IMG/VR virus record: IMGVR_UViG_3300034112_001193 | Span: 1 to 62,375 of that record | Origin: a virus | Taxonomy: Duplodnaviria; Caudoviricetes | Length of the DNA stretch: 62,375 nt | Reading direction: 5' to 3' (one strand) | Part shown: one piece after another, positions 1 to 62,375 of the stretch | How positions within the stretch are numbered: position 1 is the first letter of the stretch | Layout of the letters: each line of letters starts with the position of its first letter | Notes under the pieces: model-generated | Told to the model about the DNA's origin: nothing | The model's database searches: none | Seen by the model: the letters and a program-made list of their open reading frames with translations, nothing else | Position numbers and translations under genes: made by a program

Positions 1-10
1 TTTAGATATT

Positions 11-136
11 TTCTCGAAATCGATCCCGGCGAGGATCGACTGGATGGAGTTCTGCACCTCTTGCTCCGGGGTTCCCGGCATTTCAGGTGCTTCGTTGTTG
101 GTATTGTTATTATCGTTATTCATGTATTTGGTTTTC
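11..136. repeat. 126-bp terminal direct repeat (copy 1), circular-assembly overlap
   Basis: Identical to 62250-62375; the first 10 nt of the window do not match. It cuts through ORF 62057-62362, so it is most likely an assembler overlap of a circular/permuted genome. Confidence 0.9.
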
Positions 137-343
137 TCGTTTCTCTAGCATTGCGTCAGCGTCTTGGAATGACAGGTCTGCCACCAGTCGCGAATCTGCT
201 TGGGAATACTTATCACTTGCTCTGTAGCCCTGCAAGGCAGAACCTGCAAACCAGTCACGCATGGACATCCCAGAGTTGCTTCGCACCGGAGGATTGGTCC
301 CTCCGGGGAATGGGAATGCTGGATGATTTTTAGGCCGCGCCAT
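116..343 (-). CDS. Small phage protein of the 'AFP..GMSLRDWFAG.A' family
   Basis: HPAFPFP...GMSMRDWFAGSALQG...ADAML motif is typical of a widespread small phage protein. Start probably MARPK at 343; stop overlaps the start of the next gene (ATGA). Confidence 0.7.
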   Translation of the reverse strand: MARPKNHPAFPFPGGTNPPVRSNSGMSMRDWFAGSALQGYRASDKYSQADSRLVADLSFQDADAMLEKRENQIHE

Positions 344-388
344 GTCGCAAAAATGAGGCAAGGTGCGGCTTTGTCAAATCACGGGGGC

Positions 389-613
389 TTATCGTCTCCA
401 GACCTTGATTTTTCCTAGCGTTTCGACCAATTGCCAGTCGGTGATTTTGTCTCCATGCGTCGATGTAACAACGGGAGTCTTCTCTGATCGTGTAGCACAA
501 TACCAGTTGTCATCAGTAGTCACAATTTTGCGTGACCATGTGCATGGTTGGTAATACTCGATGTCATCGATGTCCCAACCAAGGTGAGTCGCGAGTGCTT
601 CTTTGTTGCTCAT
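389..613 (-). CDS. Hypothetical early protein
   Basis: 74-aa ORF with ATGA overlap to the upstream gene, co-oriented. Confidence 0.6.
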   Translation of the reverse strand: MSNKEALATHLGWDIDDIEYYQPCTWSRKIVTTDDNWYCATRSEKTPVVTSTHGDKITDWQLVETLGKIKVWRR

Positions 614-873
614 TTTTCTTGCTCCCGGATTGCAAGTAGATGTTCAAAAAGATAATTCTCTACTTCTGCTAATGCTTTTATTTGTTCGCAACGGTGGACT
701 CTTGCTTTTGTGAAAGCATCTGGTCCTTGTACCCAATAATCACGGGCGTTGAATTCAATCTTGCCTATTGCCTCCTGCGCGGCTCGCACGGCATCGTATG
801 CCGCCTCGTAGCCTGCCCAGAGGTCTTTGACAGAGGTTCCGTTCAGGTGGACTGTGGGTGGTGTGATGTTCAT
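610..873 (-). CDS. Hypothetical early protein
   Basis: 87-aa ORF (PTVHLNGTS..L..Y..A..A...NARDYW) with ATGA overlaps on both sides. Confidence 0.7.
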   Translation of the reverse strand: MNITPPTVHLNGTSVKDLWAGYEAAYDAVRAAQEAIGKIEFNARDYWVQGPDAFTKARVHRCEQIKALAEVENYLFEHLLAIREQEK

Positions 874-1067
874 TTCTTAATTACATTTGATTTTTTTGTG
901 TCTGCCTTGACTTCAGAAAAAGTGTCGTATCCACGCACCCCCTCTTTGTCTCCGTTTGCAAAGTGCCACCCGTTTTTCAGGGTGACTACAATGCTGTTTC
1001 CGATTGATCGCTCGTCATCGATGAAAGCAATCCATTCGCGAGTCGATAGAATTTTGTTGATGTTCAT
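870..1067 (-). CDS. Hypothetical early protein
   Basis: First gene after the promoter at 1078-1105; start probably MNINK at 1067. Confidence 0.6.
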   Translation of the reverse strand: MNINKILSTREWIAFIDDERSIGNSIVVTLKNGWHFANGDKEGVRGYDTFSEVKADTKKSNVIKK

Positions 1068-1077
1068 AACGCCAACC

Positions 1078-1105
1078 ACAATACCAAATCCGCTTGGGTT
1101 ATCAA
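1078..1105 (-). promoter_or_regulatory. Sigma70-like early promoter TTGATA-16-TATTGT with AACCCAAGC in the spacer
   Basis: Same -35, -10 and partial spacer recur at 61668-61695 upstream of another early gene. Confidence 0.6.
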
Positions 1106-1184
1106 TGATTATTTTTTATCTGTTGTGTCATAGTAAAAACATTTTTGCTTGACGCTTGATCGAAAACCCAAGCAGTCCGCAGAC

Positions 1185-1206
1185 CCGCATAAACACTAGC
1201 TTCGCG
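1185..1206. repeat. 22-bp element CCGCATAAACACTAGCTTCGCG (inverted copy at 60068-60089)
   Basis: Exact reverse-complement match at 60068-60089; degenerate copies near 52677-52697 and 61746-61772. Confidence 0.75.
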
Positions 1207-1209
1207 GGG

Positions 1210-1280
1210 TTGCAGGAGAGGGAATCGAACCCTCAACTTCAGGTTATGGGCCTGACGAGATACCGTTTCTCTATCCTGCG
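1210..1280 (-). tRNA. tRNA-Met(CAT), initiator-like
   Basis: Cloverleaf: acceptor CGCAGGA/TCCTGCA with C1:A72 mismatch, D arm GAGA/TCTC, anticodon arm TCAGG-CCCATAA-CCTGA, T arm GAGGG-TTCGATT-CCCTC; CCA not encoded. Confidence 0.85.
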
Positions 1281-1284
1281 GAAA

Positions 1285-1443
1285 TTACTTTTTCTTGCGA
1301 GTCGCCGCCGCTTTTTTTGCCCTCGCCTTGCGTTGCACAGAGTAGGCAATTGCGGCGGCTTGCGCTGGCTTTTTGCCTGCCCGAATTTCAGTCGCAATGT
1401 TGCGGTCAAAACAATTTTGGGAAGCACATTTTCGGAGAGGCAT
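1285..1443 (-). CDS. Small basic phage protein (MPLxK...NIxTEIxAGK..QA.AIAYS family)
   Basis: Lys/Arg-rich 52 aa with a recognisable motif; starts right after the stop of the giant gene. Confidence 0.7.
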   Translation of the reverse strand: MPLRKCASQNCFDRNIATEIRAGKKPAQAAAIAYSVQRKARAKKAAATRKKK

Positions 1444-1444
1444 A

Positions 1445-4400
1445 TTACTTTTTCTTTTTACCAGATTTCTCGACCTGTTGCAAAAGTGCATTCTGCATTC
1501 CTACTGCTGTGTCATAGTCAGTAGCGTAAATGTCGGTGCGGGGTGTGTATTGCCCTTCAAAATTTGGATCAAGCACCATCATCACAACATCAGGTTCTCC
1601 TTCATTAAATTCTTGGAATGTTTGTTTATTCCATCCTTCAGGCGAAAACTCATCGTTCCAAGGAATTCTTGACGCTTCAACAAATCCATGCTCTCCATAA
1701 AGCCTCGGAAGAATTGTATCAAAAGCATCTAATTTTTTTCCTCCAGCCGAAATTGCCGCTTCCAATATACTTCTACTGCTACCCTTTTCCATGCTGAAAA
1801 CAGAAACAATGTCTCCGTCAGGTTTAACAGCAAATCCAGATTTTCCAGATTCTGACATGAATAATTTCATGCCTTGGTAATCTTCGACTGGATATACATT
1901 AACTGCCGCACCAAATTTTGCCTCATCCTTGCTTTGTTGAAGAGTATCTGCAAATTTCTGTGCTGATGGTTTGTCAGTCGAGTCAAGTTCTAAAAATCTA
2001 ACAACTGGCAGTTCATTATTCCTGAACATGGTTGCCAGTTTTCTCCCCGGCTTCCATTCGGAAATATATTTTATTCCAAGATTCTTTTTAGATTTAGGTT
2101 TTAAAACCCGTAACTCTCCACCATCTCCATCGCTTTTTCTCGCGTAAGTCCAGAGTGCCTTTGCATTGCCCACTCGATTGCGTCTTGCTGTTGAGGCGGC
2201 GACATAGTGCTTGAACTTTTGTTTTTCTTTTGAGTCAGTAAACCCTCCAGCACTTTCCTGCTCCCCGGATTGATCTCCACCCCGTCCTTCAGTTGTAGAT
2301 CGTGTAGTTGTTGTGCGGTCATTTTTTACTTTTTCTATTGCTTGTTGAATTCGTTTTTCAGAAACGCCTTTTTTACGAGCAACTCCGATTGCGGCATTGG
2401 CGTAATCTGGGGCTTCCTCGTCCTCATAGCCCTCGGCATCTGATTCGTCAAGATTTTCCTGATCGTCCTTTACCTTGGCAGTCTCATAAAGACGCTTTTC
2501 AGCATACCACAGAACTGCCTGCAAGTCTGCCATAGTTAACCCCGCATATTTCGGATCGGACTTCAAATCATCCAACATCAATCCAAAAATTTCTCGTATG
2601 AAATTTCGTTCAGCAGGACTTGCCGGGGCTTCCTTCTGACCATCGAGGTATTTTGCAAGACCATTCCCGGACTTCCTTAATTCCTCCCCGGTTTCAGTCT
2701 TGTTCATCACCTCGCGCAATTCAGGTTTCATCGACGCCTTTTGAATTGCGGTCGCCAACTCCTCGACGCTCATCTCCGAAATGTCTCTACCAAGCATTTC
2801 ATCGAATCGCGCCATATCATCATCAGTCAGTTTATTGACTGCTTCCATCGTTCTGGTTGCCGCTTGCTCGGTCAGTTCCGGGTTTAATTCAATCAATGTC
2901 CCGGTCCACCTTCCCCAAGTGCGGATCAACCATCGATCCATCGTCAACGCATCGAACAAACCATAGAGGTTGCTGAAGAATCCATTTCCAATCTTGGGTC
3001 CAAGAATCGATGATCCGCGAACAAGTGTGTCAGCGTATTCGCCTCCCGGTTTAACATCTTTTTTGCTTGCCTTGTTGACAACTCCAAGCCGCGAGATTTC
3101 TTGAACCGTAAATTCGGTCTGCATGAATTTACGAGTATTATCGATGCCCCACTCATTTGTTAACTGGTTAAATAATCCAAGACTCTGGTTAATGGCTTTC
3201 TGTGCTTGTCCAGCCTGAATGTTGGTAGGCATTTTCCCGGTTTTGCGGTATGCCCGATAAACTCCTTCCGCCAATTCAAAATTCTTATCGACCTTGAGTC
3301 CGTTAGATGTAACTGCCAATGCCCATGTGAATGCGAATCGCGCATTCTCGTCTGTGGCGATTTCAGGGAAAAGAAGCGACATGACTTCAAGTGCCTGCTT
3401 GGTCTTCTCATCATACCATCCGATTGCATTTGGATTTTGTTCTAATGCAATCAAAGCGTCTTTCAAACCGACACGGGACAGATATTCGATTGTCTCCAGA
3501 GTTCGTTCAGAAACTTTGACTCCAGCTTTTTCCGCCGCTTCAAGGACTCGTTGTTGAATATCTAATTTGAAGTCCCGGCCTTTTTTCCAAGGTTTGCTGT
3601 TAGCTACCCGGATAGCATTGGATATCACCGATTGCTCATCCACGAACTCTGGAACTTCAATTCCAGTTGATACCAATTCTTTGTCAGAAACTTCTTCCTC
3701 TGGTTCAACTTTAGCTACTGGTATTTCCTGTGGTTTTTGAACAACTGTTTCTTTTGGCTTTTCAGGTTGCACAACCGGAGTGCCTCCCTGCAACGCCTGC
3801 TTCAGAATTGCCATCTCGCCGCCTTGAGCGTTAAATATAATCTCTGGCAAATTTGATTCTGGAGGCATTGCTTGAGATGCAGGAATAGGAGGTTCCACAT
3901 CGCGCAAAGGCGGGATCATGTCGCTGATCCTGCGGTATTGCGTAGGCAGTTCGATGCCTTGCAAGCCTTCTGGTTCTGCGCCTTGTTCAGCAGGCATGAA
4001 ACGAATGTCAGGAGAAGTTGTCTGGAACCTCTGCGATAGGGGTATCAGATTGCCTGCATCGTCGTATGTGAATGGGTCTGCGGATTTTGCTTGTTGAGGA
4101 TTAAATATTACATATGAAGTTGATCCTTCATCTTCAAATTCATTTTTATATTTTAAACCATCGTATCCTTCTTCTTTTGATTTTATAATAATATCATTCC
4201 AGTTATCACCTTGATCTTTAACTGTTTTCAAGTTATTAAAAAACAAATATGTTTTTGTCAAATTACCAAGATCATTATAATCATAATCTTGATACATCCA
4301 CATTTCTGCTATTGCGTTATTGGCATCCTTTTCTGCTGATTGTTTTGTAGAAAAACCATCTAAACTTTCGTTTGTATTTGTTTTCCAATACCACAATCCG

Positions 4401-7400
4401 TTTTCTTCAAAAATCTCTAACGATCTGCGTTCGTCTTCCGGTTGTTTGTCGAATGCCCTTTGTATAGACGCTTCTTTTGATCCAAAATGCATTCCTTTTT
4501 TTGTTTTGGGAATAGGATCATAAGAAGGATCAAATGATCCAAAATGCCACGCTTCAATGCCCCCTGCATTTTTTGCAATATTTTCAACAATAGCGATTGC
4601 CTCCGCTTCAGCTTTCTTGTCACCTGCTTTGGCTTTTGCTTCAAGGTCTGCAAAGCGAGTGTCAACTTCCGCAGGCATGAATTGAATCTGTCCTGCGCTA
4701 ACAACATTTGCCATCTCTGGCGTGATGTTTACTCGCCAGATTGGTGCAGTTTTTTCACGAACATTAATAATTTCAGGAACTGCATTTGGAGTTCTGGTAA
4801 ATTGAGTAAATGTGCTTGGTTTTTCTATAACGATTTCTGACTTCTCAACCTTGCCGCCCATCTTGGCAACATACTTGCCGATCTCTTTTGGCAGGATCGT
4901 GTCGTAAAAGCCTTTCATGCCTTCGCCGCCAACTGTGAGGTCTGCGTTTTCGATGGTCACATACGGCCCATACTTCGGATCGTGGGTTTTCGATTTGTCG
5001 GCAATCTTTTGAGCCACCTCTTTTCCAACATACTCTTCAAGTCCATCAAGCGGCACAGTCTTGTCTAAAACTTTTTCACTACTGTCTTTCTTGTATGCCA
5101 GCAAACGCTGCGACTTGGGATCGTATTGGATCATGTCGATCTGCTTGCTCAAATCATAGCGTTCTGCCTGCGTCTCTCCAGTAGTCCAACCAATCCATTG
5201 CTTGCCAGACTCCACGGCATCACGCAATACTCGCTTGAAGAGTTGAACAGACCAATCTTTGCGGAATGGTGCGTCTGGGACTTTTCCAACAACTGAAGAT
5301 GATTCTCTTTTAAATGCATATTCAATTGCTGATTCAGCAGAATTTCCTGCCATCCCATCTGTTACAAGATTACCTTCAGCATCAAATACTGACCATGTTA
5401 AATTCGATCCAGCTTTCCCAGTTTGTTTTGCTGTCCATCCCTTGGGCGATGTTAAATACCCCTTCTCCCTACCCGCCTGATGCCGATCAGACTGCAACTC
5501 TTCGATGAACAATCCATCGTTGCCTTCAGCGTCTGTGCGGTCATTCAAGCGCATATGCGCTACATAGTTTGGAATGTCGGAGAAGTGGGAGGAGGTATAA
5601 ACATCCTTATTAACCTCGCTAGACTTATTTTCCGCCGCCCTAGAGAAATCACTCCATTCTGCATATAATTCTGGGTGATTTTCTTCTGCCCATCGCACTT
5701 GATACAACGGATTAGTTCCTGTTGGGAAATCTGGCAATTGCTCAATTTTGCTCCAAGATTGATCTCTTAACTGAATGGCTTTTTGCTTTGATATGCCTTT
5801 TCCAATCGGCATTGCCATCACAACTTCACGATAGTTTTCACCACCGGGGAGGACATAGCCTGCGAATTTTGTTGTTCCTGCTTCTTCCAATTCACGATAG
5901 TCAGAAATTACTTCTTTCACCAAATCAATAATGCCTCCGTTTCGTCCAGTATAAATGTTTTCTTCTCGTGATGCCGCTTGAACAACTCGATCAGCTTCAG
6001 CAGAATTATATCCATTTGAAATCAATACTTGCCGCAGTCTTTCTGCCGATCTTGGAGCAGTCATTCTATCTAATCCACCAAGTGTCACCTCTTCAAATTT
6101 AACCTGCCCCTCATCTCGCAGATAATTCAGCAATTCTTGCACGGGAACTTTGCCGTTGTTCTCGCCTGCAATCCTGTCGATTGCGTCATTAACTCCTGAC
6201 CACTTAACTTCTTCCGCTTTGACATTCTGCGGGTTGTTAATGACTGCCTTCAACTGCTCTGGCGTTGCCGTAGCACCTCGGAACTTCCTCTGGATTTCTA
6301 ACTGCAATTTGCTCTGGAATCCTCGTTCTCCTGATGGTGCTTCTATGGTTTCAGCAGGCATGAATTGCGTTGCTGGAATTTCAAGTTCGCTTTCACCGGG
6401 AAGGAAGTTTATTATTGCTTTTCCATAATCAACCGGAAGTTTAGGAAGATCACTTGCATCTAATAATTCAGCCATGTGATCGATTCGCATAGACATAATC
6501 GTCCTGTCCATGCTTTTATTTTTCTCGTCACCTTTTCTTTTCGGAATCTTTGTGCGATCAAGATTTAATGCTTCTGTTTCATTCTTAAACAGATTCAGAA
6601 AATCATTAAATATCGATTTCTTTTGCTCTGCTATAGCAACATCTTCGCTTAATTGATTGCGTCCTACTGGTTCACCTTGTTCATTATATCCACTACCTTG
6701 AATACCTTTAGACCAGTTATCTAAATATTTTGTAGAAAACTCGCTCCAGAATGCTTCTTTGCTTCCACCCCAAGGTGATAGTCGATTTGGCATACGATCT
6801 GACCAAGCATTCAGTTTCGACATCATTCGACCAACTGAAATCGTTGTCACAAGAAAATTGCCTGCTGAAGATAAGTGCAATCCAATTGGAACGACATCGT
6901 AAATCTTTGGAGAAAATGCTTTATAATTTCCTTTGTCATCCATGACTGCCGCATAATCGACAAAGAATCGCGATCCATCTTTTTTGACAATCGCATCGTT
7001 TAACTCCAGCAGATACTTTTTAATTTTGAGAGGCACAATACCCTCTGGCAATTCTTGAATCGCTTTAATCTGAAGCGGGGTAAATGTTCCTCGATATGTA
7101 TTGGAACCTTCAGAAACTGCCTCAAATCGCCCCGGCGTTCCATAGTCAGGAGTGTCGATTGCCTGTTTGAATAGTGTTGCTCGATCTTTCGCGATTTTCT
7201 TCAGGTCGGAGGGCTTGAGAAGTTTAGGTGTAATGCCGTCCGCCTCGGTAACAATCTTTTTGGAGATAGCCAGAGTTCCGCCTTCTGGAACTTGCAATTG
7301 ACGCAATTCAACAGGGATTTGCCCATAACCATTTAATCTTTCCTCGCCATCTTTAGTAATGCGCCAAGTGCCTTCAAAGACCGTAGGATCGGTTACATCA

Positions 7401-10400
7401 ACTGAAGTTCCTACAGGGTTGCCATCTGCGTCGAATACTTGCGCCTGAACTTTTGTTGCGAATAGACCAGAGTCCATGCCGTAGCGTTCTGCCGCGATCT
7501 TGCTTTTACGAATATCGGCTTTCGAGATAGTTGCCGTCTCTGGTTTGTTTTCAATCGTTGCAAAATCTCCATTCAAACTTTCCAGCAACCGCATAGCATT
7601 GCGAGCGGCACTTTGAACTTCAGGAGGCAGATTGGCTTTCGATGCGTAACCAACAACATCACCAGAATAACCCAATCCAAGCAACTTCGTCGTAGCTTTT
7701 TTGAGTAGGTTATTTTTAAGTTTTGCCCTTGCCACATCAAGCAAGTGAATGCTTTTTGGATCGATATTCCTACCAAGATTTCGCGAAAGCGTGTTAGAGA
7801 ACAGATCTGCAAGAATTTCTTCTTGCATATACTCTGACACATTCTTTCTGCTTAACGAATTTGTTCCGTAGTCCCAAAGTCCACTTGCTTTCGCAATAGC
7901 TTCGATCTGCTTTTTATTGTAATTCTTCAGGTATGTATTTTCGTAAAGATCGATCAATTGATCTTCATTGTAGAGTCCAGTTGTGACTTCTTTGACATTG
8001 CCTTCCGCATCGCGAATTTGATTACTGAATAACAATTTCCTTGCTTCAGAAACCGCATCTTGGATTTCTTTAATTCGCAAGATTGCGTGACCTGTTTCGT
8101 GATTTAAGGCATCAATTGGAGTCTCTCCGTAGATGTCAATTCGATTGCGAAGAGCATCCGAATTAATAACAATCGAAGGTTGCGCTTGATTGAATACAAT
8201 ATTCTTGACGGCATCGCTAACTTCCATGCCGGGTCGAAATTCGTTTTGACCAGTTCCAGAATAAAATCCCTGTTGTCTTGCAATTTCGTAAATCGTCTCG
8301 TCAGGCACATCGCGCAATGCAGGATTCTGTCTGAAATGATTGAAGATTTGATCGGTGCTTAAAATGTGAATGCCAACATTGTTTTGACCCGCTTTAAGCG
8401 CACCATTCAGCAAAAGATTATTTCGACCAAGTGCTGTTAGAAACTGCCTGCCAAATTCGTTTCGAGTCTGAACATTTGCCGTTTTGAGCAACGACAAGGA
8501 TTTCTTCTCTGCCTCTAGTCTTTTTTCTGCCTCCTCAATTTTTTTGTTGTCAGGTGACTCGTTTACCAGTCTTTGAACTTCAGCCTCGGTATCTGCTACC
8601 TTCTTTGCCTGTCTGCCGATCACCAATTCCCAATCGGTTAACTTGTCAATCTCACCTCGCGTTTCAGGCGTCGAGTCGCGATATGCCTTTAAAGCATCCA
8701 CATTGGCTTGCTTTGCCCTTCTAGCGGCAATGACAGGGTCTTCGCCAACAAATTTGTGATAACTCTGCTGGACTGCCCTTCCGCCCAAAGAAAAGACTAA
8801 TCCCTGACCAATCATTGTTTTCAGTTCTTCCTCATCCGAAGAATCAATGACTCCTGTAGCAAGAGCAATGAGTGTCGGTTCTACGCCAAGTCGCGCATAT
8901 TCTCCAATATTGGCAATTGCGTCATCATTTACAAAACGCAATATTGTTTTTGTTGTGTCACTAACTTTCCCAATGCCTTCGTAATCTACAATTCCCTCAC
9001 CCTTTGTTTTTTCTTTTGCTAAATCCAACGCTTTTTTAGTTTCTACATACTCGTCAGTTCCTTCTGCAAGAGTCTTTAATTTTGCTGTTAATGTTTTTAC
9101 TTCGTCTTGTTGTTTTGCAATAGCACCCAAGGTTGCAAGTGGACCGACACTACCTCCAGCAGATATCCTTCGTGCGGCTTGCACTTCTTTTACTACTTTC
9201 GGTAAATCAATTAATGCTTTTACTCCATACTTTGCTCCTATCCCGCTAAAAGCACCCATTCCTAATCCAGCCAACGGATTTTCAGGATTTACTTGATATC
9301 CAATAGTTGCTCCAGTAACAGCAGGCGCAGTTTTTGTAATTGTTTGCCATGTCGGACTTCTTTCAAGGTAATCACTAGTTTTTTCAATTCCCCTTGCCGT
9401 TGCTCCTGCCGCTCGCTCGACAAATCCGGGTTTCTGTAATTTTTCTAGTTTAGAAAGTTCTTTTTTCTTTGCTACTTCTTGAGCTTTTGTTTCCAAAGCA
9501 TTGATTTGGTCATCATCCAAACCAAGTTTTTTTAATTTTAATTTTGCAATCGGAGTCAGCATCTTTGACGCTTGAACAACAGAGTAAGCGTAACCAAAAA
9601 CATCTACACCAAATTGGCCGGGAATTGTTAATGATCCAAATGTAGCAATGTCGGGATCGTTTTCTGGAATAGATTTTTTAATATCTTCGATTGTATTAAG
9701 AACCCCGTTTTCGATATCTGCTTGCCGTTTTGATTTAACCTCCTCTCGGCTTAAATCAGGATACATAATCATGTATTCATCGATTGACGGGTGTATCAGG
9801 CTTGAAAATGATTTCATCACAGGAGCGTAGTATGTATCAACTACTCGCGCCCAAGATTTAGGTTCTGATTTAATCAATTTTGCTTGAGCAGTATTAACTT
9901 CGCTTCTTGCTTTAAATCTTTCAAAAGAAGTTTCTTCATCGGTCAGACCAAACTTTTCACTAGCATCGTCCCATAATTGCATTCCCCCAGTTCCAAGTTT
10001 TGTTCCCAAAAAAGCTACGCTTTCAGGCAACGATGCTAGTTCAGAAGTGTAGGAAAACGGAACTTGTTTTGCTTGATATCGCTTTTCTTGAAATTCTTTT
10101 TCAATGCCAGCGATTTGCTCTGGAGTCAGGTATTCTTTGATTTTAGCAAGATACTTTGCGTCAGTATAAGCGTCAGGATTTTGTTTTTCGCCACCTTTGA
10201 TTGGAGTATTAGCAATCTGCCATGCTCGTTTGCGCCAACTTTCAACTTCTGCCTTCTTATCTTCAGGCAATAATTTTTCTGCCGCAAGTGCTTTAGCATA
10301 CCCTGAAGTCATCCCAAGTAATGCAGGAGCACCTTGCTTTACTGCTTTTGCAGTTCCCTTTAATACACCACCCAAAAGGTCTGCTGTCATTACTCCAACT

Positions 10401-10903
10401 CCAGCTAAATCTTCAGATGCCGCCGCACCTAAATTATACCATTCTTCCCAATTTGTAGGAATCTTGCCATACGGAGAAGATTTTCTTAACTCGCGTTGAT
10501 AATTAAATATCTGACGCTTTTGATCATCATCTAAAAATACATCAGGTCTGCTTTTGATGAATTCATTTAAATCTTCGGCATCTAAAGATTTAATTAAATC
10601 TCTATCTGCTGGCGTAAATTCTTCTTCATCTTTATCACCAATTACTGAAAGAACAATATTGCTCGGCTTTGAAAGATCAATCTCTGGTTCTTTTACTGGA
10701 GTAGGAGCGGGTAAAGCAGATGGAACTGCTTTTGGCAGTTCTTCTTTTGGCTTTTCTTCAGCAGGTTGAAAAGATAAGACAGATTCTATTTCGCTAATTA
10801 ATTCATCTGTTTCATCTTTAACTTCAAGTTCTTCAGTTTGAGGTTCCTCTTTATTTCCAAGAACATTATCAATATCCTTGATAAGATCATCAATTTCAGC
10901 CAT
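1445..10903 (-). CDS. Giant (3152 aa) polyvalent/ejected virion protein: HExxH peptidase-like motif, ExQSD nuclease-like module, ART-PolyVal-like ADP-ribosyltransferase, HhH-glycosylase-like and C-terminal GNAT-like domains
   Basis: Motifs NHETGH (~8087-8104); SHF..PNYVAHMRLNDR...LFIEELQSD (~5490-5590); WHFGS..GMHFGS..GYDGLKY..SYVIFNPQQAKSA (~4080-4550); GWY..LAVTS..GPKIG..LTMDRW..QAVLW (~2500-3420); GFAVKPDGDIVSVF..LDAFD..LYGEHGF (~1560-1860). Last gene of the ejection block. Confidence 0.8.
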   Translation of the reverse strand: MAEIDDLIKDIDNVLGNKEEPQTEELEVKDETDELISEIESVLSFQPAEEKPKEELPKAVPSALPAPTPVKEPEIDLSKPSNIVLSVIGDKDEEEFTPADRDLIKSLDAEDLNEFIKSRPDVFLDDDQKRQIFNYQRELRKSSPYGKIPTNWEEWYNLGAAASEDLAGVGVMTADLLGGVLKGTAKAVKQGAPALLGMTSGYAKALAAEKLLPEDKKAEVESWRKRAWQIANTPIKGGEKQNPDAYTDAKYLAKIKEYLTPEQIAGIEKEFQEKRYQAKQVPFSYTSELASLPESVAFLGTKLGTGGMQLWDDASEKFGLTDEETSFERFKARSEVNTAQAKLIKSEPKSWARVVDTYYAPVMKSFSSLIHPSIDEYMIMYPDLSREEVKSKRQADIENGVLNTIEDIKKSIPENDPDIATFGSLTIPGQFGVDVFGYAYSVVQASKMLTPIAKLKLKKLGLDDDQINALETKAQEVAKKKELSKLEKLQKPGFVERAAGATARGIEKTSDYLERSPTWQTITKTAPAVTGATIGYQVNPENPLAGLGMGAFSGIGAKYGVKALIDLPKVVKEVQAARRISAGGSVGPLATLGAIAKQQDEVKTLTAKLKTLAEGTDEYVETKKALDLAKEKTKGEGIVDYEGIGKVSDTTKTILRFVNDDAIANIGEYARLGVEPTLIALATGVIDSSDEEELKTMIGQGLVFSLGGRAVQQSYHKFVGEDPVIAARRAKQANVDALKAYRDSTPETRGEIDKLTDWELVIGRQAKKVADTEAEVQRLVNESPDNKKIEEAEKRLEAEKKSLSLLKTANVQTRNEFGRQFLTALGRNNLLLNGALKAGQNNVGIHILSTDQIFNHFRQNPALRDVPDETIYEIARQQGFYSGTGQNEFRPGMEVSDAVKNIVFNQAQPSIVINSDALRNRIDIYGETPIDALNHETGHAILRIKEIQDAVSEARKLLFSNQIRDAEGNVKEVTTGLYNEDQLIDLYENTYLKNYNKKQIEAIAKASGLWDYGTNSLSRKNVSEYMQEEILADLFSNTLSRNLGRNIDPKSIHLLDVARAKLKNNLLKKATTKLLGLGYSGDVVGYASKANLPPEVQSAARNAMRLLESLNGDFATIENKPETATISKADIRKSKIAAERYGMDSGLFATKVQAQVFDADGNPVGTSVDVTDPTVFEGTWRITKDGEERLNGYGQIPVELRQLQVPEGGTLAISKKIVTEADGITPKLLKPSDLKKIAKDRATLFKQAIDTPDYGTPGRFEAVSEGSNTYRGTFTPLQIKAIQELPEGIVPLKIKKYLLELNDAIVKKDGSRFFVDYAAVMDDKGNYKAFSPKIYDVVPIGLHLSSAGNFLVTTISVGRMMSKLNAWSDRMPNRLSPWGGSKEAFWSEFSTKYLDNWSKGIQGSGYNEQGEPVGRNQLSEDVAIAEQKKSIFNDFLNLFKNETEALNLDRTKIPKRKGDEKNKSMDRTIMSMRIDHMAELLDASDLPKLPVDYGKAIINFLPGESELEIPATQFMPAETIEAPSGERGFQSKLQLEIQRKFRGATATPEQLKAVINNPQNVKAEEVKWSGVNDAIDRIAGENNGKVPVQELLNYLRDEGQVKFEEVTLGGLDRMTAPRSAERLRQVLISNGYNSAEADRVVQAASREENIYTGRNGGIIDLVKEVISDYRELEEAGTTKFAGYVLPGGENYREVVMAMPIGKGISKQKAIQLRDQSWSKIEQLPDFPTGTNPLYQVRWAEENHPELYAEWSDFSRAAENKSSEVNKDVYTSSHFSDIPNYVAHMRLNDRTDAEGNDGLFIEELQSDRHQAGREKGYLTSPKGWTAKQTGKAGSNLTWSVFDAEGNLVTDGMAGNSAESAIEYAFKRESSSVVGKVPDAPFRKDWSVQLFKRVLRDAVESGKQWIGWTTGETQAERYDLSKQIDMIQYDPKSQRLLAYKKDSSEKVLDKTVPLDGLEEYVGKEVAQKIADKSKTHDPKYGPYVTIENADLTVGGEGMKGFYDTILPKEIGKYVAKMGGKVEKSEIVIEKPSTFTQFTRTPNAVPEIINVREKTAPIWRVNITPEMANVVSAGQIQFMPAEVDTRFADLEAKAKAGDKKAEAEAIAIVENIAKNAGGIEAWHFGSFDPSYDPIPKTKKGMHFGSKEASIQRAFDKQPEDERRSLEIFEENGLWYWKTNTNESLDGFSTKQSAEKDANNAIAEMWMYQDYDYNDLGNLTKTYLFFNNLKTVKDQGDNWNDIIIKSKEEGYDGLKYKNEFEDEGSTSYVIFNPQQAKSADPFTYDDAGNLIPLSQRFQTTSPDIRFMPAEQGAEPEGLQGIELPTQYRRISDMIPPLRDVEPPIPASQAMPPESNLPEIIFNAQGGEMAILKQALQGGTPVVQPEKPKETVVQKPQEIPVAKVEPEEEVSDKELVSTGIEVPEFVDEQSVISNAIRVANSKPWKKGRDFKLDIQQRVLEAAEKAGVKVSERTLETIEYLSRVGLKDALIALEQNPNAIGWYDEKTKQALEVMSLLFPEIATDENARFAFTWALAVTSNGLKVDKNFELAEGVYRAYRKTGKMPTNIQAGQAQKAINQSLGLFNQLTNEWGIDNTRKFMQTEFTVQEISRLGVVNKASKKDVKPGGEYADTLVRGSSILGPKIGNGFFSNLYGLFDALTMDRWLIRTWGRWTGTLIELNPELTEQAATRTMEAVNKLTDDDMARFDEMLGRDISEMSVEELATAIQKASMKPELREVMNKTETGEELRKSGNGLAKYLDGQKEAPASPAERNFIREIFGLMLDDLKSDPKYAGLTMADLQAVLWYAEKRLYETAKVKDDQENLDESDAEGYEDEEAPDYANAAIGVARKKGVSEKRIQQAIEKVKNDRTTTTRSTTEGRGGDQSGEQESAGGFTDSKEKQKFKHYVAASTARRNRVGNAKALWTYARKSDGDGGELRVLKPKSKKNLGIKYISEWKPGRKLATMFRNNELPVVRFLELDSTDKPSAQKFADTLQQSKDEAKFGAAVNVYPVEDYQGMKLFMSESGKSGFAVKPDGDIVSVFSMEKGSSRSILEAAISAGGKKLDAFDTILPRLYGEHGFVEASRIPWNDEFSPEGWNKQTFQEFNEGEPDVVMMVLDPNFEGQYTPRTDIYATDYDTAVGMQNALLQQVEKSGKKKK

Positions 10904-10909
10904 TACTTT

Positions 10910-12589
10910 TTATTTTTTTTGAGTTGCGCGAAGTTGCTCAACTAGAACCTTTAATTCTTTTTTCAATTGTTCTTTTTCTTCACCTTCTGGCATCTCTTTC
11001 ATTTGCATAAATTTTTGCTTTGTTAAATTTGCTAGATTTTCTGATTCAGGAACTTCTTCTAAAATATTAAAATCAACTATAATTCTTTTTGGCTCAAGAC
11101 CATATTGCTTTGCTAAACCTGAATAAGAATCTTTTAATTGATTGTATTCTCCTAATCTAGATTCATATTGTTTTTTAGCTTGATTCAAAAAGTCTTTTCT
11201 TTGAGTTTCAGATAAGATTTGACCATCAATAGCTTTGTTAAATGTCGCTCGTATTCTATCTGGAATTCCAGCCGCATTTTGAGCATTTGCATATTCGCCC
11301 TCTCTAACTGTAGAGGCTGGGTCTAACAATTTCATATACCCAAAAATTAAAGACATATCACCTGCGGCGGAAGGTTCTTTTCCAGATGTTTTAATGCTTC
11401 TCCATGCGCTTTGGATTGTTTTAAAATCTTTTGTTTGACCGATATATTCGTCTCGCAATTTTCTTTCAGTATCAAAATCAACCCCTGTTCCTTTTTTTTC
11501 TTCAGCAAGTTCTTTATCGGTTTTTCTTTCTGGGAAAATAACCTTGAATCCAGTTTCTCCTTTTTTGGTTTTTATCTGTTCTATTTTCGCTTCGTTATAT
11601 TCAGGACCAAATATTTTAGATATTTCTTTAACTGCTTTTCGAGCAACATTGACATCCGCCCAAGTTTTAAAATATCGATTTAAATCTACCTCTTCAGCTT
11701 TTTGTTCTGTTGGAACTTGTTGTGCTTCTGGTTTAGGAAGAATAGATAATGCACCAAATCCAGTTGGCAGTTCTCCTGTAGCAGAATAAAATTCTTCTTG
11801 TAACTTTCTCGCTTCTTCAGGAGAAACAAGTGATTTATTTTTACTTAAAATGTTAAACGATGCAGGCTTTTCAGGTGCTTGAATATCTGTAGACATAGTT
11901 TGTCCAACAGGAGTAAGATTGCCTGCCAGCATATTTTCTAATTCCGTAGCTTTATTTTCAGCATTTACAGTTAATTCTGAAAGCGGTCTATTTAAAACAT
12001 TTTGAGCTTCTTGCTGTGTTGGAACTGATGAAAATAAAGGATTAAATACCTCTTCGGTTTCTGGTGGTAATCCTAAATCCCAAATTTCATTTTTAGGCAA
12101 ATCTTCTTCTACAGGGGTTAAAGTTGATTTTGTTGAATCTTGTTCATCAATATCTCCGTATGTAATTTCTTCTTCATTGCTCTTACCTTCTTCTTTTTGT
12201 TTTTCCAATTGATTTTGCAAAATTTGCAAACGAGTTTTTTTATAGTCTTCGTCTGTAGTATCTTGCGATCTGATTTTTGCTAATGCAATTGCCCTATCAT
12301 GTTCTCGTTGTTCTTTAGCCAATGCTTCCTTCTTTTCCCTCTCGCCAACAAATGCGGCGGTGATGCCTTGCAACGCTCCACCTACTCCCTCTTTCAATCC
12401 AGACGCAATTCCGCCAGTCACTAGTTCCGGTTGTTCAGACCGAATTTTAAGTGGTTCAAAAGTTGCAAAGGCTAGAGGTGTGTGTCGAACTTCAGGAACT
12501 GCAACCTGAACAGGTCGCATTCCTTCCAAGGGTGACGCTGACCGGATAGTTGCGAACTGTGGTGAAAACGAATAGGCGGGTGCTGGCAT
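10910..12589 (-). CDS. Putative ejection/internal virion (DNA transfer) protein
   Basis: 559 aa; contains AGDMSLIFGYMKLLDPASTVREGEY, a motif common in podovirus ejection proteins; N-terminal Gly-rich amphipathic segment. Confidence 0.65.
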   Translation of the reverse strand: MPAPAYSFSPQFATIRSASPLEGMRPVQVAVPEVRHTPLAFATFEPLKIRSEQPELVTGGIASGLKEGVGGALQGITAAFVGEREKKEALAKEQREHDRAIALAKIRSQDTTDEDYKKTRLQILQNQLEKQKEEGKSNEEEITYGDIDEQDSTKSTLTPVEEDLPKNEIWDLGLPPETEEVFNPLFSSVPTQQEAQNVLNRPLSELTVNAENKATELENMLAGNLTPVGQTMSTDIQAPEKPASFNILSKNKSLVSPEEARKLQEEFYSATGELPTGFGALSILPKPEAQQVPTEQKAEEVDLNRYFKTWADVNVARKAVKEISKIFGPEYNEAKIEQIKTKKGETGFKVIFPERKTDKELAEEKKGTGVDFDTERKLRDEYIGQTKDFKTIQSAWRSIKTSGKEPSAAGDMSLIFGYMKLLDPASTVREGEYANAQNAAGIPDRIRATFNKAIDGQILSETQRKDFLNQAKKQYESRLGEYNQLKDSYSGLAKQYGLEPKRIIVDFNILEEVPESENLANLTKQKFMQMKEMPEGEEKEQLKKELKVLVEQLRATQKK

Positions 12590-13158
12590 TACATTCCTCC
12601 GAATTGAAGACCTTGTGCTGTAGGCAGGTTGAATCGATTGGTATTTTGTTGGGTTCCGCCAGTCCCAGCGTTTGAAGCCAAAACTTGCGGTATGCCCATC
12701 TGCGAGGCATTAGGCGCATTTGTCGAAGCAGGTCCAGCAGTTCCCCCAGCGGCGGCTATTTTCTGCTGTTGAGCCGATCCCATATTGTAACCGCTCCCGC
12801 CAGCAATTGTGTTTTGATAATTTTTCGAGGCTTGCTCGTCTAACCTCTTTTGATTTTCAGCCGCACGGGTGAAATCGCTTTGCAGGCGAGATTCTGACTC
12901 CCGGCGCATCGATGCCGCACGGTCATTCTCGGCTTGAATCTGGCGTTGCTTTTCGCGTTCCGCCGCTTCTTTGGCAAGACGATCCCGTTCTGCTTGTGCC
13001 GCTTTAGCGGCGGCATCTGCGGCTTTTCGAGCAGCATCCATTTGGGCTTGCATGGCGGCTTGCTGTTGCGCCATTTGCTTTGCCATTTGATCGTTTCCAT
13101 CACCGCCACTATTACTGCTAGAACTGCTTTTCTTTTTACTGCCTCCTCGTCCTCCCAT
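12589..13158 (-). CDS. MGG-start, FGGM-end low-complexity coiled-coil virion protein
   Basis: MGGRGGS...; Q/A-rich coiled coil; ends NRFNLPTAQGLQFGGM. Confidence 0.7.
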   Translation of the reverse strand: MGGRGGSKKKSSSSSNSGGDGNDQMAKQMAQQQAAMQAQMDAARKAADAAAKAAQAERDRLAKEAAEREKQRQIQAENDRAASMRRESESRLQSDFTRAAENQKRLDEQASKNYQNTIAGGSGYNMGSAQQQKIAAAGGTAGPASTNAPNASQMGIPQVLASNAGTGGTQQNTNRFNLPTAQGLQFGGM

Positions 13159-13160
13159 AA

Positions 13161-13691
13161 TTATGTTCCTCCAAATTGTAAGCCAGTTGTTTTCGGCATT
13201 GCAAAAACATTGGATTGTTGTGGTCTATTTGCTTCAGTTGAAGGCAATGTTCCTGACATTGCACCAAGATCGACGAGTGCTTTTTGACGGGCGGCATTGA
13301 TGTTGTATGCACCCGCACCAGTTGCTTGCGCTCCAGCCGCCATCGACGCTTGACGCTCCTGTTCGGCTTTTGTTTGATCCGCCAATTGTTGCGCGGAAGA
13401 TTTCGCGGCCAATTCCTGTTGCGCCTTCGATTCCTCTTGCCTGCGGAGTTGTTGTGCGGCTACATTTTGCGCTTCAATCGCCGCTTGCCGTTGCTGTTCT
13501 TCAATGCGTTGACGCTCCGCAATGGCATCCAATCGTGCTTGTTCAGCCTGTTGTTGCTGAAGTCGCATCATCTCTGCCTGTTGCGCCATTTGCTGATTAA
13601 ACATCGCTTGTTGCATTTGCATCTCTTGCGAGCGCATTTGCTGTTCAGCTTGAACTTGGGACTTCGATGGTCCGCTTGGTCCTCCACCCAT
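13161..13691 (-). CDS. MGG-start, FGGT-end low-complexity coiled-coil virion protein
   Basis: MGGGPSG...; Q/A-rich; ends NVFAMPKTTGLQFGGT; apparent paralog of 12589-13158. Confidence 0.7.
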   Translation of the reverse strand: MGGGPSGPSKSQVQAEQQMRSQEMQMQQAMFNQQMAQQAEMMRLQQQQAEQARLDAIAERQRIEEQQRQAAIEAQNVAAQQLRRQEESKAQQELAAKSSAQQLADQTKAEQERQASMAAGAQATGAGAYNINAARQKALVDLGAMSGTLPSTEANRPQQSNVFAMPKTTGLQFGGT

Positions 13692-13717
13692 AATTATTTT
13701 TCTTTCTTTTTTAGTTG

Positions 13718-14281
13718 TTAAGTTCCACCGAATTTAATGTTAGACATATCGGGGAGATTGAATTGATTGGATGCAACATACTTTTGTTGGGTGCTTGCAG
13801 GTTTGTACATGAATTCAACAGGCAAATCCGCACTAGCACTTGTATCACTAATTTTTGATTGTGCAATGGAAGGAGTTGCTGTTGTTGAAGCAACTGTTGC
13901 AACTTGTGAACTTTCAGCAGGAATAGAACTTGGAGGAAGCGTGGGTGCGCCTGCTCTTAACGCTTCATTGCTAGCCTGCCTTCGCGCCAAATCAGATGCC
14001 GATTGCGCCTTCATGCTTGAAAGCATTTGATTTTGAGCGGAAAACATTCCAGATGTATCCATTTTAGAACGAGGCATAGAATATGGAGTGCTTCCGCCGC
14101 CGCCAAATTTCCATTGGAGTTTCCCAAAGTTGCGATCAAATTGGAAAGGTTTTTTGCCTGTAATCATGCTGGTTGGCAGAACCCCCATAGGGTCCATAAT
14201 ATTCAAAGGATCAACAACCTTGTTGACCGATCTCCAGAACTTTCCGCCACCACCAAAACCTTTTTTAATGCTTCCTCCCAT
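13718..14281 (-). CDS. MGG-start, FGGT-end low-complexity virion protein
   Basis: MGGSIKKG...; ends NQFNLPDMSNIKFGGT. Confidence 0.7.
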   Translation of the reverse strand: MGGSIKKGFGGGGKFWRSVNKVVDPLNIMDPMGVLPTSMITGKKPFQFDRNFGKLQWKFGGGGSTPYSMPRSKMDTSGMFSAQNQMLSSMKAQSASDLARRQASNEALRAGAPTLPPSSIPAESSQVATVASTTATPSIAQSKISDTSASADLPVEFMYKPASTQQKYVASNQFNLPDMSNIKFGGT

Positions 14282-14283
14282 AA

Positions 14284-14562
14284 TTATAATCCTATTTTTG
14301 CTCTAGCCTCTAAACAAAGTGTCGAGCCGGGGTTAAATAATCTACACGCTTGCGGTCTGCAATTATAAACAGAACACTTAACTGCAACTCCAACTTCTCC
14401 TTCTAAAGCAATGCATCTATTGTTTTCGGTCTTCATTAAAGGGTAATCGGTTCGTTGCATTTCAAGCGGAATGCCAGTTGCGTCTGAACGATCCCGTTTG
14501 AGGATCGGCCATGACCACTTAAAACAACAACACGCTCCGCATTTTTCGCAATCATAGTTCAC
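14284..14562 (-). CDS. YkgJ-family cysteine-cluster (Fe-S/Zn) protein
   Basis: CEKCGACC...RCIALEG.VG..V.CSVY..RP..CR.F.PGS..C..AR pattern. Confidence 0.85.
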   Translation of the reverse strand: MNYDCEKCGACCCFKWSWPILKRDRSDATGIPLEMQRTDYPLMKTENNRCIALEGEVGVAVKCSVYNCRPQACRLFNPGSTLCLEARAKIGL

Positions 14563-14981
14563 TTTCTGCCATACATTGTTCCAACCGCTCCAAGAATGCC
14601 GCCAGCGAGGTCTTTGCCAGCGTTGCCATACGCTTGGGCAATTTGTCCTCTGCCATCGTCCCGAATTTGAAATGGCATCATGGGCATGAAATTCAATGCA
14701 TCAGGGTTCTCTTGTAACATTTTTTGCATCTCAAGCCATTTTTGATATGCTTCTGCTTGCGATTGACTTTCCTTTGCTTTTGACATTTCATTAGTGCTGA
14801 AATCAATGCCCTGAATGCCTTTTGCAAAAAAGTCCAACCCTTGCGCCAATCGTTTGCTTTGCGCCTGCTGACGATCAAATGCGGCGAGGTCTGCTTGCGT
14901 TGCCAATGTAGCTTTGGGGACTGTCCCGGCGGCAAGTTGCGTTTGACCGATTTTGTTGGTTCCTGTATTTGCTCCACCCAT
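14559..14981 (-). CDS. MGG-start virion/ejection protein with C-terminal Gly-rich hydrophobic segment
   Basis: Start MGGANTG at 14981, directly after the PP-loop gene stop; ends GKDLAGGILGAVGTMYGRK. Confidence 0.65.
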   Translation of the reverse strand: MGGANTGTNKIGQTQLAAGTVPKATLATQADLAAFDRQQAQSKRLAQGLDFFAKGIQGIDFSTNEMSKAKESQSQAEAYQKWLEMQKMLQENPDALNFMPMMPFQIRDDGRGQIAQAYGNAGKDLAGGILGAVGTMYGRK

Positions 14982-14982
14982 A

Positions 14983-15822
14983 TTATTTTTCCTCCTTGTT
15001 CCATTCCACCGGACGAAATCCAAGGTCGGGAATGACGATGTCTTCGTAGGGTGCTAAATGTGAAATGTTGCTGATTTGAGCGTTGAGTTTCGGGCAATGC
15101 ACATGACTGCCTTGATGACGATCCACGCAATTTAAACAGGTAGGGTAGAAGTCGGCATTCAAAGACTTGTCAGGGTTGTTGCCCCACTTGTCAGTTTTGA
15201 CATAACGAGTCGGATCGGGTTCGACCCCGGCATCTTCTAGATACTGGAAAATATCAGCATCAGTCCAATCGCGCATTGGGTATAGACTAACAGGACTGCC
15301 CTCGGCGTAACGAATGTCCTGCGCCAATGGCACATGACCTTTAATCAAGTCGGTATCACTTCCCTTGGTTCCAATCCAGACCGCACCCCAAGGCCAATTA
15401 AATGTGCCTGTGGGTCGATTCAAAAAGTCATCCAAACCGCACATGAATTTCTCGCCCTCTTTGGGACGCTCCGTTCCTAACGAAAGCACAACTGCTTTGG
15501 TTCCCCATTGGAAGTAGTGCAGAAGGTCAAAACGCACTTCACCTGTTTCCACATCAGGACCATCCGCCAATGCATACCTGCTGGCGGGATACTCAAAAAC
15601 GGTCAAATCCCACTCTTTAATCAATCGATCAGAATAAGCGTAGCGTTCGCGAAATTTAGGTTGGCGAAACTGAATTACAGGGATATCGATTTCGGCTTTG
15701 AAGCGCAACAAATGAAGCATTGCCGTGGAGTCCTTGCCGCCGCTCCACAACACAACAGAACGAGGCCAATTTTTAGCCCACAACTGTGCTTTTTTCACAG
15801 TTTCTGTAATCAGTTTTGTCAT
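14983..15822 (-). CDS. PAPS-reductase-family PP-loop ATPase
   Basis: VVLWSGGKDS PP-loop, IGTKGSD, YPMRDWTDADIFQYL, C-terminal TCLNC...CPK; lacks the ECG(L/I)H tail of true CysH. Confidence 0.85.
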   Translation of the reverse strand: MTKLITETVKKAQLWAKNWPRSVVLWSGGKDSTAMLHLLRFKAEIDIPVIQFRQPKFRERYAYSDRLIKEWDLTVFEYPASRYALADGPDVETGEVRFDLLHYFQWGTKAVVLSLGTERPKEGEKFMCGLDDFLNRPTGTFNWPWGAVWIGTKGSDTDLIKGHVPLAQDIRYAEGSPVSLYPMRDWTDADIFQYLEDAGVEPDPTRYVKTDKWGNNPDKSLNADFYPTCLNCVDRHQGSHVHCPKLNAQISNISHLAPYEDIVIPDLGFRPVEWNKEEK

Positions 15823-16733
15823 ATAATAATTGCCGCCGCTCCAATGCCTGCTCCTGCAAGCCCTGCTCCCGCGCCAATCAATTGACCTGTCATTGCATTT
15901 TTGGATGCCGCCGCCTGACTCGCCGCATCGTACAAGGATTGCTCGTAAGACTGACGATTTGCTTGATTGGTTTGCTGGAGATTTAAAATCTCACCCATGT
16001 TACGAGAGAGATAATCGAATGCGTTTTGATTAAGTCCCATTCGGGCTTGCTGGAACTGATTTAATGTCTGCCCTAGTTGCCCTGCGCCTTGCAAGATGCC
16101 TCTTTGCCAGTCCGACATTGCTCCTAGATTTCCCGCCTCGCTAGCCTGCCTTGCCGCCATTAAGGTTCCGGGATCGATGCCGCCAACGGGTGCTTCTTGC
16201 GATTGCACGAACCCTCGCCGCAATGCAATGTCTTCTAAAATCCGTTTGCGTCCCTCGTCGGTAGAAACATCTGCCAACATGGAGCGTCCAAATGTACTGG
16301 AAGGATCGACGCCAGTTCCACCAACTGCACTAATGCCTTTTTGCTTCAGCCATGCATCCATGTAGTTTTTGAATGCCTCACCAGAGGTGGCAGATTCGAT
16401 TTGCTCCGGGAGTTGCAACCGCATACGAGCAGTCGCGGGGGAGGTCATTTGCTCAAATTGACGGGATCGAGCGAGATTAGAAAGGCCCAATTCGGCAGCT
16501 TGCCGGGAAGTCTGCTCTGCATCGAATGTCGTTTGCAGAGGTTGCATTTTGGTATACAGGTCGAGCATTGCTCGGTCTGTTTGCAACGCTCCAGCTTGAG
16601 CGGCGGCAAGATCGGCGGATGCTGTCTCTAAACCAACTTGACCCATTGCCTGCTTTGCAGACAAAATCTGTCCCGGCGTTTGATAGTCGGGCCTACTCAT
16701 GTATCTGCCGGGGTTTACTGTTGCTCCTCCCAT
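15819..16733 (-). CDS. MGG-start ejection protein with C-terminal glycine-zipper-like hydrophobic tail
   Basis: MGGATVN...; Q/A-rich helical; ends GQLIGAGAGLAGAGIGAAAIII; located after the nozzle and GNAT-like genes as in podoviruses. Confidence 0.65.
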   Translation of the reverse strand: MGGATVNPGRYMSRPDYQTPGQILSAKQAMGQVGLETASADLAAAQAGALQTDRAMLDLYTKMQPLQTTFDAEQTSRQAAELGLSNLARSRQFEQMTSPATARMRLQLPEQIESATSGEAFKNYMDAWLKQKGISAVGGTGVDPSSTFGRSMLADVSTDEGRKRILEDIALRRGFVQSQEAPVGGIDPGTLMAARQASEAGNLGAMSDWQRGILQGAGQLGQTLNQFQQARMGLNQNAFDYLSRNMGEILNLQQTNQANRQSYEQSLYDAASQAAASKNAMTGQLIGAGAGLAGAGIGAAAIII

Positions 16734-16737
16734 AATT

Positions 16738-17127
16738 TTATTCCTTTGGTTTTATGTGAAAAATTTCACGATGCATTCTTTCAAGACCTAATTTTTCCAT
16801 TATTTCATTTGTGAAAGTAAAGCGTTCTGACTGCAATGGGACTCCAACATATCCCGGTCCTCCGGTAAGTTGGTTGTAAACTCGCCAGTCATGCATGGTC
16901 TGGATTACATCGCGAGGGGTTGTATACTTGGGGTGAAAAGCAGGGTAAATTGTTGGGATAAAAACATGATCTGAATAACCAACCAGTTTCCCGTCTTTAT
17001 AATGACCGTAGACATTAATTTGTGGATGATCGATAATGTGATGGTCAAAATCTTCCGCGAAGTCTACTAATTCAAGGAATTCAGCAGAGTCTTTAGGAAT
17101 TAATTTATAATCAATAGTTGATCTCAT
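16738..17127 (-). CDS. GNAT-like acyltransferase-fold protein
   Basis: 129 aa; KDGKLVGY hairpin and IMEKLGLER (cf. the GNAT 'EKLGF' motif); same position as podovirus GNAT-like genes between nozzle and ejection genes. Confidence 0.5.
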   Translation of the reverse strand: MRSTIDYKLIPKDSAEFLELVDFAEDFDHHIIDHPQINVYGHYKDGKLVGYSDHVFIPTIYPAFHPKYTTPRDVIQTMHDWRVYNQLTGGPGYVGVPLQSERFTFTNEIMEKLGLERMHREIFHIKPKE

Positions 17128-17135
17128 TTATTTAT

Positions 17136-17387
17136 TTAGTTAAACCCAACAAATACCTCGTCAGGAACGGGTCCAGTTTTGAATCCAATGTATTTTGAAG
17201 CAATTTCGTCCAGCACATTTTGTTGCTCATTGTAATTCCCGCACAGAGCGCAAGGCAAGCAATTATTTTGGTTTTTTTCAAAAGGGATGGAAGAATAAAC
17301 AGGAGTTAGAAATTCGTCAGCAAACGGAGATATAAACTTGTTCGGAAAGTTCTTCAATCTAATTTTTGATTTAGCAATGCTAGGCAT
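17136..17387 (-). CDS. Hypothetical protein (CLPCALC motif)
   Basis: 83-aa ORF tightly packed in the tail module. Confidence 0.6.
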   Translation of the reverse strand: MPSIAKSKIRLKNFPNKFISPFADEFLTPVYSSIPFEKNQNNCLPCALCGNYNEQQNVLDEIASKYIGFKTGPVPDEVFVGFN

Positions 17388-17388
17388 T

Positions 17389-19518
17389 TTAACAAGGGTT
17401 GTTTGCTTTAAATTCTTGAGCAGCGGCGATTGCGGCTTGCTCGGCTAATTTCTCTGCTTCTTCTTTAGCATGAGCATAGCTAACAGTCGAAATAAAAGAT
17501 GCGCTTGCCGTTGCCGAAATTGTGCGTGAACTAGCGTTGCAATTCAAGGTTGCTGTTTTAAATACCTTTGCAGACCATGTAACTTGATTCAAAAAAGTGT
17601 TTTCGTAAGGACTAGGAGCAAGGTCAACAGTAAAATTCTCACCATTTTGACCAACAACGCACGATTCCGTTTCTGACAATTGAGGTACTCCGGTAGCTTT
17701 TTCGCTCCAAGGGTCCATAAACATTCGGACAATTTCAATCCCCATTTCTCCACACCATTCAATTAAAACAGAAAAAGCCTTGTCAACATCATTGGTGAGT
17801 GAGCTTTCGCAAGTTTCGTAAGATTGCAACCTATTAGTTGATTCGGTAATTAACCTGCGATATTGCGTGTTTAAAAATCCTACTTTTTTAATCTGCTCTT
17901 CAAAATCTGTTCCTTTGTACTGAAAATCATTTGTTACTGCAAGCAACCTTGTATTTAAAATTGGAAGATATCTGCCCTTTGATCCGCGATAAGAAACACG
18001 CACATCAACTGTCCCTCCAATTTCCATTGCCTCAATTTCGGAATAAATAAATTGTTTTAAATCCATGCCGTCACCTAACAATGGGGATTCATATTGGCAA
18101 TAAATTCGGTTGTATAGGGTGGTGCTAGTGCCATCAGGATTCAATTGAAGATAAGAGTCATAGCGTTCAGGCTGAAAAGCCTCCCAAAGATGGTTGTAAG
18201 AACCATCAGTTGTTGGAGCGTAGTCAATTGAAAATTGAAAGCATCTATTCTGATTTTCAATTTTTCCGTTTGCCCATTGCACAGGTCGAGTTCCGGTCCA
18301 CACACCACACCACGCAGGAGTGCGAGCTTGCCCCCATTCGGCGGCTGGAGCGTAATCCAAAACCATCGTGTCAGTATTTAGCTTTGAAAGATGTGGAACC
18401 GAATAAAGCAAATAATTCTCAAATGAAGTTGCACAAATGTTGGAAGCATCTCCATCCATCAACCGCTTCGTTCGCGCCATTTCGATGTCTTTGAAAAGCA
18501 CCTGTGAGGATAAATATGATGCCGCCGCGACATCCGCCGCTACCAATCCACCTTCGGAGTACCACCACATCTGTCCTGCCTGAAAAGCAATAGATCGGGC
18601 GGCAATGCACCCCACGGTTGGGTAAAGCGTGTTCTGAAAGTTTGCAGTAGTTACCCATTGGGTGCGATCCAGAATTCCGCTGGCAAGCGAGTAGGTGGCG
18701 CGATCTGTAAAGACAATTAAGCGGGTCGATGTATCCTGACCAACATAGCTAACCATCCCGGTTACAGGTCGAACAAAGGCAAAATCTCCGCGCCCCGTCC
18801 CTTCTGTGCGTTCTTTCCAACTAGTCGGGTCACCCAAGTCTGACGCTAGCACGATATTTTTATCCGCGATCCACATCCTATTGCCAGAATAAGCCATGTG
18901 AGTTCCTACCGGAATGTTAGAATCCTGAAATCCATTTTTGTCACTACCATCCCACCATCCCGGAGCAGATATACCATCCTGCACCATCACAATGGTGTGC
19001 GCCGGGGTAACTAGTTCGTTCTCGGAGGTCGCTAGGTTTGCGGTTTTGGTTGCTAAAGCGAAATAAACATTCTCAACATCTTTATCCAGCTTTATGTTTT
19101 TAAGTTTAAAATCATTCCAGTTTTTTGGTTGTTCAAGCGGGAATGGAGCATAGTAAACGCTACCATCAACAGCAAAAACCATGTAACTCAATTCATTTTT
19201 CACAACCCCTTCGCCTTCGACATTAAATATTTTGGCCGGGACAACAGTTGTCACGCCCCGTTCTTCGCGAGTAAATGCCGATTCCTTTTGCTTGTTTGCC
19301 TGAAATATAATTCCACCTTGCAAATTGCCGGGAGGCAAAGAAAGCCGCATTGCATAACCGGGGCGAGTTTGCGCGATTCCGCCGCGAATAGTAAGATTTG
19401 TTCCCCACTTAAATTGATTTTCAGGCAACGCCCAAGGGTTGCGAACTGAATTAACTCCCTGCGTCCATCCGGTCGTGACTTTTTGAAGTCTACCTGCTGT
19501 GATGTTTTCGCTTTTCAT
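17389..19518 (-). CDS. Tail nozzle / tail tubular protein B-like (P22 gp10-like stabilisation protein)
   Basis: 709 aa, beta-rich (propeller-like), GVNS..NPWALPENQ..W..N...RGG...TRPG N-terminus; follows the adaptor gene. Confidence 0.7.
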   Translation of the reverse strand: MKSENITAGRLQKVTTGWTQGVNSVRNPWALPENQFKWGTNLTIRGGIAQTRPGYAMRLSLPPGNLQGGIIFQANKQKESAFTREERGVTTVVPAKIFNVEGEGVVKNELSYMVFAVDGSVYYAPFPLEQPKNWNDFKLKNIKLDKDVENVYFALATKTANLATSENELVTPAHTIVMVQDGISAPGWWDGSDKNGFQDSNIPVGTHMAYSGNRMWIADKNIVLASDLGDPTSWKERTEGTGRGDFAFVRPVTGMVSYVGQDTSTRLIVFTDRATYSLASGILDRTQWVTTANFQNTLYPTVGCIAARSIAFQAGQMWWYSEGGLVAADVAAASYLSSQVLFKDIEMARTKRLMDGDASNICATSFENYLLYSVPHLSKLNTDTMVLDYAPAAEWGQARTPAWCGVWTGTRPVQWANGKIENQNRCFQFSIDYAPTTDGSYNHLWEAFQPERYDSYLQLNPDGTSTTLYNRIYCQYESPLLGDGMDLKQFIYSEIEAMEIGGTVDVRVSYRGSKGRYLPILNTRLLAVTNDFQYKGTDFEEQIKKVGFLNTQYRRLITESTNRLQSYETCESSLTNDVDKAFSVLIEWCGEMGIEIVRMFMDPWSEKATGVPQLSETESCVVGQNGENFTVDLAPSPYENTFLNQVTWSAKVFKTATLNCNASSRTISATASASFISTVSYAHAKEEAEKLAEQAAIAAAQEFKANNPC

Positions 19519-22500
19519 TAGAACACAACAGGGTCTTCACCGTCAGCATAGACTAGATTTTGAATTTGAGGTGGCGAGAAAGCATGACCATCGATGTGTT
19601 CTTGCTGACTCTTTAGATATTGAAAAGCAATTCCCCAATATCGAGTTGCCTGTTCTGCAAAATCTTTGTCTTCCAAGTCGCAAGCGTGAACCGCTGTAAC
19701 GATTGCTCGTTCATGCTCCAATGGAACATAATCGTGAATGCTGGTGACGGTTGGCGGGGTTAATCGATATGCAATTCGCGCCCAAGCACACTTCTTGCCA
19801 ATGCGAATTCTGCGATATTGTGGATTAATTTCATCGGGGTGATATTGGCCGATCAAGGTCAAATCATTTCCTCGACCATAATCCCAACAATAAAGCGACA
19901 CATATCCATCAGTTTTTGGCTTTTCGATGTGTGCAATATTCTTGACTAGCACCGGACCTTGAACGCTATCGACAAAGAATTTTGATGTGGTTTTATTCCC
20001 AGATGTCAGAAATTGAATTCGACCAGTTGTCGATGGTTCATTCTTTGCATTTTCGAGAGTATTGTAAATTTCAAATGTATCAGAATCAATTTTACGAACG
20101 AAATAAGTGATGCCTGCATTTAATCCACTAGGCAAAACATCCCCATCTGTTGCCCTGACCGTCACGCTTTGCCCCGTTTCAAACAAGCAAGCAGGAGCAT
20201 AAATGCTAGTCGAAGGTTGGACCGTCATAACCCTGCGAATGTCTAGGGTTAGCCTGCCTGTTCCGGGAGCAGATAGGTTTACTAAATTTCCATTGCTGTA
20301 AGCCTTGACCCTATTTCCAAACAATTTTATGGTATATTGTTGTCCCGCTACTAAAGGAGATGGCAATGTTCCAGATGACCTAAATTCGACTATTTCATCA
20401 TCTGCAATAAATTGAATATTGTCTGGCTCAATTAAGTTGTCATAAACGGAAGGTGTAACTGTATAGCGGATTCCGTAATATGTTTGGCCCGTTCCAAGTG
20501 AAGTTGTTATTACTTGACCAGCATTTCCGCCAGCTTGTGCATTAGCTTGTGAATTATAAACCCTTGAAGATTTATCCGTATCTTTACGCAACCAGAATCC
20601 TGTAACTCCATTATCAATAGCAGGAGTTGTTGCTGGAAGCTGGAAGTCGCTTCCAAAATAAAATTCTTGGATTTGATTTATAGAAGAAAAATCACCCCGC
20701 CAGTTCCCTGTAAATGCTATTCCAAAAGACCTAGAGAGAACCACATATAATGTTCCTGACCCTGATGATTTTATATCTACATCCGAAAAATCTGTTCCCT
20801 TAATTGTAAAGCTATTTCCCGGCGTTGGATTTTCAGCCAAATATGCTGTTCCAGCTACAAGTGGCAACGGCAATGTCCCTGTGCTTTGAAATTCTACATA
20901 TACACCAGTTGAGGGGAAAATAGTAACAGCAGGGGCAAGCGTGTAGCCACTTCCTCGCGTGATAATGTCAATAGAAGTTACCTGACCTCCGGACACATTG
21001 GCTTTTGCCGTTGCGCCTGTTCCTCCTCCACCTTCAACTTTAACCTGTGGGGCTTGATTGTATCCGCTCCCTCCATCAACTAGAATAAATCGAGATATAA
21101 ACGATCTGGTAATTGTTGCCGTTGCGGTAGCTTGATTTCCTGCAACTATTTTTGCCGCAGTAATATTACCTGTTGGAGCAGGCAATACGCGAACAGCAGT
21201 CATGCTTCCTGAAGCAACTCCTAATGCGCTTCCAGCTAAAAATGTAAATGTTTGTTGATCTGGAGTTCCTGTAACTGTTTTTATTCCATTGTATCCTGTA
21301 GGTGTAACACCAAATATTTCTACTTGACTTCCTGTGGTTAAATTATGATTGCCTGAAGTTGTTACTGTTGCTACAAAAGATATTGGGTCAGTAGTTATCG
21401 ATGTTACTGACAATGGAACAATTGGATATGTAAAACTATTATCAGTTTTATTTGAGACTGTTCTGGCTCCATTATATACAATGGGATTTGCACCAGATAT
21501 TTGAACTTGCTCTCCGTTATTGAAATCGTGATTTGCGGCAGTAGTTACAGTAGCTAAAAGGGCAGTTCTGTCTTCAACAATTGATTGAACATTAAAAATT
21601 ACACCAACAGGTGGATCAATAATAACTGTTGGGTCGCTTTCATATCCTTCTCCCGGATCAGTAATAATGATTTCACTTATAGTATTATTTATAGTATTTC
21701 TTATTGCGTATCCAGTTGCTGTTTTTGATGTTTGCCCATCAGGGGGTGGTGGCGGCGCACTAAATGTAACTTTTGGTTCTGCTGTGTAGTTTGATCCTCC
21801 AGCAGTCACCCTTACGCTCGTAACTGGACCAACGGAAACAGCAGTAAATGCCGCATTGACCCCAGAAGCGGGAGGGATGGATAGATTCGGAGCGGTGACT
21901 TGATTGATTTTGCCAGTAGTTATATTGGCAGGAATTAATTTAACAAGAGATACAATGCCGCTTCCGGGAGTTAAAAAAACAATGGGATTTACAAAGAATG
22001 TATCGGTAGAAGCGTTAGCGTCTGCTTGGTTTTCGTGAAGAGTGATGCTGGTTGAATTAATTACATTTACGAAATATGTTTTATTTGCAATTAATGGTCT
22101 TGGTAAAACCCCGCCAGCGGTAAATGTTTGGACCTGATCTCCATCTTGGAAAAGGTGGGGAATCTCAAAAGTTAATTTTGTTTCAGGGAAAATTTCTTTA
22201 CGGATATCTACATCAATTGGCGCAGTAGACCCTGTGGTGTAAATCTCCCCGTAATTATTTTGGGCATTTTCCTCCGTTTCAAAAATCTGAAGATTTGTGC
22301 TGTCTAAAAGATTTCCGAAATATGTAGTCTCGGTTTTGAGCGGGGCTGGAAGTTGTTGCCCCGGCTTGAAAAATATTGGATTTGCAGAATTGATCCCGAT
22401 TGTTGGTGCTTCTGCAAATCGTAAGGCAGTAACAACTCGACTTGCCCTTTCATCCAGAAATTCAAGCGGACCAGCACCAACTATAGATTGAAGAGAGATT

Positions 22501-23249
22501 GGATAATCACCAGATTGAGCATTTAAAGAGTCATTGAATAGCTTAATTGTAAAAGCATCGACCACGCCAATGTAATAAGTCTGACCATCCGCAAGAGGAA
22601 CCGGAATAGTGCCGCTTATTGCCGTGACGCTCATCCCTTGACCAGAATTTAATTGATGTGCTGTAGAAGATTTAAATTCTTGAAGAGGTGTGATTGCAAC
22701 TTCGCGAGTAACCACATTTGCTCCAGATGGAGTAATGACTCCGTAGGCAAAGTCGGAAATCGAATTGATCGGGATCAGCAATCCATCCACGCCAGTTCCA
22801 TCAGGCAGTTGACTGCGAATTGAACGATTTAAATTGTCCGTTCCGACAACTCGGATGGTCTTGCCTACATCATTACTTGATTCGGCAATGGCAACCAATT
22901 CTCCGGGTTGGACGATTTCCATGAGAGTTGCCACATAGCCTCGGTCATCCCATGCCCACTCCACCGGGGAGAAGCGTCCCCCGCCATTTACATGATACTG
23001 GAAAAGCCGATTGCGAAAGTAAACCGGACTGCCATCGACATTGACCGCTAACGGCACAGAAACGCCGCGAGGCAACGCAATAGAGCATCCGTCCCACCCT
23101 GTGCATACATCGATCTCTGCGGTCGAGTGAGTCCAATGCCCAGACTCCATTAAAGTCTGGGTCGCCTGCGAGATTTTTCGGAAAATCTTACTCTTGTCCG
23201 TTGTGCCTAAAATCTCCGCGCATTCATCAAAAATCTGGCTTACAAACAT
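19518..23249 (-). CDS. Head-tail adaptor (tail tubular A-like) with a large insertion of repeated beta domains
   Basis: Helical adaptor-like N- and C-termini around ~7 LPxPLxAGxTY repeats, GSGY..AP.V repeats and T.T...H....G..V.I.G (FCCH-like) domains. Confidence 0.6.
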   Translation of the reverse strand: MFVSQIFDECAEILGTTDKSKIFRKISQATQTLMESGHWTHSTAEIDVCTGWDGCSIALPRGVSVPLAVNVDGSPVYFRNRLFQYHVNGGGRFSPVEWAWDDRGYVATLMEIVQPGELVAIAESSNDVGKTIRVVGTDNLNRSIRSQLPDGTGVDGLLIPINSISDFAYGVITPSGANVVTREVAITPLQEFKSSTAHQLNSGQGMSVTAISGTIPVPLADGQTYYIGVVDAFTIKLFNDSLNAQSGDYPISLQSIVGAGPLEFLDERASRVVTALRFAEAPTIGINSANPIFFKPGQQLPAPLKTETTYFGNLLDSTNLQIFETEENAQNNYGEIYTTGSTAPIDVDIRKEIFPETKLTFEIPHLFQDGDQVQTFTAGGVLPRPLIANKTYFVNVINSTSITLHENQADANASTDTFFVNPIVFLTPGSGIVSLVKLIPANITTGKINQVTAPNLSIPPASGVNAAFTAVSVGPVTSVRVTAGGSNYTAEPKVTFSAPPPPPDGQTSKTATGYAIRNTINNTISEIIITDPGEGYESDPTVIIDPPVGVIFNVQSIVEDRTALLATVTTAANHDFNNGEQVQISGANPIVYNGARTVSNKTDNSFTYPIVPLSVTSITTDPISFVATVTTSGNHNLTTGSQVEIFGVTPTGYNGIKTVTGTPDQQTFTFLAGSALGVASGSMTAVRVLPAPTGNITAAKIVAGNQATATATITRSFISRFILVDGGSGYNQAPQVKVEGGGGTGATAKANVSGGQVTSIDIITRGSGYTLAPAVTIFPSTGVYVEFQSTGTLPLPLVAGTAYLAENPTPGNSFTIKGTDFSDVDIKSSGSGTLYVVLSRSFGIAFTGNWRGDFSSINQIQEFYFGSDFQLPATTPAIDNGVTGFWLRKDTDKSSRVYNSQANAQAGGNAGQVITTSLGTGQTYYGIRYTVTPSVYDNLIEPDNIQFIADDEIVEFRSSGTLPSPLVAGQQYTIKLFGNRVKAYSNGNLVNLSAPGTGRLTLDIRRVMTVQPSTSIYAPACLFETGQSVTVRATDGDVLPSGLNAGITYFVRKIDSDTFEIYNTLENAKNEPSTTGRIQFLTSGNKTTSKFFVDSVQGPVLVKNIAHIEKPKTDGYVSLYCWDYGRGNDLTLIGQYHPDEINPQYRRIRIGKKCAWARIAYRLTPPTVTSIHDYVPLEHERAIVTAVHACDLEDKDFAEQATRYWGIAFQYLKSQQEHIDGHAFSPPQIQNLVYADGEDPVVF

Positions 23250-23252
23250 AGG

Positions 23253-23546
23253 TCACACCATACCACGGGAGAGTTCCTGTGCAAATGCGGCGAGGTCGGC
23301 ATCTTCAGTCGGGCTTGCTGGTGCAGGGGGCATCATCGCTCCTTCACCAGATGCGGCGGCTTGCCCTTCGATATCGACTGCCAGAGCGTCAATAGCCTCT
23401 GCCAATTGCACCACGATGCCGTGTAACTGGTCGAAAGTGGATTTCGGGATGCTCATCATTACCTCGCCTTCCGCAGGCATTGCAGGAGGCATGGCGGTGG
23501 CATCAGTCATTGCCTCGGAAGGCATGGGTGTGTTTTGGTTTTTCAT
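23253..23546 (-). CDS. Hypothetical acidic Pro/Ala/Met-rich protein
   Basis: 97-aa ORF, packed. Confidence 0.65.
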   Translation of the reverse strand: MKNQNTPMPSEAMTDATAMPPAMPAEGEVMMSIPKSTFDQLHGIVVQLAEAIDALAVDIEGQAAASGEGAMMPPAPASPTEDADLAAFAQELSRGMV

Positions 23547-23548
23547 GT

Positions 23549-23908
23549 TTAATCTTCTTCAGCTTCTTTCAAGCCATTTTCAATTTCGTCTTCGTCATCT
23601 TCTTCATCTTCGGATTCCATTTCGGAATCATTGGATTTGATGCCGTAGATACACAATTCGACGGTGTGACGCTTATCAGTCTTACCATTGCGGCTAGTTG
23701 TTTCCTTGCGCTCCATCACTTTTTTAAAGTAGATCGTTGCCTCGCCCTCTTTAGGCAAACCTTCCAGTCCCTCAGCATTCTCGAAATAAAGCGAGGGATA
23801 ATGATATTCGCTATCATCAATCGAATTGCCAAGATCAATTGGCTTTGATTTCTCCCCAAGATCGACAAAACCTTCAGGCAAGTCTTTAGGTGATGGTTCG
23901 TATGGCAT
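23549..23908 (-). CDS. Hypothetical acidic protein
   Basis: 119-aa ORF with D/E-rich tail. Confidence 0.65.
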   Translation of the reverse strand: MPYEPSPKDLPEGFVDLGEKSKPIDLGNSIDDSEYHYPSLYFENAEGLEGLPKEGEATIYFKKVMERKETTSRNGKTDKRHTVELCIYGIKSNDSEMESEDEEDDEDEIENGLKEAEED

Positions 23909-23909
23909 A

Positions 23910-24125
23910 TTAATCTTTAAAAATACCTTGTTCTTCTTCAGCTTTCTTCACATATTCGTAAAGATTTTTTAAATAAGGATTAGCTTTTCGCATCAATGGC
24001 AGATTTTCATTAAAAATAACCATTTTCAATGATTCTTCTGTATGAGAATATTGCTTTTCCCGTTCTTTAATTGCTTCGATTTGTTCGTCTGTTAGAAAAC
24101 AGCATCCTTCAGGTATATTAAACAT
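23910..24125 (-). CDS. Hypothetical protein (possible tailspike accessory)
   Basis: 71-aa AT-rich ORF directly after the tailspike. Confidence 0.55.
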   Translation of the reverse strand: MFNIPEGCCFLTDEQIEAIKEREKQYSHTEESLKMVIFNENLPLMRKANPYLKNLYEYVKKAEEEQGIFKD

Positions 24126-24126
24126 A

Positions 24127-27100
24127 TTAAATAATATTTGTTAAAGTTGTGATTGTTGCGCTAGGGTCTTTTGGTTTAGTTGCTCCAACATTATATACTG
24201 TATGCGTTCCGATAAGACTGTAAGTTTGAGTTGAACTTGGTTCAATAGTTGTAAAATATAATTCGCCACCGTTTATTACATTTGCATTTTTAATAACAGA
24301 TTTAAAAATTTTTCCTCTATTTGTTGGACTCGAACTATTAAGTTGAACATAACAATTATTGGTATTCCCAAAGATAACACAATTTTCTATTATTCCTGAT
24401 GTATAAATAAATTTGTCCAAATCTAAAACAATCCGACAATCTTTAACAATAAATAGCTCAATAATATTTTTGAATGGTTTTTTAAATATACAATTAAAAA
24501 ATCCACCTATATTATGAAATGTTCTTGCTGGATCGTTTGTAACTTCACATTCAAAAACACAATTTATAAATTGAGTCAAACCAGAATAGTCTTCTGAAAG
24601 ATTGTCCTTAAATGCCGCTCCTGATCCTGCGGAATTATTTTTAAAAATACAGTTTTTAAATGTCAAGCCATAACCATTGCTGCTCCATACCGGACCCAAA
24701 ACAGAATCCCTTGCAGATATAAAAGTCATATTCTCAAAAGAATTAAAATACGGATAAAAGTCAACAATCAAAGAACCAAAGGTTCCGTATGATGGATTTG
24801 TTGTTGTATCTTTTGCTGTTTCAATAACAACATCATTTGGATTAGATGAAGTTCCAATAAATTTTCTAAAATATCTTAAACTGTCAATTCCTTGCGGAAG
24901 AATATAATGACCGGGTTCTATTAAAAGAATTTGGTGGCAATTAGTCCACGATGAATAAGTTCCGACATCACCCCCATAAATTGGGTATGTTATTCTAATT
25001 GCCCTATCCAATGCAATTCCGTTTAAAATTGGATCACCATATCGTCCACGAACACGAATTGGACCGTAGATATTTTGAGAATATAATTCAATTCCTTTTT
25101 CATCAGTATTATTGTCAGAATCCCAACTTAAAAAATCTAAAGGACTATATGACATTGTTAATTGCGGTGTGGCTTGGGTTCCTGTAAATGAAGAACTAAA
25201 CACCTCAAAAGTTGTAGCGGTTGAATTATAAATTACTAAAGTAGTTGACCAATAATTAGGAATTAGTCCCTCTATTTTTACAAGACTGCTGTTTACTAAA
25301 TTATGAGGAACAGTTGTTGTTATTGTTATCATATTACCGCTTCCGGGTATATTTGGTCCGGGAGCTACTGATGCAATCTGAATAACTTCTTCATTATAAT
25401 GTATTTCATTTTTAGGGAAATTTATGAGTTCTTGTTTAATTGTTCTTACAATTCCCCTTGTTGTAGCTGTGGTTGCAATTGTTTTTTCAAGAACATATGT
25501 AAATGTTGTTGGACTTGTAATTGTTATTTTATAAAAACCATTATATTCATATGGAAATGCACCATTTATTTGAATGTATTGATTGTTAGATAAATTATGC
25601 GCTGATGGGGTTGTAACAGTAACAATATTACCGGACTTTGTCATCGTGGCAATTGCATTACCTTCTCTTCTATATTCACTTCCACCAACCCAATTGTTTT
25701 CAACAGCAAGACAATTCATTAATTGAATTGGATTTGTTACTTCAAAAACATTTCCTTTAAGCAAATGATTGCTATTTTTTCCACCTAACCAATCAGGACT
25801 TTGACTTTGACTTCTTATCCAAATAGCGGGAGCGATTGCATCGTATGTTTTATTTGTAAAAAGTTCTCCTGTTGGGAAACCTCCCAAGGTTGTATTGATT
25901 GAAAATTGAGTATTTGAAATTCTTGTTATTGGACCAAATTGATTGTCGTATGGGGAAGAAATTCCGCCTTGCATAAAAGGACGCAAATAAACATTTTGTC
26001 CGGTAGTCATTCCGTGAGGAATGTCTGTTTCAATTGTAATTGAGGTAGGGCTTGATGCTATGGTTTTAAAACCAATTGGCATTTTTGTAAAAACATTGTT
26101 TTCTATAATTGTGTTTTGGATGTGTTGAAAATACATACACCAAAAACTACTTGGTCCTACTCTAAATGTATTGTCTTTAATAAATAGTCTGTTGGGAGTT
26201 GTGCTTTTATATTGATCCAACCCCATTTGAAATTGAACATCAACATGATTGTCCTCAAATAAATTATTAACAACACGAGATGTATCCCAACCAAAGGAAT
26301 CTCCATAACACCCTACATTTGCGTGTTTAAAGTGACATCCTTCTACAAGAGTCATCGGACCACTTGGTTGAAAAGTATAAGAACTATAAATTGATCGATC
26401 TGGAGTTCCGAATGCTTTCAAGCCGCGAACAATTGAACTTACGCCTGACCGCATCGATTTGCTATCGATATAACCCAAAGTAACCCACCCAAAAAGACAA
26501 ACAGAAACATATACAGACCCCGTGCTATTCGGTTGTGGATTTGTTGCGACACAGTTTTCACACAAAACATTATCCCCGCTAACAACAAAAACAAAACATT
26601 CTGCCAATGCTTGTCCTGCACCAGCACCTCCAAAATTTATAGCTTTAACATTTTGGATTGTTGCATTGTTGCCATAAATATTTATTGCAATTCCTAAAGC
26701 CGCAATATCTCGCGTTGCTTGAAAATTACAATCAATTGTTAAATCTCTAATAACAACATTATCACCATAAATATTTATTGGTGCTTGCCCATTTCCTGCG
26801 GCTCGACCAATAACTCTTAAAATTGTTTTATCTATTCCTTCTCCAATAACATTTACTCTGTTTTTCCAGTTATTTGTGTTGTTCGGGGCGTATTGATCAA
26901 AATCGACAAATACTTCAAATATCCCCTCCATTAAATGAACTGTGGAATCAGCAGGAATAACATTTTTAATTAAGTTTCCAAATTTAGTTGCAGTAGAACC
27001 ATCAAATGGATCGTCAGCAGTTCCTTTCCCCGCTATTCCATCAGTTCTTGGTGAAATGTAATATGATTGCAGTCCCGGAATTGCAGATAAAGTGGTTCCT

Positions 27101-27216
27101 GATGCAAGTTGACCAGCACCCATTTTGCTTGGTGCAATTGCGGCTGAAGCGGAGATGTCGGCATCGATGATTGTGCCGTTTTCAATTACATTAGAAGTTA
27201 CTAGAGTTAGTGGCAT
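24127..27216 (-). CDS. Tailspike/depolymerase, right-handed beta-helix (pectin-lyase-like) with inserted FCCH-like domains
   Basis: G.GT..DPF, VHLMEG.F, IGEGIDKTIL, V.IRDLTID and I.NN.F repeats; AT-rich. Confidence 0.8.
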   Translation of the reverse strand: MPLTLVTSNVIENGTIIDADISASAAIAPSKMGAGQLASGTTLSAIPGLQSYYISPRTDGIAGKGTADDPFDGSTATKFGNLIKNVIPADSTVHLMEGIFEVFVDFDQYAPNNTNNWKNRVNVIGEGIDKTILRVIGRAAGNGQAPINIYGDNVVIRDLTIDCNFQATRDIAALGIAINIYGNNATIQNVKAINFGGAGAGQALAECFVFVVSGDNVLCENCVATNPQPNSTGSVYVSVCLFGWVTLGYIDSKSMRSGVSSIVRGLKAFGTPDRSIYSSYTFQPSGPMTLVEGCHFKHANVGCYGDSFGWDTSRVVNNLFEDNHVDVQFQMGLDQYKSTTPNRLFIKDNTFRVGPSSFWCMYFQHIQNTIIENNVFTKMPIGFKTIASSPTSITIETDIPHGMTTGQNVYLRPFMQGGISSPYDNQFGPITRISNTQFSINTTLGGFPTGELFTNKTYDAIAPAIWIRSQSQSPDWLGGKNSNHLLKGNVFEVTNPIQLMNCLAVENNWVGGSEYRREGNAIATMTKSGNIVTVTTPSAHNLSNNQYIQINGAFPYEYNGFYKITITSPTTFTYVLEKTIATTATTRGIVRTIKQELINFPKNEIHYNEEVIQIASVAPGPNIPGSGNMITITTTVPHNLVNSSLVKIEGLIPNYWSTTLVIYNSTATTFEVFSSSFTGTQATPQLTMSYSPLDFLSWDSDNNTDEKGIELYSQNIYGPIRVRGRYGDPILNGIALDRAIRITYPIYGGDVGTYSSWTNCHQILLIEPGHYILPQGIDSLRYFRKFIGTSSNPNDVVIETAKDTTTNPSYGTFGSLIVDFYPYFNSFENMTFISARDSVLGPVWSSNGYGLTFKNCIFKNNSAGSGAAFKDNLSEDYSGLTQFINCVFECEVTNDPARTFHNIGGFFNCIFKKPFKNIIELFIVKDCRIVLDLDKFIYTSGIIENCVIFGNTNNCYVQLNSSSPTNRGKIFKSVIKNANVINGGELYFTTIEPSSTQTYSLIGTHTVYNVGATKPKDPSATITTLTNII

Positions 27217-27254
27217 AGATATTTTTTTCTAAAATTTTGTATGGAATATCAATT

Positions 27255-29618
27255 TTAATTTGTATAATACTTCATTCCTGCAAGTCCCCATCTTGAAGTA
27301 AATCCGGGACTTGTTACAGCAGAGTGACCAATTGCGGCAAATGCTCCTCCAGCAAAAACTGCACTATTAAAATTTACAGCAAGCGTTAATGTGCCAACCA
27401 AAGTTAATAGACCAGAATCTGTTCCCATCCATACATATAACTTGCTTCCAGCTTGAGGAATGTTTGATATGCTTGTAGGAACCCATTGCAATACAATATT
27501 TCTAATTGTATATGGAGTTGTCCAAGTTTCTGTTTGTTCAGATACTCCATTATGAATTCCAAGAACCCAATTATACATAGTGCCTCCAACCGTTGTATTC
27601 GCAGTCAATCTAATTCCTCTTGCTGTCAAAGCACCGCCAGTTTCATTTAATTGCGCCCCCCAAATAATTGTTGTTGAAAGACCTTCTGTTGGTAAATATG
27701 CAAATGTATTAAATGTAAATGGAGTTGAAGCAATTGTTGCTGGTGCTGATCCTGAAGGGTAAAGAAAATTGTTCAATCCTGCCCTAGTCCATCCTGCGGC
27801 ACTTGACGCTCCAAGATCAACTAACCAATCTTCATGGCACAAGTTAGGTTGTGCCGCCCAATTATTCCAAGGAGAACCGCTATTTCCAACAACAGGAGTT
27901 TTTTTAGAAATATCAAATTCTTTAATCCACCAACGATTTCTGATTTGTTCTTGAATTGGTATTTCTGTATCAGGAATCCATTTATTTAATGCATTGTAAT
28001 CTGAAGACAAATTGTTTCGATATGATACATTTATTACATTTGCTGTGTTAATAAATGTTCCGCCGGGATTTGCGGTTGATGCAATAAAGTCCCTAAAATT
28101 ATTCCCCTGAATATCTAACCATCCATTATTTCCAAAACCTATTGCAGTATCTTCGGATTGTCCAACAAATGTATTTCCAATAATTCTACAAGTTAAAGGA
28201 TTTCCGTTATCACCAAATATCCGATAAATTGTTGTTCCTTGTGTTCTAATTAAATTATTAGATATAATCCAATTATTTCTATTTCCACTTGTAGCAAATA
28301 CATTATTTAATGGATTAGATGAAACGCCAGTTGAATCTGCAAAAATAAAATTTCCATCAATAACAACATTATTGCATTCACTAGCATTTGTAAATAAAGC
28401 TGTTATACAATTTACTAAATTGTTTCCAGTAATTGTTAAATTGTCGCAAGTATCCGTTGCTTGGTTGCTTATTTGAATACAATTCTTATTTGATCCAGTT
28501 GGATATGTTCCATCAGATCGCTTGCAATCCAATAAATTTCCAGTAACTACAATGTTTTGCGATTGGGCAATCTCTAATTGCATATATTGCGCTCCGCGAA
28601 CAGTATTACCAGTAAACGATATATCATCACCTCCACCCAACGATACACCCATCTTGGTTACACCATTAAAACCTGCTGTGCATTCAATAAGATTATTAGA
28701 TATTACTCCTGTTCTATGATTTGATCCAAATATTTCAATTCCTAAATCACCAGCATCTATTAAATGATTTCCAGTTATTGTAAACCTACGAATACCGGGA
28801 CATCCAGCAAACACTCCAAACCCAATTCCTCTTGGATAAGTTTGATTGTCTATAAATCCGTTGTTTACTATTGTATTGTTTGTGATGTGATAATCAGACA
28901 ATCCATTAGTGTTGCCATCGTTATTTGTAGATAAAATAATGATGGATGAATAACAATTATTAAAGTAACAATTGTTTATTTTATGACCACCACTTTTAAC
29001 TAATCCAACTCCATCTCTAGAAACAATTGCTCTAGTTGCAATATTAGAAAATCTACAATTTGTAATAGTTGTTCTTTGACCAAAAAGTTTTACAATGTCG
29101 GAATCGTTCGGATCAGGATTTAAAAACGGAGTTGTTCCTGAAACAAAACCTCCATCAAATTGCAATGAATTAATTGTAACATCATTGGCATCGATTCTAA
29201 ACAATGTTGGAGTAGAAGGATTTGAAGAAACTATTTCTGCGCCATTTCCTAAAATTGTAAGTCCAGTTTTAGAGGTTGGAATTTGAATATACGAATCGCT
29301 ACTGGTATCTACTTGATATGTTCCTTGAGGGAAATAAAGACATGAATTTATACCACAAGCTGCAATTGAATCGATGATAGCTTGTCGGTCATTTCCTGTT
29401 CCTAATCCAGTAGCACCAAAATCTTTTACATTTACAACATCAGCAAAACGATTATTTAAAGACCTTGCAGTAGTTGATCCTGTTGCAAGTGCAGTTATTC
29501 CACTAGGAAGTTGACCGGAGCCAAGTTTTGAAGGGGCAATTTCCGCTACTTGAGAAATATCAGAATTAACAATTGTTTCATCACGAATTACATTGTTGGT
29601 TATACGAGTTAATGGCAT
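27255..29618 (-). CDS. Tailspike/depolymerase, pectate_lyase_3-type beta-helix
   Basis: ARSL..RFADVVNVKDFGATG.G..ND..AI...YFPQGTY followed by many ITGN/ISNN repeats. Confidence 0.85.
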   Translation of the reverse strand: MPLTRITNNVIRDETIVNSDISQVAEIAPSKLGSGQLPSGITALATGSTTARSLNNRFADVVNVKDFGATGLGTGNDRQAIIDSIAACGINSCLYFPQGTYQVDTSSDSYIQIPTSKTGLTILGNGAEIVSSNPSTPTLFRIDANDVTINSLQFDGGFVSGTTPFLNPDPNDSDIVKLFGQRTTITNCRFSNIATRAIVSRDGVGLVKSGGHKINNCYFNNCYSSIIILSTNNDGNTNGLSDYHITNNTIVNNGFIDNQTYPRGIGFGVFAGCPGIRRFTITGNHLIDAGDLGIEIFGSNHRTGVISNNLIECTAGFNGVTKMGVSLGGGDDISFTGNTVRGAQYMQLEIAQSQNIVVTGNLLDCKRSDGTYPTGSNKNCIQISNQATDTCDNLTITGNNLVNCITALFTNASECNNVVIDGNFIFADSTGVSSNPLNNVFATSGNRNNWIISNNLIRTQGTTIYRIFGDNGNPLTCRIIGNTFVGQSEDTAIGFGNNGWLDIQGNNFRDFIASTANPGGTFINTANVINVSYRNNLSSDYNALNKWIPDTEIPIQEQIRNRWWIKEFDISKKTPVVGNSGSPWNNWAAQPNLCHEDWLVDLGASSAAGWTRAGLNNFLYPSGSAPATIASTPFTFNTFAYLPTEGLSTTIIWGAQLNETGGALTARGIRLTANTTVGGTMYNWVLGIHNGVSEQTETWTTPYTIRNIVLQWVPTSISNIPQAGSKLYVWMGTDSGLLTLVGTLTLAVNFNSAVFAGGAFAAIGHSAVTSPGFTSRWGLAGMKYYTN

Positions 29619-29637
29619 ATAGCTTTAAATTTAATTG

Positions 29638-31839
29638 TTAATCTGTTATAATTACATCAATGTTTGGATAAATTACTGGAGTGCCTGCTTGATTAATTGT
29701 TCTGATTCTAACATAATTTATAGCATTTTCAAACGGACAAACAAATCCGTATGCACCCGCATTGCTAATCAATGGATATACAGCACTTCCAACAACACAA
29801 TATCGTGTATTTTGTTTATTTGTAGTAAAAAATAACCAGTAATCACCGTCAGCATCTTTTTGTATTTGATTGATTGCAGGATTTGCAGAATTTGGATCAG
29901 GAACAATTAATCTAGCTATTCTAGGAGTTCCCCATGCAGTTGTCAATGGACCAGATGGAGTTCCCGGTATTTTAAATGTAAATGATCCAGAATCAGCAGA
30001 TGTAATTTGCCATGTGCCATTTAATACAGCATTGACTCCTGTTAATGCTGTTGGCTTGCCAAAAGTTATCCAATCTTTTGCAAAATATCCATGTGCGGCT
30101 TTTAAAATTGTCACATTTGTTCCGCCGCCTACTGCTGGGCCTGATGCAATTGTTGCTCCGGTAGCAACTAAATCTGGTAAAGCACCATTAAATTTAATAA
30201 CATTTGCTACTCCTAGTCCTCGTAATCCTGTTGCGCCTGTAGGTCCAGCAACCCCGGCAACGCCACTAGGTCCAGTTGCTCCTGTAGGACCACCTGATGG
30301 TCCGGTTGCGCCTTGAATGCCTGTTGCTCCTTGAATTCCTGCGCCAGTCGCTCCAATACCTCCGATAGGTCCGGTTGCGCCAGTTAATCCTTGTAACCCT
30401 GTAGCCCCAGTAGCACCCGCTCCTGTTGCTCCCGTTGCGCCTTGCAAACCTGTAGCACCATTTGCACCGGGAAAGCCAGACGCACCAACTGGTCCCTGAA
30501 TTCCGGGGAATCCAATTGGCCCTCTTTGTCCATCTTCTCCTGTTGCGCCTGCGGGTCCGGTTGCGCCAGTTGATCCATTAATACCATCGATTCCGTTAAG
30601 TCCTGTAGCTCCCACGGGTCCGGTTGGACCACCTGCTGGTCCAGTTGGACCCTGAATGCCAGTCGCCCCAGTAGCACCCGCTCCGGTTGCGCCTTGGACT
30701 CCATTCAAAGAAACAATTACAATTTCCGTTCCATTTGGAACAGGAGAAGACATTGTTAAGTTTGTGCCTGAAATAGTGTAATTTTGTGGGTCTTGGACGA
30801 TTCCAGAAATGGCAACCAAAAATGCTGTAGACATCGTTGAAGTTGCGCCGACAACAGAAAAAACAGTTTGGCTACCATTTCCTGTGTATGCCCAACGAAT
30901 TCCGCCAGCGGGAGATGCAGGTCCGGTTGCTCCGGTAGGTCCAGTTGGACCACCTCCGGGTCCAGTCGCACCTGTAATTCCGTTTAATGAAACAATCACT
31001 ATTTCACTACCAGCAGGTATTGGAGTGTCGGTTGTTAAAATGCTTCCAGAAACAGAATAGCTTTGCGGGTCTTGCACCACACCATCTACAGTTACAAGAA
31101 ATGCGGTAGAAAGATTCGAGATTGCTCCTGTGATATCAAAATTTTGTTGTGAATTGTCACCAAGATATGCCCAACGAATTCCACCAGCAGGCGAAGCGGG
31201 TCCAGTTGCTCCGGTTGCACCTTCAGGTCCAGTAGGACCACCAGCAGGACCAATGGGACCAGTTGCGCCAGTCGATCCAAATCCTGCTGGTCCAACGGGT
31301 CCAGTAGAACCTTGAATTCCTGTAGCACCTGTCAAGCCAGAAGCACTACCCAAGCTAATGACTGTGATGATGTCATTAACGGTAGGTGTAAAATTAAGAA
31401 TTAAATCGTATCCATTTTCAACAGGTAAAAGCGTATACTCTGTGTTTGGAATTCTAACTGATCCGTTAATATAAACTAAATAACTGGATGGAAACGGAAC
31501 ATAAGCACCCTCAAGATAGAATTGATATGTTTGGTTGTCTCCTCCCAAATTCCATTGCAAAAATGAATTGGTGTATTGAGCTTCAAAAAAGCGTAAAATG
31601 TAGCAAAGCAATCCTTCGCCTTGGTTTCTTGGAAAATTTTGGAATTCTGCGGGGTTATAGCTTGGGTCGCATGGTATGTCCCACTTAATTCTGCCATTAC
31701 TGACAGTTTTTACAATATTTCCGTAAAGGGATTGAACGAGGTTATCGATTAAGCTAGGAACGGATTCGTGCGAAACCTGTGGGTAAGGAATGTCCTGCCT
31801 GCAAACATTGGAGTGAGTATTATTACAATCGCAACCCAT
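29638..31839 (-). CDS. Collagen-like tail fibre with three tandem small beta domains
   Basis: Long Gly-X-Y (GATGATG/GPT) tracts; repeats W...GD.SQ..F..TGA...FLV..DG.VQDP..Y..SG..L......G.EIVIVSLNG. Confidence 0.85.
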   Translation of the reverse strand: MGCDCNNTHSNVCRQDIPYPQVSHESVPSLIDNLVQSLYGNIVKTVSNGRIKWDIPCDPSYNPAEFQNFPRNQGEGLLCYILRFFEAQYTNSFLQWNLGGDNQTYQFYLEGAYVPFPSSYLVYINGSVRIPNTEYTLLPVENGYDLILNFTPTVNDIITVISLGSASGLTGATGIQGSTGPVGPAGFGSTGATGPIGPAGGPTGPEGATGATGPASPAGGIRWAYLGDNSQQNFDITGAISNLSTAFLVTVDGVVQDPQSYSVSGSILTTDTPIPAGSEIVIVSLNGITGATGPGGGPTGPTGATGPASPAGGIRWAYTGNGSQTVFSVVGATSTMSTAFLVAISGIVQDPQNYTISGTNLTMSSPVPNGTEIVIVSLNGVQGATGAGATGATGIQGPTGPAGGPTGPVGATGLNGIDGINGSTGATGPAGATGEDGQRGPIGFPGIQGPVGASGFPGANGATGLQGATGATGAGATGATGLQGLTGATGPIGGIGATGAGIQGATGIQGATGPSGGPTGATGPSGVAGVAGPTGATGLRGLGVANVIKFNGALPDLVATGATIASGPAVGGGTNVTILKAAHGYFAKDWITFGKPTALTGVNAVLNGTWQITSADSGSFTFKIPGTPSGPLTTAWGTPRIARLIVPDPNSANPAINQIQKDADGDYWLFFTTNKQNTRYCVVGSAVYPLISNAGAYGFVCPFENAINYVRIRTINQAGTPVIYPNIDVIITD

Positions 31840-31840
31840 A

Positions 31841-32377
31841 TTATTTTTGTTCTGTTAAGAGATAAGGAATTGTTTTTTGTCCGTAACGGTCCATTTCCTC
31901 ATAGACCAACGAAATAAAAGCCTGCCATTGCGCCGGGACGATGGTTTGGCAACCTAAAGAAGAAGTTGTGTTGTTTCCGCCCCGGTGAATGTTCAGGTGG
32001 TATCCAAGCGATTGACCTTCGCCATCGCGCCAGACGGGCAATGCTTCGCCTTTTGTGGCTGGACGAAGGGCAGGGTAGCCCAGACCCTTTGAAATGCCAT
32101 GCCTGCCTTTCTTGTAGCGATAAAGGCCGGGAAGGAGGGAGGCTATTCCCTTGCGGTGAACGCTAGGGTCAGTATTAGCGTTAAAGGAAACATAGGCGTT
32201 GGCGGAAACGATGAAAATGGCATCATCGTAGACCCCCCGATTGTTACCTTTTGGGCTAAAAGTATTAGAATAGTACCCTCTGATTCCCAACAACGAAACG
32301 GCATCCATTACTCCAGCTTTCGCTAGAATCTTTTCGGACACTTCCCGCTTTTGTTGGGGTCTAGAAGGAGGAACCAT
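31841..32377 (-). CDS. Putative endolysin, L,D-transpeptidase (YkuD)-like catalytic motif
   Basis: LLGIRG..NN...YDD..F..NTDP..LNIHRGG...SSLGCQTI (His..Ser-x-Gly-Cys); adjacent to a holin-like gene. Confidence 0.7.
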   Translation of the reverse strand: MVPPSRPQQKREVSEKILAKAGVMDAVSLLGIRGYYSNTFSPKGNNRGVYDDAIFIVSANAYVSFNANTDPSVHRKGIASLLPGLYRYKKGRHGISKGLGYPALRPATKGEALPVWRDGEGQSLGYHLNIHRGGNNTTSSLGCQTIVPAQWQAFISLVYEEMDRYGQKTIPYLLTEQK

Positions 32378-32550
32378 TATTTACCTTTACGAATCACATT
32401 AATCAAGCCAACCAAACCTAAACCTGCACTCAAAATTGCGGCTTGAAGTTCAGGTTCTAATTTCAATCCAAGTGCCATAGCGACAAGGATTAACCCGCGC
32501 CATGTCGAGTTTTCACTTAATTTTTCTAATACGATTTCAACTATTTTCAT
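32377..32550 (-). CDS. Putative holin (57 aa, 2 TM segments)
   Basis: My translation: MKIVEIVLEKLSENSTWRGLILVAMALGLKLEPELQAAILSAGLGLVGLINVIRKGK; L.E.STW.GL motif; TAATG overlap with the endolysin. Confidence 0.7.
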   Translation of the reverse strand: MKIVEIVLEKLSENSTWRGLILVAMALGLKLEPELQAAILSAGLGLVGLINVIRKGK

Positions 32551-32681
32551 TTTGTTCCTTTCGGTTGAGGAAGTTCATATGTAAAACTTCCGTATTCTGT
32601 TTCAAAACTAATACCAAGTGTCGAGCATCCTGTCAAAAAAGATGATCCCAGCAAAACAAGTAATAGCAAATAGAATTTCAT
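32547..32681 (-). CDS. Small lipoprotein, spanin candidate (44 aa)
   Basis: My translation: MKFYLLLLVLLGSSFLTGCSTLGISFETEYGSFTYELPQPKGTK; lipobox LTG-C; in the lysis cassette. Confidence 0.6.
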   Translation of the reverse strand: MKFYLLLLVLLGSSFLTGCSTLGISFETEYGSFTYELPQPKGTK

Positions 32682-32968
32682 ATGTGTTCCAACTTTCTTT
32701 CGATGCGATCAAGGACCGTCATGTTTCTTCCAATTGTCTGATTTGAAATTGAAAGCACTTCAAGCATTTCCTTGTTAGCAGTTTTCAAATGTGCGTTGAA
32801 TTCACATTGCACGGCATCCATTTTTTTCTCAACTCGATCAATTCTTCCGGTGAAATATTTAAATAAAACTACAACAGCAATAATTCCTATTACAAGTAAA
32901 GCGACAAACATCCAACGGTCTGATTGGCTTGCTACAAAATTAACTGTATCAATATATTTTTCAGTCAT
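32678..32968 (-). CDS. Membrane protein with coiled coil (holin/antiholin/i-spanin candidate)
   Basis: Start MTEKY at 32968; one TM helix (WMFVALLVIGIIAVVVLF) then coiled coil. Confidence 0.6.
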   Translation of the reverse strand: MTEKYIDTVNFVASQSDRWMFVALLVIGIIAVVVLFKYFTGRIDRVEKKMDAVQCEFNAHLKTANKEMLEVLSISNQTIGRNMTVLDRIERKLEHI

Positions 32969-33164
32969 AAAATTCTTTTGTATCTGGATTATAAAATCTT
33001 CCAATATTTGAAAAATCGTATGGTATGTTTTCAAAACACACTTCTTCGATTTGAGTGCTTCCGGGATTAGGGTAATTACTCTTTTGATAATTTCTAGGCA
33101 ATTGCATTGCGTTAGAATATCTTAAAAGTTGATAATTATTTAATTTGTTAAAAATTCCAAACAT
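32961..33164 (-). CDS. Hypothetical protein (possible fibre accessory)
   Basis: 67 aa ending IGRFYNPDTKEFYD, directly after the fibre gene. Confidence 0.5.
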   Translation of the reverse strand: MFGIFNKLNNYQLLRYSNAMQLPRNYQKSNYPNPGSTQIEEVCFENIPYDFSNIGRFYNPDTKEFYD

Positions 33165-33165
33165 A

Positions 33166-36054
33166 TTAAATATCTTTTATTTTTGTAATTTGTAAACGCA
33201 TTGTTGCCATTCCTGATCCGGGATTACTCAAAGCGTAGGGATTTGTGCTTTCGCTTTCAAAAGCCCAATTGTAATAAGCAGGATTATCAATTTTAATAAC
33301 AATAGAATGTTCTTCTGAAGTTAAAATTGGAGTATCTATAGTTGCTGGTTTTTTTGCAATAAAATATCTTAAAAACCCTAATCCACCCGTTTGGTTTTCA
33401 GATGAAAATAATTTAAAAAACAAATTCGTACTATTTTTTAAATCATAAGCATATAATTGAGTGCTAAATAAATAATATCCAGAAGTTTTGATATGAACTC
33501 GCGCAAAATCAGTTCCTGTTTGTCCAGCATTTACTAATTCAAATACGCTTGAATCTGTATTCCAATCAGTTGTAGAATATGGAGCAAAAACATCTGTATC
33601 TTGACCTAAATTTTGATCACTAGCGGGGTTCCAGCTTAATTGAATGCTTTGAATTGATGTTGGACCTGTTGCTCCTGTGCTTCCTGTAAGACCTGTTGCG
33701 CCAGTTGCGCCATTATCACCAGTCAAGCCAACTGCTCCGGTTGCACCAACTGCTCCGGTCGCGCCAATTTCACCTTGTCTTCCAACGGTTGATGCAACCA
33801 GTCTGCCTCGCAGAAGCGTGATGGTTCCTGCGGTAGTTTTGTCGGTAACAAACAATGCAACTTCGTCATTCGGTTGCAGTTCGATCATCCAGTTAGTTAT
33901 CAGTTTTGCAAAGTTACCATTACCCGTTCCTGTTGGAGCATTGCATTCTGTATTATCAATCGGGGTTCCATTCAGGGCTAATTTAATGCCTAAAACTTGA
34001 TTATTTCCAGATTGAATATCTGCCGATCCGTAGATTTTGAATAGTTGCGGCAAGCCAGAAGTATTTTTGACTGCAAAAGTATCTGTTGTTCCAAGGCCGA
34101 TTCCAAAACTTTCAGAGTCCAGAGTTGCTGTTAATCCAGTCGATTGATAGGTTCCAGCAGTAACGATATTAATTGTTCCGCTATCGATTTTAGAAACTTG
34201 TCCGTAATAAGCGGTTCCTGTCCCGTCTGCACCAGTTGCGCCAGTTGCACCTATTGCACCAGTCGGTCCTTGAATGATAGCATTTATGCTTCTAAAACTT
34301 AAATTTAATGTATCGAAATCAATGCTATTAGTTCCAGTCGCCCCGCCGCCATTTTGCCTTACTTTAATCTGAATTGTGTTTGCTTGATTTGCTGGTAGAG
34401 AAAAGAACCCACTAACAGTTAATTCTCTTGCTGTGGTTGAGAAATCAGCACTTCTGACTGTTGTGAAAAATCCGTTTACTGGGTCAACTCCATTGATAGA
34501 CAAACCAATGTCAATTCCATTTGATGTTGTCTCACCCTTTTCACAACCAATTGTTGCTATGAATTCATAAAATATTTCGATTGGCTTTGAAGCAATTGTA
34601 AATAATCCTGAAGAATGAGATACATCAGATGATATTTCGCCAGATAAAATATTTGCAGAGGATACATTAACCCAAGGCAGAATTCCTGTTCCTGTTCCAA
34701 GAACTATGTTGGTATCTGGAGTATTTAAATAATATTCACCGTAAACAAGTTCTGATCCGGGTGGCAAAACTCCACTAGCACCAGTTGCACCATCAACGCC
34801 AGCAACTCCTGTTGCACCAGTTGCACCATCATCTCCTGCTAAATTCCCCACTAACTCCCATGCAACAGTAGAAGTTCCTGCAAAATATGTTTCTAATTCT
34901 TCAATTTCTGGAATCGTTAATGCTCGATCATAAATAAGCAATTCAACAATTTCACCAAGCATTATTTCGCTATTAATATTTCTTCCACCAATTATAAGTT
35001 GATCGACTTGATTGGGGTTACCAGCATTTCCTGTTGTGAAATTAGTCGGATTACCATTGTTAATTCGCAAAAGAGATGTGACATCATGTACCACGGTAGT
35101 AATGTGATACTGATTAAGCGGCATTCCATCCGGTCCAGATAACTGTGAACTGTCGTTGAAATAGTTTGGTCTAAAGCTACTAGCTTGTTTAAAAATATAT
35201 CCCAAATCACTTGGGAGTCTTGAATTTAAAAATCCTTCTTGTCCTCGTCCATTTGGATTATTATATTTTCCAATAATAACAAAAGACCTAGCAACTCCAC
35301 TTATTAGAGGAGATGGAAGTTGAAAAGTAAAATATGTGTTTAAACCGTTAAGTCCTACAGATGTTCTTCCATTGTATGCATTTGTAATTAGTTGCGGGAA
35401 ATTTGTTGCGGTTGCAACGATCCCGTTTTCTTGATCAGTCCACGATGTAATATTATTGCCACTAGCAGTTATTCCAAAATCTGCATTAAAACGAGCAATT
35501 AATCCGCTAGTGGGAATTGGTAATGATCCCCCGCCACCAGATTCCTTATATTCATAATAATCTTTATTTAGATTATTTAAATAATAATCACCAATATTTA
35601 CTGGATCAACAATTACAGATTCTGGAGTTCCATCTCCGTTATACCATGCCGATCCATTTTGCCCCGGAAGACCAATTTGACCAGTTGCGCCAGTTAAGCC
35701 TTGATTTCCTTGAATTCCGGTTGCACCAGTCGCCCCTAACCCCGTTGCACCAGTTGCTCCACTAGCACCTTCTATTCCTGTAGCACCAGTTGCTCCTGTA
35801 TCTCCAGCCACACCTGTTGCACCTGTTGCACCTGTAGGACCACCAGAGGGTCCGGTTGCTCCAGTTGCTCCGGTTGAACCTCCTCCACCACCACCATGCA
35901 TTGCTAAATATTGCAATGCATACAACACACGATGACGATATTCAGCAGTATCCAAGATTGGCTTGCTGTAATCAATTCCGTTAAGTTCGGAAAATGCTTC
36001 CAATACTAACTGCTCAAAAGTAGCAGTATCCAGAGTCGGAGGAATAGGTGACAT
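33166..36054 (-). CDS. Collagen-like fibre (probably head fibre/decoration) with LamG-like lectin and BclA-C-like jelly-roll domains
   Basis: Five GATG collagen tracts alternate with globular domains; LamG-like [30 protein letters not shown]; first gene after the MCP. Confidence 0.8.
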
Positions 36055-36072
36055 GATTTAAATAAACTGAAT

Positions 36073-36103
36073 GAAGGGGAGCAGGCAGATTCCTGCTCCC
36101 CTC
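36073..36103 (-). terminator. Rho-independent terminator after the MCP
   Basis: GAGGGGAGCAGG-AATCTG-CCTGCTCCCCTTC hairpin followed by a T-rich tract on the minus strand. Confidence 0.65.
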
Positions 36104-36116
36104 TGATTCAATTCAC

Positions 36117-37343
36117 TTACAGACCACCAACAGAGGTCGAGCAAGGAAGGGGCAGACCATCATACGGGCAACGCTTATACAGGATAGCGCACACATTCTG
36201 TGGACGAATCGGCTGAATTGCTCGTTGAATCTGGTAGATGTGCTGACCAAAGTCACCATAGAGATTGCAATCGTTGTCGCGGAAATAGGTCCATTCAAGT
36301 TCACCCATAGCGAGTTGCGGGGCGAAACGGAAAGTTCCTTCTCCGGTGTAGGACTCTGGAACGAGACGCTTGAAAGCCTCGCCAGCGATCACAAACATGA
36401 CTTCGTATTGAGCGGCAACCCAAGCGGGATTGCGGCGTTGACCGAAACCATTCACAACAGCAGTCGCCACAATCGGGTTGATTGGAGCAATAGTGCCTTG
36501 CGTGGGTCCAGCGGCGGTGATCACACCATCATTGGTGCGAAGCGGTTGCTGGTCGATACCGAAAGCGAAGCCACGATAACCCATAAACTGATAACCGGAG
36601 ATCGAGTTTTCGCCCAATTTGAAGGAACCAGTAGTGAGAGCAACCAAATCTTCCTTAACATCAGCATCGTTACGGAAGTTCTCGATGGCATCAGCACTAG
36701 CCATAACTTGGAAGAATTCACCATCGCGAGTAGCGAAGGGTTCGGCAAGCATCTCTTCACGCATGAAAGTGCCGATTTTGTAAAGAGTCTTGAAATTCAT
36801 GGGAGAGTCAGGCTGAACCAACGCAAAAGGAGTGTTGATTGCCTGCATATCACCCGTGAGATTCTGGCTGAAAGTCTGGGTCGAGTTCGACACATATTTC
36901 AGACCGGACTGAAGAAGATATTGATAGCGGATATCAGCGTTGATAAGCTGGAGAATAGTCTTCTCAAGCGAAATCTGGGCCTGAAGATAGGAACCCTTGA
37001 AAGCGGTGCGGGAGGTTTTCACGCAAACGCGAGGACCAGCACCCCGGAGGGTCTGAAGCTGGAACTGATATTCAGTCGATCCAACTTGATCAGGAGTAGC
37101 ACCAACGCCACAAAGCGTAGTGTCATTGACAAAGTTCGGCGCGGCTAACGAAGCGGCGGGAACTGCCATTTCCTGAACAACGGAGCGAACGACATCCGAC
37201 ACATTCGGAAGAGTTCCACCATCGATGGAGTTAATGTAGGGACTTTTACGGGCAAGCACCCGTCCAATTTGACCGATAATTCGGTTGACATCTTTAGCCG
37301 CGAAGTTCTGGACTGCGGCGAGATCAATGCATTCTTGAGCCAT
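36117..37343 (-). CDS. Major capsid protein (probable)
   Basis: 408 aa; downstream of portal and scaffold; own promoter and terminator; distinct, highly-expressed-style codon use. Confidence 0.75.
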   Translation of the reverse strand: MAQECIDLAAVQNFAAKDVNRIIGQIGRVLARKSPYINSIDGGTLPNVSDVVRSVVQEMAVPAASLAAPNFVNDTTLCGVGATPDQVGSTEYQFQLQTLRGAGPRVCVKTSRTAFKGSYLQAQISLEKTILQLINADIRYQYLLQSGLKYVSNSTQTFSQNLTGDMQAINTPFALVQPDSPMNFKTLYKIGTFMREEMLAEPFATRDGEFFQVMASADAIENFRNDADVKEDLVALTTGSFKLGENSISGYQFMGYRGFAFGIDQQPLRTNDGVITAAGPTQGTIAPINPIVATAVVNGFGQRRNPAWVAAQYEVMFVIAGEAFKRLVPESYTGEGTFRFAPQLAMGELEWTYFRDNDCNLYGDFGQHIYQIQRAIQPIRPQNVCAILYKRCPYDGLPLPCSTSVGGL

Positions 37344-37560
37344 GATTTTAGGTTTTCTAGTTTAGGTTTGGGTTTTATTTTCTGACCCCCTAATCGTCCT
37401 AAAACTTTCGGGGCATCAAATAAGTTTTTGAATGCGATTTCTCGCACACAGAAATTCTCGTTTGTTGCCCCGGCACGGTGGGCTTGTTCGGCCTGAATGG
37501 TGACTCCTGTGGTTGTCACCGCACCGTCGATTAACGCTTCGACGCCTCGCGGCTATGACA
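37344..37560 (-). ncRNA. Candidate structured 5' leader RNA of the capsid gene
   Basis: Stems 37409-20/37461-72, TGCGA-GAAA-TCGCA (37433-46), 37475-80/37522-27, 37499-504/37515-20 and 37525-44. Confidence 0.5.
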
Positions 37561-37562
37561 CT

Positions 37563-37590
37563 CTTTTAAACTACTTTCTTCAGATGTCAA
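37563..37590 (-). promoter_or_regulatory. Putative sigma70 promoter for the capsid gene
   Basis: Perfect TTGACA (37590-37585), weak -10 (TAAAAG) 16 nt downstream. Confidence 0.4.
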
Positions 37591-37600
37591 ATGGAAAAAA

Positions 37601-38158
37601 TCATTTTTTTTCTAAAAATTTTTCTTTCATGCTTTCGTAGTTTCTTGCATGAAAAATCAATTCATTTGGAAAATAACAAAACGATCCAAAAACCTCTTGT
37701 TCATTAAGCATTTTCCCATTCTGCACCAACTCTGAATTCAAAAATTTATTTATCGCCGCACCAACAATTTCTTTTGAAATCCACATTAGAAAAGCGGGAC
37801 TCCCGGCAATCACGATAGAATTTTTTTCTAGGTCTTCTGCAATTTTTGGTGTGAACCCAAAGTTCAAAACATCATAGTCCGAAATCCATCCTCCCCCGGC
37901 GGCATGAAGCGCACAAAGTCGCGAGTATCGCATTTGAATTAGGTCTTTGTATTCATGCGCCTCGATGAACGGGAAAGCCTGATTTAGCTTGGTCATTAGC
38001 TTGGTTCGCAAAGGTGAAATTTGAGCATGACTGCTATTGAGCATGACTGGTTTCCAGCCTGCGCGAGTCCAGCTTTCTTTCCACAAATTAGCTTTGGCGA
38101 ATTCTTGCGTTTGATCGATCAAAGCGAGGCTTTGATAGAATGCGTAGATGGTTTTCAT
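37601..38158 (-). CDS. DXD-motif glycosyltransferase (GT-A, GT32-like)
   Basis: W..SW...GW.P..L; R..RL.AL...GGGWISDYDV. Confidence 0.65.
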   Translation of the reverse strand: MKTIYAFYQSLALIDQTQEFAKANLWKESWTRAGWKPVMLNSSHAQISPLRTKLMTKLNQAFPFIEAHEYKDLIQMRYSRLCALHAAGGGWISDYDVLNFGFTPKIAEDLEKNSIVIAGSPAFLMWISKEIVGAAINKFLNSELVQNGKMLNEQEVFGSFCYFPNELIFHARNYESMKEKFLEKK

Positions 38159-39135
38159 CAGTAAGTTTTGTAACCGACATGGAAGGTGGGAACGGCAAGA
38201 TCACAGAATGTCGGATGCCCTGATTTTTTTGCGCGAATGCAAAATGAAATGTCTTCGCCAACCTTTCCATCGATTGGATGAAAGAAGTTGCCATCGATAT
38301 CCGGGTAGGTCTTGGCAATGTCTTCAAAAACTCGTCGGTGAACAAGCATTGCACCTGTGCCTAACCAGTCCACTTCGACTACAGCATCCTCGTATGCTTT
38401 TGCGCGGGTCACTAGCCCTTGGTCTGAACAAACGAGTCCTGCACCCTCCCTGCGCTCGAAATATGCCGCTCCACAAACCGTCTTGTTGTTGCCAACAAGT
38501 CGATGAACGATGTGCCTCTGGAGAGGTTGATCGAGTATCGTCCTTGCGCCGGGAACCCAATAGCGCATCCACTCTGGTCTGCCAATGCACGGGATCATGT
38601 CATCGTCTAGCATCAGCATCCATCGAGCGTCAGTTTCGAGGAATTTTGCGGCAAGACGATTCCGGGCTTGATAAATCATGGAATTGCCCAATTCAAGGTC
38701 GAACCTGATTTTGTCTCGCCCGAAATCCAACGCAAGTGCGGTTAGAACCATCGCAGTCACAGGATTTGTAGTTTTATAGGATAGCAGTCCAACAAATATG
38801 TCCCTGCCTCCAAATTCACACCTGTAGCTTGGCATCCCTTCAGGAGTCCTGCTTTCCACAATCGGATTTTGCGTTGTCTTGATATCTTCAACCTCTACAG
38901 GTTGGATTTTTTTCAACCGGGGCTTTTTGACAGGCTTTTCTTTTTTCTGCCTTGGCTTGCGTTTTTTCATAGGTTCTGGATCAGGTTCTGTGGTCCGTGA
39001 CAAATTTTCTTTTTCTTTGTCACGGTTGTATTTTTTCATTGAAAAGCCCGGAACCGGAAGGTTTGCAAAAGGATCAAAGGATTCCAATGCGTTTGCTGTA
39101 TTTTGTTCTAACTGCGTTGTTTTTGATGTATCCAT
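38158..39135 (-). CDS. Glycosyltransferase family 2-like with disordered N-terminus
   Basis: ARNRLA..FL.TDARWMLMLDDD..P; WLGTGAMLVHRRVFE; GEDISFC.RA...G. Confidence 0.85.
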   Translation of the reverse strand: MDTSKTTQLEQNTANALESFDPFANLPVPGFSMKKYNRDKEKENLSRTTEPDPEPMKKRKPRQKKEKPVKKPRLKKIQPVEVEDIKTTQNPIVESRTPEGMPSYRCEFGGRDIFVGLLSYKTTNPVTAMVLTALALDFGRDKIRFDLELGNSMIYQARNRLAAKFLETDARWMLMLDDDMIPCIGRPEWMRYWVPGARTILDQPLQRHIVHRLVGNNKTVCGAAYFERREGAGLVCSDQGLVTRAKAYEDAVVEVDWLGTGAMLVHRRVFEDIAKTYPDIDGNFFHPIDGKVGEDISFCIRAKKSGHPTFCDLAVPTFHVGYKTY

Positions 39136-39160
39136 ATATAAAATAAAAGTTTTTAGGTTG

Positions 39161-39233
39161 TGCCCCCGGAGGGATTTGAACCCCCAACCAAGTCGTTATG
39201 AGCAACCTGCTCTGACCATTGAGCTACAGGGGC
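39161..39233 (-). tRNA. tRNA with CAT anticodon, probably tRNA-Ile2 (lysidine-type, reads AUA)
   Basis: GCCCCTG..GCTCAATGGTCAGAGC A GGTTG-CTCATAA-CGACT..GGGGG-TTCAAAT-CCCTC CGGGGGC A; C4-G69/C5-G68 as in TilS substrates; resembles E. coli ileX. Confidence 0.8.
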
Positions 39234-39239
39234 TGGAAT

Positions 39240-39322
39240 TTGCGCGGATGGGACTTGAACCCATACGGAGTTGCCTCCACCGGATTTTAAGTCCGGTGCG
39301 TCTGCCATTTCGCCACCGCGCA
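39240..39322 (-). tRNA. tRNA-Leu(TAA)
   Basis: Acceptor TGCGCGG/CCGCGCA, anticodon arm CCGGA-CTTAAAA-TCCGG, long variable arm GGAG-GCAA-CTCC, T arm ATGGG-TTCAAGT-CCCAT. Confidence 0.9.
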
Positions 39323-39327
39323 TCAAA

Positions 39328-40608
39328 TTAGCCTCCAAGTGCCTCGTCCAATCCTGCGTCGATGGCATCCATTGAATTCATCTTCAAGCGATCACCCAAA
39401 GACGATCCTACACGATTCGGGGAAGTTACATTTTGCCGGGGCAAGCGTCCTGCATTTTTGAGTCGATTGTTCTCTTCGGTCAGTTTTTTCAACTGCTCAC
39501 TCATTTTAGCTTTTGCGGATTGCTCCACTCGCAATTGCTCGGTCAGGACATGGCTGAAAACCGCCGCCGCCGCAACATTTGCCCGATCCTGTGCAGAAGT
39601 AGGCCAAAGTGCCGAATTGAATTTTTCGGCCAAACTTGCAACTGCTGAATTGTGTTGCTCAACTGCCTGCAATTGCTCTGGGGTTGCGTTTGCTGGAGGT
39701 TCCTGAAACCTTGCCCACGGGAGGTCTTTTGTGACTTGATCCATGTAAGTATCGATTTCGTTGACCGTCCCATGATACCACTCCTCCTGTGCCTGTTGTT
39801 TTTGCACATAATATTGCTCGGCGTTTTGAGCGACATTTTGCAACTCTAGTTGTTGTTTTTCTTTTAGGTCAGCAACATCTACAAGGTTGCGCTTCAGTCG
39901 TTCGGCATCGGTAAGGGGCAATTTTTCAATTGCATTGGTTTTCCACCACTTTTGGTCAATGGCATCTGGTCCCCCTGCCTTTTCAATGCTCTGGATTACA
40001 TCCTCGCTCGCTCCATTAGCCCGGAGAATGCGATAGATATTCTCTTTTGCGGCTGAAATCGGTTGTTCAAATTTCGAGCGGAAATCTGGATCATTTTGAA
40101 TATCAAAAATAGCCCTGAATCGACGCAATTCGTCGTAATCGTCTGGCGTTTTAACCTGATTTTGCGTTTCTTCCAGTTTTTGACGCAAAATTGCCGCTTC
40201 TTCTGCCTGTTTTTTGTAGCTCGATGCGGTTTCTTGTAATTTTCGCCAATTTGACTGATTTTTTTCCGAAAGATTACGAGGACGCTCGATAGCGGCAATT
40301 TCTGGGTCAATTTCAGGTTCTGCTGAAGGTTGATTTTCCTGTTCTCCCGCCTGCGAATCGGGTTCGGCGGGAGGTTCTGAATCGCTAACAGGATCGGCGG
40401 GTTGTTCCTCTTGGCTTTCTGGCGGCAACTCGTCGTTTTCTGACTCTTGCTCGTTATTTTCTGGCGGCGGAATCTTTCCCTCGGCCTCGTCCAGCATTTT
40501 GTCGAGTGCAGAGTCTAAATCATCATCGATTGGGTCTGCATCCAAGCTAGGTTCTCCGAATCCGCTAGCGACATTCGGCTCAATTTTATTGTCTTCGTCT
40601 ATTTTCAT
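39328..40608 (-). CDS. Capsid scaffolding protein (probable)
   Basis: Acidic disordered N-terminus and long helical coiled coil, between portal and MCP. Confidence 0.65.
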   Translation of the reverse strand: MKIDEDNKIEPNVASGFGEPSLDADPIDDDLDSALDKMLDEAEGKIPPPENNEQESENDELPPESQEEQPADPVSDSEPPAEPDSQAGEQENQPSAEPEIDPEIAAIERPRNLSEKNQSNWRKLQETASSYKKQAEEAAILRQKLEETQNQVKTPDDYDELRRFRAIFDIQNDPDFRSKFEQPISAAKENIYRILRANGASEDVIQSIEKAGGPDAIDQKWWKTNAIEKLPLTDAERLKRNLVDVADLKEKQQLELQNVAQNAEQYYVQKQQAQEEWYHGTVNEIDTYMDQVTKDLPWARFQEPPANATPEQLQAVEQHNSAVASLAEKFNSALWPTSAQDRANVAAAAVFSHVLTEQLRVEQSAKAKMSEQLKKLTEENNRLKNAGRLPRQNVTSPNRVGSSLGDRLKMNSMDAIDAGLDEALGG

Positions 40609-40632
40609 ATATATTTATTTAATTTTCAATTT

Positions 40633-40893
40633 TTATTTAGACCGCATAGATTTTGCTCCGCGACATTTCCATTTTTTACGCGAAAGATTGTTCGGGGAAT
40701 TAGGATCACTCTTCCAGTCACCCTTGATTTTCAATGACCTAGCGCAATATGCGTCTGCTTTTTTGGTCGATGGACGAATACGATCTTTCCCGTCTTTTGC
40801 CAATCCCGCTTGACCATATTCAATCGTTTTTTTTCGACCTGTGGCAGGGTTTACAATTGTTTTGCTAAATCGAGGTTTAATTTCGGCACTCAT
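40633..40893 (-). CDS. Small basic phage protein (YCARS...DPNS...SR.KWKC family)
   Basis: Recognisable motif common near phage head genes. Confidence 0.7.
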   Translation of the reverse strand: MSAEIKPRFSKTIVNPATGRKKTIEYGQAGLAKDGKDRIRPSTKKADAYCARSLKIKGDWKSDPNSPNNLSRKKWKCRGAKSMRSK

Positions 40894-40895
40894 AA

Positions 40896-41135
40896 TTACA
40901 TTTCGGTGAATTTTCCGGTAGATGCATCCTGTTCTTTGTCATCGAAGTTCAAAAGAAAATCGATTTCTTGAAGAGCAAATTCAAATCCTTCTTTGTATTT
41001 TGCTTGCAAGGCAACTTCCTCGATGGATTTGCCATTGCATTTCGGGATTTGCGCCGAAAGGTACTTTAGCAATTTCCCTCCAGAGGTTTTATTGAACTCT
41101 CGAAAGGAAACCGCATCGGAATTTGTCCAATTCAT
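40896..41135 (-). CDS. Small portal-associated protein (Bbp19-like position)
   Basis: 79 aa, F..T.GGK.L.YL pattern, after the portal. Confidence 0.5.
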   Translation of the reverse strand: MNWTNSDAVSFREFNKTSGGKLLKYLSAQIPKCNGKSIEEVALQAKYKEGFEFALQEIDFLLNFDDKEQDASTGKFTEM

Positions 41136-41572
41136 TTCTTCTCTTTGCTCTTAACAGAATTCATCAAGTCTTTAATCGATTGTTTTGCCCCGGCTTTAAA
41201 ACCTTTGGCAAACTCTTTTCCCTTTTCTTTCAGACCCCGATAAACATCTTTGCCAAACTCCTTCAACTCGCCGGGGCTAACAATTCCTTGATCACTCATG
41301 CCTTGTTTTTCGAGTCGAGCGTAAGCGGCATCCTCTTCGGCTTTTAATGCTCGTTCGATTTCCATTTCTGCATCTGAAGCGGACCCTAGAGTTCCTTTTT
41401 CAGGTTTCTCCATTTTTTTTTCTTTTTCGGATTTGGAACCTAAAGCACCTTTTTTGCTTTGCTTCCCGGCTTTAATTTTTTTGGCACTCATGCCTATTCC
41501 GGTAACAGTATCGTAGTACGCTTTTTTCTCGTCTACTTTTTCTCTTGTGGTTAGTTTTTTTAGTTCTGGCAT
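41132..41572 (-). CDS. Hypothetical Lys-rich protein
   Basis: Start MPELKK at 41572, just after the portal stop. Confidence 0.6.
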   Translation of the reverse strand: MPELKKLTTREKVDEKKAYYDTVTGIGMSAKKIKAGKQSKKGALGSKSEKEKKMEKPEKGTLGSASDAEMEIERALKAEEDAAYARLEKQGMSDQGIVSPGELKEFGKDVYRGLKEKGKEFAKGFKAGAKQSIKDLMNSVKSKEKK

Positions 41573-41576
41573 AATT

Positions 41577-43994
41577 TTATCCTGCTGTTGGTGGTTTGCC
41601 GGGAGCGGCAATTTGATTAACTCCCGAAAATTGATCAGGAAAGATTGCCTCGGTTGCTTGCTGCGCTTGGGCGGCACTAACCCTCCCGCCGCCTCCGCGC
41701 CCTCCTGTGGGCATTCCTGCTCCAGCAACAGGCATAATTTGGTCAATTGGTGGCGCGGCCATTCCTGCGGTGATGTGCTGGTACGCCTGCTTAACCATTT
41801 GCTTGTATTCTGCGATTTTTGTACGATCCACGCCTTTCATCTCCGCTTGGTTCACATGGGTAATAAAATGCTCTAACGCTTTCGCGAACGGACTTACCAT
41901 TTCAGGCGGCAACGCACCCGCTGGAGCTTGAGCCAGAACAGGCATTAATTTGGCTACAATGGTGTCGAGGTGAACAATATCATTGTCGCGGGGCGAAACA
42001 GGCACTTCCTGCCCTGCAATAATAGCCTGCAATTCAATAATCTGTTGACGAGTAGCTTCAATTGCTACTGCCTCGACTTGATCTTTTGGCAAGATGACTT
42101 GATTGGCAATTTCCTGACCAACTTTTTTCGACCAATCCAATTTTATCAACTCATCTTGATTTACAGCGGGATTTCCGGTGTAACGCTGGATCAACAAGTC
42201 GAGAATTGCGCCTTCTTGCGAGGCATTGTCAGGGATTAATTCCTGCGCGGGAGAAAATGCCATCAGCATGATATCGCTAGGCGGCAAGTTCCGCTCTAAC
42301 ATATTCAAGCAACAAGAAACGGCATCCTCGTCCAAGTGCGAAGGCAGTTCAAATGGAACCAAAAAGCTAGGCATTTCCATGTCTGACCCTCCAAATGCCT
42401 CGATGACTTCTTTTCGCGCCCAAATCGCTTCAGGTTGTTGCATTCGCGAAATATCCAAAAGCATCTTAATTTCAGATGCCGCTTTGATGTGTTCGGGGTG
42501 GCAAATGCCTCGTTGCATTCGCGAAACTGCATCCGAATACTGTTTGCTCCAGCGCATCAAGATTCCTTCGCGAATCTGATTTTCGATAGCGGCAACTCGA
42601 TTAATTTCAGATGCGGTCTTGTCTGCTCCCTGCAATCCCAAAGCGGACGAAGGAAGAAATGTGCCAAGCTGAATTTCGGCAAGCCCAGATATGAATTGAT
42701 CCAGCTTCAAAAAATCATCGACATCCGCTGGAGCGTTTTGAGGAACTACCTCGTATCCCTCGGCAACATAAGCCACAGGATGCATGACGGTCAGAGGGGC
42801 AATTCCCGGCTTTGCAGTTGCTGTCTTTTTCAACAGCAACATCCCTTTTAGGTAGACATTGTCCTGTACCAAATTTCGAGCTTTGTCTACTGCAATGTGC
42901 GAGTTGTAAAGGTCGCGCCCCGCACCCCGGCTGGACATAAGACTCCCTGATCCGATCTCCACGGAAAACAAAGACAAACAATCTGACATTCTATTGTAGC
43001 GATCCAATTGAGTGCAAATTTCGTTTCCGCTTTTGTCATCAAAAAGGAATCGGCTAATTTTGCCATGTGGTTCTTTTACAAGTAACTCGCCTAACTCGAC
43101 ATATTTTGCGTCATTTTCGTATGCCGCACCGTACGATCCCTCGCGCATCCAGTCTTCGATGCGTCGAGCATCGTCGTCGGAATCCAATGACCTTCCTGCG
43201 GGTCGAGCATTGTTTAAAGCTTTTACCAAGTTGTTAATGTGCCACCCAGCAAGTGAACTAGTCTCCGGGTCTTCAAGAATCGGGAGCAGTTCTGATATCT
43301 GGTATCTACGCTTGCGCCCCCAAATAGGGGTTGCCTGAACTTCCTGCGGGGTTTCGATGCTGAAAAATGTGTAGTCCTGACGGCAAAATTCTGGTTTCCA
43401 ATCGCGGGGATCGTCCCAAGTTAATGCCGCAAATCCAAAGGTTGTGTTCTCATGCACAACCTGTGCAACGATATCGTCGTGACCACTCCACGCCCGAATG
43501 CATTTTGTTATTTCCTCCCTAAAAATATCAGTTTTGTTTTCGGCATCGACCCCCTGTGCGGGATATTTGGAAAAAGTTAGATAAGTGCTTGATTCGACAA
43601 CCTGTTTGAATGGCGGCTGAATTCGCGAAACCATCGTGGAAAGAAACCCCGTTGGTCGATTGGACCTCCAGTTTTGTCCCATACTTTCCAGCTTTTTTGC
43701 AGAATAAGGAGGTTCGTTGTTAAGTTTTTTCTGAATTAATGCATTCTTCCTGTTCCTTTCGACATTTTGTTGTTTCAAGCGTTTGTAGGCAGAAAAAGCC
43801 TGTGAAGTATCTTTGAATGTGCGCTTAATTTCTAGCGTTTCTTCGTTAACAACTTCATCAGTTTTGCTTTCCCCCGGCATGACAACATTAAGCCGGGATT
43901 TTGTATTTTTATCCCCCGCTTCAAGCGTTCGGGGTGCTTTAGTTGCAAATGTAGTGATAACTACAGGGTCGATTGGTTCAAGGTAATCTGCCAT
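41577..43994 (-). CDS. Portal protein
   Basis: ~805 aa after TerL; ADKTASEI motif and P22-like C-terminal PVSPRDNDIVH region; start MADYLE at 43994. Confidence 0.8.
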   Translation of the reverse strand: MADYLEPIDPVVITTFATKAPRTLEAGDKNTKSRLNVVMPGESKTDEVVNEETLEIKRTFKDTSQAFSAYKRLKQQNVERNRKNALIQKKLNNEPPYSAKKLESMGQNWRSNRPTGFLSTMVSRIQPPFKQVVESSTYLTFSKYPAQGVDAENKTDIFREEITKCIRAWSGHDDIVAQVVHENTTFGFAALTWDDPRDWKPEFCRQDYTFFSIETPQEVQATPIWGRKRRYQISELLPILEDPETSSLAGWHINNLVKALNNARPAGRSLDSDDDARRIEDWMREGSYGAAYENDAKYVELGELLVKEPHGKISRFLFDDKSGNEICTQLDRYNRMSDCLSLFSVEIGSGSLMSSRGAGRDLYNSHIAVDKARNLVQDNVYLKGMLLLKKTATAKPGIAPLTVMHPVAYVAEGYEVVPQNAPADVDDFLKLDQFISGLAEIQLGTFLPSSALGLQGADKTASEINRVAAIENQIREGILMRWSKQYSDAVSRMQRGICHPEHIKAASEIKMLLDISRMQQPEAIWARKEVIEAFGGSDMEMPSFLVPFELPSHLDEDAVSCCLNMLERNLPPSDIMLMAFSPAQELIPDNASQEGAILDLLIQRYTGNPAVNQDELIKLDWSKKVGQEIANQVILPKDQVEAVAIEATRQQIIELQAIIAGQEVPVSPRDNDIVHLDTIVAKLMPVLAQAPAGALPPEMVSPFAKALEHFITHVNQAEMKGVDRTKIAEYKQMVKQAYQHITAGMAAPPIDQIMPVAGAGMPTGGRGGGGRVSAAQAQQATEAIFPDQFSGVNQIAAPGKPPTAG

Positions 43995-43996
43995 AT

Positions 43997-44575
43997 TTAT
44001 ACTTTCAGCCAGCAATTTTCAGGGACACTACTTGTCACCTCAAAATGCTCTTTGTCAAAAAAAACCGCCGCACGATTGTCGTGACGCATCACGCTACAAC
44101 CTTTTAAAGTTTTTGTATTGCGAGTGTCCCGCCCTTGCCTAATGCTAGCGCAAAGCCTCTCTGTTGCGGTAATGCAACTTCCACAACCAGATTTCCATTG
44201 CGTGTTTTTCGGGCAAGCCTGACAAGTCAATGCCCTTGCTTCTGCCAACTCATCAGACACAAGTCTAATCGGTTTTTGACTCAATAAAATATTCTTTGCC
44301 CAAGTTGTTATGTCTTGAAGCAACTCGCCTGCCCTAGATGTTGGCGTAACACTAATGACAACAGCAGAGTCCGCACCATGACAATATCGTGGATTTCTGC
44401 CACAAAGGTAAGAGTTAACATCTCCAATAACATCTCCCGCTGGAAGGTGGTTTTCTGCTCGATAATTCTCTACTGTTTTATACAAAACTTCAAGCGAATA
44501 TCCCTCTAACTTAACATCTCCCTGATAGTAATGCCACCCCCCCGGCGGAACAACTGAAGCGTTAGGATAAGCCAT
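43997..44575 (-). CDS. Cys-rich hypothetical protein (A..R...C..CP zinc-binding motif)
   Basis: PPGGWHY N-terminus; CQACP, CGSC and further Cys; between TerL and portal. Confidence 0.65.
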   Translation of the reverse strand: MAYPNASVVPPGGWHYYQGDVKLEGYSLEVLYKTVENYRAENHLPAGDVIGDVNSYLCGRNPRYCHGADSAVVISVTPTSRAGELLQDITTWAKNILLSQKPIRLVSDELAEARALTCQACPKNTQWKSGCGSCITATERLCASIRQGRDTRNTKTLKGCSVMRHDNRAAVFFDKEHFEVTSSVPENCWLKV

Positions 44576-44580
44576 GATTT

Positions 44581-46437
44581 TTAATCAGAAAAATCAACAT
44601 ATTCCATGCTTTCAATAGATGGAAGTTTTTTTTCATGGAATTCTTGTTTTTTTAAATCAGTCATGCTGGCAATCGAATCTCCTCGTTGCCGCATCAAAAA
44701 TACCAGCAAAGAAAGCGAGTCTAGTTGATCCGGGGAATTTTGCCTTGTTCGTTTTGTATAATCTCCCTTGCTTTCCACTCGCACTAGACCCTGACCAACT
44801 TGCTTGTATCGCCGGGAAGTCGCCTGCCTGATAAGTTCTTCGGTGCGGAAGGAAGGCGAAATTTTCAGGTATTCAAATTCCAGATACTTTGCTAGTCCGA
44901 ATATCAATTCGGTGACCACACCGGAATAAAGTTCGTTCGCCCTCTGCGAATCGTCGCCCAATACATGGGTTTCGGTAGCCGCCCATGAATAGTTGACTCC
45001 AAGCACATCTTTGCCCCAAAGACTGCAAAGCGCATCGTGGATGCCTGATCCGTTTCCAGTCCTGTCCACGCATACCCACCTCGGCCCAATCCTCATCTGC
45101 TTGCAAAAATTTATGATGGCATCTGTCTGCTCCAAGGTTGCCTTCTTGGGGAAATTGATTAGCGAATCCAACTGCAAAACGGTCTTCGGTGACTTGAATT
45201 CTCGGAACTTTCCATCGAGCGGCGTATACCCGTCTGAAAGCCCGAAACGCCCATAGGAACACACAACCTGATCTTTGCCTTCCAATGCCAAGTCGAAAGC
45301 GCAGAGAGGCACTACAGGTCCAATAAAGCGCACCACTCCCATTGCATTGTCCATCATGGCCGGGGTGATGATTGCCATCGCAATACCTTCTTGCGGGAAA
45401 AACCCTCTTGCCATCGTGTAATACTCGGCGGTTTTGCCTCTCGCCTCGTAAGCCATGTAGCCTTCGTAGGTCTGAAAACCGGGGAAAATTATTTTTTTCT
45501 CGATGACATTCTCGCATCGAGCGGCATCAAGGCGAAGGATGTGCCAACCCTCTCTGCTTTCCCACTCGAAATCCTCTTCGCAATCGACCCGCAACCATCC
45601 ACCAACAGGTTCGCATCGCTTGCCAAACTCGCTATTGCGATCCTTGGGATTCGACGCTCCGAAAATTTTAATCCGCCCCTTACTGGACTCGGTGTCGGCG
45701 GCGGAAAGGATGTTCTGCAAACCTTCCCAAACGCCCGGAGGAATCTCCTCGGCCTCGTCCAATACAACATGGGTTCTGCTCATCGTTCCCCACTTCGGAT
45801 GGGCTTTCTGGCGCGGAGAAGGGTGGAACCCGCGAAGCGTTCCCGTCCCGGCATCACCCTTGGGAATCGCCACTAGGTGGATGCCATTTTTGTCATCGTC
45901 GTTGACTTGTATCGACTTCACCAAGTCTGATTCACCCTTGTATTCCGGTTTGACCAATGCGGTGCGATAAAAGTTTTTAATCGCCGCAAACACATTTCGT
46001 TGAGCGTGTGCCTCGGTCAATGAAACAACCTTAATACAGGTGTACTCTGGGTCACGCATCCAATCGAGGAGAAACCATGCGGCGGCATTGAAAGTCTTGC
46101 CCATCGCTCCAGCACCCTGCACCAGCAACTTGTCATGCTCAAACAACCCCCGCCATGTGTCTTGCGCTGACCTTGGTCGCCAGTCGTAAACCCCCGGACC
46201 CCACAGCACCGTTGCCGCCGCCTCGAAATGATCCGCCTCCAGCAGGCTTTGCACAAACTGCATGACAATGCTCTTCGCCACCTTCTCATCGATCACCACG
46301 CTCGATGAAACACCCCCAGTTGCCACATTCGCGAGAATGTATTTCGCCGCATAGAGCAACCCCATGCGGTCATCGCGATCCGCTTCGGACCTGACTGCCT
46401 CGGCAATCGCCAGCACCTTCCTGACCGATTCTACCAT
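44581..46437 (-). CDS. terL: Terminase large subunit
   Basis: Walker A GAGAMGKT, Walker B VVLDEAEE, ASNP coupling motif, RNase H-like AFDLA..GKD, VDRTGNG, SPD..DSL. Confidence 0.92.
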   Translation of the reverse strand: MVESVRKVLAIAEAVRSEADRDDRMGLLYAAKYILANVATGGVSSSVVIDEKVAKSIVMQFVQSLLEADHFEAAATVLWGPGVYDWRPRSAQDTWRGLFEHDKLLVQGAGAMGKTFNAAAWFLLDWMRDPEYTCIKVVSLTEAHAQRNVFAAIKNFYRTALVKPEYKGESDLVKSIQVNDDDKNGIHLVAIPKGDAGTGTLRGFHPSPRQKAHPKWGTMSRTHVVLDEAEEIPPGVWEGLQNILSAADTESSKGRIKIFGASNPKDRNSEFGKRCEPVGGWLRVDCEEDFEWESREGWHILRLDAARCENVIEKKIIFPGFQTYEGYMAYEARGKTAEYYTMARGFFPQEGIAMAIITPAMMDNAMGVVRFIGPVVPLCAFDLALEGKDQVVCSYGRFGLSDGYTPLDGKFREFKSPKTVLQLDSLINFPKKATLEQTDAIINFCKQMRIGPRWVCVDRTGNGSGIHDALCSLWGKDVLGVNYSWAATETHVLGDDSQRANELYSGVVTELIFGLAKYLEFEYLKISPSFRTEELIRQATSRRYKQVGQGLVRVESKGDYTKRTRQNSPDQLDSLSLLVFLMRQRGDSIASMTDLKKQEFHEKKLPSIESMEYVDFSD

Positions 46438-46664
46438 TTCCCCTCCGGGCATTCTTCAGTCGCCATCACGGTCTTAATTTCCATGTTGCAACCGCAAACC
46501 TTGCACTCTCCTGCCCCGCTATAAGCGGCAACATCAAACTTCGGGCATTCCGCGCAAATGCGTAGCCTTCTAGCGATCTCTCCCTCATCGACACAAGGCA
46601 TCCCGGCCTTTACAAAGACAAACGCACTCTTCGCAAAACTAGCCGCCTTGGTCAGGATATTCAT
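46431..46664 (-). CDS. Small zinc-finger protein (RL.IC..CP..C..CGC....K......CP.GKW)
   Basis: Cys pattern; start MNILT at 46664. Confidence 0.7.
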   Translation of the reverse strand: MNILTKAASFAKSAFVFVKAGMPCVDEGEIARRLRICAECPKFDVAAYSGAGECKVCGCNMEIKTVMATEECPEGKW

Positions 46665-46822
46665 TGCTTTTTGAGCCACTCGATTGCCTTCTTCGCGTCC
46701 TCCGCGCAAACATTTTTTGCATCAACGGCATTATCGGAAACAACCCCATGATCCTGAAGATCGTTCATGGTTTTTACCTCGTCGCTCCAGCTTTCCTCGA
46801 TGTGTTTTTCAAGGTCGTTCAT
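46661..46822 (-). CDS. Hypothetical protein
   Basis: MNDLEK..., ATGA overlaps. Confidence 0.5.
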   Translation of the reverse strand: MNDLEKHIEESWSDEVKTMNDLQDHGVVSDNAVDAKNVCAEDAKKAIEWLKKQ

Positions 46823-46968
46823 TTTTTTGTCTCCTCGCAAAGTGGACATTTTTCAAACCTTTTTTTATTCCTTGAATCGAATCCTTCTACTTCAACGATA
46901 TACCAAGTAAAAAGATACAAAGCAACGCATATAGACACAGCAACAAACACTTTTATTTTTTTTTGCAT
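46819..46968 (-). CDS. Small membrane protein
   Basis: My translation MQKKIKVFVAVSICVALYLFTWYIVEVEG...CPLC; fills the gap with overlaps. Confidence 0.45.
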   Translation of the reverse strand: MQKKIKVFVAVSICVALYLFTWYIVEVEGFDSRNKKRFEKCPLCEETKK

Positions 46969-47222
46969 TTGAGTTTTTTGTTTTCGGCTACCAATTCCTT
47001 CAACCTCTTTAATCCTTTTTTAAACTGCTCGTCCCCCGGCGCACCGTTATCAATCCCCAACAACTCTTCCAACTCCCGGCGCATTGCCCACTTCTGCTCT
47101 GCCTGAAACTTGTATCGGTCCCGCTCCATTAATAAGCCATGTATTCTTTTTCGATCTTCTTCGTATCTCTCCCGCAATCTTTGATTGTCTTCAATCAATG
47201 TTGCCTCTTCATCAAAAGTCAT
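46953..47222 (-). CDS. Hypothetical coiled-coil protein
   Basis: 89-aa ORF, ATGA overlap. Confidence 0.55.
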   Translation of the reverse strand: MTFDEEATLIEDNQRLRERYEEDRKRIHGLLMERDRYKFQAEQKWAMRRELEELLGIDNGAPGDEQFKKGLKRLKELVAENKKLKCKKK

Positions 47223-47536
47223 TTCGCGCCCTCTTTTTTTAAATAATTTGCTGGATACTCAATTGGAAGACCTACAAGCTCAAACATTTTTGCTGCTGCA
47301 ATCTGCGAATTGTAACGCCCTTTTGCACCGTAATAATTCTTGATTGCCCCCCTCGCCTCGTCTCGCTCAACCTCTGCCCTTGCCGCCATTTCCACAGCGT
47401 AGTTCCACTTGTTACTCCAGCCCTCAATTTCATGTTTTGCCTCGTCACGCTCGCGTTCTAATCGTCGGCTCGTCATTACTTGCTTGATTGTGTCGCCACC
47501 CTGCCAAACCGCATCTGTCTCTGGTGTGTCGCTCAT
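47219..47536 (-). CDS. Hypothetical 'DTPETDA..LERERDEA' coiled-coil protein
   Basis: MSDTPETDAV and ERDEA repeats. Confidence 0.65.
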   Translation of the reverse strand: MSDTPETDAVWQGGDTIKQVMTSRRLERERDEAKHEIEGWSNKWNYAVEMAARAEVERDEARGAIKNYYGAKGRYNSQIAAAKMFELVGLPIEYPANYLKKEGAK

Positions 47537-47766
47537 TTTGTTTTCTCCTCGTTCTTCAAAATCTCCTCATAAACATCCCATGCCGCTTCTTCCTGATACC
47601 TGCGAAGCGTTGCAAGGAGTCTGGCGATGCCTGCCACCAAGGATTCTTCTTCTTCAAGATAATCCAAACATAGAAGCGAAATCTGCCTCAAAACGGCACT
47701 TTCCCTAGCCAACTCGCCAATTTGAGCCTCGGATAAACATTTTTTCTGTTCATCTGTATTTTCCAT
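47533..47766 (-). CDS. Hypothetical protein
   Basis: 77-aa ORF, packed. Confidence 0.55.
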   Translation of the reverse strand: MENTDEQKKCLSEAQIGELARESAVLRQISLLCLDYLEEEESLVAGIARLLATLRRYQEEAAWDVYEEILKNEEKTK

Positions 47767-47767
47767 T

Positions 47768-48025
47768 TTATTTATTTATTGTTGCTTCAAGTCGAAGAAT
47801 TCTCCTCTCCAACTCAAATATTTTAGTATTGAGCGAAGCCTCTCGACTCCCACCCATCCCAAGCAGTCTAGCCTGCTCCTCCACTTCTTGCAACGCCTCC
47901 CGCAACCTCGTCTCCAACTCCATGCATTTCATCGTGAGTTTGACCGACAACTCGTCACTATCGACCCACCGCCGCACCACCGCATCTGTCTCCGGGGTTC
48001 TCCCCGGTCGAATTTTTTTGCTCAT
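47768..48025 (-). CDS. Hypothetical 'TPETDA' coiled-coil protein
   Basis: RTPETDAVV motif shared with 47219-47536. Confidence 0.6.
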   Translation of the reverse strand: MSKKIRPGRTPETDAVVRRWVDSDELSVKLTMKCMELETRLREALQEVEEQARLLGMGGSREASLNTKIFELERRILRLEATINK

Positions 48026-48417
48026 CTGTGCTTCGCAGTCTTCGCCGCGATTTTTTTAGGTTGCGCTACAAACTGCTCACCCTTCTTCATCCCTTCACGC
48101 TTTGCCCTGCTCGTCGCCGCATACTCTTTTGGCGATAGTGCCTCCCTCGCCGCCTTCGGAAGATACCTCTCTCCAGTAGCGTTTGGACCCTGCGTCGAGG
48201 GTTTGCCACTTTTTGTTCCCCAATCTTCCTTTGTCCACTTGGTCAGACTTTTTTGCCCTTCGGTCTTCGCTCCCTTATACCCGCCTCCAGCCGCCTTGTA
48301 TTCCTTCCCCAGCATCTGCGCTTTCCTAGCACTCCACTCGCCGGGGTCGCCGCCCTTCGATCCTGCCATCAACCGATTCTTGATCCTCTCTCGCAATCCA
48401 ATTTTTGTATATGCCAT
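48022..48417 (-). CDS. Basic phage protein of the 'GSKGG.PG.WSARKAQ' family
   Basis: GSKGGDPGEWSARKAQML..YKAAGGGY..SL.KWT.E.W.TKSGKPS..GERYLP. Confidence 0.85.
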   Translation of the reverse strand: MAYTKIGLRERIKNRLMAGSKGGDPGEWSARKAQMLGKEYKAAGGGYKGAKTEGQKSLTKWTKEDWGTKSGKPSTQGPNATGERYLPKAAREALSPKEYAATSRAKREGMKKGEQFVAQPKKIAAKTAKHR

Positions 48418-48418
48418 G

Positions 48419-48613
48419 TTATTTTTTCTTCTTGGGTTTTTGTTTCTCCTGCTGAAACCAGTTCGGGAAATGTCCGTAGTCGCGAGGTTCAGTCACATTC
48501 TTGTTCGTATGACAAACATCGCACTTGCCATAGTGCCAAGTGCTAACTTCTCGCATCTTCGTTCCATGCTTCTTCCCGCACTCCACGCAAGCCCACTTTG
48601 GATAGTCAATCAT
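48419..48613 (-). CDS. Small zinc-ribbon protein
   Basis: CVECG...CDVC..VTEPRDYG. Confidence 0.65.
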   Translation of the reverse strand: MIDYPKWACVECGKKHGTKMREVSTWHYGKCDVCHTNKNVTEPRDYGHFPNWFQQEKQKPKKKK

Positions 48614-49251
48614 TTTTTATTTCGAGTAAAATTTTCCATCAACGCAAACGATGGTCCCGGATATGCCGCCAATCGATCATCCTTGTCAATCACCAATCCA
48701 AGCCGATTGGCCTCGTCCTCTGACCACACCACCCGCGCAAATTTCAAATTATGCTCTGCAATCAGATGGTCATGTCTCCCACCATAACTTGCCTGCAACT
48801 CCAGATTCGGCGGGATGCTTTCCAACCTCGCAATCCAGAACGGCAACGATTTTGTAAACGCCCAAAATCTGACATCTGGTTTTTCTCTGCAAAAATCCAA
48901 CCATGCGTCAAAATATTCCTGCGAGAAAAAATCCCCAGCAGTATGGATGCGAATCAACTTCGCCTTCTCTGGGAATGCTTCAGTCAAGACTTTTTTTATC
49001 TCGTCTTTTTTCTTCCCCCGCACCGCATCGAAATTGCACCACAATCGCTTTCTCACGCTAGGATACCTCTCGGTCATTGCCGCATAGCACCTGAATTTCA
49101 TCCCCGGCCCATACGATATCTTCCCTGTCTCCCGATCCGCCTTGGCAAGGCACTCAACTGCTCCGGGACAGGTGGTGCCGCTTGGCAATGACCAACTCCA
49201 CGCACTCGGATCAAAGATGTACCTGTTTGCTTTTGTGAATGCTGGTTTCAT
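48610..49251 (-). CDS. GP88-like protein (radical-SAM-like Cys motif)
   Basis: SLP.G.TCPGA..C...CYA; RIH.AGDFFS..Y...W; FWAFTKS; start MKPAF at 49251. Confidence 0.75.
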   Translation of the reverse strand: MKPAFTKANRYIFDPSAWSWSLPSGTTCPGAVECLAKADRETGKISYGPGMKFRCYAAMTERYPSVRKRLWCNFDAVRGKKKDEIKKVLTEAFPEKAKLIRIHTAGDFFSQEYFDAWLDFCREKPDVRFWAFTKSLPFWIARLESIPPNLELQASYGGRHDHLIAEHNLKFARVVWSEDEANRLGLVIDKDDRLAAYPGPSFALMENFTRNKK

Positions 49252-49504
49252 TTTTTGTTCTTGACTTCTCTTTGAAAATCTCAACCTCCAAACCCAACGC
49301 TTCACATACCTCCAAAAAAGTAATTGGCGTTTCCTTCTCCCCGTTAATCCACGCTAGCGCATCTTCCCGATCCTTCTCCGCTTCCTTCTGCCTGTACGGG
49401 TCAACATAAACAGTAGAAATTGTAGCGTCGACAATCGCCCATTCGATCATCTCACACAACATCTCCCTGACCCCCCAATCATCCCCTCGCCTCATTTCAC
49501 ACAT
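49211..49504 (-). CDS. Hypothetical protein (possible small regulator)
   Basis: I..AI.DA...DA..W......F..VCE.LGL pattern. Confidence 0.55.
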   Translation of the reverse strand: MCEMRRGDDWGVREMLCEMIEWAIVDATISTVYVDPYRQKEAEKDREDALAWINGEKETPITFLEVCEALGLEVEIFKEKSRTKNETSIHKSKQVHL

Positions 49505-49884
49505 ATTAATTCAATCCCAAAATAATCTGCGATTTCAATCGTTGAATCATCAAATTCATACCGCTCCCCATACGCAATCTTCCGAATCCCATATCCCGCC
49601 GCCAATCTCAAGCACTCATTGCAAGGTAGCGTTGTCACGCACATCACCCCAACCTCTTTGGGCTTGCAATACCTCAACGCATTTGCCTCTGCATGGATCA
49701 CAAACTTCCGCCTAGCTTCCCGATCCTGCCAATCCTCCCACATCCCCGCTGGGAATCCGTTGTATCCAACCCCCGCCACCGAATTGTCATGCCGCATCAC
49801 CACCGCACCAACTTTCCTCCACGGGTCTTTGCTCCTCATCGATGCCGCCTTCGCTAACCCCATTCCGTAGTCAAGCCAGTTCAT
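49492..49884 (-). CDS. dCMP deaminase
   Basis: RSKDP..KVGAV..GYNG.P; HAEANA; PCNEC. Confidence 0.92.
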   Translation of the reverse strand: MNWLDYGMGLAKAASMRSKDPWRKVGAVVMRHDNSVAGVGYNGFPAGMWEDWQDREARRKFVIHAEANALRYCKPKEVGVMCVTTLPCNECLRLAAGYGIRKIAYGERYEFDDSTIEIADYFGIELICVK

Positions 49885-49918
49885 ACATCTTCAGGCAAAT
49901 CGAATTCTAGTATTGCTT

Positions 49919-50269
49919 TCATAAGTAATATGCCTTCGCCAGCAGGGCATCTTGGTTCAGCCATTCAAGCCACTTCCGCGCCACCATGCCGGGGTCATCG
50001 AACCATGCCCGAACCTGATTGCTCTTCCAATGCGAGTCCCAAACGAACAAGCGATCCTTGTACACATACACCGTAACAGCATGGTTCCATTTGCTCGTCT
50101 CGATCACCAGCACCTTGCTCTTGATACCAACCTTCTCCAGCCCCGCTTGCATCGCAACCGCTTCTGGTAGGCAAGCATTCTTGTACCTCCCTACCCACGG
50201 TGGTACATCAACCGGAACGCTAGCACACCCTGCCAGCACCAGCACCAATGCTAGTAGCGCAACCCTCAT
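49919..50269 (-). CDS. Lipoprotein with papain/transglutaminase-like Cys-His-Asp motif
   Basis: Lipobox LAG-C; NAC..A; NHAVTVY; LFVWD. Confidence 0.55.
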   Translation of the reverse strand: MRVALLALVLVLAGCASVPVDVPPWVGRYKNACLPEAVAMQAGLEKVGIKSKVLVIETSKWNHAVTVYVYKDRLFVWDSHWKSNQVRAWFDDPGMVARKWLEWLNQDALLAKAYYL

Positions 50270-51384
50270 GGCATCACCCTCCTCATCGCATCAATCCCAT
50301 TGCAGTCCGAATACCACCCTTTGCCGACATGGACATCCAGCACATCCGCGAAATACTTGTCGTACATCGCGCCAACCCTATCCAAGCTGAAGTTGCTAGC
50401 CCATACTTGGCAATTGATGCTTTTGATCATGCCTTGCTCGACCTGCTTGATTGCCTCAACAAAGTCTCCCATCGTGCGGCATCGATATCCCGTAACCCCG
50501 TGAAGATTGTTTTCTGCAAACGAACCCCAATCGGTGGTGATGGTCGGTGTACCAGAGAATAGGTTCTCGATCTGGACCCCACCGAATGGCTCGACATATT
50601 GCGAAGGGATGAGGGAACCCTTGGCCTTGCTCATCAACTCACGCCGCTTCTCGATGTCAGCGTAGCCAATGTACTCGACATGGTCTGGAATCTTATATCC
50701 CGGCTCAATCTGTCCCGCCACCACTAGCCGCACTCCTGCTCGTTCCGCCGCCTGAAATGCCACATCGCATCCCTTGCCGCTATAGACCCTGCCAAGGTAC
50801 AGGAAATAGTCTTCCTTCTCATGGTTGCTCCGATAAGTGAAGTCTTCTGGATCGAAGTAATTCGGGATTACCACCTCGTACCAGTCCTGCCTGCAATTGC
50901 CTACTGCCTGCATACCGCAATAAGCATGGTAAATCGCATAGCTTTCAAAGACTTTCCACCGCGCCCAATGCCCCCCGGCGTACCCGATCCCCGGTTCAAC
51001 GCAAATAAGGTCAGGATGGGCATCGCAGATGGGCCTGACTCCCGATCCCCAAAAGGGAAGGATGAAGTCGAACTGCTTCTTGCGCTTGCCAACCTCTCGA
51101 ATGGCATTTGCGTAGAAGGTACGATAAGCATGATCGTTCACATCAAATTTGAAGAAGGTCTTGCGCCAGTCATGGTCCCCATAGGCAACCTGCCAGTCCT
51201 CGTTCTCCAGCACCGGAATGTGTTCGGTACAGATGAGGTCAGAGTCTCGATGACCGTAGTGCAGTACCTCATGCCCCCGGTCAGTCATCATTCGCCCGAA
51301 TTTGACAACTTTCTGCGTGTAGGCACAGGCATTGAACTCTTTTGAAGTAATCGTATGTGGAAGTCCTAATACATGGAATCTCAT
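50266..51384 (-). CDS. Glycosyltransferase family 4 (GT-B)
   Basis: IPNYFDP..F; YLGRV..GKG..A; PS.Y.EPFG.V.IE..SGTP.ITTDWG. Confidence 0.9.
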   Translation of the reverse strand: MRFHVLGLPHTITSKEFNACAYTQKVVKFGRMMTDRGHEVLHYGHRDSDLICTEHIPVLENEDWQVAYGDHDWRKTFFKFDVNDHAYRTFYANAIREVGKRKKQFDFILPFWGSGVRPICDAHPDLICVEPGIGYAGGHWARWKVFESYAIYHAYCGMQAVGNCRQDWYEVVIPNYFDPEDFTYRSNHEKEDYFLYLGRVYSGKGCDVAFQAAERAGVRLVVAGQIEPGYKIPDHVEYIGYADIEKRRELMSKAKGSLIPSQYVEPFGGVQIENLFSGTPTITTDWGSFAENNLHGVTGYRCRTMGDFVEAIKQVEQGMIKSINCQVWASNFSLDRVGAMYDKYFADVLDVHVGKGWYSDCNGIDAMRRVMP

Positions 51385-51590
51385 AGCTTGATCCAGTCTA
51401 CTGGGGTTACGGAACAGGTTGCCGCTTTGTCGAGTTCAAAGATTGCGAAGTGGACTCCGGGATGCGCTCCAGCTAATCGTTGCGCCTCCGCTTGAGCGTG
51501 AACATAATCTTTGTGGATATGCGTTGGAGGATAGCCGGGGACGATTTCCCATTTGCCGTTGTCCTGATGGATTCTGACAATGATGTACAT
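51381..51590 (-). CDS. Hypothetical protein
   Basis: H..Y..A..EA.RLA..HPG..F motif seen in small phage proteins. Confidence 0.6.
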   Translation of the reverse strand: MYIIVRIHQDNGKWEIVPGYPPTHIHKDYVHAQAEAQRLAGAHPGVHFAIFELDKAATCSVTPVDWIKL

Positions 51591-51592
51591 GG

Positions 51593-51973
51593 TTAGTTCT
51601 CCTGCTTGTCTGCTCGATTGTTTGCTTGTGCGTTGGTGTACTTGCCCTCCGAATAACGCTTCTGAAGTTTTGAACGGTTTAATTCGATCACTTCTTCCAT
51701 AGGTACAGAGTAGTAGTTCAGTACTCCTTGGATGTAGAATAGAAGGTCACCGCATTCCTCTAGGATGTTCTCCCGGTCATAAGGTTTGCGGTAGATTGCC
51801 GCCTTCTTGATGGCATCGAGAAGCTCTCCTGCCTCCCCGGCAACGCCCATTGCCATGTGGACTAGGTGAGCGTCTGTGGGTTTCATGTCTACTAGGATTT
51901 GGAATCCCGGCTTGCATAGGTTCTCTACGAAGAGAGAGTATGGTTCTTTGTGTTGTGTTTCTGTGGTTTGCAT
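51593..51973 (-). CDS. mazG: MazG-like nucleotide pyrophosphohydrolase
   Basis: HMAMGVAGEAGELLDAIKK..EECGDLLFY..N..KL.KRY. Confidence 0.9.
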   Translation of the reverse strand: MQTTETQHKEPYSLFVENLCKPGFQILVDMKPTDAHLVHMAMGVAGEAGELLDAIKKAAIYRKPYDRENILEECGDLLFYIQGVLNYYSVPMEEVIELNRSKLQKRYSEGKYTNAQANNRADKQEN

Positions 51974-52119
51974 GAAAAATGATGATTGACTATTTACTAG
52001 CTATATTATTGGAAGTTATAGTCTGGGGACAAGGGTTAAGTTGCGTGTTTGCATGGGATTGCTTTGAAATCCCAGATGATGCTATTTTGGATGAATTCTC
52101 TGCTGTACGCATATTAATG

Positions 52120-52641
52120 TTATTTGCTGAATCTATCAGGGAGTACATTGGACTCTTCCAATTCAATCTGCTGTGCTGACCGGGATGGTAGCTGGAAAGC
52201 GAGAGTGATTGGTTGTGCGGTATCGATTTCGATCTTGTCACCGTACTTTTTAGGAGCCATCTTGCTTGCTGCCCACTTTAGAGCATCGACTCGCAAGCGT
52301 CCTATGCCAGCGTCATGGGAGGAGAAGGATTCGTCTACGATAAGTTCGGCATAGTAGTCTGCTTGCTCTGCTCTGGCTTTTTTGTATTGGAGTTGAAAAT
52401 CCTGTTGAGCGTCAAGCCAAGCGTAGATTGTTCTGCGTTCAGGGAGGTGAGGGGAAGAGGCAATGATGGAGCGTAGGGTTTCGCCGTGAGAGAGTCGATT
52501 GCAAATTTCGTCTGCTAATTCTTGAGAGAATTTGGAAGGTCTACCCCTGACATTTTTTTCAGGTATTGGAGTACTGGTATTTTGTTGAAGGGATGGGTCT
52601 AAATTTTCTTCAGAATTTTTTTGCGAATTGTCTTGACTCAT
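52120..52641 (-). CDS. terS: Terminase small subunit (Sf6/P22-like)
   Basis: GRPSKFS.E.ADEIC.RL..GE.LRSI..P..RTIY.WL..F..QY..AR..RLRVDA.KW.ASK..PKKYGDK. Confidence 0.9.
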   Translation of the reverse strand: MSQDNSQKNSEENLDPSLQQNTSTPIPEKNVRGRPSKFSQELADEICNRLSHGETLRSIIASSPHLPERRTIYAWLDAQQDFQLQYKKARAEQADYYAELIVDESFSSHDAGIGRLRVDALKWAASKMAPKKYGDKIEIDTAQPITLAFQLPSRSAQQIELEESNVLPDRFSK

Positions 52642-52683
52642 TTTTGAGGAGGTGTGTATAATTAGCTCACTTCGTTCGCGGAG

Positions 52684-53103
52684 CTAGTGTTTATCGGGTT
52701 GTGCGGGTGGTTGTGGGTCTGGTGAGGATGGGATGGAATAGAAGAGATGGACGATGGTTTTTTCGTCTTTGAGGTGGCGGCACTTTTGTTGGGAGTATCT
52801 GGCGTCGATGGATTCTGGGTCGTCATCAGAAATGAGTCCAGCTTCGCGGAGTTGATCGGTGAGAGGTTTGGTTCCGCCGACAAAATTGTCAAAATCTTGG
52901 AGTTTTGTTGCAACTCTTTCAATGCGGAGGCCAACGCGAATCTTGCCTTTTTTTTGTGCTTGTGAAGGTTTGACCAATGGCTGGATAGGATTGTGTTGAG
53001 GGATGGGGTCAGGTAGTTTTTGAGGTGGAGGGTCAGGGTAATAGTTCCCGTCTGGGTGGAGGTGGTAGCCGAGTTTTCGGAGTTGTTCATGTGTCCATGA
53101 CAT
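52684..53103 (-). CDS. RusA-like Holliday junction resolvase
   Basis: DFDNFVGGTKPLTDQLR.AGLI.DDDP catalytic pattern. Confidence 0.75.
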   Translation of the reverse strand: MSWTHEQLRKLGYHLHPDGNYYPDPPPQKLPDPIPQHNPIQPLVKPSQAQKKGKIRVGLRIERVATKLQDFDNFVGGTKPLTDQLREAGLISDDDPESIDARYSQQKCRHLKDEKTIVHLFYSIPSSPDPQPPAQPDKH

Positions 53104-53114
53104 TTTGTTGAAAA

Positions 53115-53190
53115 GGGGTGACCCGCTTTTATGCGGTTACGGGTCTGGCGTAATGATGACTAGCGAACTACAATCGCCGCCGCAATACCA
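53115..53190 (-). ncRNA. Candidate H-type pseudoknot RNA downstream of ssb
   Basis: S1 TGCGG/CCGCA, S2 GACCCG/CGGGTC, A-rich loop TAAAA, inserted GGCG..CGCC hairpin. Confidence 0.35.
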
Positions 53191-53204
53191 TAGGGTTGGG
53201 TTGA

Positions 53205-53681
53205 TCAGAACGGTATCTCGTCTTCTTCACCTGTTGCGAGTTCTGGTTTCGAGGTGGTAGTGCCTCGACTTGGGAGTGATTTCGCAATGGAGTTGGAGAT
53301 GGCAAGAGCATCGTCAGCGGAGCGTTTGGGACCACCAACGGCATTGAGGTATCGGGCCTTGATTGTGGTCTTGCCGTTGTATTCTTCCTCCTCTGCGACG
53401 ATCACGCACTTCATGCCAGCAAATGGAATCTTTGTCCAAGTCCATTTGTCACCGAAAACATCAGAAAGGATTTTCTCTGTGGTTTCGTAGGCTTTGCTGG
53501 TCAGGTAGCCGATCCAAGCGATGCGCTTGCCTTCATGGATTCCGGGTTCGATGACCTTGCAGGGAATCTTGATGTATTTGGAACCTTTGGAGGATTCGTC
53601 AAACCACCCGTATTCAGGTGCGATGACTTCGCATTCAAATGTTCCAGCTACATCCAGCTTGCGGATAGGAGTTGTAGCCAT
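53205..53681 (-). CDS. Single-stranded DNA-binding protein (DUF669-like)
   Basis: G.FEC.V...S.KG..YI..; EEEYNGK; acidic C-terminus EEDEIPF. Confidence 0.75.
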   Translation of the reverse strand: MATTPIRKLDVAGTFECEVIAPEYGWFDESSKGSKYIKIPCKVIEPGIHEGKRIAWIGYLTSKAYETTEKILSDVFGDKWTWTKIPFAGMKCVIVAEEEEYNGKTTIKARYLNAVGGPKRSADDALAISNSIAKSLPSRGTTTSKPELATGEEDEIPF

Positions 53682-53683
53682 GG

Positions 53684-53962
53684 TCAGGATTGAGCGAGGT
53701 TGGCGTTATCCTGCGTTTCAACCGCTGGGGCAGGGGTTGGTGCTTCAGCCGGGGTTTCGGCGGTTGCAGAGGTTTTGAGGGACTCCAGTTCGGCAGCAAT
53801 CTCCTTGGAGATGTCGAGGAGAACTGCGCCTGCTTTGTCTGCCCACTTGACTGCGAGGTCATGCGGGAGTTCGATGGTCATGCCGATCCCGTGAGGGAGG
53901 GTGCGGCGTTTTGCGGTGACTGCTGAAAGTTTCAGCTTCGTCAGTTTGGTGTGTTTAGCCAT
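53684..53962 (-). CDS. Hypothetical protein
   Basis: 92-aa ORF, packed. Confidence 0.6.
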   Translation of the reverse strand: MAKHTKLTKLKLSAVTAKRRTLPHGIGMTIELPHDLAVKWADKAGAVLLDISKEIAAELESLKTSATAETPAEAPTPAPAVETQDNANLAQS

Positions 53963-53974
53963 ATTGGTATTTAT

Positions 53975-54367
53975 TTATATGTTTCGGAGTATCGCGAACG
54001 CCAGACATTTCTGCCAAGGCGTTGCGAAAATGATCGGGCAAGGTTGAAAACCTATGCCGGGGACAAGCATTCCACCATTGAGAATACCTGTCAATATATT
54101 TGCGTATTCGATTTCCTCATCACCTCGCAGATCGTCGTAAAAATACTGACAAAGATTGAGATCGTGGAGGAAATCAGGTTGGGAAATTTCGTTGTGATCC
54201 TTGTCGCGCCAGCACTCATTTGCCTCGTTATATTCCCATTCAAGTTGGGTGGCGAATTCAGAATTCAACAAGGCACAGAATGCTTGATATTGATCGAAAT
54301 GCTCATCACTCAATTCAACAGGGTCGATGTCTTCCCAAAATGCCAATTGTTCGATATGCTCACTCAT
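53975..54367 (-). CDS. Hypothetical protein
   Basis: Acidic ORF; start probably MSEHI overlapping the upstream stop. Confidence 0.55.
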   Translation of the reverse strand: MSEHIEQLAFWEDIDPVELSDEHFDQYQAFCALLNSEFATQLEWEYNEANECWRDKDHNEISQPDFLHDLNLCQYFYDDLRGDEEIEYANILTGILNGGMLVPGIGFQPCPIIFATPWQKCLAFAILRNI

Positions 54368-54915
54368 TCGATGCAACGATAGATGTCTTCCTGAAGTTTC
54401 AATTTTGGAATTTCAGATGTTGGCAAATTGTAAGATGCATCGTGAAATCTGACACGATTGGAAGGCTGAATGGTGAGTCGATTGTTGTCGAGTTTAATCC
54501 AGAAAAATGTTTTGTCTTGCTCCGGGGTCATTGAGTAGGAATCACCAATGAAACTGGTCTGGAAAAGATATGTCCCAGAATAAGCCTGCTTATGTATCCA
54601 AGCTATCATCCGAGAGTCGGCAAGGTGGTCACAGAGTAAATGCTCGTATTGATTGCCATAGCAGTTCCACATCTGTGCTTCACGAAGTGTCCAAGCGTCT
54701 GGATTTCTCCATTCAAATGAAATGGCATGAGGTGGAAGATTGCGATACATCATGCCGCCTTGGCGGAAGATGACATTCAGTCCCCAAGCACGATCCGGGA
54801 TTGCCACGGTCTGGACCCATTCAGCCTCTTGAAAGCCGATTGGTTCCTCATGGGTGAATCTGGTATCGACCAGCACATATTGCAGGAGAGGAATTGAGGA
54901 AGTTTTGTTGTTCAC
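54364..54915 (-). CDS. Conserved phage hypothetical protein
   Basis: G.MYRNLP.HA...QMWNC...G.YLF...EQ.K.F..I.LDN...QP.NRV.F.D pattern. Confidence 0.7.
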   Translation of the reverse strand: MNNKTSSIPLLQYVLVDTRFTHEEPIGFQEAEWVQTVAIPDRAWGLNVIFRQGGMMYRNLPPHAISFEWRNPDAWTLREAQMWNCYGNQYEHLLCDHLADSRMIAWIHKQAYSGTYLFQTSFIGDSYSMTPEQDKTFFWIKLDNNRLTIQPSNRVRFHDASYNLPTSEIPKLKLQEDIYRCIE

Positions 54916-55106
54916 AGGTAGTGCTTGATGATGACTTTTGATTGGAAGGTTTTGCCCTTGTGATTGAAGGTCACGATGTCCTGACCGTGGATGTCCTCTT
55001 CAATGTTAAGAAACTCCACAGAGTCGAGAGGAATCCATTCGGCGTTGCCAATGTAAACCATCGAAATTCTCTCTGGTTCATATGTGTCAATTTTAAGGGA
55101 ATTCAT
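54912..55106 (-). CDS. Hypothetical protein
   Basis: 64-aa ORF with ATGA overlaps. Confidence 0.55.
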   Translation of the reverse strand: MNSLKIDTYEPERISMVYIGNAEWIPLDSVEFLNIEEDIHGQDIVTFNHKGKTFQSKVIIKHYL

Positions 55107-55822
55107 GTGTTGAATTTGATGATTTGAGAGAAGTCAGCAATGCGTCGAAGGATCGGTTGGCGACGATCATCTGACAGCATTTTTTTGAGTTGTTCACTCG
55201 AAGCATTTGTTGTGATTATTGTCGGTTTGAGATTGGTGGTGCGATGCTCTAAAACATCGTACAATTCAGTCTCTCCCCGGTCTGTCATCTTCTGCTTCCC
55301 AAGATCATCGAGAAGCAAGATGGAAGTGCGGCGGCAACGCTCCATTGCCTCGATTGCTTCGCCTTTGTCTTGAGCATTAGAGTGCCATTGGTCAGCGGCA
55401 TATTTTGCGAATTGAGTCGAGGTCAGTCCGTAGACTGATTTGCCTGCATAGGTCATGCGTTTGAGGATATGCCATGCGGCACGGGTTTTTCCGGTTCCCG
55501 GTGGTCCTTCCAGCAGAACTCCAGTCGGATTGAATTGCCAGTTTTTGGCAATCTCCGCAAAAGCCCCGTAGATTCGTTCTAGATCGGTTTCGCGATAGAG
55601 AGGTGGGCAAATATCATTGAACGCATTTTTAAACCGTTCAACTCGCTCAATCTCGTTCTTCCTAGCTTGCTCTTGAGTCCATTTTTCCTCACAGGCAGGA
55701 CAAAGCACCCGGAGATCGGAATTTTTGAAGTAGGGAGTGACAGGCATTTCGATCACCTCAAAGCAATCGTTCCCGGCACAAGGGTGAAGTTCAGTTTCCA
55801 TTTGATTACCAAGAGAAGTCAT
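55103..55822 (-). CDS. DnaC/IstB-like AAA+ helicase loader
   Basis: N-terminal Cys cluster; GPPGTGKT; LLLDDLGK; R....PTIITTN; RRI. Confidence 0.9.
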   Translation of the reverse strand: MTSLGNQMETELHPCAGNDCFEVIEMPVTPYFKNSDLRVLCPACEEKWTQEQARKNEIERVERFKNAFNDICPPLYRETDLERIYGAFAEIAKNWQFNPTGVLLEGPPGTGKTRAAWHILKRMTYAGKSVYGLTSTQFAKYAADQWHSNAQDKGEAIEAMERCRRTSILLLDDLGKQKMTDRGETELYDVLEHRTTNLKPTIITTNASSEQLKKMLSDDRRQPILRRIADFSQIIKFNT

Positions 55823-56609
55823 AAGGTTCTTTTTCGGTGGGTTCGGATTTCACAGGTTCAGCCGGGAGTTCTGGTTGAATGCGGTTAAGCCAAGCAACAA
55901 CGAAGCGACGAGTTTTCCTGCGCCCCGGATTGGTTGCGATCCATGCGTCCATTTTCAGGAGTTCGGATTCGACATCGGTGTCAGGATAATGCCGGGATAA
56001 TTCGGACAAGAAGATTTCATCGCATTCTTTGGATTTGGTTTTTGGTTTCACTTCGACAACTTCAGCCACAATCTCAACAGGAGTTGCCGTCGATTCATCG
56101 ACGGTAGCAGTTTCTTTAGAAACTGCTTGTTGTTCTTCGATAGAAGAACAACTATCTATAAACATAGACTGTAAACATAATGTTGCCTTTTGGTTGATAC
56201 CATTTTCCAACGAACCTTGCAAGGGTGGTTGAGCGGATTTTTCAGAATCTTGCTGTTTTTTGCGCTTTTCAGCACTTTTCTTTCCACCCTCACTCGATTT
56301 GGTTTTCCATGCTAGTTGCTTCTGCTTTTCTGCCTGCAACCTCTCATGTACCAACACAGCACCACAGGGGGAACCAGTTTCCAAGGGTGGTTGAAACATG
56401 GTTAGCACCTTGCTTGCAAGCACAGGTGAAGCACCCTTGCCGATTAATCGTGCGGCAGCATCAGGATCAGCAGGTATCGACCCGTGTTGCCAGCAGTAGG
56501 AGAGCAGACGAATGTATGCCCCCTCCTCCTCCAGCGTCATCAGGGACACTCTCTGGCTACCTAGCCAGTCGGCGGGGTAGAATTGAAATGCGGGTGATTT
56601 AAATTTCAT
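55806..56609 (-). CDS. Replication initiator, YdaU/DUF1376 family
   Basis: PAFQFYPADWL...MTLEEEGAYIRLL.YCW..GSIP; C-terminal KM.AW...NP.R.KT.RFV..WL. Confidence 0.85.
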   Translation of the reverse strand: MKFKSPAFQFYPADWLGSQRVSLMTLEEEGAYIRLLSYCWQHGSIPADPDAAARLIGKGASPVLASKVLTMFQPPLETGSPCGAVLVHERLQAEKQKQLAWKTKSSEGGKKSAEKRKKQQDSEKSAQPPLQGSLENGINQKATLCLQSMFIDSCSSIEEQQAVSKETATVDESTATPVEIVAEVVEVKPKTKSKECDEIFLSELSRHYPDTDVESELLKMDAWIATNPGRRKTRRFVVAWLNRIQPELPAEPVKSEPTEKEPYDFSW

Positions 56610-56952
56610 TTATTAATTCTGTTATTTTAAAACGAGGATGACGCAATCCTCTAATTACTTTGCTTTCAATTTGCCTAACTCTTTCTCTGCCTCTTCCAAT
56701 TTGTTTTGAGATAGATGAAAGCGATTCAGGATTATTTCCACAAAAACCAAATCTTTTTATTATTACAAACTGTTCTTGTGGCGAAAATTGATTAATACAT
56801 TTAAATAAATATTCATTTATTAATTTAACATTTGCATTTTCATCAGGAGAAACAATTGATTCATCTTTAATTTCCAATATTTCATTTATATCAAAATCAA
56901 ATTCTTCAAAACATATCTTGGGATTTATAATTTTATTAATCATTTCAATCAT
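56599..56952 (-). CDS. Sigma-70 region-4 HTH protein
   Basis: P.EQ.VI..RFG......SL..I...IG..RERVRQIE.K..R.LRHP matches RpoD region 4; no region 2. Confidence 0.8.
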   Translation of the reverse strand: MIEMINKIINPKICFEEFDFDINEILEIKDESIVSPDENANVKLINEYLFKCINQFSPQEQFVIIKRFGFCGNNPESLSSISKQIGRGRERVRQIESKVIRGLRHPRFKITELINEI

Positions 56953-57274
56953 CTGCTATGCTTTTTTTAGTCTGGAAAATTCCTTTTAAGTCTGATTCTT
57001 GGCTCATAATCAGTCGAGCGTAGCAAGCCCGAAAATCGTTCGATAACTTGTAATCGTCCTCTGATTCGGTTGTCATGTAGTAGTTCCACCGGAGTACTTC
57101 GTACAACATTCCGATCCCGATCTTTGATTCTCTACGCTCCCGAAAGCGTCTGGCTAAATTCACAAGCGCATCGTAAACATGGGGGTTGGCGGCATGGAAT
57201 CGCTTAAAGCGTTCTGGGATGCTGTCCCCTTTGATTTCAACAAGTGGTTCAAGACTTAATTCTAACTGATTCAT
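56945..57274 (-). CDS. Conserved phage hypothetical protein
   Basis: F..FH..NP.VY.....A......IG...E..RW.....YKL.N...A.YAR pattern. Confidence 0.75.
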   Translation of the reverse strand: MNQLELSLEPLVEIKGDSIPERFKRFHAANPHVYDALVNLARRFRERRESKIGIGMLYEVLRWNYYMTTESEDDYKLSNDFRACYARLIMSQESDLKGIFQTKKSIADD

Positions 57275-57470
57275 ATTTATTTATTTTATTTTTTAATATT
57301 TTTACCAAGGAATCGAGTGCTTCTTCCCGATTCCATCTCAATCCTCCGGGGATCACATCATGCCAAGTGCCATCGATCTCGACTTCGTAGTCCCACCGTT
57401 CGCAATCGTCTTGATGCGCCGGGACGCAACGAAGAGGGAATCCCATAAATTCATTATGTTTTTCTTTCAT
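57249..57470 (-). CDS. Hypothetical protein
   Basis: MKEKHNEF... ORF. Confidence 0.5.
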   Translation of the reverse strand: MKEKHNEFMGFPLRCVPAHQDDCERWDYEVEIDGTWHDVIPGGLRWNREEALDSLVKILKNKINKYESVRIKS

Positions 57471-57783
57471 GTTTTTCCATTTGTTGAATTTCAAATTCAA
57501 GCATCTTAACTAATTTTTTAACATTTTTAAGATGTTTCTTTGCCGCAGTAATTGACGCAAATTCTGGGCATTTTTGTTGCTCTATAAAGTTAGACCACGA
57601 TAATAATTTATCATGTTCAAAGTCTTCAGTAAGAGACACATAAAATCCATTTCCTTTTGAGTCAAGGGTGACAAATGGTTCAGCCCAATTCGGACCATGA
57701 TTTGCAAGCCAAATTTCTAGGTCAGTTTGTATTATTTGTGCCAATTCTTGTTTTATTTTTACTGGATAAGGATATTGACTCAT
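57454..57783 (-). CDS. Hypothetical protein
   Basis: Start MSQYP at 57783 (ATGA overlap). Confidence 0.55.
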   Translation of the reverse strand: MSQYPYPVKIKQELAQIIQTDLEIWLANHGPNWAEPFVTLDSKGNGFYVSLTEDFEHDKLLSWSNFIEQQKCPEFASITAAKKHLKNVKKLVKMLEFEIQQMEKHERKT

Positions 57784-58775
57784 TTCTTTTTCTCCTCGAT
57801 CAATTTTGTGGTTTCGGGTTTGCGAATGGCATCTTCGGCGGAAGGATAATATTCGCGAGCATTTGCCCATTTCCTGAAATCTTCTGCACCGATATTACCG
57901 TAGAGTTCAGCTACTTCTTTGTAAGTTGCTCCACTAGCTTGTGCCGCTTCAGCCACATGATCTGGAGTGTATTCTTCCGCACCTTTTACTTTGCAAAGCC
58001 TCCAACCGGGTACTTCCTCGCCTCGCTCCAGTCGGGCTTTCGCTTCTTTTTTAGCCCAATCCCAAAGTTGACTTTTGAAGATGTTGCAAGCCTTGAGAAA
58101 CTTCCCAAGGTTGACTGGATCGGCAAGTTGTTCCCGCAGGGTATCAATTGATACCTCATTGTTGACCACCCGTAGCGTCTGCTCTGTTGGTTTGACAACT
58201 TGTGGGCAAGTAGATTTTTTAGCGCACCATGAACAATATTGGCAACTCGATGGAGTCTTATTTGGATCGTTGTATGCTTTAATAATCGATTCAACTAACC
58301 CTGTAGCCGAATCCATCGTGAACTTGTGTTCTACAACACGATTCTGATCAACGAATAGAAGGTAGCAAGTCCACTCTGGCTCAAAAAACCGAGTCATGTT
58401 GCCAAGAGCATATGCCCCCATTTGGGCCTCATAATCGTATATCTGTCCTGACTTTACATCGAACGAAACGCGAATATTTCGGGCGCGAATATCTTCTGTT
58501 CCCACATGATCCATGCCGGGGGTTTTGACCCAGAGTTCGGATTCACGGGTTTCGAGTTCGGTTCCTTCAGGAACCAAGCTCTTAACCATCTCGACGCCTC
58601 GCTTTGCCGCCTCCTGATCCTCGATTGATAGTTCTGCCATGCAATCCTCGCCTTGAAGAGTTCGGCGGATCACAGAGTCGATCTTTGTCCCCCTGCTTGC
58701 CGCCGGGGAGGTTCCCCCGGCGGATTCAAAGCATGGGCATTTTTGCAACTTCGGTAATGCTGAATGCCTGATCAT
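57780..58775 (-). CDS. PD-(D/E)XK (Cas4-like/DUF2800) exonuclease
   Basis: RHS.L.K...CP; RGT..D; GT.D; FDVKSG...Y..Q..AYALG; CQYCSWC....CP. Confidence 0.8.
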   Translation of the reverse strand: MIRHSALPKLQKCPCFESAGGTSPAASRGTKIDSVIRRTLQGEDCMAELSIEDQEAAKRGVEMVKSLVPEGTELETRESELWVKTPGMDHVGTEDIRARNIRVSFDVKSGQIYDYEAQMGAYALGNMTRFFEPEWTCYLLFVDQNRVVEHKFTMDSATGLVESIIKAYNDPNKTPSSCQYCSWCAKKSTCPQVVKPTEQTLRVVNNEVSIDTLREQLADPVNLGKFLKACNIFKSQLWDWAKKEAKARLERGEEVPGWRLCKVKGAEEYTPDHVAEAAQASGATYKEVAELYGNIGAEDFRKWANAREYYPSAEDAIRKPETTKLIEEKKK

Positions 58776-58776
58776 A

Positions 58777-59580
58777 TTATTCTTTTGTAGCGGTTGCGGC
58801 TTTCACGAATCCTTCAGGATTGGCGATGATCCGCTGACGGTATGCATTGTCAGGAAGGTCGCGCCATGTCTGCCCTGCATCGATCTGACCTTTGGTTGCG
58901 AGGAATGCGTTCACGGCAACCTCCTCCGCTCCGAGCGATGCCTCCATAGGTTCAACCCAGCTTTTATCTTCCGCAGGTTCTGGAGTTGTATCGACAACTT
59001 CCGCCTCAATCACGGGAGCAACCTCCTTGGCTTTCTTTACGAGTTTCGGCTTATCCTCAATTACAGGTGTGGCAGAAACTGCAACAGGTCCGAAATCTTG
59101 GACTTCTTCAGGAGTGTAAAACCCTTGAAGAACGGCAGGGTACACCCCGCGAACGGCATCGCTGACCACTCTGGCGCGAAGCATCTGCCGGGGGTATTTT
59201 TTCCAGTTGTCTTTGCCGCCGAGTCCTGCGGCTTTAGCCCTCTCCATGTCCCACTCGACATAGAGTGAGCCACCAGCAGGGTGAGAGAATGTGCCTGACA
59301 CTTTCGTATCTGTATAGTCTTTCCACTCGACCTTGCCTCCTGCGCTCTGGAATCGAGCAAGGATAGCGTCTGCTTTGAGTGCTGGTCTGCCTTGAATGAT
59401 GTGGTATTCGCTGGCAACTGTGCCGGGATGCCGCCCCTCTGCTTGAGCGACGATCATTAATGCTACTGCCTCCTCCTGACGCTTCATTCCGAAAAGCCCG
59501 GATTTGACGATATGGCTTGCCATTGCCTCCAGTTCGATGATTGGCAAGGGTGCTTGTGTGGTAGTTACAATTTGATTCAT
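58777..59580 (-). CDS. RecT/Bet-like single-strand annealing recombinase
   Basis: A..I.KSGLFG; HIIQGRPAL; A..AGL.GKDNWKKYP.QML.AR; G.YTPEEV.D. Confidence 0.85.
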   Translation of the reverse strand: MNQIVTTTQAPLPIIELEAMASHIVKSGLFGMKRQEEAVALMIVAQAEGRHPGTVASEYHIIQGRPALKADAILARFQSAGGKVEWKDYTDTKVSGTFSHPAGGSLYVEWDMERAKAAGLGGKDNWKKYPRQMLRARVVSDAVRGVYPAVLQGFYTPEEVQDFGPVAVSATPVIEDKPKLVKKAKEVAPVIEAEVVDTTPEPAEDKSWVEPMEASLGAEEVAVNAFLATKGQIDAGQTWRDLPDNAYRQRIIANPEGFVKAATATKE

Positions 59581-59584
59581 GTAT

Positions 59585-59719
59585 TTATTTTTTGTTTTGT
59601 GGTTTTGGTGGATACACGGTGGACCGAATCTTCGGAACCGTATTTTTGTTATTGATGCGGCAAAGCCGCAGATATGCCTCCGGTGGAAGGCAAGTTGGAT
59701 GGGTTTTTTCTATAGCCAT
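59585..59719 (-). CDS. Small hypothetical protein (44 aa)
   Basis: My translation MAIEKTHPTCLPPEAYLRLC...; fills the gap in frame. Confidence 0.45.
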   Translation of the reverse strand: MAIEKTHPTCLPPEAYLRLCRINNKNTVPKIRSTVYPPKPQNKK

Positions 59720-59721
59720 GT

Positions 59722-59850
59722 TTATTTATTTTTCTGCTGTTGTTCCCGGACATAGGCCCGGAAAAGTTGAAGAATGTGATTTTGCCCTGCTTTGAAGCTA
59801 ATGATGCAACAGGCAAAAACAAACGCCCCGGCAAACAACGCTTCGATCAT
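59722..59850 (-). CDS. Small membrane protein (42 aa)
   Basis: My translation MIEALFAGAFVFACCIISFKAG...; ATGA overlap. Confidence 0.45.
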   Translation of the reverse strand: MIEALFAGAFVFACCIISFKAGQNHILQLFRAYVREQQQKNK

Positions 59851-59963
59851 TTCTTGCCTCCGCTAATTGTCAGGGTCAGGAATGCGATTGCCGCAAGTGG
59901 AGCAAGCAACCAGAATGCTTCCCAGCAATGCTGGAGGGTGGTGAGTAGGGGTACTTCGTTCAT
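59847..59963 (-). CDS. Small membrane protein (38 aa)
   Basis: My translation MNEVPLLTTLQHCWEAFWLLAPLAAIAFLTLTISGGKK; first gene after the promoter. Confidence 0.45.
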   Translation of the reverse strand: MNEVPLLTTLQHCWEAFWLLAPLAAIAFLTLTISGGKK

Positions 59964-59972
59964 GGGATTTGA

Positions 59973-60001
59973 GGTGTATCCAGTCTGGTTAGGTTTGTCA
60001 A
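59973..60001 (-). promoter_or_regulatory. Sigma70-like promoter (TTGACA-17-TACACC) for the recombination/replication operon
   Basis: Perfect -35; AACCCAAGC (60017-25) and TATGACAC (60059-66) motifs just upstream, as at the other early promoters. Confidence 0.5.
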
Positions 60002-60074
60002 GCAGAGGTCCAAATTAACCCAAGCAATTTGGGTGGTCAATGGTTTTTTTTAAGATTTGTGTCATAGCGCGAAG

Positions 60075-60344
60075 CTAGTGTTTATGCGGCTCCACGGGCA
60101 ACCACTCATTTTTTGCCAACCCTTGCGCCAATGCCCATCTTGTCAAATCAGCAGTATTGCGAAGTCCAAATTTTTTGTGGAGATGGTCCCGGTGCTTCTC
60201 GACTGTCTTAATGCTGATGCCAAGCAAATCGGCGGTTTGCTGGTTGGTCAACCCGGATGCGAGATGCCCCGCCACTTCGCGTTCCCGCTTTGTGGCTGGA
60301 CGGGTTTGATTGGTTTTCAAAAGTGCCTGTAAAATATTTTTCAT
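60075..60344 (-). CDS. LuxR/GerE-type HTH transcription regulator (stand-alone)
   Basis: T.REREV...LA.GLTN...A..LGIS.KTVE.HR..L..K.G....A.L.R.A...GL. Confidence 0.9.
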   Translation of the reverse strand: MKNILQALLKTNQTRPATKREREVAGHLASGLTNQQTADLLGISIKTVEKHRDHLHKKFGLRNTADLTRWALAQGLAKNEWLPVEPHKH

Positions 60345-60359
60345 TTTTAAATTTGGTTT

Positions 60360-60384
60360 GGGGCGAGGGATTGAACCTCGCCCC
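60360..60384 (-). other. T-loop hairpin (tRNA minihelix-like), copy 1
   Basis: GGGGCGAGG-TTCAATC-CCTCGCCCC. Confidence 0.55.
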
Positions 60385-60392
60385 GATTGCGA

Positions 60393-61178
60393 TTAGTTGA
60401 GCAAGTATTGTTCGGTGAGGTTCCAGAGTTGCTTGTTTACTTTCAGGTCTGCGGCTGGAGCAGTCAGGCGGCGGATTCCAGAACCGGAGCGTCCTTTGGT
60501 CAGATTCTCTTGAACACGATTGAATGTTTGCCAGAGGTTCGTGCCGCCATCTGCGTAGCGACGAGCGCGATTCAAGTAGAACAGACGAGTGTCCCATTCC
60601 CGGCGATCTGCGAAGTCAGCATCGACCTCTGGTTGATCGTATCGGAGCGACAATGCATCGACCAGATACTGCTTTTGCGCGGCAGGCGTGAGTTCCTTGT
60701 TTTTGAACAGGCTCACACGCTCGACCAGTTGAGGCACATTGGAGCGAAGGTCATTCGCCGCCGAGATGAAGTCGCTCACCGAGGTATTGCGGTGATAGAC
60801 TTTCAAGGTCTGGAAAATGTCACCTGTGACAAGTCCGTTGAGGCAGGCAAACACTCGCAGACCGAGCGAGAGTTGCGCCGAGGAGGTTCCATCATGGCTG
60901 TTGATCAAAACAAATTCTGGAGCAACCTCGCCGCCGATATTGGCGATATCAGAATGCTGGAATTTGATGATGTGCTTTTGGAATCCACGATTCTCATCCT
61001 TGCGGACTTTGCCGTACTGGATTTGACGAGGAGTGTATCCAGACTCTCCGAGAGCATCGACGATCTCTTGGGTGGAGATGAATCCGTAGCGGTGGCTACG
61101 AGTCGGTGCGGCGTGAGTTGCCGTGATGGGGTTTGTGTTTACGAGTTCAGTTTCGAGTGTTGGGACGATGATGTTCAT
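60393..61178 (-). CDS. DUF932/DUF945 family protein
   Basis: S.RY.FI.T..I...L...G; F.KH..F; L.NSHDG.SS.Q...G..VF.C.NGLV; RR..D....LW.TFNRVQENL. Confidence 0.9.
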   Translation of the reverse strand: MNIIVPTLETELVNTNPITATHAAPTRSHRYGFISTQEIVDALGESGYTPRQIQYGKVRKDENRGFQKHIIKFQHSDIANIGGEVAPEFVLINSHDGTSSAQLSLGLRVFACLNGLVTGDIFQTLKVYHRNTSVSDFISAANDLRSNVPQLVERVSLFKNKELTPAAQKQYLVDALSLRYDQPEVDADFADRREWDTRLFYLNRARRYADGGTNLWQTFNRVQENLTKGRSGSGIRRLTAPAADLKVNKQLWNLTEQYLLN

Positions 61179-61200
61179 TTGGTTTGGTTTGGTTTGGTTG

Positions 61201-61226
61201 TGGGGCGAGGGGATAGAACCCTCGCC
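61201..61226 (-). other. T-loop hairpin (tRNA minihelix-like), copy 2, followed by CCA
   Basis: GGCGAGGG-TTCTATC-CCCTCGCC-CCA. Confidence 0.55.
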
Positions 61227-61235
61227 AATTAAAAA

Positions 61236-61610
61236 TTAAAAAGAATAATCGTAGTAATGATTACGCTTGCCGATTGCGAGACGCTGGCCGCGAATTGATT
61301 CGCCTTGTCGAACCCATGCGCCATTTTTGCGAAGCGTGAAGAAGCTGGGTGATCCGGTTCCGCGCTCAAAGGTGTATTCCTGCGAATCACTCATTCCGTT
61401 TTTGTCAATGCGTGTCGCGATGTCCTCAACGATGCCGACTCGTTTGCCGCTTTTGCTCACTTCGGTGATTGTGCAAGCTCTGCGGTCAGTCCATCCAAGA
61501 ATGGTTGCCCCCATTCCAACTTCCGGAGCGGCCATGCGGCAGCCGCTGACGATGTGGTTGATGAGTGATCCGGTTTGTGTTCCTGCTTTAAGTGGTGCTG
61601 CTGTTGTCAT
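61236..61610 (-). CDS. Conserved early phage hypothetical protein
   Basis: P.VGMGAT...TDR...TI..V...FTLRKNG.W...G....L.IG.R..YYD.SF. Confidence 0.75.
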   Translation of the reverse strand: MTTAAPLKAGTQTGSLINHIVSGCRMAAPEVGMGATILGWTDRRACTITEVSKSGKRVGIVEDIATRIDKNGMSDSQEYTFERGTGSPSFFTLRKNGAWVRQGESIRGQRLAIGKRNHYYDYSF

Positions 61611-61667
61611 TTTTTTTATTTGGTTTTTGTTTTTTTGTTCGTCGGCGGGTTGCCTTCGATGGAGATG

Positions 61668-61695
61668 ACAATATCGAACCTGCTTGGGTTATCAA
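61668..61695 (-). promoter_or_regulatory. Sigma70-like early promoter TTGATA-16-TATTGT (copy of 1078-1105)
   Basis: GCTTGGGTTATCAA shared exactly with 1092-1105, same -10. Confidence 0.6.
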
Positions 61696-61762
61696 GAATT
61701 ATTTTTAAATATTTTTTTGTCATACTTCAAAAAACTATTGACACTCGCAGAAGCCGATAAAA

Positions 61763-62026
61763 TCAGGCTTCGCAGGCTACCGCAGTCTTGCGAGGTCTTC
61801 CACCTTTCAATCCGTTGATTGCCGCCGCCAATCTTTTTTTGTCGGTCGATGCACTTCCTCCACGCTTTCCAATCTCTGAAAGAAAGCGTCGAACGGAAGA
61901 CGGGAGAGGATCATTTTTGGTTTTCATTTGCCTTTGATTTTTTGTGTGCGGACCAGTCGATAGCCGCGAAGTTTTCCTGATACTTTTTTGATGCCGTGTT
62001 GGTCCGGGGTTTGTCACCCTTGCCAT
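61763..62026 (-). CDS. Small basic KGG/GGRP-motif protein
   Basis: FLSEIGKRGG.......AA..NG.KGGRPRK; start may be MKTKND at 61927. Confidence 0.6.
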   Translation of the reverse strand: MARVTNPGPTRHQKSIRKTSRLSTGPHTKNQRQMKTKNDPLPSSVRRFLSEIGKRGGSASTDKKRLAAAINGLKGGRPRKTAVACEA

Positions 62027-62056
62027 TCCGGGACCATTCAGAATCCTTTACCGTGT

Positions 62057-62362
62057 TCACGATTTCGGTTCCTGCTCTTGCTCATCAAACCTGACAACAT
62101 TGTCAGGGTTTTCTTGTGCTTCTTGCGTTGGAGTTGCCACAACTCCACGAAGGTGCAGTTGCTCTAAAAGCGCACTCGCAACCATAAGGCGGAAGCTGAA
62201 GAGTTTTGCATTGTGCATGAGATCATGGAACACATCGTCCTTGGTGATCTTCTCGAAATCGATCCCGGCGAGGATCGACTGGATGGAGTTCTGCACCTCT
62301 TGCTCCGGGGTTCCCGGCATTTCAGGTGCTTCGTTGTTGGTATTGTTATTATCGTTATTCAT
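62057..62362 (-). CDS. Hypothetical protein
   Basis: 101 aa; continues from ORF 116-343 across the circular junction (ATGA overlap). Confidence 0.65.
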   Translation of the reverse strand: MNNDNNNTNNEAPEMPGTPEQEVQNSIQSILAGIDFEKITKDDVFHDLMHNAKLFSFRLMVASALLEQLHLRGVVATPTQEAQENPDNVVRFDEQEQEPKS

Positions 62363-62375
62363 GTATTTGGTTTTC
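62250..62375. repeat. 126-bp terminal direct repeat (copy 2)
   Basis: Identical to 11-136. Confidence 0.9.

Follow-up and report, generated by a model that had tools for sequence, protein, structure and literature searches.

The block analysed here is the internal-virion, or ejection-protein, module of an uncultured 62-kb podovirus-type (short-tailed) phage, and the Met-Gly-Gly (MGG) start shared by five of its proteins is under selection at the level of the protein and not of the DNA. This suggests that the phage may tailor the N-termini of its ejection proteins. As to the agent, we tentatively favour the GNAT-fold protein encoded first in the block, a putative enzyme that would recognise and acylate the N-terminal glycine, with the PP-loop enzyme as a separate maturation enzyme; we regard this explanation as plausible, short of probable.

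Within the window (the whole stretch of 62,375 bp), the eight ORFs of the block all lie on the minus strand. Their positions, their tight spacing and the five MGG starts had been described in a sequence-only reading and were all confirmed; the largest intergenic gap is 26 nt, between MGG-C and MGG-D. The order is a 129-aa GNAT-fold protein (p129, 16738..17127); MGG-A (304 aa, 15819..16733); a PP-loop ATP-pyrophosphatase-type enzyme of the PAPS_reduct superfamily with the motif SGGKDS (279 aa, 14983..15822); MGG-B (140 aa, 14559..14981), a small ejection-module protein; a YkgJ-type CxxCxxCC metal-cluster protein with a GTG start (92 aa, 14284..14562); MGG-C (187 aa, 13718..14281); and the Gln/Ala-rich MGG-D (176 aa, 13161..13691) and MGG-E (189 aa, 12589..13158). 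It continues on the same strand with a 559-aa ejection protein (p559, 10910..12589) and a 3152-aa giant (1445..10903). MGG-A and the PP-loop gene overlap by ATGA (translational coupling), MGG-B and the YkgJ gene by GTGA. The start of MGG-B is the ATG at 14981, behind AGGAGG; the longest ORF begins at a TTG further upstream. Synteny of the block is conserved across 101 close loci. A conserved 83-aa protein with a C-x2-C-x2-C-G motif (17136..17387, minus strand) is invariably found between a 709-aa structural protein and the GNAT-fold gene; the Cys motif is preserved in 55 unique orthologues, and searches of Pfam, PHROG and NCBIfam with this protein gave no match.

The identity of the module, already read as an ejection-protein operon from the sequence, was borne out by p559 and by gene order. 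The C-terminal domain of p559 is of the P22 gp20 'DNA transfer protein' type (phrog_13634, E = 3.7e-42), and tblastn matched p559 to P22-type 'DNA transfer protein' genes of Kapi1, SEN22, Mx8, Pam1, MJing1 and CRP-901. P22 and Kapi1 have the order gp14, gp7, gp20, gp16. In podoviral modules generally (IVP-A to IVP-D; T7 gp13 to gp16; P22 gp14, gp7, gp20 and gp16), a small acetyltransferase-like, non-structural IVP-A comes first, followed by IVP-B, IVP-C and IVP-D, as is the case here; that IVP-A proteins match acetyltransferases, and that an IVP-A homologue precedes P22 gp7, is already published (PMC4819975). The GNAT-fold gene thus occupies the ordinary IVP-A position and is not a special addition, p559 stands in the IVP-C position, and the giant, by position comparison, in that of IVP-D, occupied by gp16 in P22 and gp75 in Bcep22. 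MGG-A is an IVP-B-type ejection protein, the analogue of P22 gp7 and T7 gp14, by its position and by its Gly/Ala-rich hydrophobic C-terminal tail of membrane type, which is of the same kind throughout the close clade; it has no Pfam match and no sequence similarity to P22 gp7. Likewise, p129 has no sequence match to P22 gp14 or DUF2824 (hhalign E = 0.16). The model podoviruses differ in having no PP-loop or YkgJ gene in the ejection module.

Several counts show how strictly the MGG start is kept. On both strands of the genome, ATGGGNGG occurs nine times, and five of these words are the five gene starts, so the pattern is not due to chance. In 39 unique complete related blocks, 130 of the 147 non-enzyme genes start with MGG. 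Among 239 unique MGG proteins, all four glycine codons are used at position 2 (GGT 113, GGA 82, GGC 41, GGG 3) and at position 3 (GGA 181, GGC 33, GGT 22, GGG 3); residue 4 is S in 74, A in 45 and G in 39, and the residues after MGG vary freely. With selection this strong at the protein level, a step of N-terminal recognition or modification is a reasonable inference. The five proteins had been taken as mostly dissimilar beyond their starts, which needs correcting for MGG-C, -D and -E: they have in common a C-terminal motif, F.[LM]P....[LI].FGGx (..IKFGGT, ..LQFGGT and ..LQFGGM, respectively). MGG-B is missing from part of the close clade.

In distant phages with this PP-loop family, an MGG gene was found at most two genes upstream of the PP-loop gene in 37 of 59 lineages, against a background of 1 in 231 other ORFs. 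Three further lineages have ATC instead of ATG ahead of GGA GGA. In 15 of the 59, the protein upstream of the PP-loop starts with MA, MP, MS or ML, and the IVP-B position carries no MGG start in any of seven cultured phages that encode a gp20-type protein and, over the stretch displayed, no PP-loop gene. The exact N-terminus is not generally essential for this class of ejection proteins, which counts against the acylation that we favour.

Across lineages, the MGG start goes with a small protein encoded just upstream, not with the PP-loop enzyme. Such a protein is present in 39 of 40 distant MGG lineages (the type p115 in 34 and p129 in 5), and in 1 of 15 distant lineages with other N-termini. 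Two lineages with nearly identical PP-loop proteins illustrate this: one (L138) has an MSRR start and lacks the small protein, the other (L146) has an MGGS start and p115. A contig from a Verrucomicrobia MAG (L191) has a MAKK start and no small protein. On the PP-loop tree, however, just five supported independent pairs bear on the link, and by sign test they fall short of significance (median p = 0.25). Because the small protein adjoins the MGG gene, linkage and cassette exchange alone could also produce the co-variation.

The GNAT-like character of p129, first noticed from its sequence, holds at the level of structure. Its AlphaFold2 model (pLDDT 82.6) has structural matches to GNAT folds only: GCN5, PCAF, SpeG, RimL and Naa50 in the PDB (Foldseek, TMq 0.5-0.63) and small phage GNATs in BFVD, and its ESM atlas neighbours bear Acetyltransf_1. 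No Pfam or PHROG match was obtained, PF00583 and PF11039 included. The GNAT acetyl-CoA loop motif, Q/RxxGxG/A, is absent between strand 4 and helix 3, where the sequence is YPAFHPKYTTPRD. In 21 sequences with identity down to 51%, 36 residues are invariant, among them H29, H42, S52, D53, H65 and D73. For p115, the partner in 34 of the 39 cases, no fold or family was detectable, and its similarity to p129 is not significant (hhalign E = 0.04-0.4).

In the explanation that we tentatively prefer, host methionine aminopeptidase would expose the Gly-Gly N-terminus, which would be recognised in the infected cell by the upstream small protein (with a GNAT fold in this phage). The small protein would most likely N-acylate this end, or at least escort the protein into the procapsid, and the ejected proteins would thereby be readied for insertion into the host envelope. 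An account with no covalent modification is a real possibility, if a less likely one. Gly-Gly would then be a structural or sorting signal, a small flexible N-terminus for incorporation into the procapsid or threading through portal and tail; the small protein, its GNAT fold dead, would serve as a chaperone or assembly factor, and the PP-loop and YkgJ proteins would be moron enzymes with a separate role in nucleic-acid or cofactor chemistry. PAPS-reductase-like enzymes do work in DNA modification (DndC, for example), and the want of GNAT sequence motifs in p129 points the same way. P22 offers a parallel: mature gp7 begins KGGKG, also Gly-Gly-rich, although this end is made when host OpdA cuts off 20 residues and not by a Met-Gly-Gly start, and the N-terminal parts of gp7 and gp20 direct assembly into procapsids (PMC8402733). 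In the JC1 paper, both Lessievirus enzymes, the acetyltransferase and the PAPS reductase, are interpreted as morons that serve in sulfate reduction or in gene regulation (PMC9144972). Yet a general need for flexibility would hardly fix MGG so tightly while leaving later residues free, the place of the enzyme genes in the ejection operon is constant across very divergent phages, unlike that of morons, and the invariant residues of p129 suggest more than a scaffold.

The PP-loop protein matches Pfam PAPS_reduct (PF01507, E = 2.7e-7, 31.2 bits, cut-off 22.5) and carries four invariant cysteines, C128, C229, C232 and C243 (C...CxxC...C). It is intact in all 59 distant lineages (S[GF]GKDS, the four Cys, K153, D156, R206 and Y207), and the catalytic residues are likewise kept in L191 and in Bcep22. 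Among PDB profiles it matches CysD best (1zun, E = 6e-10), and Foldseek listed CysD, CysH, APS reductases and, at rank 25, Cap9. A role in sulfate assimilation was rejected, in agreement with the sequence-only reading: scores against the NCBIfam models of CysH, CysD and TilS are far under the cut-offs (best 42 bits versus 195), DndC gave no match, and the ECG(L/I)H tail is absent. It has superfamily fold and PP-loop region in common with CysH and CysD but differs in cysteine pattern and in its ejection-operon context. Some distant members are fused to domains of protein-modifying types, SET (P0150, P0200) or TPR plus GT9-like (P0213, P0236), and in 12 of 59 distant lineages a free-standing SET-domain gene separates the MGG gene from the PP-loop gene.

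These fusions, and the SET gene, would also suit an explanation in which the N-terminal glycine is the target of the PP-loop protein instead of the GNAT-fold protein. A carboxylate, belonging to a small molecule or to a protein C-terminus, would be adenylated by the PP-loop protein and then attacked by the free Gly-Gly amine of the ejection proteins, as in Cap9, with YkgJ supplying or holding a metal cluster. Cap9, a QueC-family PP-loop enzyme of type IV CBASS, is described as conjugating 7-carboxy-7-deazaguanine onto Gly2 of CdnD, whose N-terminus is MGGS (peptide GGSGGS), and QatB has an essential MGTS motif; residue 4 of the phage MGG proteins is often serine, alanine or glycine, and the PP-loop gene is both coupled to MGG-A and placed with MGG genes on either side. 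We nevertheless consider this unlikely, since the enzyme is intact in the 15 lineages without an MGG neighbour and in L191, and in Bcep22 a PAPS-reductase-type gene holds the same place behind a protein with an MLEN start. Moreover, the family is PAPS_reduct and not QueC, it resembles Cap9 in the PP-loop motif alone (E = 0.65), and none of ten further genes scanned is a 7-deazaguanine synthesis gene.

Another target would be the C-terminal Gly/Ala tail of the IVP-B protein just upstream, which the PP-loop enzyme might mature, for example by activating the C-terminal carboxylate, MGG being a separate matter. A Gly/Ala-rich hydrophobic tail is found on the upstream protein in all 59 unique distant lineages when the printed tails are read by eye, and in 41 under the strict requirement that the last 25 residues be uncharged and at least 40% Gly/Ala, as well as in the close clade, L191 and Bcep22 gp70. 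The same tail, however, occurs on gp7 of P22 and Kapi1 and on the 330-aa protein of MJing1, with no PP-loop gene seen in their modules. Such tails are therefore common to IVP-B proteins in general, gene order alone may account for the co-occurrence, and we hold this role of the enzyme to be quite improbable. Under the favoured explanation, the four-Cys enzyme (probably Fe-S or Zn) would be a second, separable, non-virion maturation enzyme, which would spend ATP on adenylating a group of the IVP-B-type protein always encoded ahead of it.

YkgJ (Pfam PF03692, E = 8.4e-9, 36.4 bits, cut-off 23) is confined to the close clade: its gene is present in at least 32 of 39 close blocks, a lower bound as only ATG starts were called, and in 0 of 80 distant loci. 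It may be a clade-specific metal-cluster partner of the PP-loop protein. MGG-B to MGG-E flank the PP-loop and YkgJ genes, an arrangement that fits equally the action of the PP-loop protein on glycine. The proposal of a virion-protein modification system thus stands as to the ejection operon, the GNAT fold, the non-sulfate PP-loop enzyme and the selected MGG start. A single three-enzyme system is not supported: relatives had been expected to carry all three enzyme genes together with MGG genes, and it is the small upstream protein that co-occurs with MGG, the PP-loop gene also occurring without a Gly neighbour and YkgJ in the close clade only.

The nearest known layout is the late cassette of Bcep22-like phages (Lessievirus), where a small GNAT, an ejection protein, a "PAPS reductase" and a giant were already annotated, the enzymes as morons. 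Gene order and types are the same: gp69 (acyl-CoA N-acyltransferase), the Gly/Ala-tailed virion protein gp70, gp73 (PAPS reductase), virion protein gp74 and the multi-domain, DarB-like giant gp75. Bcep22 differs in that gp70 has an MLEN start and a hydrophobic segment, gp73, with a CC...CxxC pattern, is no more than a distant relative (no tblastn match; 27 bits to the family HMM built here), and both YkgJ and the run of small MGG proteins are missing. By analogy with the related phage JC1, whose virion mass spectrometry, in the part of the paper available, lists gp64, gp67, gp68 and gp69 but not gp63 (acetyltransferase) or gp65 (PAPS reductase), both enzymes appear to be non-virion (PMC9144972).

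The proposed acylation resembles that by N-myristoyltransferase and the N-terminal acetyltransferases. These are GNAT enzymes that act on the N-terminal residue exposed by Met removal, and in animal viruses acylated penetration proteins insert into membranes during entry. We know of nothing comparable to myristoylated penetration proteins in phages, nor of a catalytic role for T7 gp13 or P22 gp14. Compared with N-myristoyltransferase, p129 is a single GNAT-like domain of 129 aa without the sequence motifs and with no acyl donor indicated, and the substrate pattern MGxxxS/T is not conserved in the phage MGG proteins. Relative to Cap9, the phage enzyme sits in a virion module and not in a bacterial defence system, and MGG does not track it. 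Still, in Cap9-CdnD and QatC-QatB, as here, a PP-loop ATPase gene adjoins one for a protein whose N-terminus, MGGS or MGTS, is conserved and disordered, Gly2 being the nucleophile after Met removal; from the report on Cap9 and CdnD, conjugation by a PP-loop enzyme onto an MGGS N-terminus is now documented.

The sequence-only reading had described eight closely packed genes on the minus strand, from 17127 down to 12589 of an IMG/VR virus record of 62,375 bp (completeness 99%), and this arrangement was confirmed. The block opens with p129, a 129-aa GNAT-fold protein (16738-17127), followed by MGG-A (304 aa), by the PP-loop protein (279 aa, with the motif SGGKDS; 14983-15822) and by MGG-B (140 aa from an ATG at 14981, with AGGAGG in front). 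A 92-aa CxxCxxCC protein comes next (YkgJ, 14284-14562), and MGG-C, MGG-D and MGG-E (187, 176 and 189 aa; 12589-14281) complete the block, 'MGG' designating the five non-enzyme genes with a Met-Gly-Gly start. The MGG-A and PP-loop genes overlap by ATGA, the MGG-B and YkgJ genes by GTGA, and the widest gap in the block is 26 nt. This gene order was retained in 101 close loci. The 92-aa protein belongs to the YkgJ/UPF0153 family (PF03692, with a score of 36.4 bits where the cut-off is 23) and contains CEKCGACCC. Searches of 50,697 phage records by blastn and tblastn with the block, the PP-loop protein and p709 (a 709-aa structural protein) yielded no match. Adjoining the p129 gene upstream is a gene for an 83-aa protein (17136-17387) with an invariant C-L-P-C-x-x-C-G in 55 unique orthologues and no family match in searches. 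The genome also carries three tRNA genes (1208-1280, 39160-39233 and 39240-39322), two with anticodon CAT and one tRNA-Leu(TAA); one of the CAT tRNAs could be of the Ile2 type.

Hardies et al. (PMC4819975) describe a podovirus module as IVP-A to IVP-D, report acetyltransferase matches for T7 IVP-A and its counterparts, and place an IVP-A homologue ahead of P22 gp7 (IVP-B). The block reads as such a series because of the domain found in p559 (a 559-aa protein encoded immediately downstream of MGG-E), the order of the corresponding genes in P22 and Kapi1 (gp14, gp7, gp20, gp16), the GNAT fold of p129 and the tail of MGG-A. The C-terminal domain of p559 is that of the P22-like 'DNA transfer protein' (gp20 type), and the match is confined to it: tblastn gave E values of 1e-8 to 2e-7 against Lederbergvirus genes and 3e-27 against Mx8, with 18-34% of the query covered, and E was 3.7e-42 against phrog_13634. 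The same domain is present in Mx8, Pseudanabaena phage Pam1, Microcystis phage MJing1 and Roseobacter phage CRP-901. MGG-A corresponds to the description of IVP-B: it is the first ejection protein, falls in the class of about 200-300 aa and has a C-terminal segment that is hydrophobic and rich in Gly and Ala. This tail resembles that of P22 gp7; Pfam gave nothing above noise for P22_gp7 (PF25688), and BLASTP of MGG-A against P22 gp7 gave E 0.91. We conclude that the module consists of a GNAT protein in the IVP-A position, the IVP-B-type MGG-A, the PP-loop protein, small MGG proteins with YkgJ, the gp20-type protein and a 3152-aa giant.

The AlphaFold model of p129 (pLDDT 82.6) has a GNAT fold. 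Its top Foldseek matches in the PDB were GCN5, PCAF, SpeG, RimL, Naa50 and other GNAT acetyltransferases (E <= 0.005, TM-scores 0.5-0.63), and those in BFVD were small GNATs from phages, among them a T7-like 'host specificity protein A'. In Pfam, p129 had no family match at E values up to 1, and Acetyltransf_1 (PF00583) had no match in the whole window at E values up to 10. GNATs carry an acyl-CoA pyrophosphate-binding loop, Q/R-x-x-G-x-G/A, after strand 4. By eye, on sequence and model, this loop is absent from p129, where the stretch after strand 4 reads YPAFHPKYTTPRD, without Gly. The protein fits the IVP-A description found in passages of PMC4819975, namely a small gene directly 5' of the first ejection protein whose product has an acetyltransferase-like fold. 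Kinship of p129 with P22 gp14 was unsupported by sequence, PF11039/DUF2824 being found nowhere in the window and hhalign against Kapi1 gp14 giving E 0.16. Small genes also lie directly upstream of IVP-B-position genes in Mx8 (p53, annotated 'potential holin'; 2593-3000 of L104, L-numbers denoting fetched loci) and in MJing1 (118 aa; L189, 3089-3445). By eye, both products look like IVP-A-position proteins.

The word ATGGGNGG occurs nine times on the two strands of the genome, and five of these are the starts of the MGG genes. The close set comprised 65 unique PP-loop gene sequences, 39 of them in complete blocks. Within these 39 blocks, 130 of the 147 non-enzyme genes had an MGG start, with two to five per block; the others began with MKRP, MNRP, MADI and similar. 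Among 239 unique MGG proteins, both Gly codons were synonymously variable, the residue after MGG was mostly S, A or G, and subsequent positions varied. A nucleotide-level cause of ATGGGAGG, as a Shine-Dalgarno-like word past the start, was rejected, since the Gly codons vary synonymously and normal AGGA/GGAG sites lie upstream. As judged from these comparisons of sequence, Met-Gly-Gly is under selection as protein sequence. At the other end of the proteins, MGG-C, MGG-D and MGG-E (12589-14281) have a C-terminal tag in common, F.[LM]P....[LI].FGGx, and an [FL]GGx end was kept in 68 of 69 C/D/E-type proteins of relatives. That this end merely reflects the ribosome site of the following gene was ruled out for MGG-C, where 34 nt separate FGGT from the following ATG.

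We then examined which gene the MGG start accompanies in more distant phages. The distant set consisted of 80 loci around PP-loop homologues (about 35-45% identical to one another), from which the 59 unique lineages with sufficient upstream sequence were kept. An MGG-start gene was found at most two genes upstream of the PP-loop gene in 37 of the 59, compared to a background of 1 among 231 other ORFs with a length of 100 aa or more. In three more lineages (L117 at about 5049, L122 at about 5086 and L124 at about 5090) ATC GGA GGA, lying upstream of the called ATG, takes the place of the ATG GGA GGA with which the IVP-B-type gene begins in their relatives; this suggests that ATC serves as start codon or that the start has been lost. 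A small upstream protein was present in 39 of 40 MGG lineages: p129 in 5, and in 34 another small protein, p115, which also occurred in 3 of 4 MG-x lineages. Either protein was found in just 1 of the 15 lineages with other N-termini. The similarity of p115 to p129 is not significant, and p115 had no match in Pfam, the PDB or the atlas and has no recognisable fold or family. Two loci with nearly identical PP-loop proteins differ in this respect: L138 has an MSRR start and no small protein, L146 has MGGS and p115. This suggests cassette exchange within the ejection module. Among cultured phages with a gp20-type protein, an MGG start at the IVP-B position was found in none of 7.

On these counts, the MGG start goes with the small upstream protein, and not with the PP-loop enzyme. 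The sequence-only reading had linked the MGG genes to all of the enzymes of the block; in the distant lineages, the link held for the small upstream protein and failed for the PP-loop protein, whose catalytic motif and four Cys are intact in all members, MGG or not, and for YkgJ, which occurs in 0 of the 80 distant loci. The association is phylogenetically clumped: the PP-loop tree shows 7 and 8 changes and only 5 supported independent pairs, and a sign test of MGG against the small protein on this tree was not significant (too few independent pairs). As the small protein gene and the MGG gene are adjacent, linkage alone could account for their joint exchange. The lack of GNAT sequence motifs in p129 would suit a situation in which there is no covalent chemistry whatever; the tight conservation of the two Gly residues speaks against it, and we judge it unlikely, while granting it an appreciable chance.

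Methionine aminopeptidase removes Met before Gly, and N-terminal acetylation and myristoylation are carried out by GNAT-fold enzymes. The protein in the IVP-A position may recognise the Gly-Gly N-terminus and would probably acylate it; it is favoured for this recognition because of the co-occurrence data. The PP-loop protein would be a maturation enzyme in its own right, ATP-using and linked to the IVP-B protein. We advance this two-part reading tentatively, as plausible and somewhat short of probable.

The PP-loop protein is a member of the PAPS_reduct family (PF01507, 31.2 bits against a cut-off of 22.5). Its AF2 model (pLDDT 75.9) matches CysD, CysH, the PAPS domain of FAD synthase, TilS, NcsA, TtuA and Cap9, and in a profile search of the PDB the top match was CysD (E 6e-10). 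The family comprises 609 cluster representatives at E <= 1e-3, and four Cys (C128, C229, C232 and C243) are invariant in an alignment of 20 homologues. The hallmark of CysH is a C-terminal catalytic Cys within ECG(L/I)H. ECGxH is found nowhere in the PP-loop protein, which ends in ...DLGFRPVEWNKEEK, nor in any of the 20 aligned homologues. Curated models for CysH gave 17.4 bits against a cut-off of 154 (NF002537) or no listed match (TIGR00434, TIGR02057), and those for CysD 42.2 bits against 195 (NF003587) and 36.2 against 396.6 (TIGR02039). These scores lie far below the cut-offs. The earlier remarks that the CysH tail is missing and that sulfate reduction fits poorly are borne out. The NCBIfam score for TilS was also far under its cut-off. 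The DndC/SspD model TIGR03183 had no match at E up to 0.1, and dndA, dndD and dndE were not among the neighbours. Pfam matches were limited to PAPS_reduct, Diphthami_syn_2 and DUF7411, excluding the QueC family (PF06508).

The PP-loop enzyme might itself act on Gly2, as Cap9 does. A precedent is documented in type IV CBASS, where a PP-loop enzyme conjugates onto Gly2 of an MGGS protein, and QatB depends on an MGTS motif. The Cap9 chain aligns with residues 20-40 only of the PP-loop protein (E 0.65), and the enzyme persists intact where MGG is lacking; we find such a role improbable. Alternatively, it could act on the C-terminal tail. An upstream protein with a Gly/Ala-rich tail was seen in all 59 distant lineages by eye on the tails, and in 41 of 59 by a strict scripted rule. 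In L191, the PP-loop gene is preceded by that of a 672-aa protein with a MAKK start and a Gly/Ala tail, and there is no small protein. Action on the tail has a low probability in our estimation, and would be compatible with recognition of the N-terminus by the IVP-A-position protein. L191 itself, the sole relative among 185,579 species genomes, is a 76-kb MAG contig labelled Chthoniobacter flavus (Verrucomicrobiota), with a 55% identical PP-loop protein near a contig end; it is a possible lead to a Verrucomicrobiota host for this relative, as distinct from the window phage.

No member of the PP-loop family was found in 50,697 records of cultured phages with the PP-loop protein and two distant members as queries; with a third distant query, the sole matches were Bacillus phage PAPS reductases, 24% identical. 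Some distant members, designated by P-numbers, are fused to a SET domain (P0150, P0200) or to TPR repeats and a GT9-like glycosyltransferase region (P0213, P0236). In 12 of the 59 distant lineages (L115-L125, L136, L147), moreover, the MGG gene and the PP-loop gene are separated by a gene for a SET-domain-like protein of 133-142 aa. Another member, P0189, is split by an intein that carries a LAGLIDADG domain.

To our knowledge, the way in which short-tailed phages make their ejection proteins ready to leave the capsid and to re-form as a channel across the host envelope is poorly understood, and we know of no role assigned to IVP-A (T7 gp13, P22 gp14) or to the 'PAPS reductase' of Bcep22-like phages. 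The phages studied here offer a sharp handle, a two-residue N-terminus on up to five candidate substrates per genome that is gained or lost with the small upstream protein. A more complete proposal is that a large group of uncultured podoviruses covalently tailors the N-terminal Gly of the injected proteins: a minimal GNAT-fold enzyme, p129 or its counterpart p115, would add an acyl or other group to the Gly-Gly N-terminus, and the four-Cys PP-loop enzyme would carry out a further, ATP-dependent step on these proteins. We hold this to be doubtful, if a serious candidate. If true, this would be the first system known to conjugate onto the N-termini of phage virion proteins, with functional parallels both in the myristoylated proteins that serve animal viruses in penetration and in Cap9-type conjugation on N-terminal Gly. 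N-terminal modification, if borne out, would give IVP-A a function in podoviruses generally, introduce a step of protein modification into phage assembly and correct the common sulfur-metabolism annotation of such PP-loop genes. What we present is a clear and cheaply testable hypothesis on an unexplained, widespread trait of phage ejection modules, for which no cultured representative was found.

Among known systems, the layout is found in the Burkholderia phage Bcep22, which is annotated with an acyl-CoA N-acyltransferase (gp69), a virion protein (gp70), a PAPS reductase (gp73), a virion protein (gp74) and a DarB-like giant (gp75). Bcep22 gp70 begins with MLEN, whereas MGG-A begins with MGG, and gp73, with a CC...CxxC pattern, is only remotely related to the PP-loop protein. 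The paper on phage JC1 (PMC9144972) counts the Bcep22-like acetyltransferase and PAPS reductase among 'moron genes', with roles in gene regulation and in the reduction of sulfate; the virion mass spectrometry reported there lists gp64, gp67, gp68 and gp69, and neither enzyme. The partner of Cap9/QatC has a conserved N-terminal Met-Gly-(Gly/Thr)-Ser on a disordered tail; MGG[S/A/G] starts are found among the phage proteins but do not track the PP-loop enzyme. Among the papers listed from the library that we searched, none was found to join a PAPS reductase with podovirus internal virion or ejection proteins. The IVP module with its acetyltransferase-like IVP-A has already been described in print, and Lessieviruses are annotated with the GNAT/PAPS-reductase cassette. 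What is new is the invariant Met-Gly-Gly on up to five proteins of the module and its tracking of the small upstream protein, as well as the distinct four-Cys PP-loop family, the addition of YkgJ, and the SET and TPR-glycosyltransferase fusions.
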